In this document: piece by piece, positions 1 through 64,000 of the stretch
Layout of the letters: each line of letters opens with the position of its first letter
Numbering within the stretch: position 1 is the first letter of the stretch
Source: Candidatus Kaiserbacteria bacterium
Lineage (GTDB): Bacteria; Patescibacteriota; Minisyncoccia; Phycocordibacterales; UBA918
Length of the DNA: 64,000 nt
Assembly (NCBI GenBank): GCA_016699245.1
Contig: CP064968.1
Coordinates: 640,317-704,316, forward strand
Direction of reading: 5' to 3'
Translations under genes and position numbers: made by a program
Notes under the pieces: model-generated
Told to the model about the DNA's origin: nothing
Database searches by the model: none
Seen by the model: only the letters and a program-made list of their open reading frames with translations

Positions 1-32
1 GGTGTTCATGTTTCCCATAGCACTATTCTACA

Positions 33-1469
33 CTACGAAGCGATGTTGAGCGTCGTATCGTATGTGCGTTTCCCAAAATCAAAGAGTCGTTCATCGCCTG
101 CATGGGGTGCGATGTATTGAATACCCACTGGAAGTGCGACGCCATCACGCACAACCGTGCCTCCGGGGATAGAAATTGCAGGTACACCAATAAGATTTAT
201 GGGTACCGTGAAAATATCTGCAAGATACATAGAGAGCGGGTCGCTCTTTTCACCAATTTTGAAGGCTGGTGTTGGTGCGGTAGGAGTTATAATGAGGTCA
301 ACACTTTCATATGCCTTTCCGATTTCCTCACGCATCATCACGCGCACATGCTCTGCCTTGCCGTAATACGCATCGTAGTAGCCGGCTGAAAGTACGTAGG
401 TGCCAAGGAGAATACGGCGCTTTACCTCGGCACCAAATCCTGCTGCGCGAGTCTGCATATAGTCTTCAAGCAAATCCTTTCCCTCCACGCGAAGCCCGAA
501 GCGCATACCATCGTACCGTGCAAGATTCGAAGAAACTTCTGCCGGCATCACAATGTAGTACGCGGCAAGTCCCTTCTTCATAAGTGGAAGTGACACGTCC
601 ACTATCTCATGACCTGCTTTGGTGAGTTTTTCTACATTTTCATTAAAAAGTGCGAGCACGTCTGCATCCATTCCCTCTCCAAGGAAGTCCCGCGGAACAC
701 CAATACGATACTTTTCTTTAAGAGGGACTACGGGGAATGTGTCCTCATCTATCGTTGTTGCGTCATACCTATCCTTGCCATGGAGTACATTAAAAAGAAT
801 CTCGGCATCACCTACAGAATTAGTAAAAGTGCCAGCCTGATCAAGAGAAGAACCCATGGCAATAAGTCCATGTCGGGAAATACGACCGTATGTGGGTTTG
901 AATCCTACATTCCCACAGAAACTCGCAGGAAGACGCACGGAGCCACCCGTATCGGTGCCGAGTGCTGCCACGGCCGCGCCCATGGCGACTGCCGCACCAG
1001 AACCACCAGAAGAACCACCAGGAACACGACTGGGGTCGATAGGATTTTTCGTCATGCCAAAAGCAGAGTTTTCGGTCGAAGAACCCATCGCAAACTCATC
1101 GAGATTCGTTGCACCTACAAAGACTACTCCCTGTTCTCGCAAACGGTTAATAACGGTGGCGTCGTAGGGGGCGGTGTAGTGCTCAAGCATTTTTGATGCT
1201 GCGGTCGCACGCTTTCCCTTCATGAGAATATTGTTTTTGATTGCAAGTGGCTGACCAAGAAGTATAGGAGTATTCGCTCCCTCTTGGGCATAGCGTTCGG
1301 TTGCTTTTTGTGCGTCTTCACGTGCATCTTCATACACATCGAGGAATGCATGAATTTCTGGATCACGAGTATCAATAACCGCACGCATGTCGGTAAGCGC
1401 TTCTAGTGGTGTGTATGTGCCTGCAATAAATTGCTTGCGGAGGGCTGTAATAGTAGTCAACATAATCAT
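33..1469 (-). CDS. gatA: Glutamyl-tRNA(Gln)/Aspartyl-tRNA(Asn) amidotransferase subunit A (amidase family)
   Basis: 478 aa. Amidase signature GGSSGGSGAAVA with a Ser-cis-Ser-Lys context. Lies immediately downstream of a gatC-like ORF, with an overlapping start/stop. Confidence 0.9.
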   Translation of the reverse strand: MIMLTTITALRKQFIAGTYTPLEALTDMRAVIDTRDPEIHAFLDVYEDAREDAQKATERYAQEGANTPILLGQPLAIKNNILMKGKRATAASKMLEHYTAPYDATVINRLREQGVVFVGATNLDEFAMGSSTENSAFGMTKNPIDPSRVPGGSSGGSGAAVAMGAAVAALGTDTGGSVRLPASFCGNVGFKPTYGRISRHGLIAMGSSLDQAGTFTNSVGDAEILFNVLHGKDRYDATTIDEDTFPVVPLKEKYRIGVPRDFLGEGMDADVLALFNENVEKLTKAGHEIVDVSLPLMKKGLAAYYIVMPAEVSSNLARYDGMRFGLRVEGKDLLEDYMQTRAAGFGAEVKRRILLGTYVLSAGYYDAYYGKAEHVRVMMREEIGKAYESVDLIITPTAPTPAFKIGEKSDPLSMYLADIFTVPINLIGVPAISIPGGTVVRDGVALPVGIQYIAPHAGDERLFDFGKRTYDTTLNIAS

Positions 1470-1762
1470 TACGATTTATCACCGAGTATCTTCTGAACCT
1501 TCACATACCGACCATCACGCTCTGGTGCTTGCGATAAAATATCTTCTGTATACATATCGGGTGCATGAGGATTTTTGTCCTCGCGCATCACATTATAGAG
1601 AGCGCCTACTTTCTTTTCTCCAGCACCACTCCCGGTGATTGCCTCGATTTCGCTCACATAGCCTAAAATACTCGTAATATCCTTCGCAAGTGCATCGGTT
1701 TCTGTATCACTGAGCGCAATACGTGACAACTTTGCAAGATGTTCTATATCTTCTTTTTTCAT
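1469..1762 (-). CDS. gatC: Glu-tRNA(Gln) amidotransferase subunit C
   Basis: 97 aa. N-terminal MKKEDIEHLAKLSRIALSDTE is typical of GatC. Translationally coupled to gatA. Confidence 0.8.
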   Translation of the reverse strand: MKKEDIEHLAKLSRIALSDTETDALAKDITSILGYVSEIEAITGSGAGEKKVGALYNVMREDKNPHAPDMYTEDILSQAPERDGRYVKVQKILGDKS

Positions 1763-1834
1763 AATATATGTGGGCTATAGTAGCATCTGAGGCTTAAAGT
1801 TTCCAGAATACAAAACCACGACACTGTTTTTAAA

Positions 1835-3865
<2,031 letters not shown>

Positions 3866-3907
3866 CTATAGTAATATGAAAAGCATTCTTATGCATGTGT
3901 TGTCTAA

Positions 3908-3947
3908 AATCCCGTGGCAATTTTCCTCAGAAAATTGCCACGGGATT
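3908..3947. terminator. Perfect 17-bp inverted repeat (aatcccgtggcaatttt / aaaattgccacgggatt, 6-nt loop) between the end of the pilus operon and the ligA start
   Basis: Read directly from the sequence. Likely a terminator for the minus-strand pilus operon and/or an operator in the ligA promoter region. Confidence 0.4.
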
Positions 3948-3969
3948 ATCACCCCATCCATTTAGATAC

Positions 3970-4638
3970 CTAGTACACCAGAGTATACTCTCGCTCAACA
4001 GTACGCAGATTTGTTCCCGCATTAACTGTTGCACAATCTTGGTTGTACCCACGCGACTGCACAATCGTACATTCGCTGTTGGCAGTACACAAAATCGGAT
4101 TTCCAAGACCATCTACTCCACCAAAATCAATCCCATTGACTGAACGAATGAGGTTCATTGAATCGCTTTTATATTTGTACACACTCACATCCACACACAC
4201 AACAGGGTTTGTTCCCCAATCAAATTGAAAGTTTTGTTCTTCCCCACTTACAGAAAAACCGTCATTATCGCCAGCATAACTTGCCGTACCTGGTGTATTT
4301 GGTTTACCAACGACATTCACCGCTCCTCCATTCATACAGGTAAGTGTTGGTTGTGCAACTTGCTCAGACCCATTAGCACGTACCGCAAAAGTACTTGAGC
4401 CTGTTTTAGGATAATCATGATAGAGTGCACATTCCATACCGGCATTCGCCGCCTGAAAAGCAATCTCTGAAGAATATGCAATACCCGCTAGTTGATACTG
4501 CTTTAAACTAATATTAAGGAGTGAGGTGCTAATACCAAGCAATACGCCCACAAGAAGTAATGTTACAAGAAGTGTGACCCCTTCCTTTTTTTGAATGTAT
4601 TTCATCATATTAATTCCCATAGCGCTGGTAGTGGTCAT
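3970..4638 (-). CDS. PilX-like minor pilin / pilus-associated protein (N-terminal TM anchor, periplasmic domain)
   Basis: 222 aa. Hydrophobic N-terminus (VTLLVTLLLVGVLLGISTSLL) resembles the PilX N-terminal domain. Sits at the distal end of the minor-pilin block. Confidence 0.45.
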   Translation of the reverse strand: MTTTSAMGINMMKYIQKKEGVTLLVTLLLVGVLLGISTSLLNISLKQYQLAGIAYSSEIAFQAANAGMECALYHDYPKTGSSTFAVRANGSEQVAQPTLTCMNGGAVNVVGKPNTPGTASYAGDNDGFSVSGEEQNFQFDWGTNPVVCVDVSVYKYKSDSMNLIRSVNGIDFGGVDGLGNPILCTANSECTIVQSRGYNQDCATVNAGTNLRTVEREYTLVY

Positions 4639-5152
4639 ATATCCATGTCTGCAGTTTTACCTCTCGGTTAATATTTTTGCTTTTCCAGGTGACGCTCACT
4701 TCAACAGGCACTCCGCCGCCCACCGCTGTGCCTATAGTCACCGTACGTGTAAAAAGACTAGGAGACCCTGTAGTGTGTGAATACACACCATTACTATCAA
4801 CAAATAATTTACAATCATCAAGTACATCACATTTTATATATGGATTACTAGTATTCTCCCGTAAGAATTTGCACCCATATGGACCGTTACAATTAAGAAG
4901 AGTCAGCCAAGTGTCAGTATCCAAAGTACCATTCTGATACGCTTTTAGTGCTGCCTCATCACGCAACTCACGTATTCCTTCAATAGCTTCCTGTGCCAAA
5001 AAGACTGCGGTGACTTGGTTATTTGCAAAATATGCGTTTTGTACCCCCTTTTGGGCAATAGTCATGGGGCCTACAATCACCACAACAAGAATAGAGATTG
5101 CGACAAGTGTCTCTACCAGAGTGAAGCCTTTTGTATACGAAACATTATGCAT
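4610..5152 (-). CDS. Type IV minor pilin / pseudopilin (prepilin N-terminal cleavage-methylation motif)
   Basis: 180 aa. KGFTLVETLVAISILVV is a class III signal peptide (G|FTLVE). Confidence 0.6.
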   Translation of the reverse strand: MHNVSYTKGFTLVETLVAISILVVVIVGPMTIAQKGVQNAYFANNQVTAVFLAQEAIEGIRELRDEAALKAYQNGTLDTDTWLTLLNCNGPYGCKFLRENTSNPYIKCDVLDDCKLFVDSNGVYSHTTGSPSLFTRTVTIGTAVGGGVPVEVSVTWKSKNINREVKLQTWIYDHYQRYGN

Positions 5153-5157
5153 ATAAT

Positions 5158-5772
5158 TTATAGTATATCTAATCGACGCTGTACGATGTGAGTTTGAATA
5201 TTGAAATCAGTATCTGTATCGAGTCCGTTGTTCACATACCCCTTAAGTATGAAATCAATTGTTGGTTGTTTTGTGTTATTTCCACCACCACTATATGGAT
5301 CAGTATTTTTTACAACAAGTTTGAAGGTGCTAATAATCACATCGTTTGCGAGGAGATTCTTCCACGGGTCCCCTTCGATTTTTTGTTGTAGAATTGTACC
5401 CCATTGCAGACGATACCCTATACGTTTGCCATCGCGTTCACGATAAAATGCAATTGCATCCTTTCCGCCAGTACAATCATTAGAAGCAGGAGCTGGAAAA
5501 GGTTGGATAGCACTACTATCAGAAGTAAAGCAATTATAACTATATCCCATGCGCATCTCACGCGTCATACTATCGAGCCCAAAGGAGAGGTTGGTCATCG
5601 CGGTGTTAAGTGCCTGCGCTTTTGCATTAGCATCGATGAGTGTAATAAGTGTCCCCGTACTCACCACCATTACTATGGCAAACACTGACAGAGAAACCAT
5701 GAGTTCTATAAGTGAAAACCCTCCTCTTTCTTTATTTATATGATGTATATGAAATCTATGGTACATATTCAT
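5158..5772 (-). CDS. Type IV minor pilin (PilW-like)
   Basis: 204 aa. GGFSLIELMVSLSVFAIV is a prepilin-type N-terminus. Confidence 0.6.
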   Translation of the reverse strand: MNMYHRFHIHHINKERGGFSLIELMVSLSVFAIVMVVSTGTLITLIDANAKAQALNTAMTNLSFGLDSMTREMRMGYSYNCFTSDSSAIQPFPAPASNDCTGGKDAIAFYRERDGKRIGYRLQWGTILQQKIEGDPWKNLLANDVIISTFKLVVKNTDPYSGGGNNTKQPTIDFILKGYVNNGLDTDTDFNIQTHIVQRRLDIL

Positions 5773-6449
5773 TATGGTTGTTTTGATACTGTAATTTGAC
5801 CCAACTGTGACACAGTCACAAGAAATACGTTTGCAGTATTGTTGCTTGAGGTAACTTTAATGGTGACGTCTGAAATAGCTTCGTCCTGCGCTGGTGTAAA
5901 GTTCACACCTGAAGAGTTCCGCCCATGAAAGAGCGCCTTAAACTCGGGACGGCGGAATGAAATATCAATACCTGATGGCGTACAATCGTTTCCAGGATTA
6001 ACACACACATCACTCACATAGATGGAACGATCAAGTGTTGATGTTCCGAGAATAGTCGCAACATCAGGGTCGCTGTCTGCTATATCATTATAAGGTGGTA
6101 GTGAAGAATCCCGAAATTGAAATGCAAGATAGGTCTTACTTGCAGTTGTTGGTGTACTGCCTGGAGCTGGAGTAACACTCACGCCACGTGGATAATCAAA
6201 TCCTGCAGTACTTCTCACAGCGCTTATAGACTTTACCTGTGCCTCACGGATGGTGAGCGCTATCTCGTATGCAGCACCCTTCAGGAGGGTCGTGCTATCA
6301 AACGCCTTATATTTTACCGTCACCAATGCGGTCAAAACACCGATAATCGCAACCGAAATGAGGAGTTCAATAAGCGTAAAGCCACGTCGTTTGTACGTAG
6401 TGTACTTATTCAAAGAAAATGGTGTGAGTAAGGGTGAAGATATCTGCAT
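5772..6449 (-). CDS. Type IV minor pilin (prepilin-type N-terminus)
   Basis: 225 aa. KRRGFTLIELLISVAIIGVLTAL is a class III signal. Confidence 0.6.
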   Translation of the reverse strand: MQISSPLLTPFSLNKYTTYKRRGFTLIELLISVAIIGVLTALVTVKYKAFDSTTLLKGAAYEIALTIREAQVKSISAVRSTAGFDYPRGVSVTPAPGSTPTTASKTYLAFQFRDSSLPPYNDIADSDPDVATILGTSTLDRSIYVSDVCVNPGNDCTPSGIDISFRRPEFKALFHGRNSSGVNFTPAQDEAISDVTIKVTSSNNTANVFLVTVSQLGQITVSKQP

Positions 6450-7227
6450 GGAAAAGGTGTACTAAAAGAAATCCTGCGATGAAGAATGGCGCAAAGGGTA
6501 CTTCACTCTTAATTGTAAGCGATGATGAAAGAAAGTGTAAGCGTATTTTTCCCCTTTTTGTGAGCCGTTCAAGACCGAGTAATGAGAGGCTTACAACTGC
6601 GCCAATCCAAAATGAAAACACCACCATTGAAAAGACCCCTTCAAGCCCCACAAGAAAGCCAAATGGAAGCGAAAGTTTCACATCTCCAAACCCAATCCAC
6701 CTCCCCTTCGAGACGAACCACAATGCCCAAAAAAAGAATGCTACGGATAGACTTGCAACAACGTGTCCAAAAATAAATAATGCGTCCTCTTCCTGGCTGA
6801 CTCCATAACCGAGAAATATCGCAGCAATACCAGCCACAAGTAGTGTGAGTTCATTCGGAATAATCATATGTCGCATGTCATACACAAGCATCACTACACA
6901 AGCTGATACTAAAACCAAATTGAGTGCAAGGAGTACCACATCAAAAGCATAGGTATGCCATACAAGGAGAAACAGGATTCCAGTAAGTATTTCCACCATA
7001 AGATAACGCGAGGGAATATACGCATTACATCCCTTGCACGCCCCACGGAGCGAAAGGTAAGAAAACACGGGAAGCAATTCATACCATGAGAGCATCTTCC
7101 CACACGACATACAGTGTGACCGCCCATTAAGCGACCGCCCCGTATGCAAACGATAAATCACCACATTCAGAAAACTCCCAATAATAGCCCCAAACCCAAA
7201 AAAGAATACGTACCAGTACAATGCCAT
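6406..7227 (-). CDS. pilD: Prepilin peptidase (A24 family) PilD
   Basis: 273 aa, polytopic membrane protein. N-terminal CxxC...CxxC zinc motif (CMSCGKML...CKGCNAYI) and the conserved aspartyl peptidase core. Confidence 0.85.
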   Translation of the reverse strand: MALYWYVFFFGFGAIIGSFLNVVIYRLHTGRSLNGRSHCMSCGKMLSWYELLPVFSYLSLRGACKGCNAYIPSRYLMVEILTGILFLLVWHTYAFDVVLLALNLVLVSACVVMLVYDMRHMIIPNELTLLVAGIAAIFLGYGVSQEEDALFIFGHVVASLSVAFFFWALWFVSKGRWIGFGDVKLSLPFGFLVGLEGVFSMVVFSFWIGAVVSLSLLGLERLTKRGKIRLHFLSSSLTIKSEVPFAPFFIAGFLLVHLFHADIFTLTHTIFFE

Positions 7228-7229
7228 AC

Positions 7230-7934
7230 CTATATCATATCCTGTACACCGCCAGATTTCCCTAGGGTTCCCCTAGGGAAATCACTAAACCAATCGGTCA
7301 GTTCCTTTAGCACTACTTGTTTCTTATTGAAAATCTCGCCAAAAAGATCTTTATCAATAACAGTGCTTTCTTTTCTCATTATCTCTGATGCACCTATATA
7401 ATCAGACAGACTTGAGTATTTATAGGAAAACAAATAGTCGATTGTTTTTTGTTCATTCTTTACTCCATCAATCTTCCAATTCTTATCAATGAGTTTAACC
7501 GGATTTAAATGAATATATGCAAAAAGATATCTAAAGTAACGATCATCACATACAAATTCTGATTTATATGGACCTTCAAATAGAGTCCCTGTTCTATTAT
7601 TTTTTTTATTAAAATACATGGAATATGCAGTGCTGAGTTTCAGCATGAATTTACTTATTCCATCATCTTCTAGCGGGGTAAGTAAAATGTGAAAATGGTT
7701 TGGCATAAGACAATATGCAAGTATATTCACCAACTGCCTTTCTCGATCAACATCAAATACATTTTGTGCACCCAGGTCACGCACATTGAATGAATGAATG
7801 CTATTCGAGAGAAAAAGAAGTTTTACAAACCGTTCATAATCCTGTGGGACAAGAAAAACCTTTTGCTTACTATTACCGCGATTATATATGTGGTAATACT
7901 CGTTTTGGACAAATGATACACCTCGCGTACTCAT
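7230..7934 (-). CDS. REP-associated tyrosine transposase (RAYT; IS200/Y1 HUH transposase-like)
   Basis: 234 aa. N-terminal YHIYNRGN, HUH motif HFHILL and catalytic-Tyr motif YIHLNPVK. Flanked by REP-like palindromes. The 3' end of the ORF reads through a REP hairpin, so the true stop may lie earlier. Confidence 0.7.
   Translation of the reverse strand: MSTRGVSFVQNEYYHIYNRGNSKQKVFLVPQDYERFVKLLFLSNSIHSFNVRDLGAQNVFDVDRERQLVNILAYCLMPNHFHILLTPLEDDGISKFMLKLSTAYSMYFNKKNNRTGTLFEGPYKSEFVCDDRYFRYLFAYIHLNPVKLIDKNWKIDGVKNEQKTIDYLFSYKYSSLSDYIGASEIMRKESTVIDKDLFGEIFNKKQVVLKELTDWFSDFPRGTLGKSGGVQDMI
7255..7283. repeat. REP-like hairpin (gatttccctaggg-ttc-ccctagggaaatc), 13-bp stem
   Basis: Seen in the sequence, at the 3' end of the RAYT gene. 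Confidence 0.7.
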
Positions 7935-7962
7935 ATAATTTTATTAATTATATGACAACCCA

Positions 7963-8033
7963 TCAAATCTCCCTAGGGTTCCCCTAGGGATTACACAACC
8001 CTTCGAATTTCCCTAGGGGAACCCTAGGGATTA
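7963..8033. repeat. Two REP-like palindromes in opposite orientation (tccctagggttcccctaggga / tccctaggggaaccctaggga), a BIME-like arrangement; partial third copy at 8097-8108
   Basis: Seen in the sequence, immediately upstream of the RAYT gene. Confidence 0.7.
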
Positions 8034-8049
8034 CATCGGGATTAGAAGA

Positions 8050-8083
8050 GAAAAACAACCTGAGGGGGCTCAGGTTGTTTTTG
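8050..8083. terminator. Rho-independent terminator (11-bp stem aacaacctgag/ctcaggttgtt, T-tracts on both sides); terminates the major pilin transcript
   Basis: Hairpin plus T-run, 80 nt downstream of the pilA stop on the minus strand. Confidence 0.6.
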
Positions 8084-8166
8084 AATCTTCCTAGGGGAAG
8101 GTTAGAGATTATTAGTAGGAATTAGCTAGAAATAAGTATCTTAAGTGAGTAAAAAATAAATTGATA

Positions 8167-8595
8167 TTAAGGACAGATAAATGTTGTATCATCTCCAGCC
8201 GTCACTGCTGCAGGAGCAGCGCCCTGTCCTGCCTTACCGGCACTGTCTGCACAATAGAAGTTGCTTGCCGGAGGAGCTATCAAAGGAGTACTCATACGCC
8301 ATGCCTGTCCGCTCGTTGCGATTTCACAGGTGAGTGTACCACCTTCAGCTGCAACCGCTGCAATAATGTCTAATAATTTCTGAGTCCCACAAGCTCCAGT
8401 GTATGTATTACCGTCTGAGTACAAGAGTTCCATTTGAGCACGCGCGTTATTGACGTCTGACATCATTGCTGCATTTGAACCTTTATCTTGTGCGGTATTG
8501 AGTGATGCGAGCACCACTGATGCGAGGATACCGATGATAGCGATAACCACGAGGAGCTCAATGAGTGTGAAGCCGCGGGTAAATGTTTTTTTCAT
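8167..8595 (-). CDS. pilA: Type IV major pilin (PilA paralog 1)
   Basis: 142 aa. KRGFTLIELLVVIAIIGILASVVLASLNTA is a canonical type IVa pilin N-terminus with a C-terminal Cys pair. Confidence 0.85.
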   Translation of the reverse strand: MKKTFTRGFTLIELLVVIAIIGILASVVLASLNTAQDKGSNAAMMSDVNNARAQMELLYSDGNTYTGACGTQKLLDIIAAVAAEGGTLTCEIATSGQAWRMSTPLIAPPASNFYCADSAGKAGQGAAPAAVTAGDDTTFICP

Positions 8596-8636
8596 AGTAG
8601 AAATTTAATTGAAATAAGTGCCAAAACAAATAATAT

Positions 8637-9128
8637 TTATGGGCAGACTGTAGCATTAGATGCAAGAAGATTTGCTGTCGCTTTCGAAGCTCCTGTACTA
8701 TCTACACACCATGTAAGAGGGGCTCCTGATGTCGATCCCTTCAGAGGAACCTGGGCTGCCCAAGCTGATCGTACCCCACCGCTGTTTGTAATATCATGAC
8801 ATTGTGCTGTAGTGTACGTAGCAGGAGTACCAATAGCAAAAGCGGTTGATTGTCCACCCTTATATTTGTTTTCAGCATCATGAATCATGTTACCAATCGT
8901 TCCTGCTCCTGATCCACAAACACCAAAGAAATTTCTGGAATTTGATACGTAAAAAACTTGTGCTTGTGCGACGGCATTTTTAAGATTGGATTTTATTGCG
9001 GCGTCTGCACCTTTATCTCGAGCGGTATTGAGTGATGCGAGCACCACTGATGCGAGGATACCGATGATAGCGATAACCACGAGGAGCTCAATGAGTGTGA
9101 AACCTCGTTTGAATGTTTGTTTCATCAT
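8637..9128 (-). CDS. pilA: Type IV major pilin (PilA paralog 2)
   Basis: 163 aa. The N-terminal ~30 aa are identical to paralog 1 (about 80-90 nt of identical DNA). The C-terminal domain diverges and carries a Cys pair. Confidence 0.85.
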   Translation of the reverse strand: MMKQTFKRGFTLIELLVVIAIIGILASVVLASLNTARDKGADAAIKSNLKNAVAQAQVFYVSNSRNFFGVCGSGAGTIGNMIHDAENKYKGGQSTAFAIGTPATYTTAQCHDITNSGGVRSAWAAQVPLKGSTSGAPLTWCVDSTGASKATANLLASNATVCP

Positions 9129-9275
9129 AAAAAATTATAAATAAGTAATATATTACTCCACGTAGTGTGGTTGCTATAATTATACGGTGTTTCTATATAT
9201 TTAATTGTTGGAGTGTGGACAAGAAAACCCCTCGGGCGCGCGGAGCGCGCCCGAGGGGTTTTCACTATGGCTATT

Positions 9276-10484
9276 TTAAATGGCGCCGGTGAGGTTGTAG
9301 ATAGGCATAAGTACCGACGCAAGGAGTACCCCTACCCCGAGGCCGAGGAGTACAATCATGGCTGGCTCAATAAGACCAATGAGCGTGTCTACCGAGTTAT
9401 TTACCTCACGACGATAAAAGACGGCGAGTGTACTCAAGATATCCCCAAGTTTACCTGTTTCTTCTCCTACCTTACTCATCTGTGCAAGTACGCCAGGAAT
9501 TTCTCTGTATTCAGAGATAGAATCAGCAAAAGACTTACCTGCCTTTACATCAGCAAGCGTAGTTTCGATAATTTCGCGATACACTTCGTTTTCTACGACG
9601 TCACTTGTTACCTCAAGTGCTTGCACCATAGAGATACCACTTGTAAGCATTGTGGAGAGGTTGTCACAAATACGAGTGAGGAAAAGTTTTTCATACAAGG
9701 ATCCGAGGAATGGGATAGAGAGTTTGAGTTCATCAAGCATACGCTTCCCTGCTACTGTTTTTTTGAACTGGTAAAAGAACACCCCCGCACCCGCTATAAG
9801 CAGAATAATCAAAGGAAAGAAATTACGCACAAAGTCAGAGAGCGCAATAACTATTTTTGTATAAATAGGAAGTTCTTGTCCTGAATCTATGAGAATCTTA
9901 CTCACACTTGGAATCACCAAGGTAAGCATGAGGAGCATCACGGCAACAAATACAGAAATAACAAATGCAGGATAGATGAGTGCATTGCGGGCCTTTGACA
10001 CCACTTGGTACATACGGTCGAGATAGTCGGCAAGGTACATGAAAGTCTTTTCGAGCGTTCCTGACTCTTCTCCTGACTTCACCATACTGATATAAAATGG
10101 CGAAAATACGTCAGGGTGTCGTGCGAGGGCGTTTGAGATTGAGCTTCCTCCCTGTAGATTATCGCTAATGTCATTCAGGATATTTTGCATCATTTTGTTA
10201 CTCGATTCAGCAGCGAGAAGACGAAAGATACGTAGCGCAGAAACCTGGGCTTCAAAAAGCGTTGCAATTTGTCGTGAAAAAATAACAATCTCCTTGTTGG
10301 TCACTCGCTGAAACCAAGTGATTTCAAAATTAAATGCAGTATCGCTTTTTTTAACCTCATCAATTGAAATAATGGTGTACCCACGCCCTTCCACGGTTTC
10401 AATCGCTGCCTGAATATTCTGAGCATCCACCGTTCCATCACGAGGAGTACTTTCTTTATCAACTGCAGTATACGTAAATAACAT
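9276..10484 (-). CDS. pilC: Type IV pilus platform protein PilC (GspF family)
   Basis: 402 aa. Two GspF-like repeats and three TM segments. Confidence 0.85.
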   Translation of the reverse strand: MLFTYTAVDKESTPRDGTVDAQNIQAAIETVEGRGYTIISIDEVKKSDTAFNFEITWFQRVTNKEIVIFSRQIATLFEAQVSALRIFRLLAAESSNKMMQNILNDISDNLQGGSSISNALARHPDVFSPFYISMVKSGEESGTLEKTFMYLADYLDRMYQVVSKARNALIYPAFVISVFVAVMLLMLTLVIPSVSKILIDSGQELPIYTKIVIALSDFVRNFFPLIILLIAGAGVFFYQFKKTVAGKRMLDELKLSIPFLGSLYEKLFLTRICDNLSTMLTSGISMVQALEVTSDVVENEVYREIIETTLADVKAGKSFADSISEYREIPGVLAQMSKVGEETGKLGDILSTLAVFYRREVNNSVDTLIGLIEPAMIVLLGLGVGVLLASVLMPIYNLTGAI

Positions 10485-10488
10485 AGAA

Positions 10489-11559
10489 TTACATTAAACG
10501 CTCAAGACCTTTTGGATTGACTGAATACGCAAATGCGTTCTCCACCGTAATTTCACCTTTTCGTACGAGCTCTACGAGCGAGCGATTCATGTCAATCATG
10601 CCAAGTTCCATTCCTGTCTCAATGACAGTTTGAATTTCATGAGTACGCTTTTCGCGAATAAGATTGGCGACAGCAGAATTGTTGATGAGGAGCTCATATG
10701 CAGGAATGAGTCCTCCCGAAATACGCGGAATGAGTCGCTGTGAAAAGATAGCGGTAAGCGAACCGGAAAGTTGCACTCGGATTTGGTCTTGCTGACCTGC
10801 CGGGAAGGTGTCGATGATACGGTCGATAGTCTGGGCGGCATTATTGGTGTGCAGGGTGGAAAGCACGAGGTGACCTGTTTCAGCTGCAGTCACCGCGGTA
10901 GAAATAGTCTCCCTTCCACGCATCTCACCCACCATGATGACGTCAACGTCCTGACGAAACGCGGAATGGAGACCTGTATGGAAGTCGGCAGTATCAACGC
11001 GTACTTCACGCTGGTCGATAAGTGACTTTTTTGCCTCAAAAATGTATTCAATCGGATCTTCGATGGTGACAATATGCTCTGAACGGGTGGTATTGATGAG
11101 TTCTACCATGGCAGCAAGCGTGGTGGATTTACCCTGCCCTACCGGCCCTACACAGAGAAAGAATCCTTGTGGACGTTGGGTAAACGATGCGAGCACCGGA
11201 GGCAGTGCAAGTTGTTCAAAGTTGCGTACAAAACTTGGAATATGGCGAAGTGCCAGTGATACCGCACCGCGTTGAAAAAATCCATTACCGCGAAAACGTA
11301 TCCCACCATGTGCAGCAAAAGAAAAGTCTATTTCTCGTGTTTCAAGAAATTTTGTCTCTTGCTCTTTCGTAAGGAGTGTCTCAATAAAACCAGCGACGTC
11401 TTTGTTGGTCAAAACAGGTTTTTTAATAAGAGGAATGAGCGAACCATCAACACGAATGATAGGATGTGAACCCACAGAGAGGTGGATGTCAGAACCATGT
11501 TCTGATGACACAATATCAATGAGGTCATCAAGCTCTCTTTTATAATCAACGGTTGACAT
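10489..11559 (-). CDS. pilT: Twitching-motility retraction ATPase PilT
   Basis: 356 aa. Walker A GPVGQGKSTT, the Asp and His boxes and a length typical of PilT. Confidence 0.8.
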   Translation of the reverse strand: MSTVDYKRELDDLIDIVSSEHGSDIHLSVGSHPIIRVDGSLIPLIKKPVLTNKDVAGFIETLLTKEQETKFLETREIDFSFAAHGGIRFRGNGFFQRGAVSLALRHIPSFVRNFEQLALPPVLASFTQRPQGFFLCVGPVGQGKSTTLAAMVELINTTRSEHIVTIEDPIEYIFEAKKSLIDQREVRVDTADFHTGLHSAFRQDVDVIMVGEMRGRETISTAVTAAETGHLVLSTLHTNNAAQTIDRIIDTFPAGQQDQIRVQLSGSLTAIFSQRLIPRISGGLIPAYELLINNSAVANLIREKRTHEIQTVIETGMELGMIDMNRSLVELVRKGEITVENAFAYSVNPKGLERLM

Positions 11560-11564
11560 AATAC

Positions 11565-11930
11565 TTATTTTGAAACGAGTTTTAATACTTCTGCAACGAC
11601 TTCACTTGGAATGAGTTCTGCCTTAACAAGGTACCCTACTGCCCCCGCAGCGAGTGCCGCTTTTTTGTCTTCTTCCTCACTTTGGTTAGAGAGCATGATA
11701 CACACAGGACTTCCTGCTAACTTATCTTTTTGAATACGTGCGAGCAATTCAGTACCTGTCATTCCGGGCATAACTGAATCGGCAAGAACAACATCATACG
11801 TGTTTTCGTGAAGCATACTAAGTGCAATATCTGCATTTTCAGCACTCTCAATGGTGTATCCTTTCTCGCTAAATTTTGTCGCGTACATATCCCGAAGGAA
11901 TGCATCATCATCTATAAGTAAAATTTTCAT
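11565..11930 (-). CDS. Stand-alone CheY-like response regulator receiver
   Basis: 121 aa. Acidic pocket DD and phospho-acceptor Asp in VVLADSVMPGMTG, with a conserved Lys. Confidence 0.75.
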   Translation of the reverse strand: MKILLIDDDAFLRDMYATKFSEKGYTIESAENADIALSMLHENTYDVVLADSVMPGMTGTELLARIQKDKLAGSPVCIMLSNQSEEEDKKAALAAGAVGYLVKAELIPSEVVAEVLKLVSK

Positions 11931-11947
11931 AATTGTAGTATACGCTG

Positions 11948-13771
11948 TTACACTCCAGTTTTTTCGAGGTTATCGACATCTTCTGATTGATCTTCTTCTT
12001 TGAGTTTTACCTCTTCTCTGGCTGCTTCATCAGACATGAGCATTGAACCCCCCAAAGTACTCACCTCCTCAAATGGAATCATGTGATTTAGCGCCTTAAT
12101 AATAGCGTCCTCTTTCATGCTAATAAAACCGCTTTTGCGGGCTGCTTTCAAAATAGCATCCTCATCTGCACTCTCAAGAATAAGTTTTTCAATTTCATCG
12201 TTCACCGTAATTGCCTCCATTACTGCCACACGACCCTTGGTACCACTTGAACACTCTGCACTCGGTTCAGCAAAAAGCACGTGGTCAGTTTGTGGAATAA
12301 GTGCGCGATACTCGATAGGTAAATCATTAAACTCATCCTCAATCATGCGTACAAGACTACTTTGAAGCATAATTTTCTTTCCGGAATCAGGACAAATACG
12401 ACGCACAAGGCGCTGTGCAAGCGCGAGTTCGAGCGTAGGTGCAATAAGGTACGGATCAACTCCCATGTCAATGAGACGTGGAATCACACCCGCGGCGTTG
12501 TTGGTGTGAATAGTAGAAAGCACCAAGTGTCCCGTAAGCGCAGCTTGTATAGCGAGTTGCGCCGTTTCTTTATCACGAATCTCTCCCACCATGATGACGT
12601 CAGGGTCTTGACGCAGTGCAGTACGAAGACCGTTTGCGAAGGTGTACCCAATTTCCGGACGTACCTGCGACTGACTCACACCGTCCATGTTGTACTCAAC
12701 AGGGTCTTCGAGCGAAATCACGTTCATCCCTACCCTATCTATTTCAGAAAGCATCGCATACAGTGTGGTGGATTTACCCGAGCCTGTCGGACCAGAAATG
12801 AGAATGATGCCGTACGGTTGCTTAATAGCCTTACGAATAAGCTCAATATTATGGGGTGATACTCCTGTTTCTTCGAGAGAACGTACACCAACCTCTGTGT
12901 CCAAAATACGCATTACCACCTTTTCACCATGACTTGTAGGGAGTACTGACACACGGAAATCAATGGGGCGATTGTCGATAGTTGCTGAAAAACGACCGTC
13001 CTGTGGCTTACGTTTTTCATCGAGACGTAGTGAAGTGAGAATCTTGATACGCGCCACTACGGCCTCATGCACTTTTTGTGGCAGTTCCAAACTTCGCACC
13101 AAAACACCATCAACACGAAAGCGAATAATTGTTTTTGTGTCTCGTGGTTCTATGTGAATATCAGATGCGCGCCCATCCACCGCATAGCGCAAAATAGTGG
13201 CGACAATTTTTGTAATTGGTGCATCTTCTTTAATGTGCTCTACCCCTCTTCTTTGTGGGGTGCTCACCATTGACTTTTTATCATCTCCCGATTCCTCTTT
13301 GAGTTCAGTTTCAAGCACGCTCAACGCCTCATCTACTTCTCCCGAAAGATTGGCGTACGAACGAACACCATATTCAAAGTCATGTTCAAGAATGAGCACA
13401 ATTTTATAAGGCATCTGATCCTTTGCAGTAATAAAATTGAGTGCGTCACGAAAAGAGAGGTTCTCAGGATCGGTGATACCCACGATAAGAACATCGTCCT
13501 CAATTTCAATCGGAAGAATGCCGTAGTGGCGAGCAGAATCTTCTGAGAGATACTTGAGCACCGAAGCTTCGATACGTTCACGTTCGGTAATTTCTCGTGT
13601 AGGCAGGTCGAAGTATTCACCAATAGCATTTCGAATGATGTTTGCATCCACTCCTTCTGCAAGGAGCGCTTTTTCATAGGTAGAACCATCCTGAGTTGCA
13701 CGGTCAGAAACACGCGCTTGTAACGTTGCGTCGACAATTCCCTTCTCTGCAAGTAGTGCGAGTAAATTCAT
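11948..13771 (-). CDS. pilB: Type IV pilus assembly ATPase PilB (GspE family)
   Basis: 607 aa. N-terminal GspII_E N-domain, Walker A GPTGSGKSTT and a tetracysteine region. Confidence 0.85.
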   Translation of the reverse strand: MNLLALLAEKGIVDATLQARVSDRATQDGSTYEKALLAEGVDANIIRNAIGEYFDLPTREITERERIEASVLKYLSEDSARHYGILPIEIEDDVLIVGITDPENLSFRDALNFITAKDQMPYKIVLILEHDFEYGVRSYANLSGEVDEALSVLETELKEESGDDKKSMVSTPQRRGVEHIKEDAPITKIVATILRYAVDGRASDIHIEPRDTKTIIRFRVDGVLVRSLELPQKVHEAVVARIKILTSLRLDEKRKPQDGRFSATIDNRPIDFRVSVLPTSHGEKVVMRILDTEVGVRSLEETGVSPHNIELIRKAIKQPYGIILISGPTGSGKSTTLYAMLSEIDRVGMNVISLEDPVEYNMDGVSQSQVRPEIGYTFANGLRTALRQDPDVIMVGEIRDKETAQLAIQAALTGHLVLSTIHTNNAAGVIPRLIDMGVDPYLIAPTLELALAQRLVRRICPDSGKKIMLQSSLVRMIEDEFNDLPIEYRALIPQTDHVLFAEPSAECSSGTKGRVAVMEAITVNDEIEKLILESADEDAILKAARKSGFISMKEDAIIKALNHMIPFEEVSTLGGSMLMSDEAAREEVKLKEEDQSEDVDNLEKTGV

Positions 13772-13794
13772 ACATTCAAAATAATTACCGGCAA

Positions 13795-14094
13795 TTACTC
13801 AACCGGAGCGAATGGATTAGCACGGCCTGTCGAAACGTCTGGGATAGAAACTGTATAATCCACCAAAGTCCTAAACCGCTGATCCTCAAAAATTGACACA
13901 TCAAGTGCATACTCATCAATCTGCCTTGTATCTGCAAGGATTTTTTGAGTACGCACCGATACATCAGTGTCCGACATACCTGCACCATCATCAACGAATT
14001 CTTCATCAGAGCCACTCGTCGCAACGTAATATACCCCGCCAAGAAGCAGTGCAATGCCGAGTGCAACGAAGAGATTTTTGAACAAACTAGACAT
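13795..14094 (-). CDS. Small membrane-anchored pilus accessory protein (PilP-like?)
   Basis: 99 aa with a single N-terminal TM. Located between pilO-like and pilB. Confidence 0.3.
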   Translation of the reverse strand: MSSLFKNLFVALGIALLLGGVYYVATSGSDEEFVDDGAGMSDTDVSVRTQKILADTRQIDEYALDVSIFEDQRFRTLVDYTVSIPDVSTGRANPFAPVE

Positions 14095-14107
14095 ACATCA
14101 CACGTAA

Positions 14108-14674
14108 TTACATTTCTGGTAACGAATAAGCACGCACGGTAACCTCATATTGTTGGAATGGTAAGTCATCTGCATCGAGTGATATTTTAATTACCTCAAA
14201 TAAGGTCATACTCTTTTCTATGTCGAGAAGAAACATCTTAAACTGTTCGTATGTGCCAATAACTGCAAAAGAGATATCTGCAGTTTGTAATTCATCACTC
14301 TTCACGATGACATTTTCTGAGGTGGCATTACTTCGCACGAGGTCCGTGTCTCCACTCTCCACTTGTATGTTCCCAAAAAGTAAGCTGTGACGACGAGAAA
14401 GCGATTCAATATCGACAAGCAATTGTGTTGTATCGATTTCCTCTGGAACAAATCTATCTAGACGTTCGTTTTCTATCGCAGGACGATTTAATTTTGTGGA
14501 AATTTTTGCTTCAAGTTTGCTGGTGAAATTATTGTATTTCAGAACAGCATCTTCGTATTCTGCAATTTCTGCTTGTACAGCAACAATTTCGTCATACTTT
14601 GGATTTACAAAGAACACGAATAAAAGTATGGCAATTATAATTGTAAGAACGGGTGTAAGCGTGCGCAAAATCAT
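14108..14674 (-). CDS. PilO-like pilus assembly protein
   Basis: 188 aa. N-terminal TM then a coiled coil; position after the pilN-like gene. Confidence 0.5.
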   Translation of the reverse strand: MILRTLTPVLTIIIAILLFVFFVNPKYDEIVAVQAEIAEYEDAVLKYNNFTSKLEAKISTKLNRPAIENERLDRFVPEEIDTTQLLVDIESLSRRHSLLFGNIQVESGDTDLVRSNATSENVIVKSDELQTADISFAVIGTYEQFKMFLLDIEKSMTLFEVIKISLDADDLPFQQYEVTVRAYSLPEM

Positions 14675-15426
14675 GGCATTTGATTGTTACTCGTAGCGGT
14701 GCTTGGGGTTACTTTGTCAATGTCAGTTCCATTGTTCGTAGCGGACGCTGTATCAAGAGATGTAAAATTTTGTCGTATAGGTGTAGCACCCGTGTATGCA
14801 ACTTTATCTTTCAAGAAAATACCCACCACTTCAAATCCAACACCCAGGGACTTTTCAGCACCTTTATCTTCTTCTTTTTTAGAGACCTCTTTTGAGTCAT
14901 CAGCATTTGGATTTGCGATTGGCTCCGTAGTAATACCTCTCACTACAAAGTCAGAAAAAGTACTTCCTTTGAGAAGTTCCATCTTTTGCAGTGCCACCGA
15001 AGTGAGTGCTTTCGTATCTCCTCCAAGTGTTACTTCTGCTTCATAACCTGGGTCGTATATATATTCAAACGTTTTAAAGCGAACAGTTTGTTTTGTAATA
15101 TTTTCAATTTCGGCAAGAACTTTTGATGTTGAGAGGTGATTGTTGAGCAAACCATGGGCAATGGTCAATTTTTGGTCATATACCTCAATTTCCTTCATTT
15201 TGCGTTCGTTATCGCTGCCACTCAGCCCATTGAGTTCTGACTGAACACTCTGGAGTTGATTATTGAGATACTGCTTATACACAAAAACACCTACTGCAGA
15301 TATTACAACACCAGACAACATAATAGTACCCAAAAGATTCACAATGCGAATCGTATGCTTCTTTTTAACCTGCATCGGGATGATGCTCGGTGCTTGTCCA
15401 AATGAAGAACGAGGAATATATGCCAT
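14671..15426 (-). CDS. PilN-like pilus assembly protein
   Basis: 251 aa. Single TM then a coiled coil, immediately downstream of pilM. Confidence 0.5.
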   Translation of the reverse strand: MAYIPRSSFGQAPSIIPMQVKKKHTIRIVNLLGTIMLSGVVISAVGVFVYKQYLNNQLQSVQSELNGLSGSDNERKMKEIEVYDQKLTIAHGLLNNHLSTSKVLAEIENITKQTVRFKTFEYIYDPGYEAEVTLGGDTKALTSVALQKMELLKGSTFSDFVVRGITTEPIANPNADDSKEVSKKEEDKGAEKSLGVGFEVVGIFLKDKVAYTGATPIRQNFTSLDTASATNNGTDIDKVTPSTATSNNQMP

Positions 15427-15488
15427 TTGACTTATTATAATGCCTGTAGACTAACTACAACATCTCTCACCTGTGGACAGGGTATTTA

Positions 15489-16583
15489 TTATTCATTTTG
15501 AAATACACGCAACGCTACACCAAGTGCACCTGCAAAGGTAGGTCCCGCATGTCTGAGGGTGTCTTCAAGAAATGCCGGGTAGGACACCTTTGCAAATGGA
15601 TTTGCTAAAATAGTAGGGCGCGAGAACATATCCTGCACATACGTTTGGATTCCTGTAAGTTGAGCGCCACTCCCGCAGAGTACAATTTTTTGTACGGCAA
15701 CCTTATCTTCATCTTCGTAACGCTTAATCACCATATAAATTTCTCGAAGATCACGCTCGAGTGCACTGATGATTGTTTTTTGAATACGGACATCATCTTC
15801 CATTCCCCGTAGACCCACCGCGCGTTTTAAATCTTCTGCTTCTTTAAACTCAATTGCAAGCGTTTTTGCAAGTATACTCGTAATTTCTACACCAGAAAGG
15901 AGGAGGCTGTGCGTCTTCACAAGAACACCCTGTTTTACTATACAAAGTCGTGATGATGTAGCACCAAAATCAATAATGGCAACGACATCATCCGTAGGAG
16001 TGAGTACTGCGCGAATCATGCTAAAAATTTCAATCTCTCGAGCAATTACCTTAAGGCCACATCCTGCCATAATGGACATATACCGTTCCTGTGCTTCGTT
16101 GTAGATTGCAGAGACAAGTACATTAGTGACTCTTTCTTCGGGATGTACTCCGACAGGGAACCAATTTAATTCTACTTTTGTGAGTGATACGGGGATATAT
16201 TTACGAGCTTCCACAGGGACCATTGCGTCGAGTTTTTCTTGTTCCACTGTGGGAACTTGGATTGTCGTGGTGAAACTCGCGTTGTAGGACAACGCGTACA
16301 CAACATCTTTTGCTGTGGTTCCTGCTTCACGAAGTATATCAACAAGTGCCTCCACTATTTTAGGTGCAGGAAGATGTGTCCCTCTGCCGAGGTCGATACC
16401 TTCGTAAGGACCGAGTTGGAGTTCGCCATACGTCTCGAGTGTGGGTAGTCCTTTTACATCCTTAATTTGCACAACCTTAATAGACGATGTACCGATATCA
16501 ATACCAAGCACACCGGAGCGTGTCGCAGCTTTCGCAGTATCCGTTTTGAGAAGTGATGTGAGTGTCGAAAGATCAAATGCCAT
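15489..16583 (-). CDS. pilM: Type IV pilus assembly protein PilM (actin-like ATPase fold)
   Basis: 364 aa. GIDIGTSSIKVVQI is an N-terminal actin/FtsA-like phosphate-1 motif. Confidence 0.8.
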   Translation of the reverse strand: MAFDLSTLTSLLKTDTAKAATRSGVLGIDIGTSSIKVVQIKDVKGLPTLETYGELQLGPYEGIDLGRGTHLPAPKIVEALVDILREAGTTAKDVVYALSYNASFTTTIQVPTVEQEKLDAMVPVEARKYIPVSLTKVELNWFPVGVHPEERVTNVLVSAIYNEAQERYMSIMAGCGLKVIAREIEIFSMIRAVLTPTDDVVAIIDFGATSSRLCIVKQGVLVKTHSLLLSGVEITSILAKTLAIEFKEAEDLKRAVGLRGMEDDVRIQKTIISALERDLREIYMVIKRYEDEDKVAVQKIVLCGSGAQLTGIQTYVQDMFSRPTILANPFAKVSYPAFLEDTLRHAGPTFAGALGVALRVFQNE

Positions 16584-16635
16584 AGGTGCTTTATATAGTT
16601 ACATACATTCTAGCACTTGATGCTAAGATATTCAC

Positions 16636-17247
16636 ATGAAATTTGTTTATAGGTTTTTTTCACACCTATACGATATCGTCTTCCCTCCTTCAAAAGACGC
16701 ACGACTGGTGCAGACACTTGATACTGTGACTATCGGAAAAATATATGTATGCCGTTCTGTAGATGGTGTATACACGCTCAGTGCGTATAGCGACCCGCGT
16801 ATACGCGCACTTGTTCACGAAGCAAAATTCAAGGGGAATGAGCATTCATTTTTACTTTTAGGAACACTCCTGTCACTACATATAGGTAGACTGGAACATA
16901 TTAACTACATCCTCCCTATTCCCCTTTCCAAAAAACGGATGCGAGCGCGCGGATACAATCAGGTAGCAGAAGTGGTGCGTCGTGCAACATGTTCTCCTCA
17001 TACAATAATCCGCACCGATATCCTTGAACGCTCGCGCGACACGCAGCCACAAACAGAGTTACAGCGCGCCGAGCGACTCGTGAATGTCCGCAACGCCTTC
17101 GGCGTCGCGGACGGGAGCGAAATCACCGGAAAACACATCATTATTATTGACGACGTCATGACCACTGGCGCAACACTCCGCGCAGCAAAAGCCACCCTGT
17201 TACAGCACTCCCCCGCCTCCGTGACCTGTGTCGCACTTGCGCACTAG
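16636..17247 (+). CDS. comF: ComF family protein (phosphoribosyltransferase domain; competence-associated)
   Basis: 203 aa. PRTase motif IIIIDDVMTTGATL. The N-terminal zinc finger is absent, so this is the short form. Adjacent to the pilus locus. Confidence 0.7.
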   Translation: MKFVYRFFSHLYDIVFPPSKDARLVQTLDTVTIGKIYVCRSVDGVYTLSAYSDPRIRALVHEAKFKGNEHSFLLLGTLLSLHIGRLEHINYILPIPLSKKRMRARGYNQVAEVVRRATCSPHTIIRTDILERSRDTQPQTELQRAERLVNVRNAFGVADGSEITGKHIIIIDDVMTTGATLRAAKATLLQHSPASVTCVALAH

Positions 17248-17349
17248 GGTACGTGTGCGCCCTATAAAAAAATATGGTATTCTTGCTCGCGTCACAGGCA
17301 TATTTATTTCAGTGACGTGACACGCGTGTACGGTTGAAACAACATATCT

Positions 17350-17438
17350 GGAGAGTTGGCTGAGTGGTCGAAAGCACCTCACTGCTAACGAGGCAGGGTT
17401 TAAACGCCCTCGTGGGTTCAAATCCCACACTCTCCGCA
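17350..17438 (+). tRNA. tRNA-Ser (anticodon GCT), class II with long variable arm
   Basis: Manual fold: 7-bp acceptor GGAGAGT/ACTCTCC, 3-bp D-stem, anticodon loop CTGCTAA, long variable arm, T-loop TTCAAAT, discriminator G. Confidence 0.8.
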
Positions 17439-17563
17439 GTGAATGAAGTGAGCAAGGAGAGCAAACAGTCTGGGAGACTGTTTGGGGATTTGAAGCCATT
17501 CAGAGATATTTTTTGAGTCCTGTGGACGAACAAAAATATCCTGAATGGGTACTGAAACTGTAG

Positions 17564-17586
17564 GTTTCAAATCCCACACTCTCCGC
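17564..17586 (+). repeat. Duplicated tRNA-Ser 3' fragment (T-loop to acceptor 3' strand), 23/24 nt identical
   Basis: ggtttcaaatcccacactctccgc versus the tRNA's gggttcaaatcccacactctccgc. This is an att-like direct repeat. Confidence 0.5.
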
Positions 17587-17752
17587 TCGTAGAAAATACC
17601 ACCGTCAGGTGGTTATTTTCTTGAGCGGTGTGTATTGGACATAGTTTTTGATTTGCTACTGAATCAAAATCAAACAAAATGGTATCATTAATGCTGTTGA
17701 TGGCTTTTATACTCTATGTCTACATGACCCAGTAATAAATAATTTTTTCTCT

Positions 17753-18514
17753 ATGCAAAAATACCTACTTCCCGGAACCCTCGTCGCGTACGCTTGCATG
17801 GTCGTGATGAATTTTTTAGCGAATGGCCTACCCCTCAACAATCGCTCTACAGGCGATATATCTGATGCCTACCCAAATATCTTCGCTCCTGCGGGTCCCG
17901 CCTTTTCTATTTGGGGCTTGATTTACCTTTTGCTCGGTGCGTATATCATCTACCAATTTGTGAAGAAGGATAAAAAAACAGAGGACCTCTTCACAAAAAT
18001 CAATCCACTTTTTATTGCTACTTCACTCGCCAACATCTCCTGGATATTTGCGTGGCACTATGACTTTATTGGTCTTTCAGTGTTTATTATGGCGACACTG
18101 CTTTTTCTCCTCATCAAGATTGCCGACATCCTTCGCGCTGAGCACTTTACCACACCCGAAAAACTTTTTATCTGGGCGCCTTTTAGTATCTACTTTGGCT
18201 GGATTACGGTGGCCTCCATTGCCAACATTACGGTGTTTTTAGTGAGTATTGGCTGGAACGGATTTGGCATTGCCGACTTTATCTGGACAAGCATTATTTT
18301 ACTCGTCGGTGCACTCATTGGAGTACTTCGAATGAATAAAGACAAAAATGTCGCTTACGGCATAGTGCTCGTCTGGGCGTATGCATGGATACTATTTAAA
18401 CATGTCTCTGCAGGTGGTTTTGATGGTCAATACCCGAGCGTTATCGCTACGGCAATTCTATGTTTACTGTTGTTTGTATTTTTTATTGGAAGGATACTGT
18501 ATAAGAAATGCTGA
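17753..18514 (+). CDS. Polytopic membrane protein, TspO/MBR-like (tryptophan-rich)
   Basis: 253 aa, about 6 TM. The YPNIFAPAGPAFSIWGLIYLLLG segment resembles the TspO family. Weak call. Confidence 0.3.
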   Translation: MQKYLLPGTLVAYACMVVMNFLANGLPLNNRSTGDISDAYPNIFAPAGPAFSIWGLIYLLLGAYIIYQFVKKDKKTEDLFTKINPLFIATSLANISWIFAWHYDFIGLSVFIMATLLFLLIKIADILRAEHFTTPEKLFIWAPFSIYFGWITVASIANITVFLVSIGWNGFGIADFIWTSIILLVGALIGVLRMNKDKNVAYGIVLVWAYAWILFKHVSAGGFDGQYPSVIATAILCLLLFVFFIGRILYKKC

Positions 18515-18558
18515 AATATATGCAACCCATTATTGCAATAGAGTATTTACACTAATAT

Positions 18559-19212
18559 ATGAAAATAGTCTCGTTTAATATTGGGAACTTTATATGGATT
18601 ATGTACACAAAAAGAGCGTTGCATTATGCTTTTCAGCGAAAAGATACAAATGCTGTTGTTGCTCTTGTGAAGAATGAAAATGCTGATGTTGTATTCTTGC
18701 AAGAAATCGCAACACATGAAGATGCAGATTTACTTCGTGACCACTTTTCCGTTTTTCCCTATTCATTAAAAATTCAAACCGAGACACACGCACTGTCACT
18801 TTTTTTGAGCAACTATCCAATTACTGAAATACACAGTACGTATAGTAATGATTATGAAATTAATGGCATTACCTTTTTTCCTATACACCTGCACGCCTTT
18901 TCCTCAAAGGTGCGTTCTGTGCAAACGAACCTTCTTCTTCCAGATTTACTAAGAGAAAAAGGAGTTATTCTCGGTGACACAAATTTTTGGATATATAACG
19001 ATTTCTTTTTCTCAAAAAGAGACCGAGCTTCATACAATGAAATTATAAAAAATCATACTGATTGCCTCAAGCATCTTGGTGCAACATGCCGCATACAATT
19101 ATCCTTAGATAAAATATTTATCACGCATGATTTAAAGGAAAAAGATGTCAAAATTGTAAAACATAAAGTTGGTTCGATTGACCATTATTTAATTTCTGCC
19201 ACCATTGAGTGA
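18559..19212 (+). CDS. Endonuclease/exonuclease/phosphatase (EEP) family protein
   Basis: 217 aa. N-terminal IVSFNIGN and VVFLQEI motifs typical of the EEP fold. Confidence 0.65.
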   Translation: MKIVSFNIGNFIWIMYTKRALHYAFQRKDTNAVVALVKNENADVVFLQEIATHEDADLLRDHFSVFPYSLKIQTETHALSLFLSNYPITEIHSTYSNDYEINGITFFPIHLHAFSSKVRSVQTNLLLPDLLREKGVILGDTNFWIYNDFFFSKRDRASYNEIIKNHTDCLKHLGATCRIQLSLDKIFITHDLKEKDVKIVKHKVGSIDHYLISATIE

Positions 19213-19288
19213 GGTGGGTAACACACCATACATATCGTGGTTCTGAATCGCCCCTCCCACTTTCATTTTTTGATATATACTGAAACAC

Positions 19289-20368
19289 ATGCCCCACTCG
19301 CCCATCATTACTCTTGAAGACCTCGGGTATGAGGAGTTTTTTGATACCCATGCACCCATTGATAAAACAGAGGCTGTCATCGCGCGTGTTATTGCGGAGC
19401 ACAAAGAGTCATACACCGTCAAAAGTATTCATGGTGAATACAGTGCGAAAATTACAGGGAAACATGTCTTTACCGCTTTGAAGCGAGCCGATTTCCCTGC
19501 AGTTGGTGATTTTGTCATTATAGAAATACTCGATTCTGAAAAAGCAATGATTCGAGACATTCTTCCTCGAAAAACCGTCCTCAAGAAAAAACACAACGAC
19601 GCCAAAGATACACAGATAATAGGTACCAATATCGACACTGCTTTTATTATTGAGTCACTCGACCGAGACTATAATCTTAATCGCTTTGAACGCTATGTCG
19701 TGCTTGCACGTGAAGGGCACATTACTCCTGTTTTAGTACTCAATAAAAGTGATTTGGTAGAAGAAGACGTATTGCGTGAAAAGATTATGGAAATTCATCA
19801 CCGATTCCCCGATATAGAAGTACTCACCACGAGCACCCGTACCACATCAGGACTTTCCGTGCTCAGAGAGCATATACATACAGGAAAGACGCATTGTTTT
19901 CTTGGCTCATCAGGAGTTGGTAAATCATCACTCATCAATACCCTCTTAGAAGACGACACCATTAAAACAGGTACGATAAGTGACTCCACAAAACGTGGCA
20001 AACACACCACCACTGCTCGTGAAATGTATTTCCTCAAAAATGGCGGTATCGTGATAGATAATCCTGGGACACGCGGAGTGGGAGTAGTGGAGGTTGAGAC
20101 AGGTATCACAGAGACCTTTGATGACATCGTCTCCCTCGGGACCGAATGCAAATTTGCTAACTGCACACATATGCGTGAGCCAGGATGTGCAGTGCAAAGC
20201 GCCATTCAGGAGGGTGAGTTGGATGAGGCACGGTATCAAAATTACTTGAGGCTTTTGAATGAAAACAAATATAACGAAATGAACGACTTAGAAAAGCGCA
20301 GAAAAGATAAGAAATTTGGGAAGTTAATTAAAAAGACGTTACGTGAACTTAAGGAACCAAGCGAATAA
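19289..20368 (+). CDS. rsgA: Ribosome small-subunit-dependent GTPase A
   Basis: 359 aa, circularly permuted GTPase. G4 LNKSDL precedes G1 GSSGVGKSSLIN, and the C-terminus carries a zinc-finger CxxH motif (CKFANCTHMREPGC). Confidence 0.85.
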   Translation: MPHSPIITLEDLGYEEFFDTHAPIDKTEAVIARVIAEHKESYTVKSIHGEYSAKITGKHVFTALKRADFPAVGDFVIIEILDSEKAMIRDILPRKTVLKKKHNDAKDTQIIGTNIDTAFIIESLDRDYNLNRFERYVVLAREGHITPVLVLNKSDLVEEDVLREKIMEIHHRFPDIEVLTTSTRTTSGLSVLREHIHTGKTHCFLGSSGVGKSSLINTLLEDDTIKTGTISDSTKRGKHTTTAREMYFLKNGGIVIDNPGTRGVGVVEVETGITETFDDIVSLGTECKFANCTHMREPGCAVQSAIQEGELDEARYQNYLRLLNENKYNEMNDLEKRRKDKKFGKLIKKTLRELKEPSE

Positions 20369-20370
20369 AA

Positions 20371-20400
20371 CTCCCGCGGCCCTAGGCCGCGGGAGTTTTT
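20371..20400. terminator. Bidirectional rho-independent terminator (ctcccgcggcc...ggccgcgggag + TTTTT) between convergent rsgA and the PAS gene
   Basis: GC-rich palindrome flanked by A and T tracts. Confidence 0.7.
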
Positions 20401-20401
20401 A

Positions 20402-20992
20402 TTATTCATTCCTCTTGTTTCGTTTCATTTCTCGTTCAAGGCGAGCGACCTGCACTTCCAGTTTCCCCGTACGATTGCTATACGCAGAATCAAATTCCTT
20501 TACACGCCCTGCAAGTGACTCTGCAATATCCATGATTCCCGTCACATCTTCAATCGCAAGCAAGATGATGGGAGGAAATTTTTTCGTTGTCGCATCTTCT
20601 TTATAGTACATCTGCCGTGCATTGAGGAGCATCACCTTTCTCCCAATTGCGGGAAAAATGTGTGTGACTTCAAAACCGTTAAAAAAAGTATTGTGTGGAA
20701 GAATCTCTTCAAGCAATTCGCGAAGTGCGGGTATATCCCATTGACCATTTCCGAGTGTATACACCACTTTCCCTTCTGTATCATTTTTTTCGACTTGAAA
20801 CATCCGATAGAAGGGTTCGTTTGCTGCCATCACACAAAAGCGACCATCAAGAATGAGCATCGGCTCTCTCACGACATCAACCACTGTCTTGATATACACC
20901 CAACTTTCATTCCACAATTCACCAAAGAGGTCGTCGGTAAGAATTTTTTCTTGCATCCCCGCTTCTGTCATCGTGTTATTTGATATTGTCAT
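20402..20992 (-). CDS. PAS-domain protein
   Basis: 196 aa. PAS-like core with a C-terminal coiled coil. Confidence 0.4.
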   Translation of the reverse strand: MTISNNTMTEAGMQEKILTDDLFGELWNESWVYIKTVVDVVREPMLILDGRFCVMAANEPFYRMFQVEKNDTEGKVVYTLGNGQWDIPALRELLEEILPHNTFFNGFEVTHIFPAIGRKVMLLNARQMYYKEDATTKKFPPIILLAIEDVTGIMDIAESLAGRVKEFDSAYSNRTGKLEVQVARLEREMKRNKRNE

Positions 20993-21282
20993 ACAATGTT
21001 TTTATACCCTTAAACAATTCTCCTTGTTCTCCTTGTATTTGCTAGCCGTATACACAAGCATATTATTGCAGTCATTCGTAACCTATTCCTCAATGATGGA
21101 AATTATGATATAATCGTGGGTAAGAACAACTTCAAAAAACACCAATCTGTCATACTGGTGTAATCCTCTACGGTACAGACTCTAAGGTTTTACCACTCCA
21201 ATTCAAGCGTTATCCGTCACACACCCACGCGTGTGTAATACCTCTGTAATATGTCTGGTAGCAGTACGGCATACCTTTATAT

Positions 21283-21831
21283 ATGATTTCACAAGCACAC
21301 ATGAAACGACAGCGAATTCTTCTTACCGCTGGGTACGATGATTTTGGTGTGAATCTCAAACGCTACGCACGTTCTCGGACACACAACCTCCCGCTTACCG
21401 ACGACCTCATCCAAGATACCTTCCTCAAAACCTGGAAGTATCTTGTTAAAGGAGGGAAAATAAAAGTAATGGAGGCATTTCACTATCATATTTTAAAGGC
21501 ACTCATTATTGATGAGTATCGAAAGCGTCAAACGACGTCTCTTGATGGGCTCATTGAAAAAGGATTTTCTCCTGGAGTAGACACTACCGATCAAAGTATA
21601 GATATACTCGACGGCACACAGGCAATCGCGCTCATCGATGAACTTCCGCCAATGTATCAAAAGGTGATACGTCTCAGGTACATACAGGATTTATCTATTG
21701 CAGAAATTGCCTTGATTACGGGAAAGACACGCAACACCGTGGCGGTACAGATACACCGCGGACTTGAAAAACTAAAGGTGCTCTATACACAAAATGTGGC
21801 TAAAACACTCGTTCGTAGGCGTACCTTGTAA
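21283..21831 (+). CDS. RNA polymerase ECF-type sigma-70 factor
   Basis: 182 aa. Region 2 (DLIQDTFLKTW) and region 4 HTH (LSIAEIALITGKTRNTVAVQIHRG). Confidence 0.8.
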   Translation: MISQAHMKRQRILLTAGYDDFGVNLKRYARSRTHNLPLTDDLIQDTFLKTWKYLVKGGKIKVMEAFHYHILKALIIDEYRKRQTTSLDGLIEKGFSPGVDTTDQSIDILDGTQAIALIDELPPMYQKVIRLRYIQDLSIAEIALITGKTRNTVAVQIHRGLEKLKVLYTQNVAKTLVRRRTL

Positions 21832-21874
21832 TAATTTGGACAGGTACACGGCATTATAAATAGAACCACTACTC

Positions 21875-22189
21875 ATGTGTACAGATATTATTCGCATAAG
21901 AAATATTTTTATGTTTAACACACAGAACACTCAAATGACCGCTGGTACAAAAATGGTACTTGGCATGGGACTCGCGCTTCTCAGCATCATCGCGGTAAGC
22001 CTTCCACTCTTTGCAAATGCTGCTTCATACGCATATGTAGATGCACAGGGAGAAGTTCGCTCAATTACCGCACCGGACTGGAGAACTGCAATCAACACTG
22101 CTCCAAACATTCACATGCATAGTGGAGTACTTCTCCTCAGTACCGCAGCAGACTTCACCATTGTTGGTGACGATGTTAAAGCATTCTAA
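21875..22189 (+). CDS. Small secreted protein (signal peptide); possible sigma-factor partner
   Basis: The true start is probably at the internal MTAGTKMVLGMGLALLSIIAV. No recognisable domain. Confidence 0.3.
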   Translation: MCTDIIRIRNIFMFNTQNTQMTAGTKMVLGMGLALLSIIAVSLPLFANAASYAYVDAQGEVRSITAPDWRTAINTAPNIHMHSGVLLLSTAADFTIVGDDVKAF

Positions 22190-22313
22190 TACCACTCCAT
22201 ACATTTAAGAAAGGGGATACCGCCACGGTCTCCTCTTTTTTAGACACATCGTAGGACAATACGCATATTGCGCGTATGATGGATACAGACACTACTCGAT
22301 AATCCCCTATTTT

Positions 22314-23270
22314 ATGACCTCATATACTTCGACGCGAACAATCCTCAGCGCCGGTCTCATGATTGGTCTCTTCTGCGTACTCAGTATTCCCGTGAATGCA
22401 CGAGCGGCAAGCACAAAACCTTCTTGTGTACTGACGGCAAGTACGTCGGCAGGAGTACTGACCACTAAAACCAAAGATTCTATCTTGCTTCCCGCAGGTG
22501 AGACGGTAGAAATTGCTTGGAAAAGCAAACATGCAAAATCTGCCACCGTAAACCCAGGAGGAAAAATTGCGAGCTCGGGTGTTGCCACGCAGACACCAAG
22601 CACAACCACCACGTACTCCTATCGCTTTGTCTCAGGCAGCAAATCTGCTACCTGTGCCCTTACCGTACATGTCGTGAGCGGTACCATCACACAATCGACA
22701 GCGCAGAAAAATTCGAAAGCAGTACTTTCAGGAACTGCTTCTGGTACAAAAAGTGTGCAGGTACGTATCTACAAAGAAGGTGCAGAAAAAGCACTCTATA
22801 CGAGCAAAGTGATTACGGTAAAGAAAAATGTATGGAAGACTACCGTCACGAAAAAACTTCCCGAAGGTACCTATACGGTAGTACTTTCAGGCGAAAAAAA
22901 GTTTGAACTCAATACTATTACAGAAAAAACTCTCACTGTTGGGAACCAGGTGGTGAAAGACAGCCCTTCAGTAGACACCACACTTGTGGTAGCGGCGGTA
23001 CCGCTCCTCATCGGAGGGACCGCGCGAGGAGGATCAGCAGTGAGCGTCTCCTATCTCCAAGTGATTAACGTGGGAAATGCACCCGCTCTGATACAGGGCT
23101 TTACGGTGAAGCAAAATGGCTCTGCATCAACAGATGCAATCATTGGACTTACCATTTCCGATGACGCGGGAGTGATACAGGGGACTCTTGGGGAACAGTT
23201 GGTGCAAAACCTTTTAAAGATACGGTTGCAACAATCCCCACACAAGTACTCCTTCCTCCCGGAGACATGA
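22314..23270 (+). CDS. Secreted Ser/Thr-rich protein; the reading frame probably continues (frameshift) to about 23418
   Basis: Signal peptide present. The +1 frame is open from about 23163 to 23418 and encodes a coherent C-terminal tail. Confidence 0.45.
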   Translation: MTSYTSTRTILSAGLMIGLFCVLSIPVNARAASTKPSCVLTASTSAGVLTTKTKDSILLPAGETVEIAWKSKHAKSATVNPGGKIASSGVATQTPSTTTTYSYRFVSGSKSATCALTVHVVSGTITQSTAQKNSKAVLSGTASGTKSVQVRIYKEGAEKALYTSKVITVKKNVWKTTVTKKLPEGTYTVVLSGEKKFELNTITEKTLTVGNQVVKDSPSVDTTLVVAAVPLLIGGTARGGSAVSVSYLQVINVGNAPALIQGFTVKQNGSASTDAIIGLTISDDAGVIQGTLGEQLVQNLLKIRLQQSPHKYSFLPET

Positions 23271-23432
23271 AACTGTTCACCATCAAAGCACTCCTTGCCT
23301 CGAATGTCTCACCCTACCTCGGTACACAATTAAAACTCTCCGCGACCGATGTAAAAAATAATGCAAAGACAAAAAGCACCTTCCCTATCGCAGGGACGAC
23401 GTGGACTATTGGGCTGTAGGTACGATGCACCA

Positions 23433-23478
23433 AAATACCGCGCGCCAAAGGCGTGCGGTATTTTCTATTTTCTTATTT
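23433..23478 (+). terminator. Rho-independent terminator (ataccgcgcgcc-aaa-ggcgtgcggtat + T-rich tail)
   Basis: Hairpin plus T-tract following the secreted-protein gene. Confidence 0.5.
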
Positions 23479-23519
23479 ATGTTCTACTTTTTTTATTTAC
23501 TTATTTATTTTTTATTTAT

Positions 23520-24677
23520 TTAACGTATAACACTCGCCACCGCCTTCACGAGACCAGGAGTCGTCACCTTTGGCACAATCTCCCCCGCTGTTGGCTTCTT
23601 TACCAATCCCGCTATTTTTTTTGCAGCAGCAATTTTCATCTCGTCGGTTATTTTTGTAACATTTCTATCAAGTGCCCCACGGAAGATGCCGGGAAATACG
23701 AGTGAATTGTTGACCTGATTTGCATAATCTGAGCGACCCGTCGCCACCACACGCGCACCTGCAGTGAGCGCGTCCTCGGGCTTTATCTCGGGAAGCGGAT
23801 TGGCGAGCGCAAAGACGATAGCGTCTTTTGCCATACTCTCAATATGTGCGCGTGTAATGGTGCCTGGGCCTGAGACACCGATGATGGCGTCTGCGCCCGC
23901 AATTGCATCAGCAAGGAGTCCCTGTACGTTCTCGGGGTTCGTCATGCGCGCAAGGTCGTTTTTGTATTGTGGCATACCCTTGCGGCCTCGATAGATGACG
24001 CCCGTGCTATCGGTGACTGTGATATGAATAATTCCCGCTTTGATAAGAAGGAGTGTAATAGCCCGCCCCGCAGCGCCGGCACCCGTCACCACCACCTTGA
24101 GATCCACAAATTTCTTCTTTACAACCTTTGCAGCATTCATAAGTCCCGCAAGCACCACAATCGCCGTACCGTGCTGATCATCGTGCATGAGTGGAATAGT
24201 AAGTTTCTCCTTGAGACGTTCTTCTATTTCAAAACACCGTGGTGCGCTGATGTCTTCAAGATTTATTGCGCCAAAGGTTGGAGCAATATTGAGTATAGTC
24301 TTGATGATTTCTTCGGTGTCCTGTGTATCGAGCACGATTGGAAAACCGTCTATGTTTGCCATTTCTTTTAAAATAGCACACTTCCCCTCCATCACCGGAA
24401 GTGCGGCGATAGGCCCCAGATTTCCGAGCCCAAGTACCGCAGAACCATCAGAAATAACGGCGACGGTATTGCGCTTTATCGTATACATGCGTGCCTCCTC
24501 CGGATGCTGAGCAAGGTGGCTCGATACCGCACCCACTCCTGGTGAATACATCGTGCTCCAATCGTCACGTGTTACCAGTTTTCCTTTCGAGACCACCGAG
24601 AGTTTCCCCTGCATCTTCTTATGGAGCGCAAGTGCCATCTTTGCGTAGTCCTTTTTTACTACTTTTTTTGCTTTCAT
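23520..24677 (-). CDS. NAD(P)-dependent malic enzyme
   Basis: 385 aa. Malic-enzyme N-terminal domain and Rossmann motif VVTGAGAAGRAI. Confidence 0.85.
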   Translation of the reverse strand: MKAKKVVKKDYAKMALALHKKMQGKLSVVSKGKLVTRDDWSTMYSPGVGAVSSHLAQHPEEARMYTIKRNTVAVISDGSAVLGLGNLGPIAALPVMEGKCAILKEMANIDGFPIVLDTQDTEEIIKTILNIAPTFGAINLEDISAPRCFEIEERLKEKLTIPLMHDDQHGTAIVVLAGLMNAAKVVKKKFVDLKVVVTGAGAAGRAITLLLIKAGIIHITVTDSTGVIYRGRKGMPQYKNDLARMTNPENVQGLLADAIAGADAIIGVSGPGTITRAHIESMAKDAIVFALANPLPEIKPEDALTAGARVVATGRSDYANQVNNSLVFPGIFRGALDRNVTKITDEMKIAAAKKIAGLVKKPTAGEIVPKVTTPGLVKAVASVIR

Positions 24678-24797
24678 AGTTTCAAATTATGTGAAGGCTA
24701 AGTATACGATATTTTGACCAATTTTAAAAAAGAAAATGACCGGCACGTGAGACTAAGTCTCTGTGTCGGTCATTTGAATCGCCGCTGCGCTACAGCC

Positions 24798-25517
24798 CTA
24801 CGTCACTGCAAAAACGTACGTAAGGAACCCTAACATCCCGAGGATACACATACAGAGAATACCTCTACTTTCCAAAAGAATTCCCATGAGAAATAAAACC
24901 AACGGTATGAAGGGGAATAATACCAAAAAGTCTATCTCAGGGATTCCCCTAAGGCCGGAAATTATTCCAACACACGTTAGGAAAACAAGTAGAAAAAGTG
25001 CAAAACTTATATCCATTTCTATCCCCACACGCGAATGTGTCGTACCGAGGATGAGATACGCAAAAAACACCGCGATGATGAATAGCGACCCACAAAAGAA
25101 TGTTGGATTAAATTCTTCTCGGGTCACACTTCCTACCTTTGCTACTTTTATGACCTCCTTCTCCTGAAGCATAGCTGCGTCGGAATACCTTTCTTCTACA
25201 GTCAGATGCGTGAGATACCTATTCCATCCCACGCTTTGTTTTTTGCTATCGAGTGGAATTTCGAGTACAGGAGAGAGGAGTGACGTCAGGTCATTAAATT
25301 GCTCAACGGTAAGTTTCCCTTTGAGTGCGGGATCAATCCGTACGCCAGCATTTTTGGATAATGAGTTCACAACCTCACTGTCTTTTCTATTCTGTGCTAC
25401 ACCACATTCTTCAACAAATACGTAACCTGCGCACAGTCCAAGAAATAATACAAAAAATATGATCTTCATGGTGCCCTCCTCGGAGCGTTGGTTGAGTTGA
25501 TGTAAAAGGTCAAACAA
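24798..25517 (-). CDS. Hypothetical membrane protein (signal peptide plus C-terminal TM cluster)
   Basis: 239 aa. Hydropathy only. Confidence 0.35.
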   Translation of the reverse strand: MFDLLHQLNQRSEEGTMKIIFFVLFLGLCAGYVFVEECGVAQNRKDSEVVNSLSKNAGVRIDPALKGKLTVEQFNDLTSLLSPVLEIPLDSKKQSVGWNRYLTHLTVEERYSDAAMLQEKEVIKVAKVGSVTREEFNPTFFCGSLFIIAVFFAYLILGTTHSRVGIEMDISFALFLLVFLTCVGIISGLRGIPEIDFLVLFPFIPLVLFLMGILLESRGILCMCILGMLGFLTYVFAVT

Positions 25518-25611
25518 ACTTTATCGGCCAACACTATACAACATAAATTCACTCATTACAATACCTCAAAAATACTTGTTCTCGTATCCTCTTTGATACT
25601 ATATACATATC

Positions 25612-27786
25612 ATGCGCGCCACCGACACTCTCAAAACACATTTTCGGATTGATGTTGAACATCACAAAGCGCTTACGAAACTGGGTATCGTAACTGTCGA
25701 AAATCTTCTCTATCACCTTCCCCAACGCTATGAGGACATCAGCACTATTCAGTCCGTGGGTGGACTCGAGAAGGGGCAAGATGCTGTGGTGTACGGCAAG
25801 GTAGGAGGACTCAAGACGCGCAAAGCATGGAAGAGTCGTGTCCCTATTGCGGAAGGCTGGATAGAAGACGGCTCTGCGCGTATCAAGGTGATGTGGTTTA
25901 ATCAGCCATACATTGCAAAGATGCTTGTGGATGGGATGTATGTAAAAATGGCGGGCAAAGTGACAGGGAGCGAGGGAAAACTCTACCTCGCCAATCCTGA
26001 AATAGAAAAACTAGAATCCCTCCCCATTGACCGACATGACTCTATTTTCAACAACACCGAAAATCTCGATGAAACTATTTATCCTGTCTATCGCGAGACG
26101 AAGGGCGTGACCTCCAAGTGGTTTTATCACACGGTACTCAAATGCTTTGAGCAAGGAATTCTTGATACCCTAGAAGACCCTATCCCCGAAGCGATACTCG
26201 GTAAATACAACCTTCCCTCACTCCGCACCGCCCTCCAGTGGATGCATACACCCAAAAAAGCCGAGCACGCACAGAGTGCGCGAAAACGCTTTGCCTTTGA
26301 AGAGGTCTTTTACATCCAAACCGCAAAAGCACTTTCCCGTATGGAGATTCGTCATGCCGAGGGCTATGCATTCAAGACCGATGCAACGCATATCAAAGCG
26401 TTCACCGAGCGATTCCCTTTTGCACTCACGCCCGCGCAAAAAAAGGCCATCACCGATATTTTCAAAGATTGCACGGGCGAGTACCCTATGTCGCGACTGC
26501 TTGAGGGTGATGTAGGTAGTGGCAAGACGGCAGTGGCTGCGACTGTGGCATACGCTACCGCAACGTCTCGCCCAAAAGATGCAAACGGCAATGCCCAAGA
26601 CTTTGGCAATTTGCAGACAGCATATATGGCCCCAACCGAAATTCTCGCAAAGCAACACTTCGAGTCCTTTATCGAATATTTTCACCACCTCCCTATTCAA
26701 ATCGGTCTTATCACCGGAAGTGGCTGCATGAAGTTCCCCTCAAAGACAGACCCAAAAAAGCCAACGAGTATCTCAAAGGCACAGTTGCTGAAGTGGGTTA
26801 AAAACGGCGAAATTCCAATTCTTATCGGTACCCATGCACTCATGTATAAATCAGTGGAGTTTAAACATCTTGCACTTGTCGTCATTGACGAACAGCATCG
26901 CTTTGGCACCTCGCAACGCAAAGCACTTGCGAAAAAAGATGTACGTATGCCACACCTCCTCTCTATGACTGCCACCCCCATCCCCCGCACGCTCGCACTC
27001 ACCATCTATGGCGACCTCGACATCACGCTCCTCGACCAAATGCCGAGTGGGCGGAAAGCCGTCATCACGAAGATGATTACTAAAGACAAATCAAAATCCA
27101 TGTATGAGCACGTGGCTGCCGAACTCGCCACAGGAAGGCAGGCATACGTCATTTGCCCCCGCATCGACGAACCTGATCCTGACAAAGAAACCGCAATCAA
27201 TGCAAAGTCAGTTACCGAGGAAGCGAAGCGACTGAAAAAAGATGTCTTTCCCACATATCGTATTGCTGTCCTCCACAGCAAGATGAAACCCGCAGAGAAA
27301 GAAAAAATTATGAAGGAATTTTCGGAACACAAAACCGATATCCTCGTGGCAACATCCGTGGTGGAAGTGGGTGTCAATGTCCCAAATGCAACCAACATCA
27401 TTATCGAGGGCGCCGAGCGCTTTGGCCTTGCCCAACTGCACCAACTTCGAGGGCGCGTCATTCGTGGTACCTACCAGCCGTACTGTTTTCTCGTGAGCGA
27501 AAGCAAGAGCGACAAAACCCGTGAGCGCCTCACGGCGCTCACGACCGCCAAAAATGGTTTCGACCTTGCTGAGTACGACCTTGCTTTCCGCGGAAGCGGG
27601 CAACTCTATGGCGCAAAGCAGTCGGGCCTCACCGACCTCGGTATGGAAGCAATTAAAAATATCAAGATGGTCGAGGCCGCGCGCACCGAAGCACAAAACC
27701 TTGTTGCAAAAGACCCCACACTTGATTCAGTCCCCCTCATTCGCACGCGTGTAGCACACATCAAAGAGACACTTCACATGGAATAA
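25612..27786 (+). CDS. recG: ATP-dependent DNA helicase RecG
   Basis: 724 aa. Wedge/OB N-domain, Walker A DVGSGKT and DEQH box. Confidence 0.9.
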   Translation: MRATDTLKTHFRIDVEHHKALTKLGIVTVENLLYHLPQRYEDISTIQSVGGLEKGQDAVVYGKVGGLKTRKAWKSRVPIAEGWIEDGSARIKVMWFNQPYIAKMLVDGMYVKMAGKVTGSEGKLYLANPEIEKLESLPIDRHDSIFNNTENLDETIYPVYRETKGVTSKWFYHTVLKCFEQGILDTLEDPIPEAILGKYNLPSLRTALQWMHTPKKAEHAQSARKRFAFEEVFYIQTAKALSRMEIRHAEGYAFKTDATHIKAFTERFPFALTPAQKKAITDIFKDCTGEYPMSRLLEGDVGSGKTAVAATVAYATATSRPKDANGNAQDFGNLQTAYMAPTEILAKQHFESFIEYFHHLPIQIGLITGSGCMKFPSKTDPKKPTSISKAQLLKWVKNGEIPILIGTHALMYKSVEFKHLALVVIDEQHRFGTSQRKALAKKDVRMPHLLSMTATPIPRTLALTIYGDLDITLLDQMPSGRKAVITKMITKDKSKSMYEHVAAELATGRQAYVICPRIDEPDPDKETAINAKSVTEEAKRLKKDVFPTYRIAVLHSKMKPAEKEKIMKEFSEHKTDILVATSVVEVGVNVPNATNIIIEGAERFGLAQLHQLRGRVIRGTYQPYCFLVSESKSDKTRERLTALTTAKNGFDLAEYDLAFRGSGQLYGAKQSGLTDLGMEAIKNIKMVEAARTEAQNLVAKDPTLDSVPLIRTRVAHIKETLHME

Positions 27787-27862
27787 CTGTTCTCGAAGCA
27801 TTTTTCACTATGAAGTGAGACTTATTTCGAAAACAAGGACACAATCTGTGCAGGAGTATCTA

Positions 27863-28486
27863 TTACTCGACACATACGGGCACGCGATTCAGAATACGCT
27901 CAACAAGAAAGTGACGTACTTTACTCTGTTCTTCTGCATTATTCAGAATAGTCATATCGAGCACATAGCCGAGTGCAGGAGCGTTCTCCACTGAGGGATA
28001 TGATTTCTCACCACCAATTTGGACTGCGCCAAGCATTTCATAAAACTTTCGATGTTTCGGATTTACCGTAAAAGTAAGATGTGTGTAATCTTTACTCCGT
28101 GCATGAGCCACAACAAGCGAGAGAAGGCTGGTACTCACATCGAGTTGCGTACCCATCTTTTCTTCCTTAAGAAGTTCAGTATCAATCGCAAATTGACAAA
28201 CCTCAGCAAGGCGAGTCTTTGTGTTACGGAGTAATGTGAGTTCCTCTCTATAGATGAGGTCCATGGGAAGATATCTTTCACTATCACCGACGAGCGAGAT
28301 GGTGCCCACGGGTGTCTCCCCTACACACGCGAGAAAGGTTACCGACGTGGAACTTCTGAGATACGCACTCACACCACTCTCTCCTTCTTCACTTTTAACA
28401 TATCCCTCACGAGCGTACACTCGTGAAATGAGCGCGACTGCGCTCTCAATTTCAAAATCACTTTTAGCGAGATGATACGTGACCAT
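27863..28486 (-). CDS. Acyl-ACP-dependent N-acyltransferase, LuxI/FeeM/OlsB-like (GNAT-related fold)
   Basis: 207 aa. EVCQFAID matches the LuxI/FeeM E-x-SRFAVD active-site segment. Immediately adjacent to the ACP and PPTase genes. Confidence 0.5.
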   Translation of the reverse strand: MVTYHLAKSDFEIESAVALISRVYAREGYVKSEEGESGVSAYLRSSTSVTFLACVGETPVGTISLVGDSERYLPMDLIYREELTLLRNTKTRLAEVCQFAIDTELLKEEKMGTQLDVSTSLLSLVVAHARSKDYTHLTFTVNPKHRKFYEMLGAVQIGGEKSYPSVENAPALGYVLDMTILNNAEEQSKVRHFLVERILNRVPVCVE

Positions 28487-28489
28487 GCG

Positions 28490-28738
28490 TTACAGTGCGT
28501 ACTTTGCACGCCCCACATACTGCGCGATATCACCCACAGTATTGAGTGTGAGCACATCTTCGTATGATGTCTGCACGGCATACTTTCGTTCAAATGCGAG
28601 AAGAAGTTCAAAGAGTTGAATAGAATCCTCTGACAATTCAGCTATTAAATGTGTCTCATCTATAGTATCAACATGGCATTCAAGTGTCTCTGAAATAAGA
28701 AACTTCACTTCCAGAATAATATCAGAATACGGTTTCAT
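28490..28738 (-). CDS. Acyl carrier protein (dedicated)
   Basis: 82 aa. Phosphopantetheine attachment motif LSEDSIQLFELL, acidic four-helix pattern. Confidence 0.75.
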   Translation of the reverse strand: MKPYSDIILEVKFLISETLECHVDTIDETHLIAELSEDSIQLFELLLAFERKYAVQTSYEDVLTLNTVGDIAQYVGRAKYAL

Positions 28739-29505
28739 AAAATGATAGTAGTAATGATATAACCTCCTTCTTTTTGTGTCCAGGCTATTTGTGCAGGTAT
28801 AATTCTGTCATGTATTATAAGGGTTATATTGTGTTCGTCCGATGGGTCAATATGTACCTCGATGTCCCGTGGATGCATCTGGAGTCCAATGCCAATTGCT
28901 TTCAAATATGCTTCTTTAAGGCACCAATAGAGTGTCGCGTAGAAAGAAAAGCTCTCCTTATTTTCTGAGCATCGCGCATACTCTTGATCAACGAGGAACC
29001 CTCGGACGGTCTCTTCCTTCCATAATCGCACAGGTTCCATATCGACACCGACACCACGCGCCTTTTCTGCATGGACAGCCAGTGCAATAGCACAACCATT
29101 ACTATGTGCTATAGAGAGGTGCGGTGGAATAACGTTCTGTGCATTTCTACCTAGCGTACATACGGGTTGTCTCCCGTCACTCCTAATATCGATATCTGCA
29201 AGATTGAGTGTTACATCAAATGTTTCTTTAACGCATCGAGCAACAGCAAACTTTGCTACAACACGTCCTATGAGGGAGTCACGATATTTCTCCACATTCT
29301 TACGTGAGAGATACGTGCACTCATTTTCAGTAAGAAACTTCTGGTATGCCTCATGGTCTCGTACGTCATACATTGCGAAACTAGCACTATGCAATGGAAG
29401 TACCGGCAAAGTCTCTACTAATGTATACATACCATATGTATACCATATTCTAAATGTATAGAAATGCTTGGTATTTTTTGCTATCATGAGACTATATGCG
29501 TTCAC
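28735..29505 (-). CDS. 4'-phosphopantetheinyl transferase (Sfp/EntD type)
   Basis: Motifs GVGVDME and WCLKEAYLKAIG. The start is probably internal (MYTLVETLP or later). Confidence 0.75.
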   Translation of the reverse strand: MNAYSLMIAKNTKHFYTFRIWYTYGMYTLVETLPVLPLHSASFAMYDVRDHEAYQKFLTENECTYLSRKNVEKYRDSLIGRVVAKFAVARCVKETFDVTLNLADIDIRSDGRQPVCTLGRNAQNVIPPHLSIAHSNGCAIALAVHAEKARGVGVDMEPVRLWKEETVRGFLVDQEYARCSENKESFSFYATLYWCLKEAYLKAIGIGLQMHPRDIEVHIDPSDEHNITLIIHDRIIPAQIAWTQKEGGYIITTIIL

Positions 29506-30170
29506 CTTTCAAGGACTTACAAGAATATTTTCTCAAAAAGTGGTTTTTTTTCATTCAAATTCTTACAATTCCTGCAAATATTATTTTTTCATGTCTACTT
29601 CAACTCGTCGTCGAGCGTCCACCTGCTTTTAAGACAACGCATGGTATGCTCATTATCGCAAACCATCAAAGTAAAATTGATCCTTTTCTCATTTCGTATC
29701 ACATTGGCATAAGAAACATACTTACTACCATTCCTATACGTTATCCCGTTGACCACAAATACATATCAAAACCGTTTATTGGGTTTTGTATACGTCTCCT
29801 CGGTGGATACGATATCGGGGGAAATCACATGGAGCGTCTCAAGAAACTTGTATTTACACGCAATCTCTTCCATCGTGGATATACTGTTGTTCTCTTCCCC
29901 GAAGGGAAAATTACTCGTGACAGTGATATGGTTGATGAATTCAAACGTGGTGCATCAGCACTCTTCAATGAGAACTACCCTGTAGTTTTTGTGAGACTCA
30001 CCGGCCTCAATACGAAGCATCGATTCCACTTTTGGAAAAAATCTTGTACCAAACTTTCATACAGCGTACCGCTCGGAAGTGATGTTTCTCGAGAGAAAAA
30101 AATTGAAACAATGATAGAATTTTTTTATATTACGGAAAATAACCATAAAGAAAATATATGTCTTCAGTAA
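29496..30170 (+). CDS. PlsC/OlsA-like lysolipid O-acyltransferase
   Basis: 224 aa. HX4D motif NHQSKID and the FPEG motif. Confidence 0.75.
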   Translation: MRSPFKDLQEYFLKKWFFFIQILTIPANIIFSCLLQLVVERPPAFKTTHGMLIIANHQSKIDPFLISYHIGIRNILTTIPIRYPVDHKYISKPFIGFCIRLLGGYDIGGNHMERLKKLVFTRNLFHRGYTVVLFPEGKITRDSDMVDEFKRGASALFNENYPVVFVRLTGLNTKHRFHFWKKSCTKLSYSVPLGSDVSREKKIETMIEFFYITENNHKENICLQ

Positions 30171-30889
30171 TAATGAGTATCACGGGTACTATATTCATTG
30201 GTCTTATACTCGCCATAAGTATCCGAGCACTGTTTTATGGTTTTCGTGCTGTAGCACTTGGAAAGCGTGCAGTGCCATCATCGCAATCACCAGTGACGCC
30301 CCATAAGCGCGTACTTATTCTCGGAGACAGTATTGCAGTCGGTGTGGGTGCGAGTGCGCCAGAAACGTCTCTCGTAGGACGACTCATTCAATCATACCCA
30401 CACCTTCACATAGACAACCGCGCAAAAAATGCCCTTGGGTTTAATGAGGTCGAACAAGTACTTGCAAACATAACGGATGAGACCTACGACATAGTCATTC
30501 TATCGGTTGGTGGTATGGATGTGCTCCGATGTACTCCATTCTCGTCAATAGCAAAACATGTCGCCCGTATACAAGAACATCTACACCGTTTGGGTGTACA
30601 CCAGACTATTCTCGTTTCAGTCAATAACGTTGGAAATGCTCCCATGTGGGGGTTTCCTCTTAATAGATTTTTTGATAGACGCAGTCGTAACCTTACCGAA
30701 CATCTTGCGACACTCTCAGTGAAGTACAATATTCTTCATGTACCCCTGTATCGAGAGAAATATACAGATCCTCTCATACAACAACCTAATCTTTTTGCAG
30801 AAGACGGCACTCATCCGAATGATCAGGGATATGCTATCTGGTATAATCACATTCAATCCATAATTCACCCGCACATGCACCATGATTGA
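30158..30889 (+). CDS. SGNH/GDSL hydrolase (lipase/esterase) paralog 1
   Basis: 243 aa. GDS block ILGDSIAVG and DxxH block DGTHPN, with an N-terminal TM. Confidence 0.8.
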   Translation: MSSVIMSITGTIFIGLILAISIRALFYGFRAVALGKRAVPSSQSPVTPHKRVLILGDSIAVGVGASAPETSLVGRLIQSYPHLHIDNRAKNALGFNEVEQVLANITDETYDIVILSVGGMDVLRCTPFSSIAKHVARIQEHLHRLGVHQTILVSVNNVGNAPMWGFPLNRFFDRRSRNLTEHLATLSVKYNILHVPLYREKYTDPLIQQPNLFAEDGTHPNDQGYAIWYNHIQSIIHPHMHHD

Positions 30890-31658
30890 ATCTTTCACAC
30901 ATACACTCACGTATCTTCCCGCAATAACACAAGAAAATTATTTTTTATACGTGATGAATATATTCATCATCCTTTCGGTCCTCCGGGTCCTTATCATGAT
31001 AGGAAGGCTCATTCTCAATAAACAACTTGGCTTTTCGAGTAAGCCATACAATTCAACCACTCCTCAAGAAAAAAAGATACTCATCCTGGGCGACAGTACC
31101 GCTGTCGGCACTGGAGCGAGCGCACCTGAAGACACCATCGCGGGTAGACTCGCTCATGACTTCCCTCATTCGCAGATTGTGAACCTCGCAGAAAATGGCG
31201 GGCTCATTTCCGACCTCACCCACCAAATTGCAAAAGTAAAAAATGAGCATTTCGATATGATCATCATCAGTGCTGGTGGAAATGATGTCTGGCATGGCAC
31301 GTGGACACGCACGGTTGAACGTCACCTCGAGAACGTACTCCTAGAAGCAACTCGTATAAGTGACCACAAAGTTATCTTTCTTGTATACAACACCATCGCC
31401 TTAGCTCCTATCTGGCCTTTACTCATTCAATTATTTTTACGTTGGAGAAGCAAAAAGGTATACGGTACAATTTATCAAACCACACATAAGGCTAAAGTGC
31501 CCACCATTGACCTCTTCACTACGACAACTGACAACCCGTTTCTAAAGAATTCTCGCGGGCTTTTCGCTCGAGATGGAATTCATCCAAACTCACGCGGATA
31601 TGCACTCTGGTACCTTCGCATGTGGAACGAAATGGTTAAAAACGGATTCCGTTACTAG
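30882..31658 (+). CDS. SGNH/GDSL hydrolase paralog 2
   Basis: 258 aa. ILGDSTAVG and DGIHPN, with an N-terminal TM. Confidence 0.8.
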   Translation: MIESFTHTLTYLPAITQENYFLYVMNIFIILSVLRVLIMIGRLILNKQLGFSSKPYNSTTPQEKKILILGDSTAVGTGASAPEDTIAGRLAHDFPHSQIVNLAENGGLISDLTHQIAKVKNEHFDMIIISAGGNDVWHGTWTRTVERHLENVLLEATRISDHKVIFLVYNTIALAPIWPLLIQLFLRWRSKKVYGTIYQTTHKAKVPTIDLFTTTTDNPFLKNSRGLFARDGIHPNSRGYALWYLRMWNEMVKNGFRY

Positions 31659-31660
31659 CG

Positions 31661-32611
31661 TTATCGTTGTTTTTTTTCAAGAAGAGGGAACAAAAGTATT
31701 TTGAGCCTTTGAATCGGACCTCGATTACCAAATCGAAGTTTGCCTCGTACGTATCTGTCGTGCATAAGATCAAATTGATGGTAGTAGGGGACCGCATGAA
31801 CCGTTCCCTTATTGAGCAGTATTTTAACAGCATTCACGGTCACTACCCCCGCACATAGATTAACAGCCCCAATAGATGATGGCCCTCGTTTCTCATCGAG
31901 ATTTGTATTTTTCATGTAGCTCCGCTGAAGCAACTTGGGTATAAGTCCAATGAAAAAACGCACCGTCATATCTTTTTCTGTCATGCCGTCATGTATTGCA
32001 AAATACTCGTCAAATGAAGGACTGTTTGGCATGAAAATAAAAAATGCAGTACCAAAACCAATAGGACCTGCTGATATAACAGGAATATTTAATGTATGTG
32101 CTTTCATAATACTCATTCTACGCGCATCGATAGCAAAGGCATCGAGTGAGTCAACGAGAAGGTCTGCTTGTGCAAGAAATGTGTCAATATTGTCTACTGT
32201 CACTCCCTCTTCAAAAACTTCAATGGTACACTCAGGGTTTATTTTATGTGCTTCTTCTCTCATAACTTCCACTTTGCTTTGTCCGAGGGTATCCATGCGC
32301 GCACCGTACTGGCGATTCATATTTTTCTCTTCAAAAATATCAAGGTCTGCAATTTTGAAATGCTCAAATCCTTGACGAACGAGTGATATAAGGTGCACTC
32401 CCCCAACACCACCCATTCCGGCGATTGCGATAGTTTTTTTGCGAAGTACTTCTTGCTCTTTTTGGGTCAATAGACCGATGTTACGGGAAAATGCTTCATA
32501 ATAATTAAATGAGGTATCATGCATATCCTTATATTGTACACGGGTGTCACATCTGTGCAATTGATGTGCCGGGCTTTCTCCCACCTCACTCTGAGTGGGT
32601 CTGTCGTACAA
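31661..32611 (-). CDS. ThiF/MoeB/MccB-family E1-like adenylyltransferase
   Basis: 316 aa. Nucleotide-binding motif IAGMGGVGG and the ThiF core. Confidence 0.75.
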   Translation of the reverse strand: MYDRPTQSEVGESPAHQLHRCDTRVQYKDMHDTSFNYYEAFSRNIGLLTQKEQEVLRKKTIAIAGMGGVGGVHLISLVRQGFEHFKIADLDIFEEKNMNRQYGARMDTLGQSKVEVMREEAHKINPECTIEVFEEGVTVDNIDTFLAQADLLVDSLDAFAIDARRMSIMKAHTLNIPVISAGPIGFGTAFFIFMPNSPSFDEYFAIHDGMTEKDMTVRFFIGLIPKLLQRSYMKNTNLDEKRGPSSIGAVNLCAGVVTVNAVKILLNKGTVHAVPYYHQFDLMHDRYVRGKLRFGNRGPIQRLKILLFPLLEKKQR

Positions 32612-32713
32612 TCATAGCGGTCTTATACAATTGAATATGATTGATAATTTAATGATATCCTCCATAATGGATGTAGATGTACTTATAACTGTTGTACGCC
32701 CCTATCAAAAGCA

Positions 32714-34081
32714 ATGGAGATTCATCAAATTCTCGAAAAGCAACGAGCATATTTTCAGTCCGGCATAACAAAGGATATTAGTTTTCGTGAACACTCTCTT
32801 CGTGAACTGAGGCGCTCACTCAGACTCCATGAGGATAAAATCATTGACGCTCTCTATCATGATTTAAAAAAATCTGAATTTGAAGTCGTTCAAGGCGAGC
32901 TTTTCCCCGTATTCTCTGAAATTGCATACACATTAAAACATATACGTACATGGTCAAAATCACGTAAAGCGAACCACCCTGCTTTTTTCCCTTTCAGCCG
33001 AGGGACTGTTGACGTAGTACCACACGGCACATCACTTATTTTTTCTCCATACAACCACCCCATTAGTACAAGTTTCACTCCGCTGGTGAGTGCTCTCGCA
33101 GGAGGTAATTGTGTCATTCTAAAACCATCTGAACTCGTCACACACTCCGCACATGTCATAGAGAGTATTATTAAAGAAGTGTTCTCAGATGAATATGTCG
33201 CTGTGGTACAAGGGCCTGCAGAAATCTCTCAAGGTTTACTCACGCTCGACGTCAATCATATTTTTTTTACGGGGAGTAGTGCAGTTGGTAAATCAATTAT
33301 GCGTACCGCAGCAGATAAGCTTATTCCGGTCACTCTCCAGCTTGGTGGCAAATGCCCAGGCATCATAGATAAAAATGTCCCCATAGAGACTACTGCACGT
33401 CGCATTGCATGGGGGAAATATTGGAATGCAGGTCAGTCATGCAACACCGTTGACCACCTGTACGTTCACGCATCAATAAAGAAACGTTTTATTCAAGCGC
33501 TCATAACATCTATTGAGGAATTCTATACAACAGATCCACAGCAAAGTCCTGATTACGGCAGAATTGTGAATGAACGTCATGTTGATAGGATTTCTCGGTA
33601 TCTGAGTGAAGGAACTGTCGTCTATGGCGGAGTGGTTGACCGTAGAGACCACTACATCGCCCCTACTATTATGGATACCATACATACGGACGCCACTGTG
33701 CTCCGTGAAGAAATTTTTGGACCTGTTCTTCCTATTTTTGAATTTGAAGATATTGCTGATGTAGTGAAATCTATCAATAGCAAACCAAAGGTCTTGGCAG
33801 TATACATATTTTCAAATTGTAAAGAGACAACTCGCTCTGTGATGCGAAATACCGATTCGGGAACCGCCTGTATCAATGACCTCATGATACAATCAACTTC
33901 CTCTGATATGCCGATAGGCGGTGTTGGAGAAAGTGGTTTTGGACGACTTCATGGTAAAAATTGTTTTGATGCATTTACCCACACACGAAGTGTTCTCAAA
34001 AATGTCGCATTCGACACCCCCCTTAGATTCCCACCATACAATACGAAAATGCTCCTACCCTTCTTGAAAAAATTGTTATAA
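32714..34081 (+). CDS. Class-3 aldehyde dehydrogenase family protein (catalytic Glu replaced by Gln)
   Basis: 455 aa. Aligns motif-by-motif with ALDH3: VTLQLGGKCP versus VTLELGGKSP, and catalytic Cys in NAGQSCNTVD. Confidence 0.8.
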   Translation: MEIHQILEKQRAYFQSGITKDISFREHSLRELRRSLRLHEDKIIDALYHDLKKSEFEVVQGELFPVFSEIAYTLKHIRTWSKSRKANHPAFFPFSRGTVDVVPHGTSLIFSPYNHPISTSFTPLVSALAGGNCVILKPSELVTHSAHVIESIIKEVFSDEYVAVVQGPAEISQGLLTLDVNHIFFTGSSAVGKSIMRTAADKLIPVTLQLGGKCPGIIDKNVPIETTARRIAWGKYWNAGQSCNTVDHLYVHASIKKRFIQALITSIEEFYTTDPQQSPDYGRIVNERHVDRISRYLSEGTVVYGGVVDRRDHYIAPTIMDTIHTDATVLREEIFGPVLPIFEFEDIADVVKSINSKPKVLAVYIFSNCKETTRSVMRNTDSGTACINDLMIQSTSSDMPIGGVGESGFGRLHGKNCFDAFTHTRSVLKNVAFDTPLRFPPYNTKMLLPFLKKLL

Positions 34082-34093
34082 AAATTCCTGAGT

Positions 34094-35251
34094 ATGACAC
34101 ATACCCTCAAAGAAAAAACTACATCTGCAACAATGCGCGAAAGTGCTCTTTTTGAATTTTATGCATCTCATGTATGGCCTATACATCGGTTATTTGCAAA
34201 AAAATATCTAACCCCGCGGTGTACAAAGTGTGCACTTTCTGCACGTGCAATCACTCTCAATGATGCCGGTGTCTGTTCTTTGTGTACGACGAATACTGAT
34301 GATACGTATGTCATAAAACCAGAAAGGCAAGCAGAACTTGAAGAGGAGCTTCATACTATCTTTTCGCGCTATGCAGGCGCCGGTACGGGCGAGTATGATG
34401 CACTTATCATGATAAGTGGTGGGAAGGATAGTACACTCCTCATACACAAACTCCGTACCGAGTACCCATCCCTCCGTGTTCTCACTATCACCATCGATAA
34501 CAGTTTCATGAGTGCCATTGCTCTTCGAAATGTTGATAAAATCGTTGAGGCTTTTAATACTCCTCACATTCGTTTACGCCCTAATCCAGATATATATAGA
34601 ACTGCATTCAAATATGCATTTACCCATCTTGGTACATTTGGGTGTGCGCAGACCGTTGATACTGTAGATGGTGAACTTTTCCTCGATTTTGGAAAACATA
34701 TTGCAGCGACATTTAAGATTCCGCTTCTTGTTACTGGTTTTTCATTTGAACAAGTTACACGATATCTTCATTGGAATTCATTTCATAATACGACATACGA
34801 CACGACCAAGCGAATGCAAGTTGGTATCTACACACCAGAAGAACTTCTCCCTCCCTCTCATGTTGCTACATGGTGGGATCCATCTCGATATGCATCTGAG
34901 CATATCCCACAAATCATATGTCCATTTTATGTCTGGAGAATGAACGAAGTAGTGGTGGAGAAAGAGGTCGCGGCACTCGGACTTCTGGACACAAAGGAGA
35001 CGAGTCCTCTTGTCACAAACAACCAACTCATTCCTCTTTGTGGTCTCGTTGACATTGCGCATCTTGGCTACTCAAGTTGGGAGCCAGAATTTTCACGTAT
35101 GGTTCGAGAGGGTAAAACTGATAAAAAGAAGTGGCAAAATATTTTTGAACTTATGGAGTACTCTGCAAAAACAGGAAAATTTATTTCTTCGTCTGTCGAT
35201 GTTGTGCTTGAGAAGTTGGGACTGACCCGTGCTGATGTTGGTATTCGATAA
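34094..35251 (+). CDS. PP-loop ATP pyrophosphatase with N-terminal Cys4 zinc ribbon (TtuA/Ncs6-like)
   Basis: 385 aa. CTKC...CSLC followed by the PP-loop SGGKDS. Confidence 0.6.
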   Translation: MTHTLKEKTTSATMRESALFEFYASHVWPIHRLFAKKYLTPRCTKCALSARAITLNDAGVCSLCTTNTDDTYVIKPERQAELEEELHTIFSRYAGAGTGEYDALIMISGGKDSTLLIHKLRTEYPSLRVLTITIDNSFMSAIALRNVDKIVEAFNTPHIRLRPNPDIYRTAFKYAFTHLGTFGCAQTVDTVDGELFLDFGKHIAATFKIPLLVTGFSFEQVTRYLHWNSFHNTTYDTTKRMQVGIYTPEELLPPSHVATWWDPSRYASEHIPQIICPFYVWRMNEVVVEKEVAALGLLDTKETSPLVTNNQLIPLCGLVDIAHLGYSSWEPEFSRMVREGKTDKKKWQNIFELMEYSAKTGKFISSSVDVVLEKLGLTRADVGIR

Positions 35252-35263
35252 TCATCTTTCTGT

Positions 35264-36418
35264 ATGCACACTATTTTTATTACAGGAGCAACAGGTAATC
35301 TTGGCTCCAGAACACTTGTTGAATTTCTTCTCAATACTGATGCAAGATGTGTAGTACTCGTATACGCCCCTAACCTGTCAGACGCTGAAGAACAAATACG
35401 AAAGGTGCTCTCTTTCTGGAATGTTGAGTGGGACGTGGTCCACGATAGACTTACGGTACTTTGTGGTGATACTACACAAAAAATGCTTGGCCTAGATTCA
35501 TCTATATTTGACTCACTTTCCCACACCGTGACACACATCATTCATTGTGCGGCATATTTTAAACTTGATATGAGCCTTGAAGACGCACGACGTTCGATTG
35601 TGGAAGCGACAGAAAATGTAGCCATGCTCGGTATTGAAGCAACCAAAAATCAAGTATTTAAACACTTCACATATATTAGTTCTCTCGATGCAGTAGGAAT
35701 GCAGGAAGGTACCATATATGAAACCTTTTTTGATATATCACAGCTACGTTTTTTAAACACATACCAACAAGCAAAGGCTGAGGCTGAGTCGTACCTTCAC
35801 TCACTTTTTCTCACCAAACAGTTCCCTATCACTGTCGTACGCCCAAGTATGCTTGTCGGAGATGCTCAAACAGGAAAAATAATCAATCCACAATCTCTCT
35901 ATCACATTATTCAAGATATGTTTCTTAAGCCGCCCTCGATACTATTACCAGGAAGAAACTTTAGAATAGATCCGATGCCAATAAATTTTCTCGCACACGG
36001 CATGCGACACATGTATGATGCACCTGAAACGTGTGGTCGCGTATACCACTTCGTAGCGGGGAGCAATCATAATATAACCATACCAAAATTCATTGATTTG
36101 CTTCAAACAATTTATTATGAGCAGCTTGGTATACGAATTAAAAAACCTATATTTATAGCTCCACTACTTCCATACATATTCATGACAATACTCTATACCT
36201 TTTTGTGGGGAGAACCAAAAAGAAAAGTTAAGGAACAACGAGATATGATTCGCTATTTCTTCCTTAATGCCAAACCAGACAATGCACAAATGAAAGCTTT
36301 TATGGAATCGAGAGGAGTAGAAATTCCAAATATTACAGAGTACCTTCCAACATTATGTGCATATATAATACAAACACAAAAACTTCCTGTATCGCTCTAC
36401 AAAACCCCAAAAACGTAA
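35264..36418 (+). CDS. Stand-alone thioester reductase / fatty-acyl reductase (extended SDR)
   Basis: 384 aa. ITGATGNLGS matches ITGATGFLG, and catalytic YQQAK (YxxxK) is present. Confidence 0.7.
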   Translation: MHTIFITGATGNLGSRTLVEFLLNTDARCVVLVYAPNLSDAEEQIRKVLSFWNVEWDVVHDRLTVLCGDTTQKMLGLDSSIFDSLSHTVTHIIHCAAYFKLDMSLEDARRSIVEATENVAMLGIEATKNQVFKHFTYISSLDAVGMQEGTIYETFFDISQLRFLNTYQQAKAEAESYLHSLFLTKQFPITVVRPSMLVGDAQTGKIINPQSLYHIIQDMFLKPPSILLPGRNFRIDPMPINFLAHGMRHMYDAPETCGRVYHFVAGSNHNITIPKFIDLLQTIYYEQLGIRIKKPIFIAPLLPYIFMTILYTFLWGEPKRKVKEQRDMIRYFFLNAKPDNAQMKAFMESRGVEIPNITEYLPTLCAYIIQTQKLPVSLYKTPKT

Positions 36419-36562
36419 AGAATAGCAGTGTATTCATACACACTATTGACATAGTGTGTTACACGATATACCCTAGCAACAGTTTCCACGAAAGGGGGTG
36501 ATCCGCCGAAAGGCTATCTATCAGCGCAGAAACGCTGATTATTATTCCACTTTTCTCAACCC

Positions 36563-36593
36563 GGGCCAGCATGCGAGTGCTGGCCCATTTTTA
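36563..36593 (+). terminator. Rho-independent terminator (gggccagca-tgcgag-tgctggccc + ATTTTTA)
   Basis: 9-bp GC-rich stem plus a T-run. Ends the reductase operon and/or a candidate small RNA. Confidence 0.55.
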
Positions 36594-36643
36594 TACATTT
36601 GTCTTCATATCTTGAGTGCGCTATAGTCTTTGATGTCCACTTC

Positions 36644-36716
36644 CCGTGCGTAGCTCAGTTGGTAGAGCGATTGTCTTATACACAGTTGGTCCCAGGTTCG
36701 AGTCCTGGCGCACGGA
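36644..36716 (+). tRNA. tRNA-Ile with anticodon TAT (UAU)
   Basis: 73-nt manual cloverleaf: acceptor CCGTGCG/CGCACGG, D-arm GCTC-AGTTGGTA-GAGC, anticodon stem ATTGT/ACAGT, loop CTTATAC, T-loop TTCGAGT, discriminator A. Confidence 0.7.
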
Positions 36717-36721
36717 CAGAT

Positions 36722-37384
36722 TTATCTTTTATCAAAGTTGTTTTTGATGTATTTCAAACCCTGAAGAACATATTCTGAAATAGTGCTGTCATCAACAATG
36801 ATATTACAAGTTCCATGACCAAATCCTCGATAGGTAATTTTTTTGCTATCCGTTTTTTTTATGTGTGGTTTTTGAAAGTGAGTCTTTTTAAGACCTGTTA
36901 CTGTTTCCCAAAACCGAGTCTCTATCCCGATATCCATATCTGAATATAAATGCAAACGGACTTTAATTTTTTCTTGTGAAACTGAAATACCTCTAAGCCA
37001 CTTCAGGTAAAAAATAATCATTTGAGGATCGGTGTTCGAGAGTGAAATACTATATTCTTTTGTCTTACCCCCTTCACCCCAGTACAGAAATAGGCCTGCA
37101 AGAAAAATTTCGCGTTTACTCATCTTGTTAATCTCCTTCGCGATACGTGCATAAACTTTTGTGAGTCTTTCTTCTCTTTTTCTCTGCATAGTATTTCTGA
37201 ACTTTTCAATGCGTGCAGGAGATTTCGCACGAAGTTCATTTATTCGCTCTCTAGAAAGTGGAAATTCTCGAAGCCAATAACTCAATGTACTTTTACTAAC
37301 CGGTACCTTTGCCCTAATTGCGCTATAACTCAGGCCTTGCATCCTGAGTGTAATTGCCTTCTCTCTTTCTTTATAAAGTGCCAT
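36722..37384 (-). CDS. HTH-domain protein with LAGLIDADG-like segment (possible homing-endonuclease-like or transposase HTH protein)
   Basis: 220 aa. N-terminal HTH (LSYSAIRAKVPVSKSTLSYWL) and LAGLFLYWGEGG resembling LAGLIDADG. Abuts the tRNA 3' end. Confidence 0.3.
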   Translation of the reverse strand: MALYKEREKAITLRMQGLSYSAIRAKVPVSKSTLSYWLREFPLSRERINELRAKSPARIEKFRNTMQRKREERLTKVYARIAKEINKMSKREIFLAGLFLYWGEGGKTKEYSISLSNTDPQMIIFYLKWLRGISVSQEKIKVRLHLYSDMDIGIETRFWETVTGLKKTHFQKPHIKKTDSKKITYRGFGHGTCNIIVDDSTISEYVLQGLKYIKNNFDKR

Positions 37385-37584
37385 ACTATTAAATAGTTCT
37401 ACTTATAACTGTTTTTCATTGGTTCTATTATATCACATACTAACAACGAACAAATTCTGAAAACTGTTTGCTCATATAACAAGTCATCAAATAAACTCAA
37501 CGACTCTCTCCGTAAGAGATTTTTGAAATACACAATCAGACAATCTGTCCTTATTCCCTTTCGTCTCTCAATGAACACTGAGCG

Positions 37585-39111
37585 GTGCGGTATACTGAGT
37601 GTATGCAAAAAATTCTCTCGTTCTTTCGTGTACATTGGATTCGTATACTTTTGCTCCTGCTCCTCATAACTATGGTGGGGATATATATGTATAGCAAACA
37701 CACTGACATACCGAATTGGGTTACCACGACAGTCGAAACTGGTACTGTCAGCAAAATCATTTCGGTCTCGGGCACCATGAATGCCACCAAAAGTGCAGAC
37801 CTCTCCTTCCCCTCTGGGGGTATTGTTGAAACAATCACCGCGAAAGAAGGGGATGTGGTACTGCAAGATGCAGAACTCGTCACACTCGAGCGCGATGCAC
37901 TTCTTGCTGAATATCAAGATGCATATGGCGCACTCCTCATTGCACAAGCAGACCAAAGAGAACTCGCTTCTGGTATCCGCCCCGAAGAACGAAAGATAAA
38001 TGAAACTAAGGTCGCTATCGCAAAAGAGGAACTCGCACGTGTAACCAAATCTTCAGACGATAAGGTAGCAAATGCATATCGCACACTCCTTTCTTCAGAT
38101 CTCGTCGCTCGACCTATTGACAAAGACAACGATGACACCGCACCCACCATTACGGGTACGTACACGTGTGCCGAAGGTACCTATACCCTTTCTCTATTTC
38201 GCTCGGGAGCGAAATCAGGTTATTCATATCGCCTCAGTGGCCTTGAGAGTGGCACATACACTGCGTATACCGATTCTCCAGGAAATCTTGGCACGTGTGG
38301 CTTTTCAATTCAATTTGCAGATGGAGTGTCGTATCGCAGTGCTGATTGGACCATCACTATTCCGAACACAGAGAGTGCTCCCTACGTCACTAATAGCAAT
38401 GCCTATATTCTTGCACAAACAGAGCGTAACAACGCCGTAGAGAGTGCGGCCCAAAATCTAAAACTTGCAGAACAAAATGCCACTCTCGACACCGCAACAC
38501 CACGTGAAGAAGCTATCGCCCGTGCCCGCGCACGTGTCCTTCAAACAGAGGCGCGTGTCCAAAAAATCCAAGCGGAACTGAAAGACCGCATTCTTTCAGC
38601 ACCATTTGACGGCACCATTACCAACATTGAACCTGTTGTTGGAGAGACTGTTGGTGTAGAGCCGGTCGTCACTATGATTTCACGCGATGTCTTTGAACTC
38701 ACGGCACTCGTCCCTGAAATCGATGTTACGAAGATTACTCCCGGGCAAAAAGCGCACGTCGTCTTTGATGCACGGGTAGGCGAGACGCTCATAGCAACCA
38801 TCACCGTCATCTCCCCTCTTGCCCGCGAAATTGATGGTGTTTCTTATTTTGAAACAAAACTCATGCTTGATACGTCTTCTTCTTGGCTCCAAAGCGGGCT
38901 CAATGCTGACATTGATATCATTATTGAATCGCGTGAAAATGTCACCCGTATTCCTTCACGTTTTCTCGTTACTGAAGGTAAAAATCCCTCGGTGCTCATC
39001 CAAAGTGGTACTGTAACACAATCAATCCCTGTCACGCTTATCTTTGAAGGCAATGATGGGTATGTAGAAGTGAGTGGCATCAACCCTGGCGACACCATCA
39101 TCGCCCCTTAA
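37585..39111 (+). CDS. HlyD/MacA-family periplasmic adaptor subunit (module 1)
   Basis: 508 aa. N-terminal TM, long coiled coil and beta-barrel/lipoyl-like domains. Confidence 0.7.
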   Translation: MRYTECMQKILSFFRVHWIRILLLLLLITMVGIYMYSKHTDIPNWVTTTVETGTVSKIISVSGTMNATKSADLSFPSGGIVETITAKEGDVVLQDAELVTLERDALLAEYQDAYGALLIAQADQRELASGIRPEERKINETKVAIAKEELARVTKSSDDKVANAYRTLLSSDLVARPIDKDNDDTAPTITGTYTCAEGTYTLSLFRSGAKSGYSYRLSGLESGTYTAYTDSPGNLGTCGFSIQFADGVSYRSADWTITIPNTESAPYVTNSNAYILAQTERNNAVESAAQNLKLAEQNATLDTATPREEAIARARARVLQTEARVQKIQAELKDRILSAPFDGTITNIEPVVGETVGVEPVVTMISRDVFELTALVPEIDVTKITPGQKAHVVFDARVGETLIATITVISPLAREIDGVSYFETKLMLDTSSSWLQSGLNADIDIIIESRENVTRIPSRFLVTEGKNPSVLIQSGTVTQSIPVTLIFEGNDGYVEVSGINPGDTIIAP

Positions 39112-39117
39112 TTCACT

Positions 39118-40365
39118 ATGCGCAGTCTTCGTATCGGATTACTTCTCGGCTTCAGGCAAATTCAACGTGCAAGCACGTGGACAACGATGCTCATTATCTT
39201 TGTGATGATGTTTACTTTTCTGAATCTCATTGCGCTTTCGGGAATCTTGGTAGGAATTATTGTGGGTGCCGAACGCGCCGTACGTGAGAGCTCTGTGGGT
39301 GACATTGTGATCACCCCGCTCGTCGGTGAAGCAGCAATCCTCAATACTCCGAATATCATTCGCGAACTCGCTACATATCCAGAATTGGAGTCATACTCAG
39401 CGAGACTCAAAGGAAGTGCACTTCTTGAAGCTAATTTTAAAGAACGTCGTGACTTGAGTAACGAACGCGACACCGCGCAAATTATCCTTACCGGTATAGA
39501 TCCCATTCATGAAGATGCAATGACCCACTTAAGTGACTATGTGGTTGAAGGTGAGTATCTCAATCCCGATGAAGAAGGCTACATACTCGTCGGAGTGTAT
39601 TACATCAAGGAGTACGCTCAAAAATTTGGTGATGTATTTGATAGTGTGTCTAATGTGCATCCTGGGGACACGGTGCGTATTTCTCTGAATGGCGTTTCAA
39701 AAGAAATGAAAGTGAAAGGCCTCATCAATTCAAAAGTAGATGAAATCAGTCTCAACACATACATTCCCGAGCGTGAGTTTAGACGTCTTTTTGGCAAACT
39801 CGACCAAAACGCGGACCAGATTGTGATACGTCTTGATTCACCATCCCAAAATGTGACAGTCAAAAATGCTTTGGTTGCTGGTGGTATTGAACAGTATGCA
39901 AAAATTCAAACGTTTGAAGAAAGTTTGCCGAAGTTCCTCATCGACATGAAAGATACCTTTAATATTCTCGGTGCATTCACAGGCTCGATAGGCATTGTCG
40001 TCGCTTCAATTACCATTTTTATTATTATCTTTATCAACGCGCTTTCGCGACGCAGATACATCGGTATCTTGAAAGGTATTGGTGTTTCAGAACGTGCTAT
40101 TGAGATTGCGTACGTGCTCCAAGCTGCGTTCTATGCGCTTGTAGGCTCCCTGATAGGTGCACTCGTCACGTACGGTTTCCTAGTCCCATACTTTGACAAC
40201 AATCCAATTCAATTCCCTTTCAGCGATGGTGTCCTTGTTGCCGACCCACTGAGTACTTTTTATAAATTCCTGACACTCTTTATTATTACCCTTATCGCTG
40301 GCTTCCTACCTGCATGGCTCATTACCCGCCAAAACACCCTTAATTCAATCCTTGGACGCAAATAG
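39118..40365 (+). CDS. FtsX/MacB-like ABC transporter permease (module 1)
   Basis: 415 aa. N-terminal TM, large periplasmic domain and three C-terminal TM segments. Confidence 0.75.
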   Translation: MRSLRIGLLLGFRQIQRASTWTTMLIIFVMMFTFLNLIALSGILVGIIVGAERAVRESSVGDIVITPLVGEAAILNTPNIIRELATYPELESYSARLKGSALLEANFKERRDLSNERDTAQIILTGIDPIHEDAMTHLSDYVVEGEYLNPDEEGYILVGVYYIKEYAQKFGDVFDSVSNVHPGDTVRISLNGVSKEMKVKGLINSKVDEISLNTYIPEREFRRLFGKLDQNADQIVIRLDSPSQNVTVKNALVAGGIEQYAKIQTFEESLPKFLIDMKDTFNILGAFTGSIGIVVASITIFIIIFINALSRRRYIGILKGIGVSERAIEIAYVLQAAFYALVGSLIGALVTYGFLVPYFDNNPIQFPFSDGVLVADPLSTFYKFLTLFIITLIAGFLPAWLITRQNTLNSILGRK

Positions 40366-41071
40366 TATTATGGCACTCATTACGGCAAAAAATATTCATC
40401 GCTCGTTTGGTACTGGGGACTTGATGACCCACGTGCTCAAAGGCATTACACTCGACGTTCACGAAGGTGACTTCATTGCTATCATGGGAAAATCAGGCGC
40501 AGGTAAATCGACACTCATGTACCAACTCTCTGTCCTCGACCGCCCCACTGAAGGCACGCTCACCATTGATGGTGTCACGGTGAGTGAACTCACCGAACAC
40601 GAGCAAACACTCTTTCGCCTCAATACCCTTGGCTACGTCTTTCAGGACTATGCCCTTGTACCTGATTTAAGCGCAGGAGAGAATATAGTCGTCCCCCTCC
40701 TTATGAAAGACCAGTCGTGGGAAGAAGCAAAAATGCATGCGGAGGAAGCACTTATTGCGGTTGGGCTTTCCGATAAATACAACAACCTTCCTGCACAACT
40801 CTCTGGTGGTGAACAACAGCGTGTAGCGATTGCGCGCACCATTGCCGGTAATCCAAAGATTATTTTTGCCGATGAACCAACGGCCAATCTTGATAGTATC
40901 TCAGGAAATGCCATCATCGACCTCCTTGGCGACCTCAATTGCAAGGGTCAAACGATTGTTATGGTGACGCACGAAGAAGAGTACGTAAAATACTGCAATC
41001 GACTCGTGTACATGGAAGATGGTGTTGTGGTGAAAGAGGAACAAAATAAAAATAGATGCACTATTGCGTAA
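40352..41071 (+). CDS. ABC transporter ATP-binding protein, MacB/LolD-type (module 1)
   Basis: 239 aa. Walker A GKSGAGKST and signature LSGGEQQRVAIAR. Confidence 0.85.
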   Translation: MDANSIMALITAKNIHRSFGTGDLMTHVLKGITLDVHEGDFIAIMGKSGAGKSTLMYQLSVLDRPTEGTLTIDGVTVSELTEHEQTLFRLNTLGYVFQDYALVPDLSAGENIVVPLLMKDQSWEEAKMHAEEALIAVGLSDKYNNLPAQLSGGEQQRVAIARTIAGNPKIIFADEPTANLDSISGNAIIDLLGDLNCKGQTIVMVTHEEEYVKYCNRLVYMEDGVVVKEEQNKNRCTIA

Positions 41072-41240
41072 CATCAACACTCCATATTATAAGTATACAA
41101 AAAAGATGTAATACCATATTTTATACTCCTTTTAAACTATAGATATCCCTTCATCTCGTCAGTTACGTAACCTCGGCATTCTCTGTAGACTCAAAATTAC
41201 TACTCACTCTTTTCATATAATTACATGTATTTTTTACCTG

Positions 41241-42767
41241 TTGCTTGTTATACTGAATGAAAGTATGAAGATACTCTTCACGCGTTATTTTGTGTTGTAT
41301 ACGCTTTTCACCCTTGGGGTAATTCTCATTGGTGCATTTTTCTACATGAAAAGTCATGAGTCGAATAAAGAAATCCGGCCAACTGAGCGTGTATCACACG
41401 CAAATATCTCAGTGTTCGTAAAAGCATCTGGAAAGATGGATGCGCTTAATATAGCAAAACTCGGCTTCCCTGTTTCCGGCACCATACAGCACATCTTTTT
41501 TCGAGAGGGGGACGTTGTGAAAGAGGGAGATATTATTGCATCACTTACCCAGGATTCCATCATTGCATCATACGAATCCGCAAAGGAAACACTTGCGTAT
41601 TATGAGTATACAAAAGATGATATTGCTGCGGGGACACAAGACGTTGACAAGCAAATAGCAAAAACAAACGTTGCGATAGCAGATGCAGAACTCGCACGAG
41701 TCACTAAGGAATACGATGCTATTGTAAAAAATGCACGCGCAAGACTTCTTTCAGAGGGACTCACCGCCATTCCTGAAAAAAGCACAAATGATGACATTCC
41801 CCCAATCATTTCAGGGAACTATATCTGTGATACAGAAGGGGGGTACACGCTTAAAGTATTCAGTTCTCAATCTGCGAGTGGTTATTCATATGTTCTCACC
41901 GGTCTCGAGAGTGGTACGTACACAGCGTACACTGCTGTTGCTACACCGCTCGGCATGTGCGGGCTCACTATTCAATTCGATGATAATGATAGGTATCGCA
42001 ATACCACATGGACTATTAGCCTTCCCAACACACGAAGCCCAGAGTACCTAAATCTAAAAAATGCATATGATCTTGCAGTCACCGAGCGTACAAACGCAAT
42101 CGAGCGCGCAACACAAGCGCTCACTCTTGCGCAGAATACGGAGTCGAGTGTAATAGCACCTGCACGACAAGGGTTACTGGGGGGTGCTCAGGCAAATATA
42201 GCAGCCGCGCGAGCAGATGTTGCCCGATTTGAAGCAGAGATACGCGACTACACCATTCGGGCTCCCTTTGCGGGTACTATTACCGAAAATACACTTCGAG
42301 TGGGCGAGGTAGTACACCCCGCTCGTTCTATTTCGCTCATGGAAAATGGTCGTTACGAGTTCAAGGCACGTATTCCTGAAGTTGATGTTGCTAAGATACA
42401 ACTTGGTAATCAAGCAGACGTCACCTTTGATGCGCTCCCCGAAACACCACTTCGAGGAACTATTGCCTACATCTCACCCTACGCAGAGCAAGTAGAAGGT
42501 GTTGCATATTATGATACAAAAATTACATTTGAAACTGCTCCTGATTGGCTCCGCGCAGGTCTCAATGCCGATGTTCGTATCATCACCAAAGAAAAACAAC
42601 AAGCGCTCACTCTCCCAGAACGATTTATAGAACGCAAAAATGGAAAAAACTTTGTATATAGAGAAAATGAAACCACCCCGACACAAATTACGACCGGCCT
42701 TGTGGGTACAAATGGTCTTGTCGAGATTATTGATCTTCCACTCGGAACTCAAGTAACTGCACCATAG
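41241..42767 (+). CDS. HlyD/MacA-family periplasmic adaptor subunit (module 2, paralog)
   Basis: 508 aa. Collinear with module 1 and shares the SGYSY-x-L-x-GLESGTYTAYT insert. Confidence 0.7.
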   Translation: MLVILNESMKILFTRYFVLYTLFTLGVILIGAFFYMKSHESNKEIRPTERVSHANISVFVKASGKMDALNIAKLGFPVSGTIQHIFFREGDVVKEGDIIASLTQDSIIASYESAKETLAYYEYTKDDIAAGTQDVDKQIAKTNVAIADAELARVTKEYDAIVKNARARLLSEGLTAIPEKSTNDDIPPIISGNYICDTEGGYTLKVFSSQSASGYSYVLTGLESGTYTAYTAVATPLGMCGLTIQFDDNDRYRNTTWTISLPNTRSPEYLNLKNAYDLAVTERTNAIERATQALTLAQNTESSVIAPARQGLLGGAQANIAAARADVARFEAEIRDYTIRAPFAGTITENTLRVGEVVHPARSISLMENGRYEFKARIPEVDVAKIQLGNQADVTFDALPETPLRGTIAYISPYAEQVEGVAYYDTKITFETAPDWLRAGLNADVRIITKEKQQALTLPERFIERKNGKNFVYRENETTPTQITTGLVGTNGLVEIIDLPLGTQVTAP

Positions 42768-42768
42768 T

Positions 42769-44016
42769 ATGCTCAATCTCCGCATTGGACTATTTCTAGG
42801 CCTGAGACAGATGCAACACACGAATCCCTGGACAACAATACTTATTATTATTGTCATCGTATTCACGTTTCTCAATCTCGTCGTTGTCAGTGGCATTCTT
42901 TCAGGTATCGTTGATGGCGCTATGAAGGCAACCCGTAGTGAGGGGCTTGCGGACATTATCATTAACCCCCTCGCTGGTGAAAGCGCCATAAAGGAATCAG
43001 CACGCATCTTCGGAATACTCGATACATTCTCCGAAATTCAATCGTATTCACCCCGCTATACAAATCTCGCGACGATAGAAGCAAACTACAAAGAACGTCG
43101 TGACCTCAGTATTGATCCAGACATTATCTCTATTACCATGACAGGTATTAATCCTGTGAAGGAAGCAGAGACAGTCGCCATTGAGTCGATTATCAGTGAG
43201 GGCGAATACTTCAAAGAAGGAGAGAGTGGTTACATCATACTCGGAAAATATGCAATAGACCGTTATGCCGTGGAATTTGGAAGTGTATTTCCCTCACTTG
43301 AAAACGTATACCCTGGTGACACCGTGCGTGTCACTGCAGGAGATAGAAGTGAAGAATTTGTGGTAAAAGGAATCATTGATTCAAAAATTGATCTCATCTC
43401 TTTCAGTATGTTCATGCCTGAGAAAGAATTTCGCCGACTTTTTGGTCGCGATGACCATAATGTTAATCAGATTATCGTTAGATTAAAACCAGGAGAAGAT
43501 GAAGATGTAGTAAAAAAAGCATTGCAAATGACTGATATACGTTTGTTCACTCGCGTAGAGACTTTTACAGAGTCATTACCAAAATATATACTTGACGTGT
43601 CGAAGACGTTCGACGTTCTTGGTCTATTTGTTGGTGTCATTGGTATCATCGTGGCGTCTATTACTATTTTTATCATTATTTTCATCAACGCACTTTCACG
43701 GAGACGGCAAATTGGTATCCTCAAAGCGATTGGCATGAGTAAGGAGAGTATTGAATACGCATACGTCATACAAGCAGGAACATACACCATTATCGGGGCG
43801 GCACTTGGTCTCTTCCTCACATATTTTTTCCTTATTCCCTACTTCATAGAGAATCCTATCGACTTCCCCTATTCATATGTGTCTCTTTCACTCACCGACA
43901 CCGATCTTTTCCTTCGTGCAGGTGCACTCATATGCGTAACACTCATCGCTGGATTCGTTCCCGCATGGCTCATTACAAGGCAAAATACACTCAATGCAGT
44001 GCTTGGTAGAAAATAA
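42769..44016 (+). CDS. FtsX/MacB-like ABC transporter permease (module 2)
   Basis: 415 aa. Paralog of the gene at 39118-40365. Confidence 0.75.
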   Translation: MLNLRIGLFLGLRQMQHTNPWTTILIIIVIVFTFLNLVVVSGILSGIVDGAMKATRSEGLADIIINPLAGESAIKESARIFGILDTFSEIQSYSPRYTNLATIEANYKERRDLSIDPDIISITMTGINPVKEAETVAIESIISEGEYFKEGESGYIILGKYAIDRYAVEFGSVFPSLENVYPGDTVRVTAGDRSEEFVVKGIIDSKIDLISFSMFMPEKEFRRLFGRDDHNVNQIIVRLKPGEDEDVVKKALQMTDIRLFTRVETFTESLPKYILDVSKTFDVLGLFVGVIGIIVASITIFIIIFINALSRRRQIGILKAIGMSKESIEYAYVIQAGTYTIIGAALGLFLTYFFLIPYFIENPIDFPYSYVSLSLTDTDLFLRAGALICVTLIAGFVPAWLITRQNTLNAVLGRK

Positions 44017-44097
44017 AATTTGTTTTGTGAAAACTGGTAATGAATATACAATAAGCAGAGAAAAATCGTAATATATACTATTAACAATCACGACTGA

Positions 44098-44844
44098 ATG
44101 GCATTCGAGCATATACAACAGAATACACCCCGAACAGACTCAGTAATGATTTCGGCCTTCGGTATACACAAATATTTTATAGAAGCGGATACGTCACTCC
44201 ATGTTATCAAAAATGTGTCACTTTCTGTTCGAGAGAATGAGTTCATTGCAATCATGGGTAAATCGGGGGCTGGTAAATCTACGCTTATGTACCAACTATC
44301 AGCCCTCGATAAACCGAGTGAAGGAAGTATTACTGTTGCAGGAACCGATATTCTTGCACTGAATGAAGATGAACTTACTATCTTCAGACTCAACACGTTG
44401 GGCTATGTTTTCCAAGATTACGCACTCATTCTCGATCTCACTGCATTTGAAAATGTCATACTCCCACTCCTTATGCGCAATATGAAATGGGATGAAGCAG
44501 AGAATTTGGCTCATACTGCTCTTGAACGCGTAGGGCTTGAGACGAGGTACACACATCTTCCCAACAAAATGTCTGGTGGCGAACAGCAACGTGTTGCAAT
44601 TGCTCGCGCAATAGCAGGAAGGCCAAAAATTCTGTTTGCAGATGAACCAACCGCAAACCTTGACAGTGTCTCAGGTCGCAGAATCATTGATCTTCTTGCT
44701 GAAATAAATCAAAGTGGACAAACCGTTGTTATGGTTACCCATGAAGCAGAGTACACCGATAAGTGCAATAGGATTATCTTTCTCGAGGATGGTGTTATTA
44801 CCCATGAGGATGTGCGTGATACAACACCAGAGTACAGAGTTTGA
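44098..44844 (+). CDS. ABC transporter ATP-binding protein (module 2)
   Basis: 248 aa. GKSGAGKST and LSGGEQQRVAIAR. Confidence 0.85.
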   Translation: MAFEHIQQNTPRTDSVMISAFGIHKYFIEADTSLHVIKNVSLSVRENEFIAIMGKSGAGKSTLMYQLSALDKPSEGSITVAGTDILALNEDELTIFRLNTLGYVFQDYALILDLTAFENVILPLLMRNMKWDEAENLAHTALERVGLETRYTHLPNKMSGGEQQRVAIARAIAGRPKILFADEPTANLDSVSGRRIIDLLAEINQSGQTVVMVTHEAEYTDKCNRIIFLEDGVITHEDVRDTTPEYRV

Positions 44845-45002
44845 GAACATATAATCTTTAATCGCGTATTCCCAATGAGTGTTAATAATAAGCAATGTAT
44901 CTACCTCGCGCCACCACTGCCACGAAATCATCTGCATATGAATGAAATAAAAAACACCACGGGCGCAGGTACTGCGTCCGTGGTGTTTTTTATTTACTTC
45001 AA

Positions 45003-47099
45003 TTATTTTCCTGCAAGCGTGTCGGTAGCAGGCTCAAGCACTTTCGAAGGATCACCAATTCGCTCTTCTTTTTCGCGCATTGCCTTGTATGCATCCTCTA
45101 TCTTTACCCCCTCTGTTTTCAAAATCGCTTCGTACTCATCACGCTCAAGTGTCTCTACCTCAAGGAGACGCTTTGCTACCGCATCGAGTGCTTTCCTATG
45201 GCGCACGAGAATATCTTTTGCGCGCATACGAGCCGATTCCACAATCATATTAACTTCCTCGTCAATTTGCTTTGCGACCTCAAGTGAATAACCACGGTCT
45301 TCGCTCATACCGCCGCCAATAAGACGGCCACCTGTACCTTCAAGTGCAATAGGACCAAACTTGTCACTCATGCCATACTTGGTCACCATGTCGCGCGCGA
45401 GATTGGCAATCACCTGCAAGTCATTGGAAGGGCCAGTGGTGAGGTCGTCAAAAATCATCTCCTCGGTGACATAGCCACCTAAGGTCATTGCAATATCATC
45501 GAGAAACTCCTTCTTTGACTGCATGCGACGATCTTCGTCAGGAAGCTTGAGCGTGTATCCTGCAGCGCGTCCGCGCGAGATGATAGAAATCTTTTGTACG
45601 GGGTCGGCATACGGAAGTACTGATGCCACGAGCGCATGCCCTGCCTCATGATAGGCGGTAATCTCGCGCTCGCGACGACTGAGCACATGGCTCTTGCGCT
45701 CGGGGCCGAGCATCACCTTTTCTATAGAGCGAATGAGGTCGAACTGCCCCACCTTCTTCCTACTCTCACGCGCGGCGAGAATAGCACCTTCATTCATGAG
45801 CGAGTACAGGTCGGCTCCTGAGAAGCCTGGTGTGCGTTGCGCAATAATATCGAGATTCACATCTTCCTGGAGTGGCTTCTTGCGGGCATGCACTTGGAGA
45901 ATTGCTTCACGGTCGATACGATCAGGAAGGTCAATCGTCACACGGCGGTCGAAGCGGCCAGGGCGCAAGAGCGCGGGATCGAGTACGTCAGGACGATTCG
46001 TGGCTGCTATCACCACCACTTTTTCATTCGGCTCAAAGCCGTCCATCTCCACGAGGATTTGATTGAGGGTTTGCTCACGTTCGTCGTTCCCTCCCCCCAC
46101 ACCCGTGCCTCGCACGCGCCCTACCGCGTCGATTTCATCAACAAAAATAATTGCCGGCGCTGCTTTCTTTGCCATCTGGAAGAGGTCACGTACACGACTT
46201 GCTCCAACTCCCACAAACATCTCAACGAATTCAGAACCAGAAATTGAGAAGAACGGTACCCCTGCTTCACCCGCAACGGCGCGTGCAAGGAGCGTCTTTC
46301 CGGTACCCGGTGCACCCATCATCATCACCCCTTTCGGTATCTGCGCACCAATATCGAGAAACTTCTTTGGGTTCTTGAGAAAGTCTACGATTTCTTCGAG
46401 TTCCTGTTTTGCCTCCTTTGCACCCGCAACATCCTTGAAGGTTACTTTTTGCGTTGTGTCGTCAGGATAGATAACACGCGCTTTTGAGGAACCAAAGTTG
46501 AGCGCCTGCATCCCCGCACCCTTTACCGAGCGCGTGAAAAACCAAATGATAAACCCGAGCAAAATGAGTGGGAATAAGAAAGGTGCAAGATTAGAGAGCC
46601 AATATTTGAATCCAGACTCATTCTGTACCTTAATCGCAACACGAGAGATTTGTTCAGATGTTACACCGAGATTTGTAAGTGTTTCGGTGATGGCAGCATC
46701 ATTCTCTTTTTTGGAAAGACCCTGTGTGCGCGTTTCATCTTTGTAGTGAATTTCGAGCGCGGTACCCTTTACCACAATCTCTTTAATCTCATCATTCTTT
46801 ATTTGTTCTGCAATCTGTGAGACTGAATATTCCTCGGGTTCTCCATTTGTATCCGTCGCATAGGAATAAAGGAATGTGAGCGCAATCAGGAAAAGAACAG
46901 TCGAAAGAATATTGTTCCAAAAATTACCGGGACCTACGGGCATACGGTCAGGCATTTTGAGCGGGGATTTCTTCTTGTTTTTAGGCTTATCAGTACCCGT
47001 TTCAGTGGAAATTGTTTCATTTTCACCCGGAGCAGGCGGTGTATTTTTTTGTGGTTCGTGATTCTGTGTCATGATGCCCATTATACATATACTGGGCAT
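45003..47099 (-). CDS. ftsH: ATP-dependent zinc metalloprotease FtsH
   Basis: 698 aa. Walker A GAPGTGKT, second region of homology and the HEAGHA zinc motif. Confidence 0.9.
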
Positions 47100-47163
47100 T
47101 TTTGCGAGAAATCAGGAGCGAAATATAAATCTGCACAAAATATCCATCACTCTATTATTTTGG

Positions 47164-47850
47164 TTATTTTTTTTCTTTCGGCGTATTAATAATTTTCAAT
47201 ACAACCTTCTCAAGAAAGCGTAACACGATATTTCCCCCAATAGAGACAACCACGATGAGTGTAAACAAATGAGTAATAGTTTGCTCTGTCTTAAATGCAT
47301 ATTCTGTACTCTCACTGAAAAACCAAGCGAGGAGCGTAAGTCCTGCTATGAAAAGAATGTTTGCAAACACATTTACTATGACGTAGCGAATAAATGGAAT
47401 ATTCTTTTTGGAGATAATATACACCGTAAGAAACAATCGTATGCCCACTAAAAATTTTATGAAAACGAGCACAATATAAGGATGTGTATCTGCAAGTGCA
47501 AAAAATGAGCGTTGCTCTGCTTCAACTTTTTTTGGAAACTTCTTCTTAAATTTTTTCTCAATCCATGGGCGGATTGTACTTACGGTCATACCATACCAAA
47601 AGATATCAGCTGAGAGTGACCCGAGAAATGAAAAGAGGATAGCATCCTGAATAGGAAGATATCCCTGAAAAGCCAGAACAAGAGCGAGGAGCGCTCCATT
47701 TTCTCCGGTTAGAAAGGTAATGAGCCAAATTACAAAAAGACTTACGAGGGCTATATCTGATTGGAGGTAAATCTCAGTTTGGCTGAGTATTGCTTCTAAC
47801 ATATAAGTATAGTGTATCATGCTGAAACCAGCATGAATTTTCTTCACCAT
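47164..47850 (-). CDS. DedA/SNARE-associated (VTT domain) family membrane protein
   Basis: 228 aa, polytopic. The GENGALLALVLAFQG segment resembles DedA. Confidence 0.45.
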   Translation of the reverse strand: MVKKIHAGFSMIHYTYMLEAILSQTEIYLQSDIALVSLFVIWLITFLTGENGALLALVLAFQGYLPIQDAILFSFLGSLSADIFWYGMTVSTIRPWIEKKFKKKFPKKVEAEQRSFFALADTHPYIVLVFIKFLVGIRLFLTVYIISKKNIPFIRYVIVNVFANILFIAGLTLLAWFFSESTEYAFKTEQTITHLFTLIVVVSIGGNIVLRFLEKVVLKIINTPKEKK

Positions 47851-47921
47851 GAAAGTAATGAGAGCGAACTTCTTTCCTAATCACACTTCCCTCCATTCGC
47901 GAGAAACGTTATAGTAGGAAG

Positions 47922-48365
47922 ATGGCACTCATTGTACACAAACGGGTCACCTTTGATTTTGAAATCCTCGAGACCTACGAGGCGGGTGTTTCCCTGCTCG
48001 GTACCGAGGTAAAATCACTCCGTAATGGCCAAGGGAAACTAGACGGAGCGCACGTGATTATCCGTGGTGGCGAAGCATTTCTCGTGGGTGCGTCTATTCC
48101 CGCTTTCCAGCAAGTAAATGCAGGCAAAGGGTATGACCCCGAGCGTCCCCGCAAACTCCTCCTCAATAAAAAGGAAATTCAAATTCTCGACCAAGGGAGC
48201 GAACGCCAGGGTTTGACAATAGTGCCCATTAAGTGGCATAATGTTAATTCAAAAATCAAGCTACGTATTGCCCTTGCCCGTGGAAAGAAAAAGCAAGACA
48301 AGCGTGAAAGTATCAAAGAACGCGACGTGAAGCGCGACCTCGCCCGCGATTTTAAGTACCAGTAG
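47922..48365 (+). CDS. smpB: SsrA-binding protein SmpB
   Basis: 147 aa. Conserved SmpB core with a basic C-terminal tail. Confidence 0.85.
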   Translation: MALIVHKRVTFDFEILETYEAGVSLLGTEVKSLRNGQGKLDGAHVIIRGGEAFLVGASIPAFQQVNAGKGYDPERPRKLLLNKKEIQILDQGSERQGLTIVPIKWHNVNSKIKLRIALARGKKKQDKRESIKERDVKRDLARDFKYQ

Positions 48366-48457
48366 TTACCGGTAATAAAGTACCCTCGGGTACGTCATTG
48401 TATAAGCCAGCAATTCGCCCATTGTCACTTTTTGAAGTCTTTCAAAAGGTACCAATG

Positions 48458-48864
48458 GGGGGATGACAGGCTTTGACGGTTTGCCCCGCACGATCTGTGC
48501 AGTGTCGAAGTTGGATGTAACTTCGTTAAAATGCATCTATCCGTACGTGCTAAGAAAAGCGTACCAAGTCCTTATGCTAACGCATTCGGATTCGCACCAG
48601 CATTCGCGTAACCCAAGAAATTAGGTTACCCCGCTCGTGTGGCATCACCGTGTCGAATGCCTAATACGATACGCGTGGTGATATAAACATCAGGCTCTAG
48701 TCTCTTCCCTCGCCTCCGGTAGAGACCAAATTCTTCGAGGCTCGACTGCTGATGCTTTGGTTTTCCTTTTACATCATCAGTTCAAATCAAAAGGTAAACT
48801 ACACACTGTAGACCCAGACGTTCGGTCACTCTCGGACGGCGGTTCAAATCCGCCCATCTCCACA
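48458..48864 (+). ncRNA. ssrA: tmRNA (ssrA)
   Basis: 5' GGGGATGACAGGCTTTGACGG pairs with 3' GGTTCAAATCCGCCCATCTCCA, with a G3:U wobble. The tag ORF ends ...ANAFGFAPAFA-stop. Confidence 0.8.
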
Positions 48865-48885
48865 TATAGAAATACATAGAACATT

Positions 48886-48911
48886 AAAAAACTGCCGAAG
48901 GCAGTTTTTTA
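48886..48911 (+). terminator. Rho-independent terminator after tmRNA (actgccgaaggcagt + TTTTTT)
   Basis: Hairpin plus T-run. Confidence 0.7.
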
Positions 48912-48921
48912 ATGACAACTT

Positions 48922-48950
48922 CAACGTTATGCAACGTTATGCAACGTTTA
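48922..48950. repeat. Tandem direct repeat (caacgttatg x ~2.8) immediately after the tmRNA terminator
   Basis: Seen in the sequence. Confidence 0.6.
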
Positions 48951-49350
48951 GCCAGTTCTTAATTAGTTTTTTGAAATTTTTACTTTTCAAATTTATATCA
49001 TTTAAATTTTCAAACTGAATAACCCCCCGGATATCAGAGTTCCATTCTACCAACTCATCAGGATCGGCAATAACAGGTGAGCCTTTCTTATCTTCCTTCT
49101 TTTTAGCACCCATATGGATTACAACTTTCACTTTATTTTGCTTATTCATCACATTAAAAGTGATGCGATCTTCTCCTTTATATAAATAATTTGGAGCATT
49201 CCACTTGAGAGATTCTGTTAAATCAGAACTAGAGCTCAAAATAACTTTACGTACTGCCATGATTTGCTGGAGTTTTTCAGCATCTTGACCAGAAAAAAAT
49301 TCTTCTAATGATTTATACTTTTCCATATACATAAATTTACCACAAATCAA
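48937..49350 (-). CDS. DUF1801-like protein (YdhG/YdeI family)
   Basis: 137 aa. KWNAPNYLYKGEDRITF matches the DUF1801 pattern. AT-rich gene. Confidence 0.4.
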   Translation of the reverse strand: MICGKFMYMEKYKSLEEFFSGQDAEKLQQIMAVRKVILSSSSDLTESLKWNAPNYLYKGEDRITFNVMNKQNKVKVVIHMGAKKKEDKKGSPVIADPDELVEWNSDIRGVIQFENLNDINLKSKNFKKLIKNWLNVA

Positions 49351-49457
49351 TAATCTTCAAAAAATTAGGACACTCCATTTCTATCAAAGAGGTTTTTACT
49401 TGAGTTAAACTGCTCCACCACATTAATAATACCGCTCTATTGAGCGGTATTATAGTA

Positions 49458-50066
49458 TTATCTTAAGTATTCATTTTTAGTTTGCTCTGTTAATTTTTTA
49501 CCAATTTCTACATACTTTTTCATTGCCATCTCTTCTGCATCATGTGTTGAAGCGAATAAAGCTTCCTGCTCAGCGATTGATTCTGGAGAAACCGCCTCAT
49601 CTCTTAATTTATCCAATATTCTCAAATCATTACTTCTTCTGTCAGCAATTTCTCTATAGTCTGCATAGGCATCAAGATACTCTTGTGCTAACTTAGCTTG
49701 GTTCTCAGGAGAAGTTAAATCTTCTTCTTTACTTTCAATTTTTGCTGGTTCTTCTATATTCGTAATTAATTGATTTAAAAGTTCTGTCACTTTACTACGC
49801 AAACCATATCGTCGGGTTACAGTCTCGACCCCTCTTTCACCCAACCTTACAGAATTTATTATTTCTTTTAGTTGTTCTTTATCCATTGGTTCCCCATCTG
49901 AGTATTTCCAATCGTCATATCTATCTATAACATTCACAATCAAATCTCTGAAGTCTCTACAACTTGCCACATCTTGTTCAAGTAACTGTTCTCCTTTTTC
50001 AGGATTGCCATATTTGTCTGTTTCTATCGTATTCTTTATTGGTTTATTTAAACCTTCAAATCCCAT
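49458..50066 (-). CDS. Hypothetical acidic protein
   Basis: 202 aa. No recognisable motif. Low-GC gene. Confidence 0.3.
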   Translation of the reverse strand: MGFEGLNKPIKNTIETDKYGNPEKGEQLLEQDVASCRDFRDLIVNVIDRYDDWKYSDGEPMDKEQLKEIINSVRLGERGVETVTRRYGLRSKVTELLNQLITNIEEPAKIESKEEDLTSPENQAKLAQEYLDAYADYREIADRRSNDLRILDKLRDEAVSPESIAEQEALFASTHDAEEMAMKKYVEIGKKLTEQTKNEYLR

Positions 50067-50261
50067 GTTTTCTTTCCTAGACTCATAAATACAACTTGAT
50101 TATACATTACTGTTCTACTATCTTTATGTGGCTAGTCACACTCAATATATATGGCTAACTAGGGCTGTTTTTCTCCATAGGTCTGACCTATGGAGAAAAT
50201 GATAAAAAAGTTAGTCCTAATACGGAAGTCAAAATAATTCATTTCGACTTTACAAAAAAAT

Positions 50262-50296
50262 AAAACCCCCTCGAACTAAATTGTTCGAGGGGGGTG
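50262..50296 (-). terminator. Rho-independent terminator for the minus-strand gene at 50329-51000 (11-bp stem ccccctcgaac/gttcgaggggg)
   Basis: Hairpin followed by a T-tract on the minus strand. Confidence 0.5.
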
Positions 50297-50328
50297 GAGT
50301 GATACGAGCATCTTCATAGCGTTTGTTG

Positions 50329-51000
50329 TTACTGTTCGCCGGCGGCCTCCCTTTCTTCTTTGGAACGCCAGTCGATGGACAGTCCTTCGACACTACAGAT
50401 GCTACAGCGCGTGTATCCGGGCAACATCAGGCCAGTCAGAGTCCAGGCTTGGAGTTGAGTGTGATACACGATACGGAGAGCGTCACACCAAGAATTTCCG
50501 CGATAGCGCTCATATCGAACCACTTTCTGTCCTTCGCCTTCGTGTTTCTTGATGATGTCCTCGAAAACGGACGCCATCGTCGAAACGCTCACTCGACGGA
50601 ACTCAGCGCCTCGCAGGAAAATTCGAACTTTCTGCGGAGTGTCGAGACGTGCGGTTACCAGTGGAAACTCCTTCATAAACCAGTCTTCCAGTTTCGGATC
50701 AGGCCAGAGAGTGAGACATTTCCGATAAAAGGAAAGCAGTCTATCATCGACTGGCTCGGAATCTTGACGACTCGCGTCTTTCAGCAAGGGAGCAAGTTCT
50801 TCTAACTCATCGACCGAGTTAATCGTGTCGAGGAATTTGATACTTGCTCCCCAGGCAGCTCCTTTTTCGAAAGCCGCTTCCAATTCTGCATTACGTTGAG
50901 TAGATACCATAACTGACTCCATTTCAAGGTTTTTGTTTGTTGCTAGGGGACTTGGCCGACTGGTTTCGTCATAGCAGAGAATAGCCATAAATATGGCCAC
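50329..51000 (-). CDS. Hypothetical protein (higher-GC gene)
   Basis: 223 aa. The true start is probably internal (MESVMVST...). Confidence 0.3.
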   Translation of the reverse strand: MAIFMAILCYDETSRPSPLATNKNLEMESVMVSTQRNAELEAAFEKGAAWGASIKFLDTINSVDELEELAPLLKDASRQDSEPVDDRLLSFYRKCLTLWPDPKLEDWFMKEFPLVTARLDTPQKVRIFLRGAEFRRVSVSTMASVFEDIIKKHEGEGQKVVRYERYRGNSWCDALRIVYHTQLQAWTLTGLMLPGYTRCSICSVEGLSIDWRSKEEREAAGEQ

Positions 51001-51210
51001 TTTCTGCTATGACGAAACTGTCTGGATTCATGTAAAAGAACTTGTCATACCCTAAAATATAAACACACTTAAGTCAATAGATACTGGTAATGTGCAAGCG
51101 CATTACCAGTCTGTATTTACAAACCAACCTTTTCATTATACTGTTCGACTAGCTTTTGGGTGCAGAACCCTATAAGTTCCCCATCAATTTGAACCTTCTA
51201 GGAGAACCAC

Positions 51211-51990
51211 ATGACGCACAAAGTATTGAGTCGCGAAGCGACAATACGCATTTTAGACCACATGCAAAACGGTAGGCCTCTACCGCAGAAAATCGTCGAA
51301 CACAAGGAACGCATGGAGGCAGCCACGGCCGCTGCTGAAAGGCGACATCATCCTGAAGACCTTATCGACCAAATCGAAATGGAGTGTTTGATGAGTATGC
51401 GACACGGACTTGATACGCTCTACACCAGTTGGGCTGAAGGCATTGAACGTATACGGTGGGTAGACCTTCCCGAACGTGATGGCATCACGCCCGAAATCGT
51501 GGTACGTGAATGTTGCATGTCCACCGAGTCCTTCTTCGGTAATACAGGCGTCGAGGTTCTTGCGGCATATCTCGATGCTTACGGCTATGACCGCTTGCTG
51601 TTCAGGCTGGGCGAAGCGTGTACCTTGCGTGTCAGGGAATACATTGAAAGCGCGGTGCCCGCACCCACATACGATGCCGCCATCCTCGACAAGCCCGCCG
51701 AACACTTCGGTACTATTGACCAAGATGTCCTCCGGAACAAACTGGTCGGGCACTTCATTCTTTTCGTGAACAAAACGTCGCCTCAACATGTAATCCGGGC
51801 GATGATCGCGAACATCGAATGGGGTATGGGCAATGCGGTACAGGCCATCGAGCAAGCTGGTTTTGCCTACTGTGAAGCGACAGTCGAGCAATTCGGTCTG
51901 AAACTTCGCACCGGTCACCCCGATGCCGAAAAAACCTTCAAAGACTGGGAACTCTGGAAGGCTGAGCGTTTGCTCGAGTTTCTGAAGTAA
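51211..51990 (+). CDS. Hypothetical protein (higher-GC gene)
   Basis: 259 aa. No motif recognised. Confidence 0.35.
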   Translation: MTHKVLSREATIRILDHMQNGRPLPQKIVEHKERMEAATAAAERRHHPEDLIDQIEMECLMSMRHGLDTLYTSWAEGIERIRWVDLPERDGITPEIVVRECCMSTESFFGNTGVEVLAAYLDAYGYDRLLFRLGEACTLRVREYIESAVPAPTYDAAILDKPAEHFGTIDQDVLRNKLVGHFILFVNKTSPQHVIRAMIANIEWGMGNAVQAIEQAGFAYCEATVEQFGLKLRTGHPDAEKTFKDWELWKAERLLEFLK

Positions 51991-52090
51991 CCACGCCACC
52001 CCTGCCACTTAGCCACCCTACCGATACGGTATTGGGTGGCTCTTCTTTTCACCACAGATCCACTATTTTAAGGAAAAGTTTTAAGTTACT

Positions 52091-52516
52091 TTATACAGTA
52101 GGACTAAACTCAATAATCCATTCAATACCGTATTTGTCTCTAAACATAGCAAATATTTCCTCTGCACTATCATCGACTGGTACTTCTACTTGCCCTCCAC
52201 TCGAAAGCCCTGTAAATATTTTCTTTGCTTCTTCTTTGCTCTCTGCGTCTATATGAATTTTACTTCTGTTTTCATTTTCATTTACTTTTCCCATAAATGC
52301 AGGAACATCGTTTCCTATGAGTGAATGTGTACTTCCCATAGATAACGTAATATTCATGATTTTTTCTGCATCTTCTTCGCTTACTTGAAATTCATCACTG
52401 GCAATGTCTTTAAAACGAATTACTTTGGTGAACTCTCCACCAAAGACAGATTTATAAAAATTGAATGCTTCTTCAGCATTTCCGTTAAAATTTATCCACG
52501 GACTCATTGTTTTCAT
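52091..52516 (-). CDS. VOC/glyoxalase-superfamily protein (PhnB-like)
   Basis: 141 aa. PhnB-like pattern. Confidence 0.5.
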   Translation of the reverse strand: MKTMSPWINFNGNAEEAFNFYKSVFGGEFTKVIRFKDIASDEFQVSEEDAEKIMNITLSMGSTHSLIGNDVPAFMGKVNENENRSKIHIDAESKEEAKKIFTGLSSGGQVEVPVDDSAEEIFAMFRDKYGIEWIIEFSPTV

Positions 52517-52543
52517 AGTGATAGTTTTATATTGTTTTAATAT

Positions 52544-52993
52544 CTACTGTGTCTCGAGCATCTTCCGCAACTCACCGATAACCGCCTTCTCCCAGAATTT
52601 CATTGAGTACCACTTGATTAAGGGTGTTGCGACGATGCGAAGCCATGGCTTATGAATGGAAACTTGATACGTATAGTCAATCAATGTTCCCTCTTTATGT
52701 TCAGAGAGCAATAGTTCCTCATGTCCAGAAGTGCCAAATTGATAACTATCATTATCTGAAATAAATCCTTTCCCTGGGAGAATTTGGGTTTTCATTTTTA
52801 CCTTAAATGATCTACCAAATGATTTTACAGTCGCTTCCATCTCCAGGTTATTACCTTCTTGTTTATTAACTACCACCGACTCAGCAACCTTCGGAAAATA
52901 TTCAGGAAGTTTTTCAAAATCGGTCATTATCCTCGCAACATCTTCAATAGATGCGTTAATCACCCACTGATCATGAAGTATGATTTCTTTCAT
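52544..52993 (-). CDS. SRPBCC (START/Bet v1-like) domain protein
   Basis: 149 aa. SRPBCC fold pattern. Confidence 0.5.
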   Translation of the reverse strand: MKEIILHDQWVINASIEDVARIMTDFEKLPEYFPKVAESVVVNKQEGNNLEMEATVKSFGRSFKVKMKTQILPGKGFISDNDSYQFGTSGHEELLLSEHKEGTLIDYTYQVSIHKPWLRIVATPLIKWYSMKFWEKAVIGELRKMLETQ

Positions 52994-53113
52994 ATATATA
53001 AATTATAGCAGAGCATCTGGTACTTCCGGACAGAGAGAAAATTGCTCAACCGTCAGAGTAAGACACAGGAATTTAATTGACCTCCCTTTTCTTTTATACT
53101 ATCATTCAACTAT

Positions 53114-53434
53114 ATGGTTGAACAAAGTCTAAATCTAGATACTATCTTCAGCGCCCTAGCAGATAAAACAAGACGGGATATCTTGCGTCGTGTTGCTGAA
53201 GCTTCCCTCTCGATTTCTGATCTCGCTCAGTCATATCAAATATCTTTTGCAGCCATCGCTAAGCATATTGGTGTACTCGAACGTGCACAACTCATCGAGA
53301 AAAAGCGCAAAGGTAAACAACAAATTATAACCGCTGTTCCGCGCACAATCGAAATTGCGACAGTGCACTTAGAACGCTATGAACAGCTTTGGGAGACTCG
53401 GTTCACCGCATTAGAAGATTTAATTACTCACTAA
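53114..53434 (+). CDS. ArsR/SmtB-family transcriptional regulator
   Basis: 106 aa. HTH motif LADKTRRDILRRV...ISDLAQSYQISFAAIAKHIGVLERAQLI. Confidence 0.8.
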   Translation: MVEQSLNLDTIFSALADKTRRDILRRVAEASLSISDLAQSYQISFAAIAKHIGVLERAQLIEKKRKGKQQIITAVPRTIEIATVHLERYEQLWETRFTALEDLITH

Positions 53435-53443
53435 TATTATTTT

Positions 53444-53926
53444 ATGAAAACAAACTACACAATAGGAGAAGATAAAAAGACACTGATTGCAAAGAGATCA
53501 TTTAATGCAACACTCGAAAAAGTTTGGCACGCGTGGACTGACAGTGAAATGTTAGACATGTGGTGGGGACCAAAGCCATATAACGCAATCACTCACTCGT
53601 TTTCTTTTACTGAAGGTGGTGAGTGGCGATACATCATGAAAGGACCAGAAGGTGATGCTCACTACTGTATAAATAAATACCTTACCATCACGCAAGAACA
53701 GGAATTTACTGCTGAGGATTCATTTACGAACGAGCATTGGGAAATAAATACTGAAATGCCAACGAGCCATTGGAAAGTTGAGTTCTCTCACGCTGATGGA
53801 GTAACACACATCTGTGTCACCACCACCTATAATTCTGCAGATGGACTAGAAACTGTTGTTAACATGGGGATGAAAGAAGGTTTCGATATGGGACTCAATC
53901 AACTCGAGGCGCTACTCACACATTAA
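53444..53926 (+). CDS. AHSA1/SRPBCC domain protein (ArsR-coupled)
   Basis: 160 aa. Canonical ArsR-AHSA1 gene pair. Confidence 0.65.
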   Translation: MKTNYTIGEDKKTLIAKRSFNATLEKVWHAWTDSEMLDMWWGPKPYNAITHSFSFTEGGEWRYIMKGPEGDAHYCINKYLTITQEQEFTAEDSFTNEHWEINTEMPTSHWKVEFSHADGVTHICVTTTYNSADGLETVVNMGMKEGFDMGLNQLEALLTH

Positions 53927-54012
53927 ATCTGGTGTATATAGACTTCTTACCAAAAATCCACTCCCTTCAAAAAATTTGAACTCTCCATTTAAGTCAAACG
54001 ATGTATCTCTCG

Positions 54013-54306
54013 TTACTTACCTTTGCGGTCTTCTTGTACACGAAAGCGTACCATCTTTGCAATTAACGACTTTGGGAGCGGTTTGCTATACACAAATCTT
54101 ACGCACCCCTTTGACGTACTGTACGAAGCGAGTTCTTTCGCAAAATGAGTGATGGCGGACGGTGTCGGATAAAAACCGAGATGATTCTTCATCGCCGCAA
54201 AGTGGACGATATTTTTATTCCCCACAAGCGTTGGCATCCCATATTTGATAGCCTCATGGGCTAGAGGCGCCTCTCCTTTTACAATGCCATACATTTCGTT
54301 CAACAC
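54013..54306 (-). CDS. DUF1801 domain protein
   Basis: 97 aa. MPTLVGNKNIVHFAAMKNHLGFYP. Confidence 0.55.
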   Translation of the reverse strand: MLNEMYGIVKGEAPLAHEAIKYGMPTLVGNKNIVHFAAMKNHLGFYPTPSAITHFAKELASYSTSKGCVRFVYSKPLPKSLIAKMVRFRVQEDRKGK

Positions 54307-54562
54307 AGACCTTAGTTCTTTCGGCTGGGCTGAAATATATGATTGTACTGTTTTAAAAGTTTTCCATTCGTACTATTTTACCCCAACTCAAGCGGTTGCA
54401 ACAATCCACTGTATTAGCCCCCACCACCTATACCACTCTGGTATCTCTAATCACTGCAACTGCCTCACCACACAAATAACAAATGCCCTTTGCGACAGAG
54501 CAAAAAGAGCATACAATATATAGAGTTACGTTGTTTGGTTTACCATTATAATAATCCTTTTT

Positions 54563-54928
54563 ATGAACGACATTGAAACAACCCCCGTTCCCGCAGCAAC
54601 TGAAGCACCAAAACCAGCTGAAGTGCCACAGGACAATACTGTACTGATGAGCGTACTGGCGTATATTGGTATTCTCGTACTTATTCCCTACTTCACCGCA
54701 AAGGAAAATCCAGTAGTGAAGTTTCATATCAAGCAGGGACTCGTGCTTGTTGTTATTGAAGTTGCTCTGTGGGTTGCTGGCTCAATGCTCTATATGCTCG
54801 CTCCAGTACTCATGCTCGCAAACCTCGCGACGCTTGTTCTCTCAATTATTGGTATCGTGAATGTACTCAATAAAAAGCAAGTCGAGTTACCACTTGTCGG
54901 TCAGTACGCAAAACACTTCAATATCTAG
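54563..54928 (+). CDS. DUF4870-like small membrane protein
   Basis: 121 aa. VLAYIGILVLIPYFTAKENPVVKFHIKQGLVL. Confidence 0.45.
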   Translation: MNDIETTPVPAATEAPKPAEVPQDNTVLMSVLAYIGILVLIPYFTAKENPVVKFHIKQGLVLVVIEVALWVAGSMLYMLAPVLMLANLATLVLSIIGIVNVLNKKQVELPLVGQYAKHFNI

Positions 54929-54931
54929 CAC

Positions 54932-56128
54932 ATGCACAACGAAAGTCCCTCCACGCTTGAAAGCATACATACACCTGAATCAGCGACTGAGCGTGCACGG
55001 ATTATTGCGTGTGACTTAGAACTCATCGACAAATCAGTCAATCCTGATGATTTGCGCTTTAGTCATATAATCCACACACTTCGTCAAGAAGGGATTTTTG
55101 ATGCGGAAATACAACGTGTTAAAGAACTTTTTAGGGAAGATCTTGGAGAATTTGGTGAAGATCTTGAGTCAGATGTATGGGAAATGCTCACCGTGCTTGA
55201 ACTCTTTGATCCCGAAACTGCGCGTCATTGTGTGGACACGTACCATATTGCAAAGAGCAAAGTGGAAACTGAACTCTGGAACGGTATTGTACTTGCTGAC
55301 TGTTTCGAACGTGAAGGTGTCGATCTCCACACCTTTTATGTTTCTTGTCTCCTTCATGATATTGGAAAAGTCGAGGTACCTCATTCGGTAGTCATCAATC
55401 GCGTAAGCGATGAGGAATGTGCATATCTTCTCTTTGAGCATACTGAGGATATACTTCTCCCCGCACTCCGAGCCCATCTTAAGAATCCAAATTTTGAACT
55501 TCCACCAAGTATTACTTCTGAAAATAGGTTACTCACCTATCTCCATGAAGAGTTGCATATCCGTCCGCAAGCTATTGCTCCTGTAAAACTGCTTCTGGGG
55601 AATCTGGATGCGGAATCGGTTGATGAGATTGAAAAACAACTCTCCCATGTAGGATGTTCACTCGATGACACACTTCTGCACATCATGCGTACACACGACA
55701 AATATTCAAAAGAGATTCTTCATGGCACGGGACGCGAAATTGAAGCAACTCTTGCGGGTTCACACCATTTCAATAATGAAAGTTCATACACGATTACTAT
55801 AGGCACGCTACGTGTGAGTGTCGCTTTGGCTGATATTATTCATCTTGCTGATGTGGAAAATGCAATATTGAGCACCAGACACTACAAAGAAAAACATACG
55901 TCTTTACAAGCACTCAAAGTACTCGTACTTCACGCAAAGCAGGGTGCAGTCGATAGTTATATTTCGTATCTCTGGATTGCAGACACTATTCATCGAATGG
56001 AAGACTCACTTAATGTTCATGATGAAAAAGAAATGTTGATATACACCTATATCACCAAACACCTTGAAGCAGAGAAGAAAACACATCTCGCGTATCCCGA
56101 CTGGAAACAAGGACTAAAGAACGTATAG
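54932..56128 (+). CDS. HD-domain phosphohydrolase family protein
   Basis: 398 aa. HD motif LLHDIGK. Confidence 0.55.
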   Translation: MHNESPSTLESIHTPESATERARIIACDLELIDKSVNPDDLRFSHIIHTLRQEGIFDAEIQRVKELFREDLGEFGEDLESDVWEMLTVLELFDPETARHCVDTYHIAKSKVETELWNGIVLADCFEREGVDLHTFYVSCLLHDIGKVEVPHSVVINRVSDEECAYLLFEHTEDILLPALRAHLKNPNFELPPSITSENRLLTYLHEELHIRPQAIAPVKLLLGNLDAESVDEIEKQLSHVGCSLDDTLLHIMRTHDKYSKEILHGTGREIEATLAGSHHFNNESSYTITIGTLRVSVALADIIHLADVENAILSTRHYKEKHTSLQALKVLVLHAKQGAVDSYISYLWIADTIHRMEDSLNVHDEKEMLIYTYITKHLEAEKKTHLAYPDWKQGLKNV

Positions 56129-56226
56129 GTGCATAGTTTGCTTTTTAGCATAAAGTATGGTCTAATGCCTACTGGACTGAGTTCTTCTCAGATTATATTT
56201 TGTCTCACCCTTAGGAGGAATACGCT

Positions 56227-56733
56227 GTGACCATCACTGTATGTTTAAAAGGAACACAAAAAATACGCTTAGTCCCTCATCATGGAGGATACAAGCTCAC
56301 CTACCCCTTTATTGGCATCACTGGCACAGGTGAAAGTGGACACATTGGACTTGGATCATTTACAGTCGATTTGAGAAGAGCCTTGTTTTGGGGACCGAAA
56401 GGACACCATAAACTTGTGCCCATATGGCGCGCGATGAAAATACTTGAGATGGTCGATACTATAGGTGATACCACTCTCACTGCGTGCTGGGCATTGTTTC
56501 ATCCAGAAACGCGATGTGTATTTGATACAGAGTACATCAAAGAACTTGCGGAACAATTTCATGGTGAAGCGGGTTTCATAAAAGCATATAACAGTGTAGC
56601 TCACGCGTTCCCTTCTCTTGAGGACTTCGACACACTTATGTCAAAAGTACGCGAAACAGGTATACGCATTGAGACTGATGAACTTTTTGATACATCGAAG
56701 AAAAATCTGAGTAGTCCACAATCAACACCATAG
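56227..56733 (+). CDS. Hypothetical protein
   Basis: 168 aa. No motif. Confidence 0.3.
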   Translation: MTITVCLKGTQKIRLVPHHGGYKLTYPFIGITGTGESGHIGLGSFTVDLRRALFWGPKGHHKLVPIWRAMKILEMVDTIGDTTLTACWALFHPETRCVFDTEYIKELAEQFHGEAGFIKAYNSVAHAFPSLEDFDTLMSKVRETGIRIETDELFDTSKKNLSSPQSTP

Positions 56734-56750
56734 TCCAAAACTATATTTCA

Positions 56751-56784
56751 AAAACGGCACCGTCCCTGGTGCCGTTTTATTTTA
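56751..56784. terminator. Bidirectional rho-independent terminator (aaaacggcacc...ggtgccgtttt)
   Basis: Hairpin flanked by A and T tracts between convergent genes. Confidence 0.6.
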
Positions 56785-56797
56785 TAGAATTTAAAAA

Positions 56798-57178
56798 TTA
56801 TTTCGCGAGCTTCTCCTTTACCTTTTGTGCAATGGCGCTGAGCGTGATATTAGTCTTCACAATATAATCGTCACCACCTGCCGCAATAATCTCTGCCACT
56901 TTTTCAAGGTCATCAAGTGCAGTGAGTACGATTACCTTCACACTCTTTCCCCATTCATCCGCACGAAGTTCTTTGAGGACGGTCACGCCGTCTTTTTTTG
57001 GCATAAGCACATCAAGAAGAATGATGTCTGGCTTTTTCTCAAACGCAGTTTTAATTCCCTCTTCTCCGTCGGGCGCAGTATATACTGTAAAGTCCTCATA
57101 GATAAACACCGTCTTTAAGGCCTCGCGAAGATCTGCTTCATCTTCAACGACCAAAATACTTTTTGATGTTGTTTCCAT
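56798..57178 (-). CDS. Stand-alone response-regulator receiver (CheY-like)
   Basis: 126 aa. Conserved Asp in IILLDVLMPKKDG. Confidence 0.8.
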   Translation of the reverse strand: METTSKSILVVEDEADLREALKTVFIYEDFTVYTAPDGEEGIKTAFEKKPDIILLDVLMPKKDGVTVLKELRADEWGKSVKVIVLTALDDLEKVAEIIAAGGDDYIVKTNITLSAIAQKVKEKLAK

Positions 57179-57218
57179 AGTCCTATTAGTATACTACAAA
57201 TAACTGTATGTGTGCTAT

Positions 57219-58544
57219 CTACGTGGGCAATATCACGGTAAATGTCGTTCCCACACCCTGTTTTGACTCAAAAGTGATAGTTCCCCCTAAAATACGTATT
57301 GCTTCCTTCACAATATACAGCCCAAGGCCTGTACCATCCGATTCGTGGGAATGAGCATTTGAGGCGCGAAAAAGCTTGGAAAAAATCATCTCTTGATCCT
57401 CTTCAGGAATACCAATCCCATTATCGGCAATAGCAATCGTGAGTGTCTTTTCATCAAGAAAGGCGTATGCGCGCACTTTCCCTCCGACAGGCGTGTACTT
57501 GATTGCATTACCTAAAATGTTACTCACCGCCATGTTGAGGAGGTGTGAATCAGACGAAAAGGTGCCAAACGGTTCGTTCCAATTTGTCTCAACTTCCACA
57601 CCTCGTGTTGCAGCATATGCTCGATACTCTTCTACCACCAAACCAAAAAACTGCGTGAGATCAAACGTGCTTCGCTGAATTGAAAGTGTTCCCAACTCAA
57701 GTTTAGACACATTGAGGAAATCATCAACAAGCGTCTGCATGCGCTCAAGTCCACGGGAAATTTTTTGCACATATGATTGTTGCAGTTCAGAGAGTTGTGT
57801 ACCTGTTGCCGTAGCGAGAAGTTCCAAGTTCCAGCGCATTGCAGAGACTGGGGTACGCAATTGATGGGATGCGAGTGAGACGAATTCTGTTTTTGCTTTA
57901 TCAATTTGTTTCTGTTTTGTAATATCTACCAAAGTCATAAGACCTTTTAAATCATTGTTTGTATCTCTAAACGAAAAAAGAGAGAGCATTACCCAGTGCA
58001 CTTTCCCATCCATTTCGTGCACAATTGCTTCAACATCATTGACAAAGCGTCCCTGTTTAAAATACTCTGGAATAAGAGCTATTTTTTGCTCATCTTCTCC
58101 TTCAATCAACGTAAACACATCAACGCCCTCAAATTTTTGTATCTCAATACTAAATAATCGTGCTGCAGAAAAATTAACTGATTCAATGATTCCTGTTTTA
58201 TCAATAAGAATATAGGGAACAGGGCTATTGCGATACAACTCTGAAAAAAGTTCTCGTGAATAGGTTAGTATTTCGCTTGTAATATCCCGCGCAATGGAAT
58301 GTGCGCTCGCGTACATACGAAGTGATTGATATACTACAACGGTAATGAGTGCAAAAGAAAAAAGTACTGCCCCTACGAAAAGAATAGGTAAAAAAGCAGG
58401 TGGTATATTGATATACTTCCACACCAAAAAACCTATTCCCATGAGACCAACACACACTATCCCAGACACAGTGAGTGAGGAAGAAACTGAGTACTCTGGA
58501 TGCATACATATATCATAGCAGGTCGCGCGTGTGCATTTAGTCAC
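57219..58544 (-). CDS. Sensor histidine kinase (2 TM, PAS, HisKA, HATPase_c)
   Basis: 441 aa. H-box LASHQLRTP and G2 box GTGLGLYIV. Confidence 0.85.
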   Translation of the reverse strand: MTKCTRATCYDICMHPEYSVSSSLTVSGIVCVGLMGIGFLVWKYINIPPAFLPILFVGAVLFSFALITVVVYQSLRMYASAHSIARDITSEILTYSRELFSELYRNSPVPYILIDKTGIIESVNFSAARLFSIEIQKFEGVDVFTLIEGEDEQKIALIPEYFKQGRFVNDVEAIVHEMDGKVHWVMLSLFSFRDTNNDLKGLMTLVDITKQKQIDKAKTEFVSLASHQLRTPVSAMRWNLELLATATGTQLSELQQSYVQKISRGLERMQTLVDDFLNVSKLELGTLSIQRSTFDLTQFFGLVVEEYRAYAATRGVEVETNWNEPFGTFSSDSHLLNMAVSNILGNAIKYTPVGGKVRAYAFLDEKTLTIAIADNGIGIPEEDQEMIFSKLFRASNAHSHESDGTGLGLYIVKEAIRILGGTITFESKQGVGTTFTVILPT

Positions 58545-58989
58545 ATATCAAGGCATGTGGGTTTCATATACTCTGTTATACTCTCTCAGTATGAAACACA
58601 CGAATACACCAGTTGTTGTCAAACGCTCGACTGCAGGGCTTGGACTTTTTGCACATACCACGTTTAAACGTGGGGATTTTATTATTGAATACACGGGTGA
58701 GGCAATCTCACATGAGGAAGCGGACCGTCGTGGTGGGAAATATCTTTTTATCCTCTCAGACTCAGTAGTACTTGATGGGAAAGGTCGTGAAAATACTGCT
58801 CGCTATATCAATCACTCATGCAAGCCAAATGCAGAAGCAGAAACAGACGAAGATGCGGGCAAAATTCGCATCTCAGCAAAAAAGACTATTCTTCCGGGCG
58901 ATGAAATCACCTATGATTATGGAAAAGATTATGTGTCTGAGTATATAAAGCCACGTGGCTGCCACTGCCGTGCTTGCAAAAGCATATAG
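58531..58989 (+). CDS. SET-domain protein (putative lysine methyltransferase)
   Basis: 152 aa. SET motifs RYINHSCKPNA and EITYDYG, with a C-terminal Cys cluster. Confidence 0.7.
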   Translation: MHLVTYQGMWVSYTLLYSLSMKHTNTPVVVKRSTAGLGLFAHTTFKRGDFIIEYTGEAISHEEADRRGGKYLFILSDSVVLDGKGRENTARYINHSCKPNAEAETDEDAGKIRISAKKTILPGDEITYDYGKDYVSEYIKPRGCHCRACKSI

Positions 58990-58990
58990 T

Positions 58991-60169
58991 TTAAAACACC
59001 CCTGCAATACGGGCTATTTCTGCAACCTCTTCAGTATGTACCACGTACATAGTAGCGGGACTTTTTGGTGTACTTATGACACCTGGTCGGTTACTCAGTG
59101 TGTCATTCAATTTCTCATCAAGGACTAAGCCGAGGTATGCGAAACGTTCGGTAATGAGTTCGCGGACAAGAGCATTGCGCTCAGGTGCAGTACCGGTGAG
59201 AGCCAGAATATCAACACCCCCAAGAACTGCTGCTGCTGCACCTATTGCTTTTCGAATTCCCTCTATGTACATTGCTACCGCAATGAGTGCATCGGGATCT
59301 TTTTTCATATATCTATCGATTGCGACACGGAGGTCGTTACTTCCGAGCATTCCTCGCAAACCGCCCATCTGACTTACCGCAAGTTCTGTTTTTTCGATAT
59401 TGTTTCCGTATTGTTTAAAAAGATAAATAAGTGCGGCAGGATCTACTTCGCCAGCACGTGTGCCCATCATAAGTCCGCTCGTCGGAGCAAAGCCCATGGT
59501 GGTTTCCACGCTCTTTCCTTCCTTAAGCGCAGTGACACTCATACCGCTTCCAATATGGCAGACCACCATACGTGCAGGTACACGCCCCTCGTTTTCCTCT
59601 GCAATTTTGCGTACAACTGATGCAACCGAGAGTCCGTGGTACCCGAAACGATACAAATCAAATGCAACTGAATCCTTTTTTGGGATACTGTACAGACGTG
59701 CATGCTGAGGCATAGTGGCGTGAAATGCACTATCAGAGACACCCACTATCCGCGCATGGGGTAGCGCCTCGCGCACGCGAGCAATTTCTGAAAGTTCATG
59801 AGGAATATGCAGTGGTGCCGCTTCGACAACTGCACTGAGTCGACGCACATATGCTCCATCAATGAGTCTGTGTGTGGTGAAAAATGTCCCTGGTGCAACA
59901 ATACGCACACCTACCCGAGTAATATCTTTTATGTGTGAGATGACTCCTGCGGCAATAGCACGTTTAAGCGCTTCGTCGAGACCCTCATCAAACTGACTTC
60001 TCGTAGCATCTCCACAAATTTGACGCTCACCATTTACCTCCACACAATGCCCAAACTCATCTCCTATGCGTTCAAAAAACACCGAGAAAACCTCGCGCCC
60101 ATCACGGTACAGCGCATACTTTTTAGAAGAACTTCCTGGATTTACGACGAACGTGGTGTCCATGTCCAA
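58991..60169 (-). CDS. ackA: Acetate kinase
   Basis: 392 aa. N-terminal VVNPGSSSKKYALY and the ASKHG-family fold. Confidence 0.8.
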   Translation of the reverse strand: MDMDTTFVVNPGSSSKKYALYRDGREVFSVFFERIGDEFGHCVEVNGERQICGDATRSQFDEGLDEALKRAIAAGVISHIKDITRVGVRIVAPGTFFTTHRLIDGAYVRRLSAVVEAAPLHIPHELSEIARVREALPHARIVGVSDSAFHATMPQHARLYSIPKKDSVAFDLYRFGYHGLSVASVVRKIAEENEGRVPARMVVCHIGSGMSVTALKEGKSVETTMGFAPTSGLMMGTRAGEVDPAALIYLFKQYGNNIEKTELAVSQMGGLRGMLGSNDLRVAIDRYMKKDPDALIAVAMYIEGIRKAIGAAAAVLGGVDILALTGTAPERNALVRELITERFAYLGLVLDEKLNDTLSNRPGVISTPKSPATMYVVHTEEVAEIARIAGVF

Positions 60170-62502
60170 TTAGTTATATCAAGAGGATCATTACCAAATT
60201 CAACAACAAATGCCCGATGCGCAGTGAGTTTTTCTTCATACTTTGCAATCAATTCTTCACGCTGATGCACCGTAATAAGCCCCTCTTCCTCTGCAACTTC
60301 AAATGCTTTCATTGCAAGATGGTAACGGTCTGTCTTGTTGCGAACGAACATATCGAATGGCGTCGTCGTTGAACCGTGTTCCTCATACCCATGTATGGTG
60401 AACCGTTTTGGTTCTGCACCATAATCAAAAAGAATTTGCTTAATGGTCTGTGGGTAGCCATGGAAGTTGATGACAACATGTTTATCGTTCGTGAAGTAGT
60501 AGTCCATATCATGAGGCACCACACGAGAAGTGGTATTACCAAGCCCATTTGCGGAAAGTGACACAATATTTACAAAGCGCATGCGCATTTCAGGAATTTC
60601 ACCGCGCACAATAGTAATAGCGGCGAGCGTCTCTTTGGTGAGATAGTCTCCTGCAGCCGCAAAGACGATGTGTGGTTCTTTATCGCTTGCAAAATGCCAG
60701 ATAGAAATTCCCTCCTCAACGTCATGAGTAGCCTCATCGAGTGTACGCCAGCATGGCACGGGGCGCTTTTCAAGAACCAAGATATTCATTTCGTTCTTCG
60801 AACCGAGTGAGCGTTCCATCACCTTAAGTGCAGTATTCATATCTGAAGGGAAATAGACATTCACAAAGTGCCCTTGACGCTGAAGCATATCATCGATAAA
60901 GCCAGGATTTTGATGTGAAAATCCATTATGTTCCTGTCGCCATGCACCCGATGTGAGAATGTAATTGAGAGACGGCACATCACCCCGCCATGGAATGTTG
61001 CGTGCAATGCTGAGGAATTTTGCATATTGGTCTGCCATACTCGCCACAATCTGCATAAAAGCTTCGTATGAAGCGAATATGGCATGGCGGCCCGTGAGAA
61101 TGTATCCCTGCATAAGCCCCTGAAGACTATGCTCAGAGAGCATCTCAATGACTCGTCCGTCGCGTGCCATGTCGCGGTCCCACTCACGGATAGGGAGCAT
61201 GAACGAGCGCTTCGTTACCTCAAAGACAGCGTCGAGTTTGTTAGAGTAGGTTTCGTCGGGAGAAAAGATGCGCATGTTTTTTGAACCTTCGTTTTGTGCA
61301 ATCACATCACGCACATACTTTCCAATGGCCTGCATGCTACTCTCCTCGCCGCATGACCCTCCATCGGGGCGCGCGGTGTGCTCATTTGCGTAATGAACAA
61401 CATCGGGAAGTACAAGTGGCTTGTATCCCGGTGCTCCTCCCATGGTGTGTGGATTATCACCCATACGACGATGTTCTGAAGGAATGAGTCCAGCGATATC
61501 CGCATGGAATTGCTTTCCATCAAAGAGTTCATGAAAACGATACGAGCGAAGCCATCCTTCGAGTGCTGCAAGTTCCTCAGGCTCAATACGTGCATTTTCG
61601 AGAATAACCTGGTGTGAAAGACAATTGTCTTCGAGACGCTTGCCATGCATTTCGTGAACACTTCCCCATCCCTTTGGCGAACGGAGAATAATCATCGGAA
61701 ATCGTGGTGGCTCCTCAACTGCCCCATCACGCGCTGCTCTTTGAATACCTCGAATACGCTCAACAGCGGTATCCACAACCGAAATCATACGATCGTGTAC
61801 GTCTCCTTCCTGGTATGCGTCAACGATATGTGGCTCGTAGCCATATCCACGGAACAAAAGGACTAAATCCTCATCACTCATACGACCGAGAATGGTAGGG
61901 CCTGAAATCTTATAGCCGTTGAGATGGAGAATGGGTAATACAGCCCCATTGGTTGCTGGATTAAGGAATTTGCTCAGATGCCATGCAGTGGCAGTAGGAC
62001 CTGTTTCCGCTTCACCATCTCCCACAAGACAGGTGGCAATAAGGTCGGGATTGTCGAGCACAGCGCCATACGAAGTTGAAAGCGCATACCCAAGTTCCCC
62101 ACCTTCGAGAATCACTCCCGGTGCACCAGGGTTACTGTGACTGGGAAAACCATACGGCCAACTAAATTGCTTTGCCATAGCGTTAATACCATCACGATTT
62201 CGTGGCAACTCTGGATAATACTTTGAAAGTGTCCCTTCCAAAAAAAGATTTGCCTGCACTGCAGGAAAGCCGTGACCTGGACCAAGCACAAACATCATGT
62301 TGAGGTCGTGTGCTTTAATCGCACGATTCATGTGTGCGTATACAAAGTTAATTCCCGGGCAGGTACCCCAGTGACCAAGGAGTCGTTCTTTAACATGCTC
62401 GGGACGGAGCGGCTCTTCAAGTAAAAAATTATCTTTTAAATAAATTTGTGCTGCGGAAATATAGTTTGCCGCACGCAAAAAATTCTCTATGTGGGTATGC
62501 AT
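60142..62502 (-). CDS. xfp: Xylulose-5-phosphate/fructose-6-phosphate phosphoketolase
   Basis: 786 aa. N-terminal ISAAQIYL...GHWGTCPG. Confidence 0.9.
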   Translation of the reverse strand: MHTHIENFLRAANYISAAQIYLKDNFLLEEPLRPEHVKERLLGHWGTCPGINFVYAHMNRAIKAHDLNMMFVLGPGHGFPAVQANLFLEGTLSKYYPELPRNRDGINAMAKQFSWPYGFPSHSNPGAPGVILEGGELGYALSTSYGAVLDNPDLIATCLVGDGEAETGPTATAWHLSKFLNPATNGAVLPILHLNGYKISGPTILGRMSDEDLVLLFRGYGYEPHIVDAYQEGDVHDRMISVVDTAVERIRGIQRAARDGAVEEPPRFPMIILRSPKGWGSVHEMHGKRLEDNCLSHQVILENARIEPEELAALEGWLRSYRFHELFDGKQFHADIAGLIPSEHRRMGDNPHTMGGAPGYKPLVLPDVVHYANEHTARPDGGSCGEESSMQAIGKYVRDVIAQNEGSKNMRIFSPDETYSNKLDAVFEVTKRSFMLPIREWDRDMARDGRVIEMLSEHSLQGLMQGYILTGRHAIFASYEAFMQIVASMADQYAKFLSIARNIPWRGDVPSLNYILTSGAWRQEHNGFSHQNPGFIDDMLQRQGHFVNVYFPSDMNTALKVMERSLGSKNEMNILVLEKRPVPCWRTLDEATHDVEEGISIWHFASDKEPHIVFAAAGDYLTKETLAAITIVRGEIPEMRMRFVNIVSLSANGLGNTTSRVVPHDMDYYFTNDKHVVINFHGYPQTIKQILFDYGAEPKRFTIHGYEEHGSTTTPFDMFVRNKTDRYHLAMKAFEVAEEEGLITVHQREELIAKYEEKLTAHRAFVVEFGNDPLDITNWTWTPRSS

Positions 62503-62557
62503 ATACGTGCATTATACCCCATGCATGTGTGCAGATACGTGGGTAATCCACGTATTG

Positions 62558-63088
62558 CTATACGGGTGTCTCTTCTGCAGGGACTTCTTCTGATTGAGAT
62601 GTTTCTGGTGGAGTCTCGGTTGCTGATTCTTCTCCTGATACTGTTGTCTCAGAAGTAGTACTTGCGGATGCATCCGTAGTAGTTGCGGGAATTTCTTCTA
62701 CAACAGGCACCTGCTCAGGGGGAGTACCCTGAGGAACGAGACCGCCATTTGGCAAATTTTGTAATGCGGGGTTACCGACATTCACTTGCTCACCAGTACC
62801 GTTTTCGGCATTAACTTGATTTGATTCAGTAATAGTTGCAGACACGTTGATGGCGCCACTATCTGAACGTCCTATCATCACTGCACTCCCAATCACTAAA
62901 ACTCCCACACCCACAAGTCCCGCAATGAATCCAGGCGTGAGTGTGTGAGAAGAACGTGTAGGTGCTTCTACTACAGATTTTTTAGAGACACGTGGCATAG
63001 CAATATATGTATAGTAGTATAACACTATATCAAACACTGCAAAGTATAATATGCCAAATACACACATGGGTGTATGGTACAATTTCAC
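62558..63088 (-). CDS. Hypothetical membrane-anchored protein with acidic Thr/Glu/Pro-rich tail
   Basis: Single TM; low-complexity C-terminus. Confidence 0.35.
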   Translation of the reverse strand: MKLYHTPMCVFGILYFAVFDIVLYYYTYIAMPRVSKKSVVEAPTRSSHTLTPGFIAGLVGVGVLVIGSAVMIGRSDSGAINVSATITESNQVNAENGTGEQVNVGNPALQNLPNGGLVPQGTPPEQVPVVEEIPATTTDASASTTSETTVSGEESATETPPETSQSEEVPAEETPV

Positions 63089-63250
63089 CTATGAAAGCCA
63101 TTTTTATTGCAATTGCACTCTTTGTTGGACTGTACTTCCTCAATGCTCTCCTCAGTTCGCAGGGGTAGAATGCAATGTTGCGTATTGTAGTGGTATATGG
63201 TACATTTTTAGGCATCCGAGAGAGCAGATGCTCTCTTTGTTTTTATAACC

Positions 63251-63781
63251 TTGAAAGTAGATTCCGTACGTATTAATCAATCAATTAGAGCGAAAGAGCT
63301 TCGTGTAATTGGTGCGAATGGCGAAAATCTTGGTGTACTCCCTACACCAGAGGCGCTTGCTGCAGCAGTTGAAGCAAATCTCGACCTTATTGAAATATCC
63401 CCAAATGCGCAACCCCCTGTTGCGAAAATAATGGATTATGGAAAATACCAATACGAAATCAACAAAAAAGCCAAGGAAGTAAAGGCTAAATCACACGTTA
63501 CCGAAACCAAATGTGTACAGGTAAAGATTGGGACTGGAGACAATGACCTCAATTTGAAGGCAAAACGCACAGCGGAGTGGCTTACGGAGGGACATCGAGT
63601 CAAAGTTGACCTTTTCCTCTGGGGACGCTACAAATACATGGAAGAAGGGTTCCTCAAGGAACGTCTTGAACGCTTCTTGAAAATAATCCCCACTGAGTAT
63701 AAAATAGCCGACGAAATGAAACGAAGTCCCAAAGGCTTTACGACCACACTTGAACGTGTAGCAAAGCAGAAAAGTGCCTAG
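63251..63781 (+). CDS. infC: Translation initiation factor IF-3
   Basis: Conserved IF-3 N- and C-domains. The true start is likely an upstream non-ATG codon. Confidence 0.85.
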   Translation: MKVDSVRINQSIRAKELRVIGANGENLGVLPTPEALAAAVEANLDLIEISPNAQPPVAKIMDYGKYQYEINKKAKEVKAKSHVTETKCVQVKIGTGDNDLNLKAKRTAEWLTEGHRVKVDLFLWGRYKYMEEGFLKERLERFLKIIPTEYKIADEMKRSPKGFTTTLERVAKQKSA

Positions 63782-63810
63782 CGCGATACCACCGAATTAG
63801 AGAAATATTT

Positions 63811-63999
63811 ATGATAAAAACAAACAAATCGTACACGAAGCGTATCAAAGTTACCAAAAATGGTAAACTCATCGCGCGTAAGCCGGGACGCAACCACTTC
63901 AATGCGAAGCAATCTGGTCGCACACGTCAGGAGCGTCGTCGTACACAAGAACTCACTATGACGCCACGCGCTAAGAATCGTTTTCTCGCTAACGCATAA
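63811..63999 (+). CDS. rpmI: 50S ribosomal protein L35
   Basis: 62 aa, highly basic. Canonical infC-rpmI order. Confidence 0.8.
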   Translation: MIKTNKSYTKRIKVTKNGKLIARKPGRNHFNAKQSGRTRQERRRTQELTMTPRAKNRFLANA

Positions 64000-64000
64000 C

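Follow-up and report, generated by a model that had tools for sequence, protein, structure and literature searches.

Between two genes of a type IV pilus operon, a pilin gene and the prepilin peptidase gene pilD, a chromosome of Candidatus Kaiserbacteria (contig CP064968.1, positions 640,317 to 704,316) carries a gene for a transposase-like protein with palindromes on either side. The question that this locus raises is whether the gene is a mobile intruder in the operon or a resident enzyme that belongs with its hairpins. The window analyzed here is the whole 64,000-nt stretch, numbered from its first letter. A sequence-only reading of it had proposed a REP-associated tyrosine transposase (RAYT) with its cognate REPs, inserted into the operon. 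The coding features are as follows.

6406-7227, minus strand: prepilin peptidase gene pilD, directly downstream of the transposase-like gene (A24_N_bact and Peptidase_A24)
7230-7934, minus strand: RAYT-like Y1 HUH gene, an ORF of 234 aa with a Pfam Y1_Tnp match
7284-7934, minus strand: conserved part of the protein, residues 1-217 (homologues cover just 92-93% of the query)
7500-7517, minus strand: Y motif, Y140-I-H-L-N-P (Y140 codon at 7515-7517)
7689-7697, minus strand: HUH motif, H80-F81-H82, in the invariant M-P-N-H-F-H (from invariant alignment columns and codon coordinates)
8167-8595, minus strand: pilin gene (N_methyl, Pfam), directly upstream of the transposase-like gene
8637-9128, minus strand: second pilin gene (N_methyl, Pfam)

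Class of the protein

The ORF between pilin and pilD encodes the 234-aa HUH tyrosine protein that the sequence-only reading had described, with the strings HFHILL (containing H80-F81-H82) and YIHLNPVK (containing Y140). The profile check that it had called for, against PF01797 (Y1_Tnp), gave 35.1 bits for residues 64-142, above the gathering score of 23, and the Pfam search of the 234-aa protein found no domain besides Y1_Tnp at E <= 0.01. The 64-kb window holds one copy of the gene, and no tnpB accompanies it. Residues 218-234 (FPRGTLGKSG...) are read-through of the downstream hairpin, which falls within the final 17 codons, and 2 nt separate the stop from the pilD ATG. Across 35 homologues 37 residues are invariant, among them the HUH motif, Y140-x-H-x-N-P, an N-terminal YHxYNRG and the SS of the tail. 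Judging by the class 2 'Y---NP' signature (motif definition in PMC6006769), Y140 is presumed to be the catalytic tyrosine.

The AlphaFold model has a pLDDT of 82, falling below 50 for residues 222-234, and its C-terminal tail is short and helical. As modeled, the protein adopts the fold common to the solved TnpA structures. Among PDB entries, Foldseek ranks TnpA-REP in complex with a REP hairpin first (4ER8, E = 1e-5) and the TnpA proteins of IS608 and ISDra2 next (2A6O, E = 1e-4; ISDra2, E = 3e-4). In contrast, a PDB sequence search gave E = 0.07 for TnpA-REP vs. E = 0.04 for ISDra2 TnpA. Because these E-values do not discriminate, a RAYT-or-IS200 call from that search alone was dropped, and the class was assigned from the motifs and the fold comparison.

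Class 2 Y1 proteins, the RAYTs, have Y-x-x-x-N-P where the TnpA proteins of IS200/IS605 have Y-x-x-x-Q (Quentin et al., 2018; PMC6006769). Since the protein has the former rather than the latter, is about 217 aa long including a C-terminal tail, comes with no tnpB and finds its best fold match in 4ER8, sequence and model support a RAYT-class Y1 HUH enzyme, as first proposed, and not an ordinary IS200/IS605 TnpA; the hallmarks of IS200/IS605 subclass 1.1, Y-x-x-x-Q in a core-only protein of ~150 aa, are absent. By motif matching to Table 1 of PMC6006769, as opposed to a phylogeny with reference members, it has the features of subclass 2.1 (Bertels Group 1, TIRYT), namely PNHFH, LFEG, YIHLNP, YSS and a length of 217-234 aa. 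Pfam detected no C-terminal HTH (Bac_DnaA_C, HTH_23, HTH_28) in the window protein, and with NCBIfam NF047646 (REP_Tyr_transpos, an equivalog model) it scored 47.2 bits, below the cutoff of 80.

Palindromes around the gene

The palindromes and the signals interspersed with them are located as follows; the repeat units have no assigned strand.

7255-7283, no strand: downstream hairpin, 13-bp stem gatttCCCTAGGG with a 3-nt loop, part of the 40-nt unit copy 7244-7283
7947-7952, minus strand: TATAAT, a -10-like box read from the sequence, 17 nt past the proximal hairpin and 12 nt ahead of the ATG
7955-7994, no strand: proximal upstream 40-nt unit, hairpin 7970-7990 (tCCCTAGGG-TTC-CCCTAGGGa), from the repeat search
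7995-8034, no strand: distal upstream 40-nt unit, hairpin 8010-8030 with loop GAA, from the repeat search
8051-8082, minus strand: terminator-like hairpin, 14-bp stem with A5/T5 flanks, from hairpin search and folding
8080-8111, no strand: decayed fourth unit copy, 78% identical to the reference copy, with 5 mismatches in the 21-nt core

The palindrome is tCCCTAGGG-N3-CCCTAGGGa, also written TCCCTAGGG-N3-CCCTAGGGA. Three perfect copies do bracket the gene, as had been claimed, but the spacer is 3 nt and not 4, and the N4 pattern gives 0 matches. In the 64-kb scan, CCCTAGGG-N3-CCCTAGGG occurs exactly at 7260, 7971 and 8011 and nowhere else, with a chance expectation of 0.07 per window and the observed count reached in 0 of 100 shuffles. 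The window contains six CCCTAGGG octamers (0.24 expected), all of them within palindrome copies. The three intact copies and the decayed one lie at most 180 nt from the gene, no further copy was found in 64 kb with 5 mismatches allowed, and the only coding copy in the window is the one in the tail of the Y1 ORF.

The 13-bp hairpin previously seen at the 3' end of the gene corresponds to 7255-7283, with a DNA folding energy of -13.4 kcal/mol (z = -5.8). Upstream, the BIME-like cluster is likewise real: the two 40-nt units stand head-to-tail and are 85% identical, their cores (7970-7990 and 8010-8030) are exact reverse complements with 100% complementarity, and the pair can form a single hairpin of 21 bp around a 19-nt loop (-24.8 kcal/mol, z = -6.7). 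Although the cores are inverted, the unit flanks are direct repeats. This pair is REPIN/BIME-like and has the inverted arrangement of a REPIN. The feet of the hairpins read gattt/aatct/aattt; the canonical GT[AG]G foot of REPs is absent here, and no conserved GTAG was found in 44 aligned hairpin pairs. The GGGGWSAS motif of TIRs is also absent from the flanking repeats, which are perfect hairpins. An RNA-family search on the locus returned only sub-threshold look-alikes of miRNA hairpins. The window contains 20 perfect hairpins, which in the source genome commonly stand beside promoters and terminators.

Residence of the unit and spread of the family

Five orthologues (L115, L226, L116, L117 and L229), with 85-63% protein identity, all occupy the pilin-pilD gap, and each has its own pair of matched hairpins, one upstream of the gene and one downstream. 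All of them retain the stem top (C/T)CCTAGGG-N3-CCCTAG(G/A)G, and the copies change in concert; in L116, a compensatory C>T/G>A change, CTCTAGGG...CCCTAGAG, is found in both hairpin copies. In L116 and L117, the stop codon of the gene is a TAG inside the hairpin. The identity matrix of the Y1 proteins is congruent with that of PilD, and the codon comparison with L115 (dN/dS ~0.08; 0.090/1.075) shows the gene to be under purifying selection.

In L199, L201/L202 and L203, which are the nearest relatives by pilD and form a single cluster (pilD identity 84/82/81%), pilD comes straight after the pilin gene, and nothing of the ~0.9-kb unit is left. Neither CCCTAGGG nor a remnant hairpin is present at the empty sites of L199, L201, L202 and L203, and for lack of such a remnant both a precise excision leaving a copy behind and an insertion into a pre-existing copy are unsupported. 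Recent transfer by recombination was also rejected: a sliding window of DNA identity vs. L115 reveals no elevated tract around the gene, which in the same comparison is better conserved than pilD. The identical proteins P0021 and P0023 occur on 9-10 contigs, in a single context throughout. These comparisons fit a long vertical residence with one loss in a sister clade rather than a fresh insertion. An insertion in the sense of a recent event is not supported, because synteny extends down to 63% identity, selection is purifying and the gene is absent from one sister clade only. The low copy number and vertical inheritance that characterize RAYTs are thus seen in the window, in the synteny, in the congruent matrices and in the single context of P0021 and P0023.

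Farther afield, of the 77 homologue loci that leave room on either side of the gene, 44 show a flanking pair of perfect hairpins whose inner stems are identical; the pairs are matched within each locus and lineage-specific. The type of the hairpin top tracks protein similarity, the observed difference being reached in 0 of 5000 permutations. The REPtron arrangement, in which cognate palindromes flank the gene, is therefore found in the window, in the five orthologues and in these 44 loci. In the metagenome-assembled genome DATDWZ01, two Y1 paralogues with 79% DNA identity are flanked by CCCTAGGG-GTA-CCCTAGGG, one hairpin copy lies in frame inside a Y1 gene, and orphan copies lie in frame in the genes for RNase HII and a beta-CASP RNase. 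As read from such sequences, the hairpin core is dispersed in other CPR genomes, often in frame inside genes. Some Saccharibacteria MAGs carry 3-6 CCCTAGGG hairpins. In the Kaiserbacteria lineage itself, no palindrome was found beyond the immediate flanks of the gene in 63 kb here, ~19 kb of L116 and ~9 kb of L117, and dispersal there is therefore unproven; if it exists, its density would be below ~35-50 copies per Mb. Matches to the gene number at least about 8000 protein clusters (at 90% identity); the family sits in many differing gene contexts, and has several loci with two copies within a few kb. A phage origin was considered and set aside, as IMG/VR is almost devoid of the family, with two relatives that share 26% identity.

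That the unit might be an autonomous insertion sequence of IS200/IS605 type, with the outer hairpins as left and right ends and ~0.9 kb moving as single-stranded DNA into or out of the pilin-pilD spacer, draws on several of these observations: close relatives differ in whether they have the complete unit, the family is spread over many contexts, the hairpins on either side share their orientation as judged from their flanks, and DATDWZ01 has two paralogues, as several loci have two neighboring copies. However, the protein has the wrong tyrosine motif for such an element, is 217 aa long with a tail vs. about 150 aa, and lacks tnpB as a companion. Near-identical copies, as expected of an IS, were found neither in the window nor in DATDWZ01, whose paralogues have diverged to 79%, nor in the contexts of P0021 and P0023, each of which has just one. 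Orthologues have stayed at one site down to 63% identity under a dN/dS of ~0.08, and there are three to four hairpin copies instead of two ends, plus orphan and intragenic hairpins without the gene. An insertion sequence thus appears unlikely.

Competing readings and known systems

The setting of the hairpins relative to transcription invites a further explanation. The terminator-like hairpin at 8051-8082, upstream of the hairpin cluster, may end the pilin transcript, and the TATAAT at 7947-7952, with a hairpin at the -35 position, would form the gene's own promoter. A TATGAT box lies 17 nt past the downstream hairpin and 6 nt ahead of the pilD ATG. The succession of hairpin, 12-18 nt, (TG)TATAAT and short leader is repeated across the Y1 family; a like geometry is found before pilD and also past the pilin terminator in the empty-site relatives. 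The hairpins are likely to divide transcription between pilD and the pilins, which are abundant. Among the neighbors of the Y1 genes, pilus families rank first (N_methyl 13, Peptidase_A24 4, T2SSE 3, T2SSF 2 and FtsA/PilM 2, out of 268 ORFs), but they stem from just ~8-10 of ~85 loci, and the family-wide enrichment for pilus-gene neighbors is modest.

The hairpins could then be plain transcription signals, an upstream terminator or insulator and a downstream 3'-end stabilizer or operator, with the Y1 protein as a domesticated hairpin-binding regulator or another single-stranded-DNA-processing factor and no mobilization at all. The family-wide geometry, its recurrence at the empty sites and the use of the hairpin's TAG as the stop codon of L116 and L117 are in keeping with this, yet signals have no need of identical upstream and downstream copies that change in concert, identical 19-mers in frame in unrelated genes of a related MAG are insertions rather than signals, and the catalytic HUH and Tyr do not vary among the homologues. 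It is considered quite unlikely. A decaying relic among chance palindromes, devoid of function, agrees only with the weak database scores (Pfam 35 bits; NCBIfam below cutoff) and is barely credible given a dN/dS of ~0.08, 37 invariant residues in 35 homologues and a chance expectation of 0.07 palindromes per window.

The best explanation, with a probability of about 0.68, is a REPtron/TIRtron-like unit: a long-resident, host-retained gene for a RAYT-class single-stranded DNA endonuclease/ligase, accompanied by its cognate hairpins. A tie between hairpins and gene is supported by the matched pair kept in all five orthologues, by the compensatory change of L116 and by the same pairing in 44 of 77 loci. 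To this extent the notion of cognate hairpins stands; REPs in the sense of a genome-wide repeat are unproven, with no further copy in 64 kb, and the canonical GT[AG]G foot is missing. Counted against the REPtron/TIRtron-like unit are the lack of copies outside the flanks in the stretches scanned, the missing foot, the sub-cutoff NCBIfam score, the equal sequence distance to TnpA-REP and ISDra2 TnpA, and the commonness of hairpins beside promoters and terminators in this genome.

If it works as E. coli TnpA-REP and IS608 TnpA do, the protein would bind the folded hairpin on single-stranded DNA, on the lagging-strand template or in an extruded cruciform. It might recognize the hairpin by its conserved 'AGG(N)-loop-(N)CCT' top and, with Y140 and the metal bound by the HUH motif, cut and rejoin DNA beside it. 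Such an activity would duplicate, flip and occasionally disperse hairpin copies, of which the tandem 40-nt pair, the loop inversions and the in-frame copy at the 3' end of the gene may be examples here. The pilin transcript would stop at the 8051-8082 terminator and the gene would be fired from its own promoter, with pilD expressed by read-through, from the TATGAT box or through coupling with the extended ORF, which stops 2 nt from the pilD ATG.

To our knowledge, work on RAYTs and REPs has so far been done almost entirely in Proteobacteria. A broader proposal, tentative and on balance doubtful, is that of a very large undescribed RAYT-like clade throughout Patescibacteria with a new type of REP (a perfect hairpin, AGG(N)-loop-(N)CCT, without a GTAG foot) that is mobile at low copy and often inserts in frame in essential genes and, like Rickettsia palindromic elements, gives their products extra PRGTLG-like peptides, the enzyme having become fixed in the Kaiserbacteria type IV pilus operon. 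If this is true, the processing of single-stranded DNA hairpins might be functionally linked to the expression of pilus or DNA-uptake genes. The retention of the gene under selection, with co-evolving hairpins, in streamlined CPR genomes of ~1 Mb extends the idea of the "domesticated transposase" to a major uncultured radiation, and so compact a system (a 21-nt perfect hairpin and a 217-aa protein) is handy for testing the function of the RAYT class. For annotation, it would be wrong to take the "transposase" that lies between pilA and pilD for a disruptive insertion; the operon has long functioned with it.

Among known systems, the TnpA proteins of IS200/IS605 elements (IS608, ISDra2, IS200) share the HUH/Y1 fold, the hairpins close to either end of a ~0.8-0.9 kb unit and, in IS200, an upstream hairpin beside the promoter or start. 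The Kaiserbacteria protein differs from them in having no Y---Q, in being larger, in not being multi-copy within the window and in lacking tnpB, and the unit in having stayed at one site of the chromosome while the lineages diverged deeply. Rickettsia palindromic elements and intragenic REPs resemble the palindrome, which in related CPR genomes lies in frame in housekeeping genes and adds a PRGTLG/PRVPLG peptide; with its core of 19-21 nt, it is much shorter than the Rickettsia elements.

TIRtrons (subclass 2.1, Bertels Group 1, TIRYT; Di Nocera et al., 2013, PMC3733652) share NH[YF]H, F-[QE] replacing W, Y[IV]HLNP and the SS of the tail, and the length of the protein is near the subclass median of 238 aa (PMC6006769). 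Like those of TIRtrons, the flanking repeats may be taken for terminal inverted repeats, with self-complementary ones among them, and genomic copies are few or none, which for the Kaiserbacteria unit is judged within 64 kb. Unlike TIRtrons, the unit has a protein with no C-terminal HTH detected and repeats without GGGGWSAS. Subclass 2.1 was reported without REP-like structures nearby, whereas the CPR clade nearly always has flanking perfect hairpins.

From the REPtron (E. coli TnpA-REP, 4ER8; PMC6006769; Bertels et al., 2017, PMC5581495) the unit is set apart by the missing GT[AG]G foot, by short, perfect stems that enclose a 3-nt loop and bear the conserved AGG(N)...(N)CCT top, by a window with no high-copy dispersal demonstrated within 64 kb, and by a protein that falls below the NCBIfam equivalog cutoff in a CPR-specific clade. 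The two are alike in the Y1 HUH fold with Y-x-x-x-N-P, in a single, low-copy, vertically kept gene, in cognate hairpin copies that bracket it and include an inverted REPIN-like pair, and in a hairpin that overlaps the 3' end of the gene and can provide a TAG stop. They are also alike in the intragenic hairpins of CPR relatives, located between HUH and Y (compare subclass 2.4) and in other genes. With the Kaiserbacteria unit, the known REPtron/TIRtron kind gains a new member that is specific to CPR.

Hairpins around the Y1 gene

As the sequence-only reading had proposed, the gene for the 234-aa RAYT-like HUH protein (the Y1 gene) is sited between pilin genes and pilD, its neighbours being identified by Pfam as N_methyl pilins and an A24 peptidase. 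The stretch is arranged as follows.

Features of the pilin-Y1-pilD stretch (window coordinates)
9128-8637, minus strand: pilin (N_methyl, Pfam)
8595-8167, minus strand: pilin (N_methyl, Pfam)
8111-8080, read along the minus strand: decayed repeat copy
8082-8051, read along the minus strand: terminator-like hairpin
8034-7995: distal upstream 40-nt unit, hairpin tCCCTAGGG-N3-CCCTAGGGa, head-to-tail with the next
7994-7955: proximal upstream 40-nt unit, same hairpin, head-to-tail with the former
7952-7947, minus strand: TATAAT box
7934-7230, minus strand: Y1 ORF
7283-7255: downstream hairpin with the anticipated 13-bp stem, within the last 17 codons of the Y1 ORF
7227-6406, minus strand: pilD, prepilin peptidase (A24 peptidase), ATG two bases past the Y1 stop codon

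The palindrome occurs in three exact copies and nowhere else in the 64 kb (0.07 expected), and the window has six CCCTAGGG octamers, every one within a palindrome copy. When five mismatches were allowed, the sole addition was a decayed copy at 8088. The predicted minimum of three copies around the gene is thus confirmed by three exact copies and a decayed one, with a spacer of 3 nt rather than the 4 nt first given. Each upstream core is the exact reverse complement of the other, and folding computations indicate that as single-stranded DNA the two favour mutual pairing (21-bp stem, 19-nt loop, -24.8 kcal/mol, z = -6.7); the pair is REPIN-like. Unlike these inverted cores, the flanks of the two units are direct repeats, meaning that the 3-nt loop was flipped inside an otherwise co-oriented unit. 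The description of the upstream cluster as BIME-like suits its cores and their fold. No sign of hairpin mobility was found within the window.

The window contains 20 perfect hairpins with stems of at least 9 bp, against about 1 in shuffles. The GC-rich perfect hairpins at 1970-1990, 3272-3292 and 9223-9263 have a GCGCGC-type stem in common (cgcgcccgc-TTC-gcgggcgcg; accgcgcgc-TTC-gcgcgcggt; ...cgggcgcgc-GGA-gcgcgcccg...) and may represent a second small hairpin family of this AT-rich genome. The hairpin at 50169-50199, ttttctccataggt-CTG-acctatggagaaaa, has the 'AGGT-3nt-ACCT' top typical beside Y1 genes of other lineages; no Y1 gene lies near it in the window.

Hairpins in related genomes

In all five orthologues with readable contigs (L115, L226, L116, L117/L118 and L229, respectively 85, 71, 66, 65 and 63% identical to the window protein), the Y1 gene lies between a pilin gene and pilD and has matched hairpins, one ~50-60 nt ahead of the start, the other overlapping or just past the stop. 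The core CCCTAGGG is kept, and the loop (TTC, GAA, GTC or GAC) and outer stem vary by lineage. Both copies in L116 read CTCTAGGG-GAA-CCCTAGAG, a compensatory pair of changes made in both, and in L116 and L117 the stop codon is a TAG within the hairpin. Of the 77 more remote homologue loci for which both flanks were available, 44 have perfect hairpins on either side of the gene that share an inner stem; their sequence varies by lineage around a common top, ...AGG(N)-loop of 3-5-(N)CCT.... Hairpin type and protein similarity go together (no label permutation out of 5000 reached the observed difference), to which shared ancestry contributes. The hairpins belong to the Y1 gene.

Further copies lie 0.8-5 kb from the gene at 6 of 44 matched loci, and others within Y1 genes themselves, between HUH and Y (L082:4933-4951; L083:859-877, decayed; L049:3268-3286), an intragenic feature previously described among RAYTs for subclass 2.4 only (Quentin et al., 2018; PMC6006769). 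In the related MAG DATDWZ01, two Y1 paralogues are bracketed by CCCTAGGG-GTA-CCCTAGGG, one hairpin lies in frame within a Y1 gene, and orphan hairpins sit in frame in the RNase HII and beta-CASP RNase genes, solved homologues of which show a gap exactly at the hairpin position. When species-representative genomes were scanned, several MAGs of Saccharibacteria and Paceibacteria each proved to have 3-6 exact cores; ~18 of 40 such copies fall inside long open frames, where they translate as P-R-[GV]-[TPA]-L-G.

In-frame 19-mers, CCCTAGGG-N3-CCCTAGGG, were seen at L072:1444-1462 and L093:7411-7429 and in those ~18 of 40 CPR copies, from pieces L001-L112 (for example L016:3521, L028:5951, L033:4951 and L036:2888). 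The in-frame copies look like palindrome insertions of the Rickettsia RPE or intragenic REP kind. Five exact cores each, carried by separate contigs and differing in outer stem, are present in the Saccharibacteria MAGs CAZBMV01 (L010, L016, L019, L079, L092), CAZQIF01 (L023, L035, L068, L070, L091) and CAYRYA01 (L021, L033, L090, L096, L100); the 8-kb pieces around these copies hold no Y1 homologue.

History and expression at the pilus locus

The relatives L199, L201/L202 and L203 have no Y1 gene, pilin being followed by pilD within 75-140 nt, and no CCCTAGGG is present at these empty sites. Their pilD genes (L199, L201, L203) are 81-84% identical to that of the window and 85-86% to one another, and those of L115, L116 and L117 are 72, 62 and 57% identical to it; the Y1 genes of the latter three follow the same order (85, 64 and 65%). 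Among the matches listed, no database protein besides its own is >85% identical to the window Y1 protein, by which the gene is missing from the NCBI assemblies that contain L199 and L201, as far as these assemblies go. No local tract of raised identity, as from recent transfer, was found at the gene. The simplest reading of these sequences is that the Y1 gene was present in the common ancestor and was then lost once. The first wording, "inserted", is unsupported if it means a recent event, given the like order of Y1 and pilD identities, the dN/dS against L115 (0.090/1.075) and the fixed synteny.

The presence/absence pattern and varied contexts could be accounted for by an IS200/IS605-type element, but this is contradicted by the motif and size of the protein, the lack of near-identical copies in the window and in DATDWZ01, the stable site and the orphan hairpins. 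Elsewhere in the family, identical proteins on 9-10 contigs always have one context, and the two Y1 copies of a genome are diverged (79% DNA identity in DATDWZ01). Such stable, single-context, diverged-copy behaviour characterises RAYTs, not insertion sequences.

Paired diverged Y1 paralogues 1-20 kb apart were observed in several genomes: L136 (3-596, 1518-2162), L168 (6001-6633, 11357-12001), L189, L193 and JBKJHK010000044 (L049 and L071). The pilus operon of the 66% orthologue has taken up another small accessory insertion, a HicA toxin/NikA-like pair between pilC and the pilins (L116:7807-8362). At L199:5388-5882, a pilin adjoins pilD on the opposite strand, indicating that the pilin-pilD junction was rearranged in the clade lacking the Y1 unit.

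In most family members, a -10-like box lies 12-18 nt past the upstream hairpin and a few nt before the ATG, a spacing that would put the hairpin where the -35 element of a promoter is expected and leave the transcript a short leader at most. For the window gene, 17 nt separate hairpin and TATAAT; an equal gap lies between the downstream hairpin and TATGAT, a box 6 nt short of the pilD start codon. Empty-site relatives have a terminator, then TACAAT, then ATG. The recurrent geometry (window 7947-7990 and 7227-7283; homologue loci L119-L198) of hairpin, 12-18 nt, (TG)TATAAT, ~6-12 nt and ATG suggests mRNAs with short or no leaders and the hairpin at -35. Judging from this spacing, the unit probably keeps strong pilin transcription, which would stop at 8051-8082, apart from a lower level of Y1 and pilD expression. 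If the hairpins were pure transcription signals, this would not explain their identical, concertedly changing copies, nor those in frame in other genes. That the gene is a relic is excluded by the selection analysis (the same dN/dS).

Distant family members (41-56% identity) adjoin type IV pilus genes (pilB/pilT, pilD, pilins, pilM) at L083, L127, L165, L183, L186, L193, L204 and L210; L165 repeats the window's placement of the Y1 gene, with pilins on one side and pilD on the other. Among Pfam matches in 268 neighbour ORFs, pilus families are commonest, but come from only ~10% of loci.

The Y1 protein and known RAYTs

The protein passes the Pfam Y1_Tnp model (PF01797), as expected, with 35.1 bits against a threshold of 23, and has at least ~8000 matching database clusters; named clusters among the matches listed are from Kaiserbacteria, Nomurabacteria, Paceibacteria and Minisyncoccia, and are labelled "transposase" or "REP element-mobilizing transposase RayT". 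Across 35 aligned homologues, 37 residues are invariant, including N-terminal YHxYNRG, M-P-N-H-F-H (HUH), Y136, Y140-x-H-x-N-P-x-K, S174-S175 and W215. Homologues stop near residue 217; beyond it, the final 17 residues of the window ORF, common only to the 85% orthologue (L115), are translated hairpin (FPRGTLGKSG) and predicted to be disordered. The AlphaFold model (pLDDT 82, pTM 0.82) best matches E. coli TnpA-REP with its REP hairpin (4ER8, E = 1e-5, TM 0.65 on target), followed by the TnpAs of IS608, ISDra2 and IS200; by sequence profile alone, the protein is equally far from the TnpA-REP and IS200/IS605-type TnpA groups.

The gene is conserved, its hairpins change in concert and its position is fixed. 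By analogy with TnpA-REP and IS608 TnpA, the protein would recognise the folded hairpin on single-stranded DNA, and cut and rejoin beside it via the HUH-bound metal and Y140, a reaction that might keep local copies alike and occasionally make new ones.

Y-x-x-x-N-P marks class 2, the RAYT class, and Y-x-x-x-Q the IS200 transposases (Quentin et al., 2018). The protein has the former signature and is not an ordinary IS200/IS605 TnpA; its designation as a RAYT is supported by this class and by the 4ER8 fold match, but not by the NCBIfam REP-associated tyrosine transposase model (47 bits, under the cutoff of 80). Motif matching places its motif combination and length with subclass 2.1 (NH[YF]H, F-Q/E, Y[IV]HLNP, tail SS motif, ~238 aa), which corresponds to Group 1 of Bertels et al. 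(2017; PMC5581495) and contains most TIRYTs (Di Nocera et al., 2013; PMC3733652). That subclass is reported to lack nearby REP-like structures and to have a C-terminal HTH, whereas here hairpins adjoin the gene and no C-terminal HTH was detected. A literature search found no link between RAYTs and CPR/Patescibacteria beyond incidental annotation. The Y1 unit is of a known kind, a RAYT/TIRYT gene flanked by palindromic repeats. What is new is that its clade is CPR-specific and very large, that the hairpin belongs to another type, one lacking the GTAG foot, that the motif set is that of a subclass reported to lack such hairpins, and that the unit has long been fixed in a pilus operon.

Follow-up and report, generated by a model that had tools for sequence, protein, structure and literature searches.

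A predicted carrier-protein-dependent acyl-oxazolone or N-acyl amino acid lipid cassette in Candidatus Kaiserbacteria

What is made by a block of ten adjacent genes that includes a dedicated acyl carrier protein (ACP) in Candidatus Kaiserbacteria? The block lies within a 64,000-nucleotide stretch of DNA, analysed here as a whole and hereafter called the window, and a first-pass annotation had read it as an aminolipid or lipid-scavenging cluster. The host is a tiny symbiotic bacterium of the CPR (Patescibacteria).

Here, we propose, with a probability of roughly 0.6, that the block is the CPR version of the acyl-oxazolone/N-acyl amino acid lipid pathway represented by OxzAB, TyzACB and TrzAS. 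Most likely, a scavenged fatty acyl chain is joined to an amino acid and the product is then cyclised.

All ten open reading frames are present at the coordinates below, with families assigned by Pfam and NCBIfam and by PDB matches. The families originally named were borne out by Pfam/NCBIfam apart from a TtuA label for the PP-loop protein, and the quoted motifs EVCQFAID, HX4D and YQQAK were all found. The block and its surroundings comprise the following features.

27863..28486, minus strand: FeeM-type N-acyl amino acid synthase, 207 aa (FeeM PF21926, E 2e-34)
28490..28738, minus strand: dedicated ACP, 82 aa (PP-binding, E 5e-8, and ACP matches in NCBIfam)
28735..29505, minus strand: Sfp-type 4'-phosphopantetheinyl transferase (PPTase; ACPS PF01648, E 1e-16; HetI/EntD-type matches; GVDME motif)
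29496..30170, plus strand: PlsC-like acyltransferase of 224 aa, with a hydrophobic segment at the N-terminus (PF01553, E 1e-14; HQSKID and FPEG motifs)
30158..30889, plus strand: membrane-anchored SGNH hydrolase 1, 243 aa (Lipase_GDSL_2, E 2e-16; GDS, GGMD and DGTHP blocks)
30882..31658, plus strand: membrane-anchored SGNH hydrolase 2, 258 aa (Lipase_GDSL_2, E 3e-19; GDS, GGND and DGIHP blocks)
31661..32524, minus strand: predicted ATP-dependent cyclase, ThiF-like and of OxzB/TyzB type, 287 aa if read from the NCBI-annotated start (the reading frame runs to 32611)
32714..34081, plus strand: class-3 (fatty/aromatic) aldehyde dehydrogenase (ALDH3), first gene of an accessory trio (Aldedh, E 2e-81)
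34094..35251, plus strand: NASAT/WbuX-like PP-loop ATP pyrophosphatase of 385 aa, with a four-cysteine ribbon at the N-terminus (TIGR03573, E 2e-25, below cutoff)
35264..36418, plus strand: stand-alone thioester-reductase-type SDR, 384 aa (NAD_binding_4, E 4e-36; TIGR01746, E 2e-25; GATGNLG and YQQAK motifs)
36644..36717, plus strand: tRNA-Ile(UAU), bounding the biosynthetic block on the right (ARAGORN and Rfam)
37585..44844, plus strand: two tandem MacB-type export systems, candidate exporters, each with an HlyD-like adaptor, an FtsX/MacB permease and an ABC ATPase (Pfam)
47164..47850, minus strand: DedA/VTT-like membrane protein, 228 aa (weak VTT_dom match, E 2.5e-4, below cutoff)

The grouping of the cassette genes is not chance, because seven of them recur in nine other CPR loci in differing orders and the full ten-gene layout is also found in L088 and L089. 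This core comprises the synthase, the ACP, the PPTase, the PlsC-like acyltransferase, both SGNH hydrolases and the ThiF-like enzyme. Synthase, ACP, PPTase, SGNH and ThiF genes occur together in the window and the nine CPR loci, and the PlsC-like gene was detected in nine of these ten. The genes are co-conserved rather than scattered in relatives, in agreement with the original view of a coherent lipid-handling unit around a dedicated ACP and PPTase.

Judged by sequence, the 207-aa synthase is the predicted functional counterpart of OxzA/TyzA. Besides PF21926 it matches the FeeM crystal structure 2G0B (E 1e-21), its LAEV.QFA.D segment is conserved and its homologues in the nine CPR cassette loci are 35–45% identical, placing it inside the FeeM family as first suggested. 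In NCBIfam it reached no curated synthase model, with a weak match to the N-terminal region of PRK14852 (which models a FeeM-like/ThiF fusion), and in Pfam it gave no match to the OlsB/GlsB-type PF13444 at E ≤ 0.01. Since the synthase is FeeM-type and without a PF13444 match, the analogy with ornithine and glycine lipids drawn earlier is weaker than that with FeeM and the oxazolones. FeeM has been described as ACP-dependent (PMC10404671). The ACP of the window has its conserved serine: the residue in LSEDSIQ aligns with Ser36 of E. coli AcpP, and the DS pair is invariant in six CPR homologues. The start of the PPTase is uncertain: translation from the GTG at 29505 makes its gene overlap the divergently oriented PlsC-like gene, whereas a start at the internal ATG near 29430 would shorten the product to ~231 aa. 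Homologues of the PPTase measure 185–251 aa.

By sequence, the ThiF-like enzyme shares its NCBIfam equivalog (PRK08223; 362 bits, cutoff 266) with the ThiF half of OxzB-type oxazolone synthetases, and on this ground we rejected a generic E1; it also scores 311 bits against PRK14851. The window protein is 48% identical to a 683-aa ThiF-nitroreductase di-domain protein of Kordiimonas sp. (L023), whose ThiF half matches PRK08223 at 411 bits and which agrees in organism name, length and source dataset with a member of the published list of OxzB-like proteins. Oxazolones are made from N-acyl amino acids with ATP by OxzA/OxzB (10.1101/2020.06.11.147165), TyzA/B/C are encoded by separate genes (PMC10404671), and ThiF-mediated cyclisation without oxidase activity yields a saturated cyclised intermediate (PMC12856293). 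Among 169 related ThiF loci, an N-acyl synthase lies nearby in 123 and a nitroreductase-type flavin oxidase (FDO) in 118, and two NCBIfam fusion models serve as Rosetta stones: PRK14851 joins ThiF to FDO, and PRK14852 opens with FeeM-like and ThiF parts. An ACP is found near ThiF in nine of the 169 loci, in CPR only, and there only in the company of synthase, PPTase, SGNH and PlsC-like genes. It is very unlikely that ThiF activates acyl chains onto the ACP, as had been envisaged, because the enzyme belongs with the OxzB-type equivalog and the other 160 loci have no ACP. In two loci from other CPR genomes (L084 and L085) a ThiF homologue occurs with no cassette around it, and L085 retains ThiF, SGNH and pumps without synthase or ACP.

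How, then, would the ACP be charged? In agreement with the first reading, the window shows no acyl-ACP synthetase among its ORFs of 180 aa or more. In PMC12455944, with Probst 2020 as the cited source, Patescibacteria are described as recycling lipids and lacking fatty-acid synthesis. Given this reported inability of CPR bacteria to make fatty acids, the acyl chain presumably comes from pre-existing, host-derived lipid, and we infer two kinds of candidate for its transfer to the ACP: the SGNH hydrolases, which face the cytoplasm, and the PlsC-like acyltransferase. In NCBIfam the latter best matches the acyltransferase portion of acyl-[ACP]--phospholipid O-acyltransferase (Aas). Both SGNH hydrolases, paralogues with 34% identity, carry GDS, GGxD and DxxHP blocks behind an N-terminal hydrophobic anchor. 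The positive-inside rule (K/R bias) predicts a cytoplasmic catalytic domain in 11 of the 12 homologues (the twelfth is a tie), which argues against the proposal that they are secreted lipases harvesting exogenous lipid.

The remaining three genes (ALDH3, PP-loop and reductase) are accessory and outside the conserved core. They are present in 5 of 11 CPR loci with a whole or partial cassette (the window, L087, L088, L089 and L095), FDO is present in L002–L006, and no CPR locus has both the trio and FDO beside ThiF. A tblastn search with four FDO queries found none in the 64-kb window; the rest of the 1.05-Mb genome could hold one. The best PDB matches of the ALDH are 6k0z (2e-111) and the fatty aldehyde dehydrogenase (FALDH) 4qgk (1e-95), and its homologues adjoin PP-loop and reductase genes in L087–L090 and L095. 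As the trio stands alone in L090, a non-CPR contig, its link to the pathway may reflect context and need not be obligatory. The PP-loop protein has no specific resemblance to TtuA: its AF2 model (pLDDT 93) has as best Foldseek match, over the full length, the Legionella N-acetyl sugar amidotransferase 8WEX (TM 0.59, versus about 0.33 to TtuA). C43, C46, C61, C64 and the SGGxDS motif (SGGKDS in the window) are invariant, with no conserved cysteine beyond the zinc ribbon. Its occurrence in only five of the 11 loci excludes it as a general ACP loader. The reductase has as top PDB matches the PKS/NRPS terminal reductases 8v1x and MxaA 4u7w, and is 26% identical to the reductase half of fusion P0176. 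Known fusions include reductase-PP-loop, A-T-R-PP-loop and PP-loop-AMP-binding proteins, and the PP-loop and SDR pair also occurs in the non-CPR oxz-like loci L066 and L133.

Pumps homologous to the MacB-type systems adjoin the cassette or ThiF in L002, L003, L085, L087, L088 and L089 (seven loci with the window). By tblastn, DedA/VTT-like homologues of approximately 200 aa lie directly beside ThiF in L001, L005, L006, L087, L088, L089 and L095.

Could the block instead make a membrane aminolipid by OlsB/OlsA or GlsB/GlsA logic, with N-acylation followed by PlsC-like O-acylation to a two-tailed phospholipid substitute, and with ThiF or the PP-loop enzyme loading fatty acids onto the ACP? CPR bacteria need an alternative membrane-lipid source, the PlsC-like gene with intact HX4D and FPEG accompanies synthase and ACP in nine of ten cassette loci, and PP-loop homologues adjoin acyl-handling genes (ketosynthase, palmitoyl thioesterase, an AMP-binding fusion); the lack of a visible acyl-ACP synthetase would also fit. 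We nevertheless consider this unlikely, given the FeeM-type synthase without PF13444, the patchy occurrence of the PP-loop gene and a 3-hydroxyacyl donor that is normally FAS II-derived. It also leaves ThiF/FDO cyclisation without a role. Moreover, the OxzB-type ThiF pairs with FDO and synthase in loci where the ACP is absent.

It is more doubtful still that independent units merely lie side by side: phospholipid remodelling by the PlsC-like enzyme, an SGNH lysophospholipase/thioesterase, ACP and PPTase, re-using host lipids; a synthase-ThiF pair making a signal or antibiotic; and the trio as an envelope- or glycan-modifying operon. The Aas lysophospholipid acyltransferase match, a weak NCBIfam match of SGNH hydrolase 1 to TesA/lysophospholipase L1, the partial locus L085, the solitary trio of L090, the sugar amidotransferase fold and reductase matches to epimerase-type SDR models all accord with such a division, but the seven-gene core has remained clustered despite several rearrangements across ten loci of different CPR lineages. 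The restriction of ACP to ThiF loci with the other core genes, the exclusivity of trio and FDO, the PP-loop and SDR pairs within oxz-like operons of unrelated bacteria and the absence of glycosyltransferase or sugar-nucleotide genes from the block likewise oppose it. A classical E1, activating a sulfur-carrier or ubiquitin-like protein (thiamine, molybdopterin, thiolation) with the PP-loop enzyme while the lipid genes are bystanders, is largely refuted and hardly credible. The ThiF Pfam domain suits it, as do weaker NCBIfam matches to ThiF, MoeB and TcdA and lower-ranked structural matches to zinc-ribbon TtuA-type thiolases, which use ThiS-like carriers; yet ThiF, MoeB and TcdA models score 4–6 times lower than PRK08223, 17 aligned ThiF family members have no conserved cysteine, CxxC or rhodanese, and the PP-loop protein has no Fe-S cysteines in addition to its poor TtuA fit. 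No small ORF ending in GG was found in intergenic parts of the cluster, the sole one in 26000–45000 being antisense inside a permease gene. The first-pass interpretation therefore survives as to the lipid unit, the FeeM family and the ACP/PPTase pair, and is weakened as to the aminolipid analogy and lipid-harvesting lipases; ACP loading by ThiF is very unlikely, and the PP-loop enzyme is excluded as a general loader.

In the acyl-oxazolone/N-acyl amino acid pathway that we favour, the PPTase would convert the dedicated ACP to its holo form, and an acyl chain, presumably from host-derived lipid, may be loaded by the SGNH/PlsC-like candidates. By homology, the synthase would use this chain to acylate an amino acid at its alpha-amino group, and an N-acyl amino acid would result. 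The ThiF-like enzyme would then adenylate the free carboxylate and cyclise the product to a 2-alkyl-5(4H)-oxazolone, as suggested by homology, conserved pairing and fusions. In five CPR relatives the ThiF-adjacent FDO, of the nitroreductase superfamily, would carry out the ring desaturation known from the characterised pathways. In the window, the reductase and PP-loop enzyme of the trio would probably reduce and nitrogen-substitute the activated N-acyl amino acid to give a different end product, since reductase/PP-loop fusions indicate joint work on carrier-bound or activated acyl substrates. The lipid may be exported or placed by the adjacent MacB-type pumps, possibly with the DedA-like protein.

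To our knowledge, the amino acid is aromatic in all characterised relatives. Two points speak against the favoured reading. The characterised OxzA, TyzA and TrzA use acyl-CoA, whereas the proposed CPR route would use acyl-ACP. The oxidase partner that defines the characterised oxazolone pathways is missing from the window, and ALDH3, the PP-loop protein and the reductase stand there instead. Relative to the recently discovered acyl-oxazolone pathway, the new elements would be dependence on a carrier protein and an extra three-enzyme module.

The cluster at 27863–36418 consists of ten tightly packed ORFs in four transcription units, and the families that the first-pass annotation gave for all ten agree with Pfam and NCBIfam assignments; every motif that it quoted is found in the window proteins. 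The features relevant here are as follows.

4610–16583: type IV pilus-like set
7230–7934: IS200-like Y1 transposase gene, within the type IV pilus-like set
27863–28486, minus strand: FeeM-type N-acyl amino acid synthase (207 aa)
within 27863–36418: acyl carrier protein (ACP, 82 aa)
within 27863–36418: phosphopantetheinyl transferase (PPTase, Sfp-sized)
32714–34081: class 3 aldehyde dehydrogenase (ALDH)
34094–35251: PP-loop enzyme
35264–36418: thioester-reductase-type SDR
36644–36717, plus strand: tRNA-Ile(UAU), between the reductase gene, which it follows directly, and the gene of a conserved HTH protein; bounds the biosynthetic block on the right
36722–37384, minus strand: HTH protein of 220 aa, with weak HTH matches only
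37585–44844: two tandem paralogous HlyD/FtsX(MacB)/ABC export systems, 39–61% identical to each other
47164–47850: DedA/VTT-like membrane protein
48459–48865, plus strand: tmRNA gene, ordinary housekeeping
58991–62502, minus strand: phosphoketolase and acetate kinase pair, ordinary housekeeping

The synthase is matched by PF21926 (E 2e-34; 119 bits against a cutoff of 27) and, in a PDB sequence search, by the FeeM crystal structure 2G0B (E 1e-21). Immediately upstream lies the ACP gene, whose stop is 4 bp from the synthase start; the conserved serine expected of a functional carrier is present, aligning with Ser36 of E. coli AcpP and invariant among homologues. The divergent PlsC/OlsA-like O-acyltransferase with an HX4D motif that had been proposed is recognizable as such (PF01553, E 1e-14) and carries HQSKID and FPEG, and PDB sequence searches with this protein and the SGNH proteins returned no informative relatives. 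The earlier observation that no acyl-ACP synthetase is visible holds for window ORFs of at least 180 aa. A megablast comparison of the whole region with plasmids gave no match. Window proteins match at 100% those with locus tags IPH92_03265 and IPH92_03305, which places the window on a 1.05-Mb contig of a Candidatus Kaiserbacteria bacterium (CPR/Patescibacteria).

Several flanking genes are of separate interest. Few bacteria carry tRNA-Ile(UAU); for AUA, most rely on a CAU tRNA modified with lysidine. The neighboring HTH protein is 54% identical to one from a Paceibacterota locus (L085, 15544–16194) that occupies an equivalent position between pump genes and RecG; it could act as a local regulator or be left over from a mobile element. 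The pilus-like set comprises three pilins with N-methyl motifs, a prepilin peptidase, a PilC-like T2SSF protein, two T2SSE ATPases and PilM.

To learn which genes belong together, we retrieved the neighborhoods of synthase, ThiF and PP-loop homologues and used the window proteins as tblastn queries to score them. Seven genes, encoding the synthase, ACP, PPTase, PlsC-like protein, two SGNH proteins and the ThiF-family enzyme (hereafter the cassette), occur together in the window and in nine other loci from CPR bacteria (L001–L006, L088, L089 and L095), with the PlsC-like gene undetected in L004 only. Gene order and strand vary across these loci; the synthase and ThiF genes are 3.2 kb apart in the window and adjacent in L005 and in an archaeal locus, L086, while the pairing of the synthase with an adjoining dedicated ACP recurs in nine CPR loci. 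The remaining three genes, the ALDH, PP-loop and reductase trio, are found in only some of them. L089 has the ten-gene order of the window and L088 the same ten genes rearranged. The ten-gene unit originally proposed is thus sustained as a co-conserved seven-gene core, with the trio as a variable addition. Seven loci, the window included, have MacB-type HlyD/FtsX/ABC pumps next to the cassette or to ThiF, and in L002 one such pump set flanks each side of the cassette. A DedA/VTT-like membrane protein of approximately 200 aa is likewise encoded beside ThiF in seven loci.

We examined the ThiF-family enzyme most closely. It scores 362 bits on the NCBIfam equivalog PRK08223 (cutoff 266) and 311 bits on PRK14851, a 679-aa model of a ThiF domain followed by a nitroreductase domain, as against only 60–94 bits on the ThiF, MoeB and TcdA models and a weak 62 bits on the Rv1355c-family model; among PDB entries, 9EGC is a ThiF-fold match. 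An alignment of 17 family members revealed conservation of GMGGVGG, NxNRQ and D125/D128, the latter invariant within LVDSLDAF; in TrzS, the aspartate that is essential is D217. In a genome scan, 417 relatives came to light across Proteobacteria, Planctomycetes, Desulfobacterota, CPR and DPANN, and neighbor clustering showed that in most a nitroreductase-like domain of ~360 aa is either fused or adjacent and is accompanied by a FeeM/PF13444 acyltransferase. OxzA/OxzB have this arrangement, as do TyzA/B/C and TrzA/S of M. tuberculosis. Of 169 ThiF loci examined, 123 have a synthase near ThiF and 118 an oxidase, but an ACP is found in just 9, which are all CPR. One relative, a 683-aa di-domain protein from Kordiimonas sp. 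(L023), corresponds by organism, dataset and length to a protein listed as OxzB-like in Table S1 of the OxzB paper; its ThiF half scores 411 bits on PRK08223, and the protein is 48% identical to the window ThiF. It is through this Kordiimonas protein that we liken the window enzyme to OxzB.

Two other roles were weighed for this enzyme. An E1-like activator of a sulfur carrier, as in ThiF and MoeB, is rejected: the 17-member alignment contains no conserved cysteine or CxxC, and the intergenic parts of the cluster contain no small ORF ending in GG, the single one between 26000 and 45000 being antisense within a permease gene. The other role, suggested in the first-pass annotation, has the ThiF or PP-loop enzyme adenylating a carboxylate for loading onto the ACP. 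For ThiF this is contradicted by its distribution, as nearly all ThiF loci are without an ACP; for the PP-loop enzyme, about half of the CPR cassettes have no such gene, which argues against a general loader. Given the PRK08223/OxzB-like match, the missing E1 features, the pairing with synthase and oxidase, and the rarity of ACP, the window ThiF is best read from its sequence and neighbors as an oxazolone-forming cyclase rather than an ACP-loading enzyme.

The usual partner of ThiF in oxazolone pathways is a flavin-dependent oxidase of the nitroreductase superfamily, and five CPR cassettes (L002–L006) encode it as a separate gene. These oxidases match the C-terminal half of PRK14851, the Rv1355c (TrzS) family and Acg-family FMN oxidoreductases. 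By contrast, tblastn with four oxidase queries found no match in the 64-kb window, where the ALDH/PP-loop/reductase operon lies divergent from ThiF in the oxidase's stead. The trio also stands beside ThiF in L087, L088, L089 and L095 (in the last, the reductase runs off the contig end), all without the oxidase; L001 has neither, and the trio occurs without the cassette on a non-CPR contig, L090. This mutual exclusivity is based on ten CPR loci, because the metagenome scan added few further ones among the matches listed. At 10018–10869 of L089, directly after the reductase and cut by the contig end, we observed a FAD_binding_4 oxidase with no window counterpart, which may be an alternative oxidizing partner.

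Within the trio, the reductase exceeds the gathering score of PF07993 (NAD_binding_4; 124.9 bits), carries GATGNLG and YQQAK, and has terminal reductases of PKS and NRPS systems as its nearest solved relatives (MxaA and a PKS terminal reductase, E about 3e-16 in the PDB); on TIGR01746 it scores 90, under the cutoff of 213. By its TGxxGxxG and YxxxK motifs, Pfam score and likeness to terminal reductase domains, it is a predicted thioester reductase. The class 3 ALDH has LQLGGK at residues 208–213 where ELGGK is usual, as does its L089 counterpart, and keeps the catalytic cysteine and EEIFGP.

The PP-loop enzyme has no Pfam match and reaches TIGR03573, the N-acetyl sugar amidotransferase (NASAT) model, at E 2e-25 and 89.9 bits, far under the cutoff of 203.2. 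It belongs to a small unnamed family: a word index gave 41 matches, and an exhaustive profile search 244 representatives at E<=1e-30. Its AlphaFold model (pLDDT 93) aligns over its full length with the Legionella NASAT structure 8WEX (Foldseek E 1.7e-10, TM 0.59, 364 columns), whereas TtuA, LarE and asparagine-synthetase-type enzymes reach TM of only about 0.3 (TtuA structures 0.33–0.36). The only invariant residues are C43/C46/C61/C64 of the ribbon and S108-G-G-x-D112 of the SGGxDS motif. The TtuA-like label given at first must therefore be withdrawn, as no cysteines are conserved beyond the ribbon (TtuA has three [4Fe-4S] cysteines) and the fold ranking favors 8WEX. With 16% identity to NASAT and a PDB sequence E of only 0.0015, the family is a sister family distinct from NASAT. 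NASAT has HisH/HisF-like ammonia-supplying partners and a sugar-nucleotide context; no HisH/HisF-like glutaminase/cyclase partner or sugar-nucleotide genes are among the neighbors in the window, L087, L089 or L090. NASAT turns an N-acetyl amide into an amidine (PMC10607449), a reaction that by analogy an N-acyl amino acid might in principle undergo too.

Gene fusions link the PP-loop family to the reductase. Five proteins (P0176, P0180, P0181, P0194 and P0201) have an N-terminal reductase and a C-terminal PP-loop region, P0205 is arranged as AMP-binding(C)–carrier–reductase–PP-loop, and P0179 joins a PP-loop region to an AMP-binding domain. Along its whole length the window PP-loop enzyme shares 41% identity with the corresponding half of P0176; for the window reductase and the reductase half the value is 26%. 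The pair also occurs inside oxz-like operons: in a Desulfobacterales locus (L066) ThiF and the oxidase are followed by PP-loop and then SDR genes, and a metagenomic contig (L133) has a PP-loop and SDR pair. From the fusions and these operons we therefore infer that the reductase and PP-loop enzyme would cooperate on carrier-bound or otherwise activated acyl substrates, and the two are, by gene context, recurrent accessories of the predicted oxazolone-type pathway. Further PP-loop homologues adjoin a ketosynthase or palmitoyl thioesterase. In another CPR-like genome (L091, 6013–9155, and L092) a PP-loop homologue with 44% identity has a FabF/FabB-type ketosynthase and a MacB pump nearby, the former being a surprise in a lineage said to be without fatty-acid synthesis.

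Together these assignments outline a putative pathway. By homology, the PPTase would convert the ACP to its holo form, after which an acyl chain would be placed on the carrier, the conserved SGNH pair and the PlsC-like enzyme being the candidates for this step. Patescibacteria are reported to be without fatty-acid synthesis and to recycle lipids (PMC12455944, citing Probst 2020). The SGNH proteins had been cast as lipases harvesting exogenous acyl chains; in 11/12 homologues, the stretch following the N-terminal anchor holds more Lys/Arg residues than the one preceding it (the twelfth is a tie), and this excess suggests a catalytic domain facing the cytoplasm rather than a secreted lipase. The FeeM-type synthase would then transfer the chain from the ACP to an amino acid, giving an N-acyl amino acid; FeeM is described as ACP-dependent (PMC10404671). 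On the basis of homology, the conserved pairing and the fusion models, ThiF would adenylate this product and close a 5(4H)-oxazolone. In relatives the oxidase would desaturate the ring; the ThiF of TrzS gives a saturated ring when oxidase activity is missing (PMC12856293). In the window, reducing and amidating the activated intermediate is probably the task of the trio, and the MacB-type pumps, judging by context, may export the product.

A more far-reaching proposal, which we consider improbable when all of its parts are taken jointly, is that the oxidase-less trio-type cassettes (the window, L087, L088, L089 and L095) make an undescribed class of lipid derived from N-acyl amino acids. Under this unlikely combination, ThiF would activate the carboxylate, the reductase would act on the activated species, whether oxazolone or ACP thioester, and yield an N-acyl amino aldehyde, and the PP-loop enzyme would turn the amide into an amidine, closing an imidazole- or oxazole-type heterocycle with no need of an O2-dependent oxidase. 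The ACP, SGNH and PlsC-like proteins would meanwhile transfer host-derived acyl chains onto the carrier independently of ATP, in a cell without fatty-acid synthesis.

Synthase–ThiF–oxidase sets extend to DPANN archaea, for example Pacearchaeota locus L086, whose ThiF shares 58% identity with the CPR protein, suggesting that the pathway has been exchanged between episymbiotic bacteria and archaea. At 9002–16896 the L086 contig encodes a 298-aa FeeM protein, ThiF and the oxidase, with a second FeeM/autoinducer-synthase-like gene beside an AMP-binding acyl-activating enzyme. In Proteobacteria and Desulfobacterota (L008–L083, e.g. L021, L009, L066 and L023), oxzAB-like genes lie amid PEP-CTERM and PrsT-like TPR proteins, AMP-binding ligases and methyltransferases. 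The Kordiimonas OxzA-like protein belongs to TIGR03694, 'PEP-CTERM/exosortase system-associated acyltransferase'; together with the PEP-CTERM neighbors, this may link oxazolone synthesis to exosortase systems. The findings extend the acyl-oxazolone pathway to CPR and to DPANN, both of them episymbiotic lineages where acyl-oxazolone-type lipids could mediate host interaction, and a conserved cassette with its own ACP and PPTase offers a concrete, clonable entry point to acyl-chain handling in CPR. Thioester reductase and NASAT-like PP-loop enzyme form a widespread, often fused and uncharacterized pair whose chemistry on activated acyl or N-acyl amino acid substrates may be new. We found no literature linking an oxazolone or N-acyl amino acid synthase to Patescibacteria/CPR.

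Ornithine and glycine lipids are made by OlsB–OlsA and GlsB–GlsA, pairs of an N-acyltransferase and a PlsC-family acyltransferase that depend on acyl-ACP. The cluster resembles them in encoding such a pair together, the logic that had at first been proposed for it. However, the 207-aa protein has no PF13444 match at E<=0.01, counting against an OlsB-type enzyme, and ThiF, always present in the cassette, has no place in those pathways. Closer for the synthase is the FeeM/FeeL N-acyl tyrosine synthase of the environmental-DNA fee cluster (2G0B), which shares its Pfam family; the dedicated ACP gene just upstream in the window fits the ACP dependence described for FeeM. The PP-loop family shares SGGxDS, the N-terminal Cys ribbon and the full-length fold with NASAT (WbuX/TIGR03573; 8WEX, PMC10607449), but is fused to thioester reductases, carrier or AMP-binding domains, which the NASAT account in the relevant part of PMC10607449 does not describe.

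The nearest systems overall are the oxazolone pathways. As described by de Rond, Asay and Moore (10.1101/2020.06.11.147165), OxzB of Pseudoalteromonas rubra and other Proteobacteria is a ThiF–nitroreductase di-domain protein acting as an ATP-dependent oxazolone synthetase on N-acyl amino acids, and the published OxzB-like set is drawn from alpha-, beta- and gamma-proteobacteria. The window resembles OxzA/OxzB in encoding an N-acyl amino acid synthase beside a ThiF-type ATP-dependent cyclase, and its ThiF falls in PRK08223 together with the ThiF half of an OxzB-like protein. It departs from them in that its ThiF is stand-alone with no oxidase in the window; its synthase is FeeM-type (PF21926) with its own ACP and PPTase, whereas OxzA uses acyl-CoA and the Kordiimonas OxzA-like protein is TIGR03694/PF13444; and the set resides in a CPR bacterium with PlsC-like, SGNH and MacB-type pump genes. 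With Tyz of M. tuberculosis the CPR loci share a synthase, ThiF cyclase and (in L002–L006) flavin oxidase encoded as separate genes. In contrast, the characterized TyzA/B/C and TrzA/TrzS enzymes take acyl-CoA donors, and the passages describing their clusters mention no ACP, PPTase, SGNH or PlsC-like genes (PMC10404671, PMC12856293); the window, unlike them, is without the oxidase. Two of the three parts that define OxzAB/TyzACB at gene level are present and the oxidase is missing, and to this extent the window is predicted to work like those systems. Also setting it apart from OxzAB/TyzACB are a donor logic built on a dedicated ACP and PPTase, the presence of additional PlsC-like and SGNH genes, and the trio.
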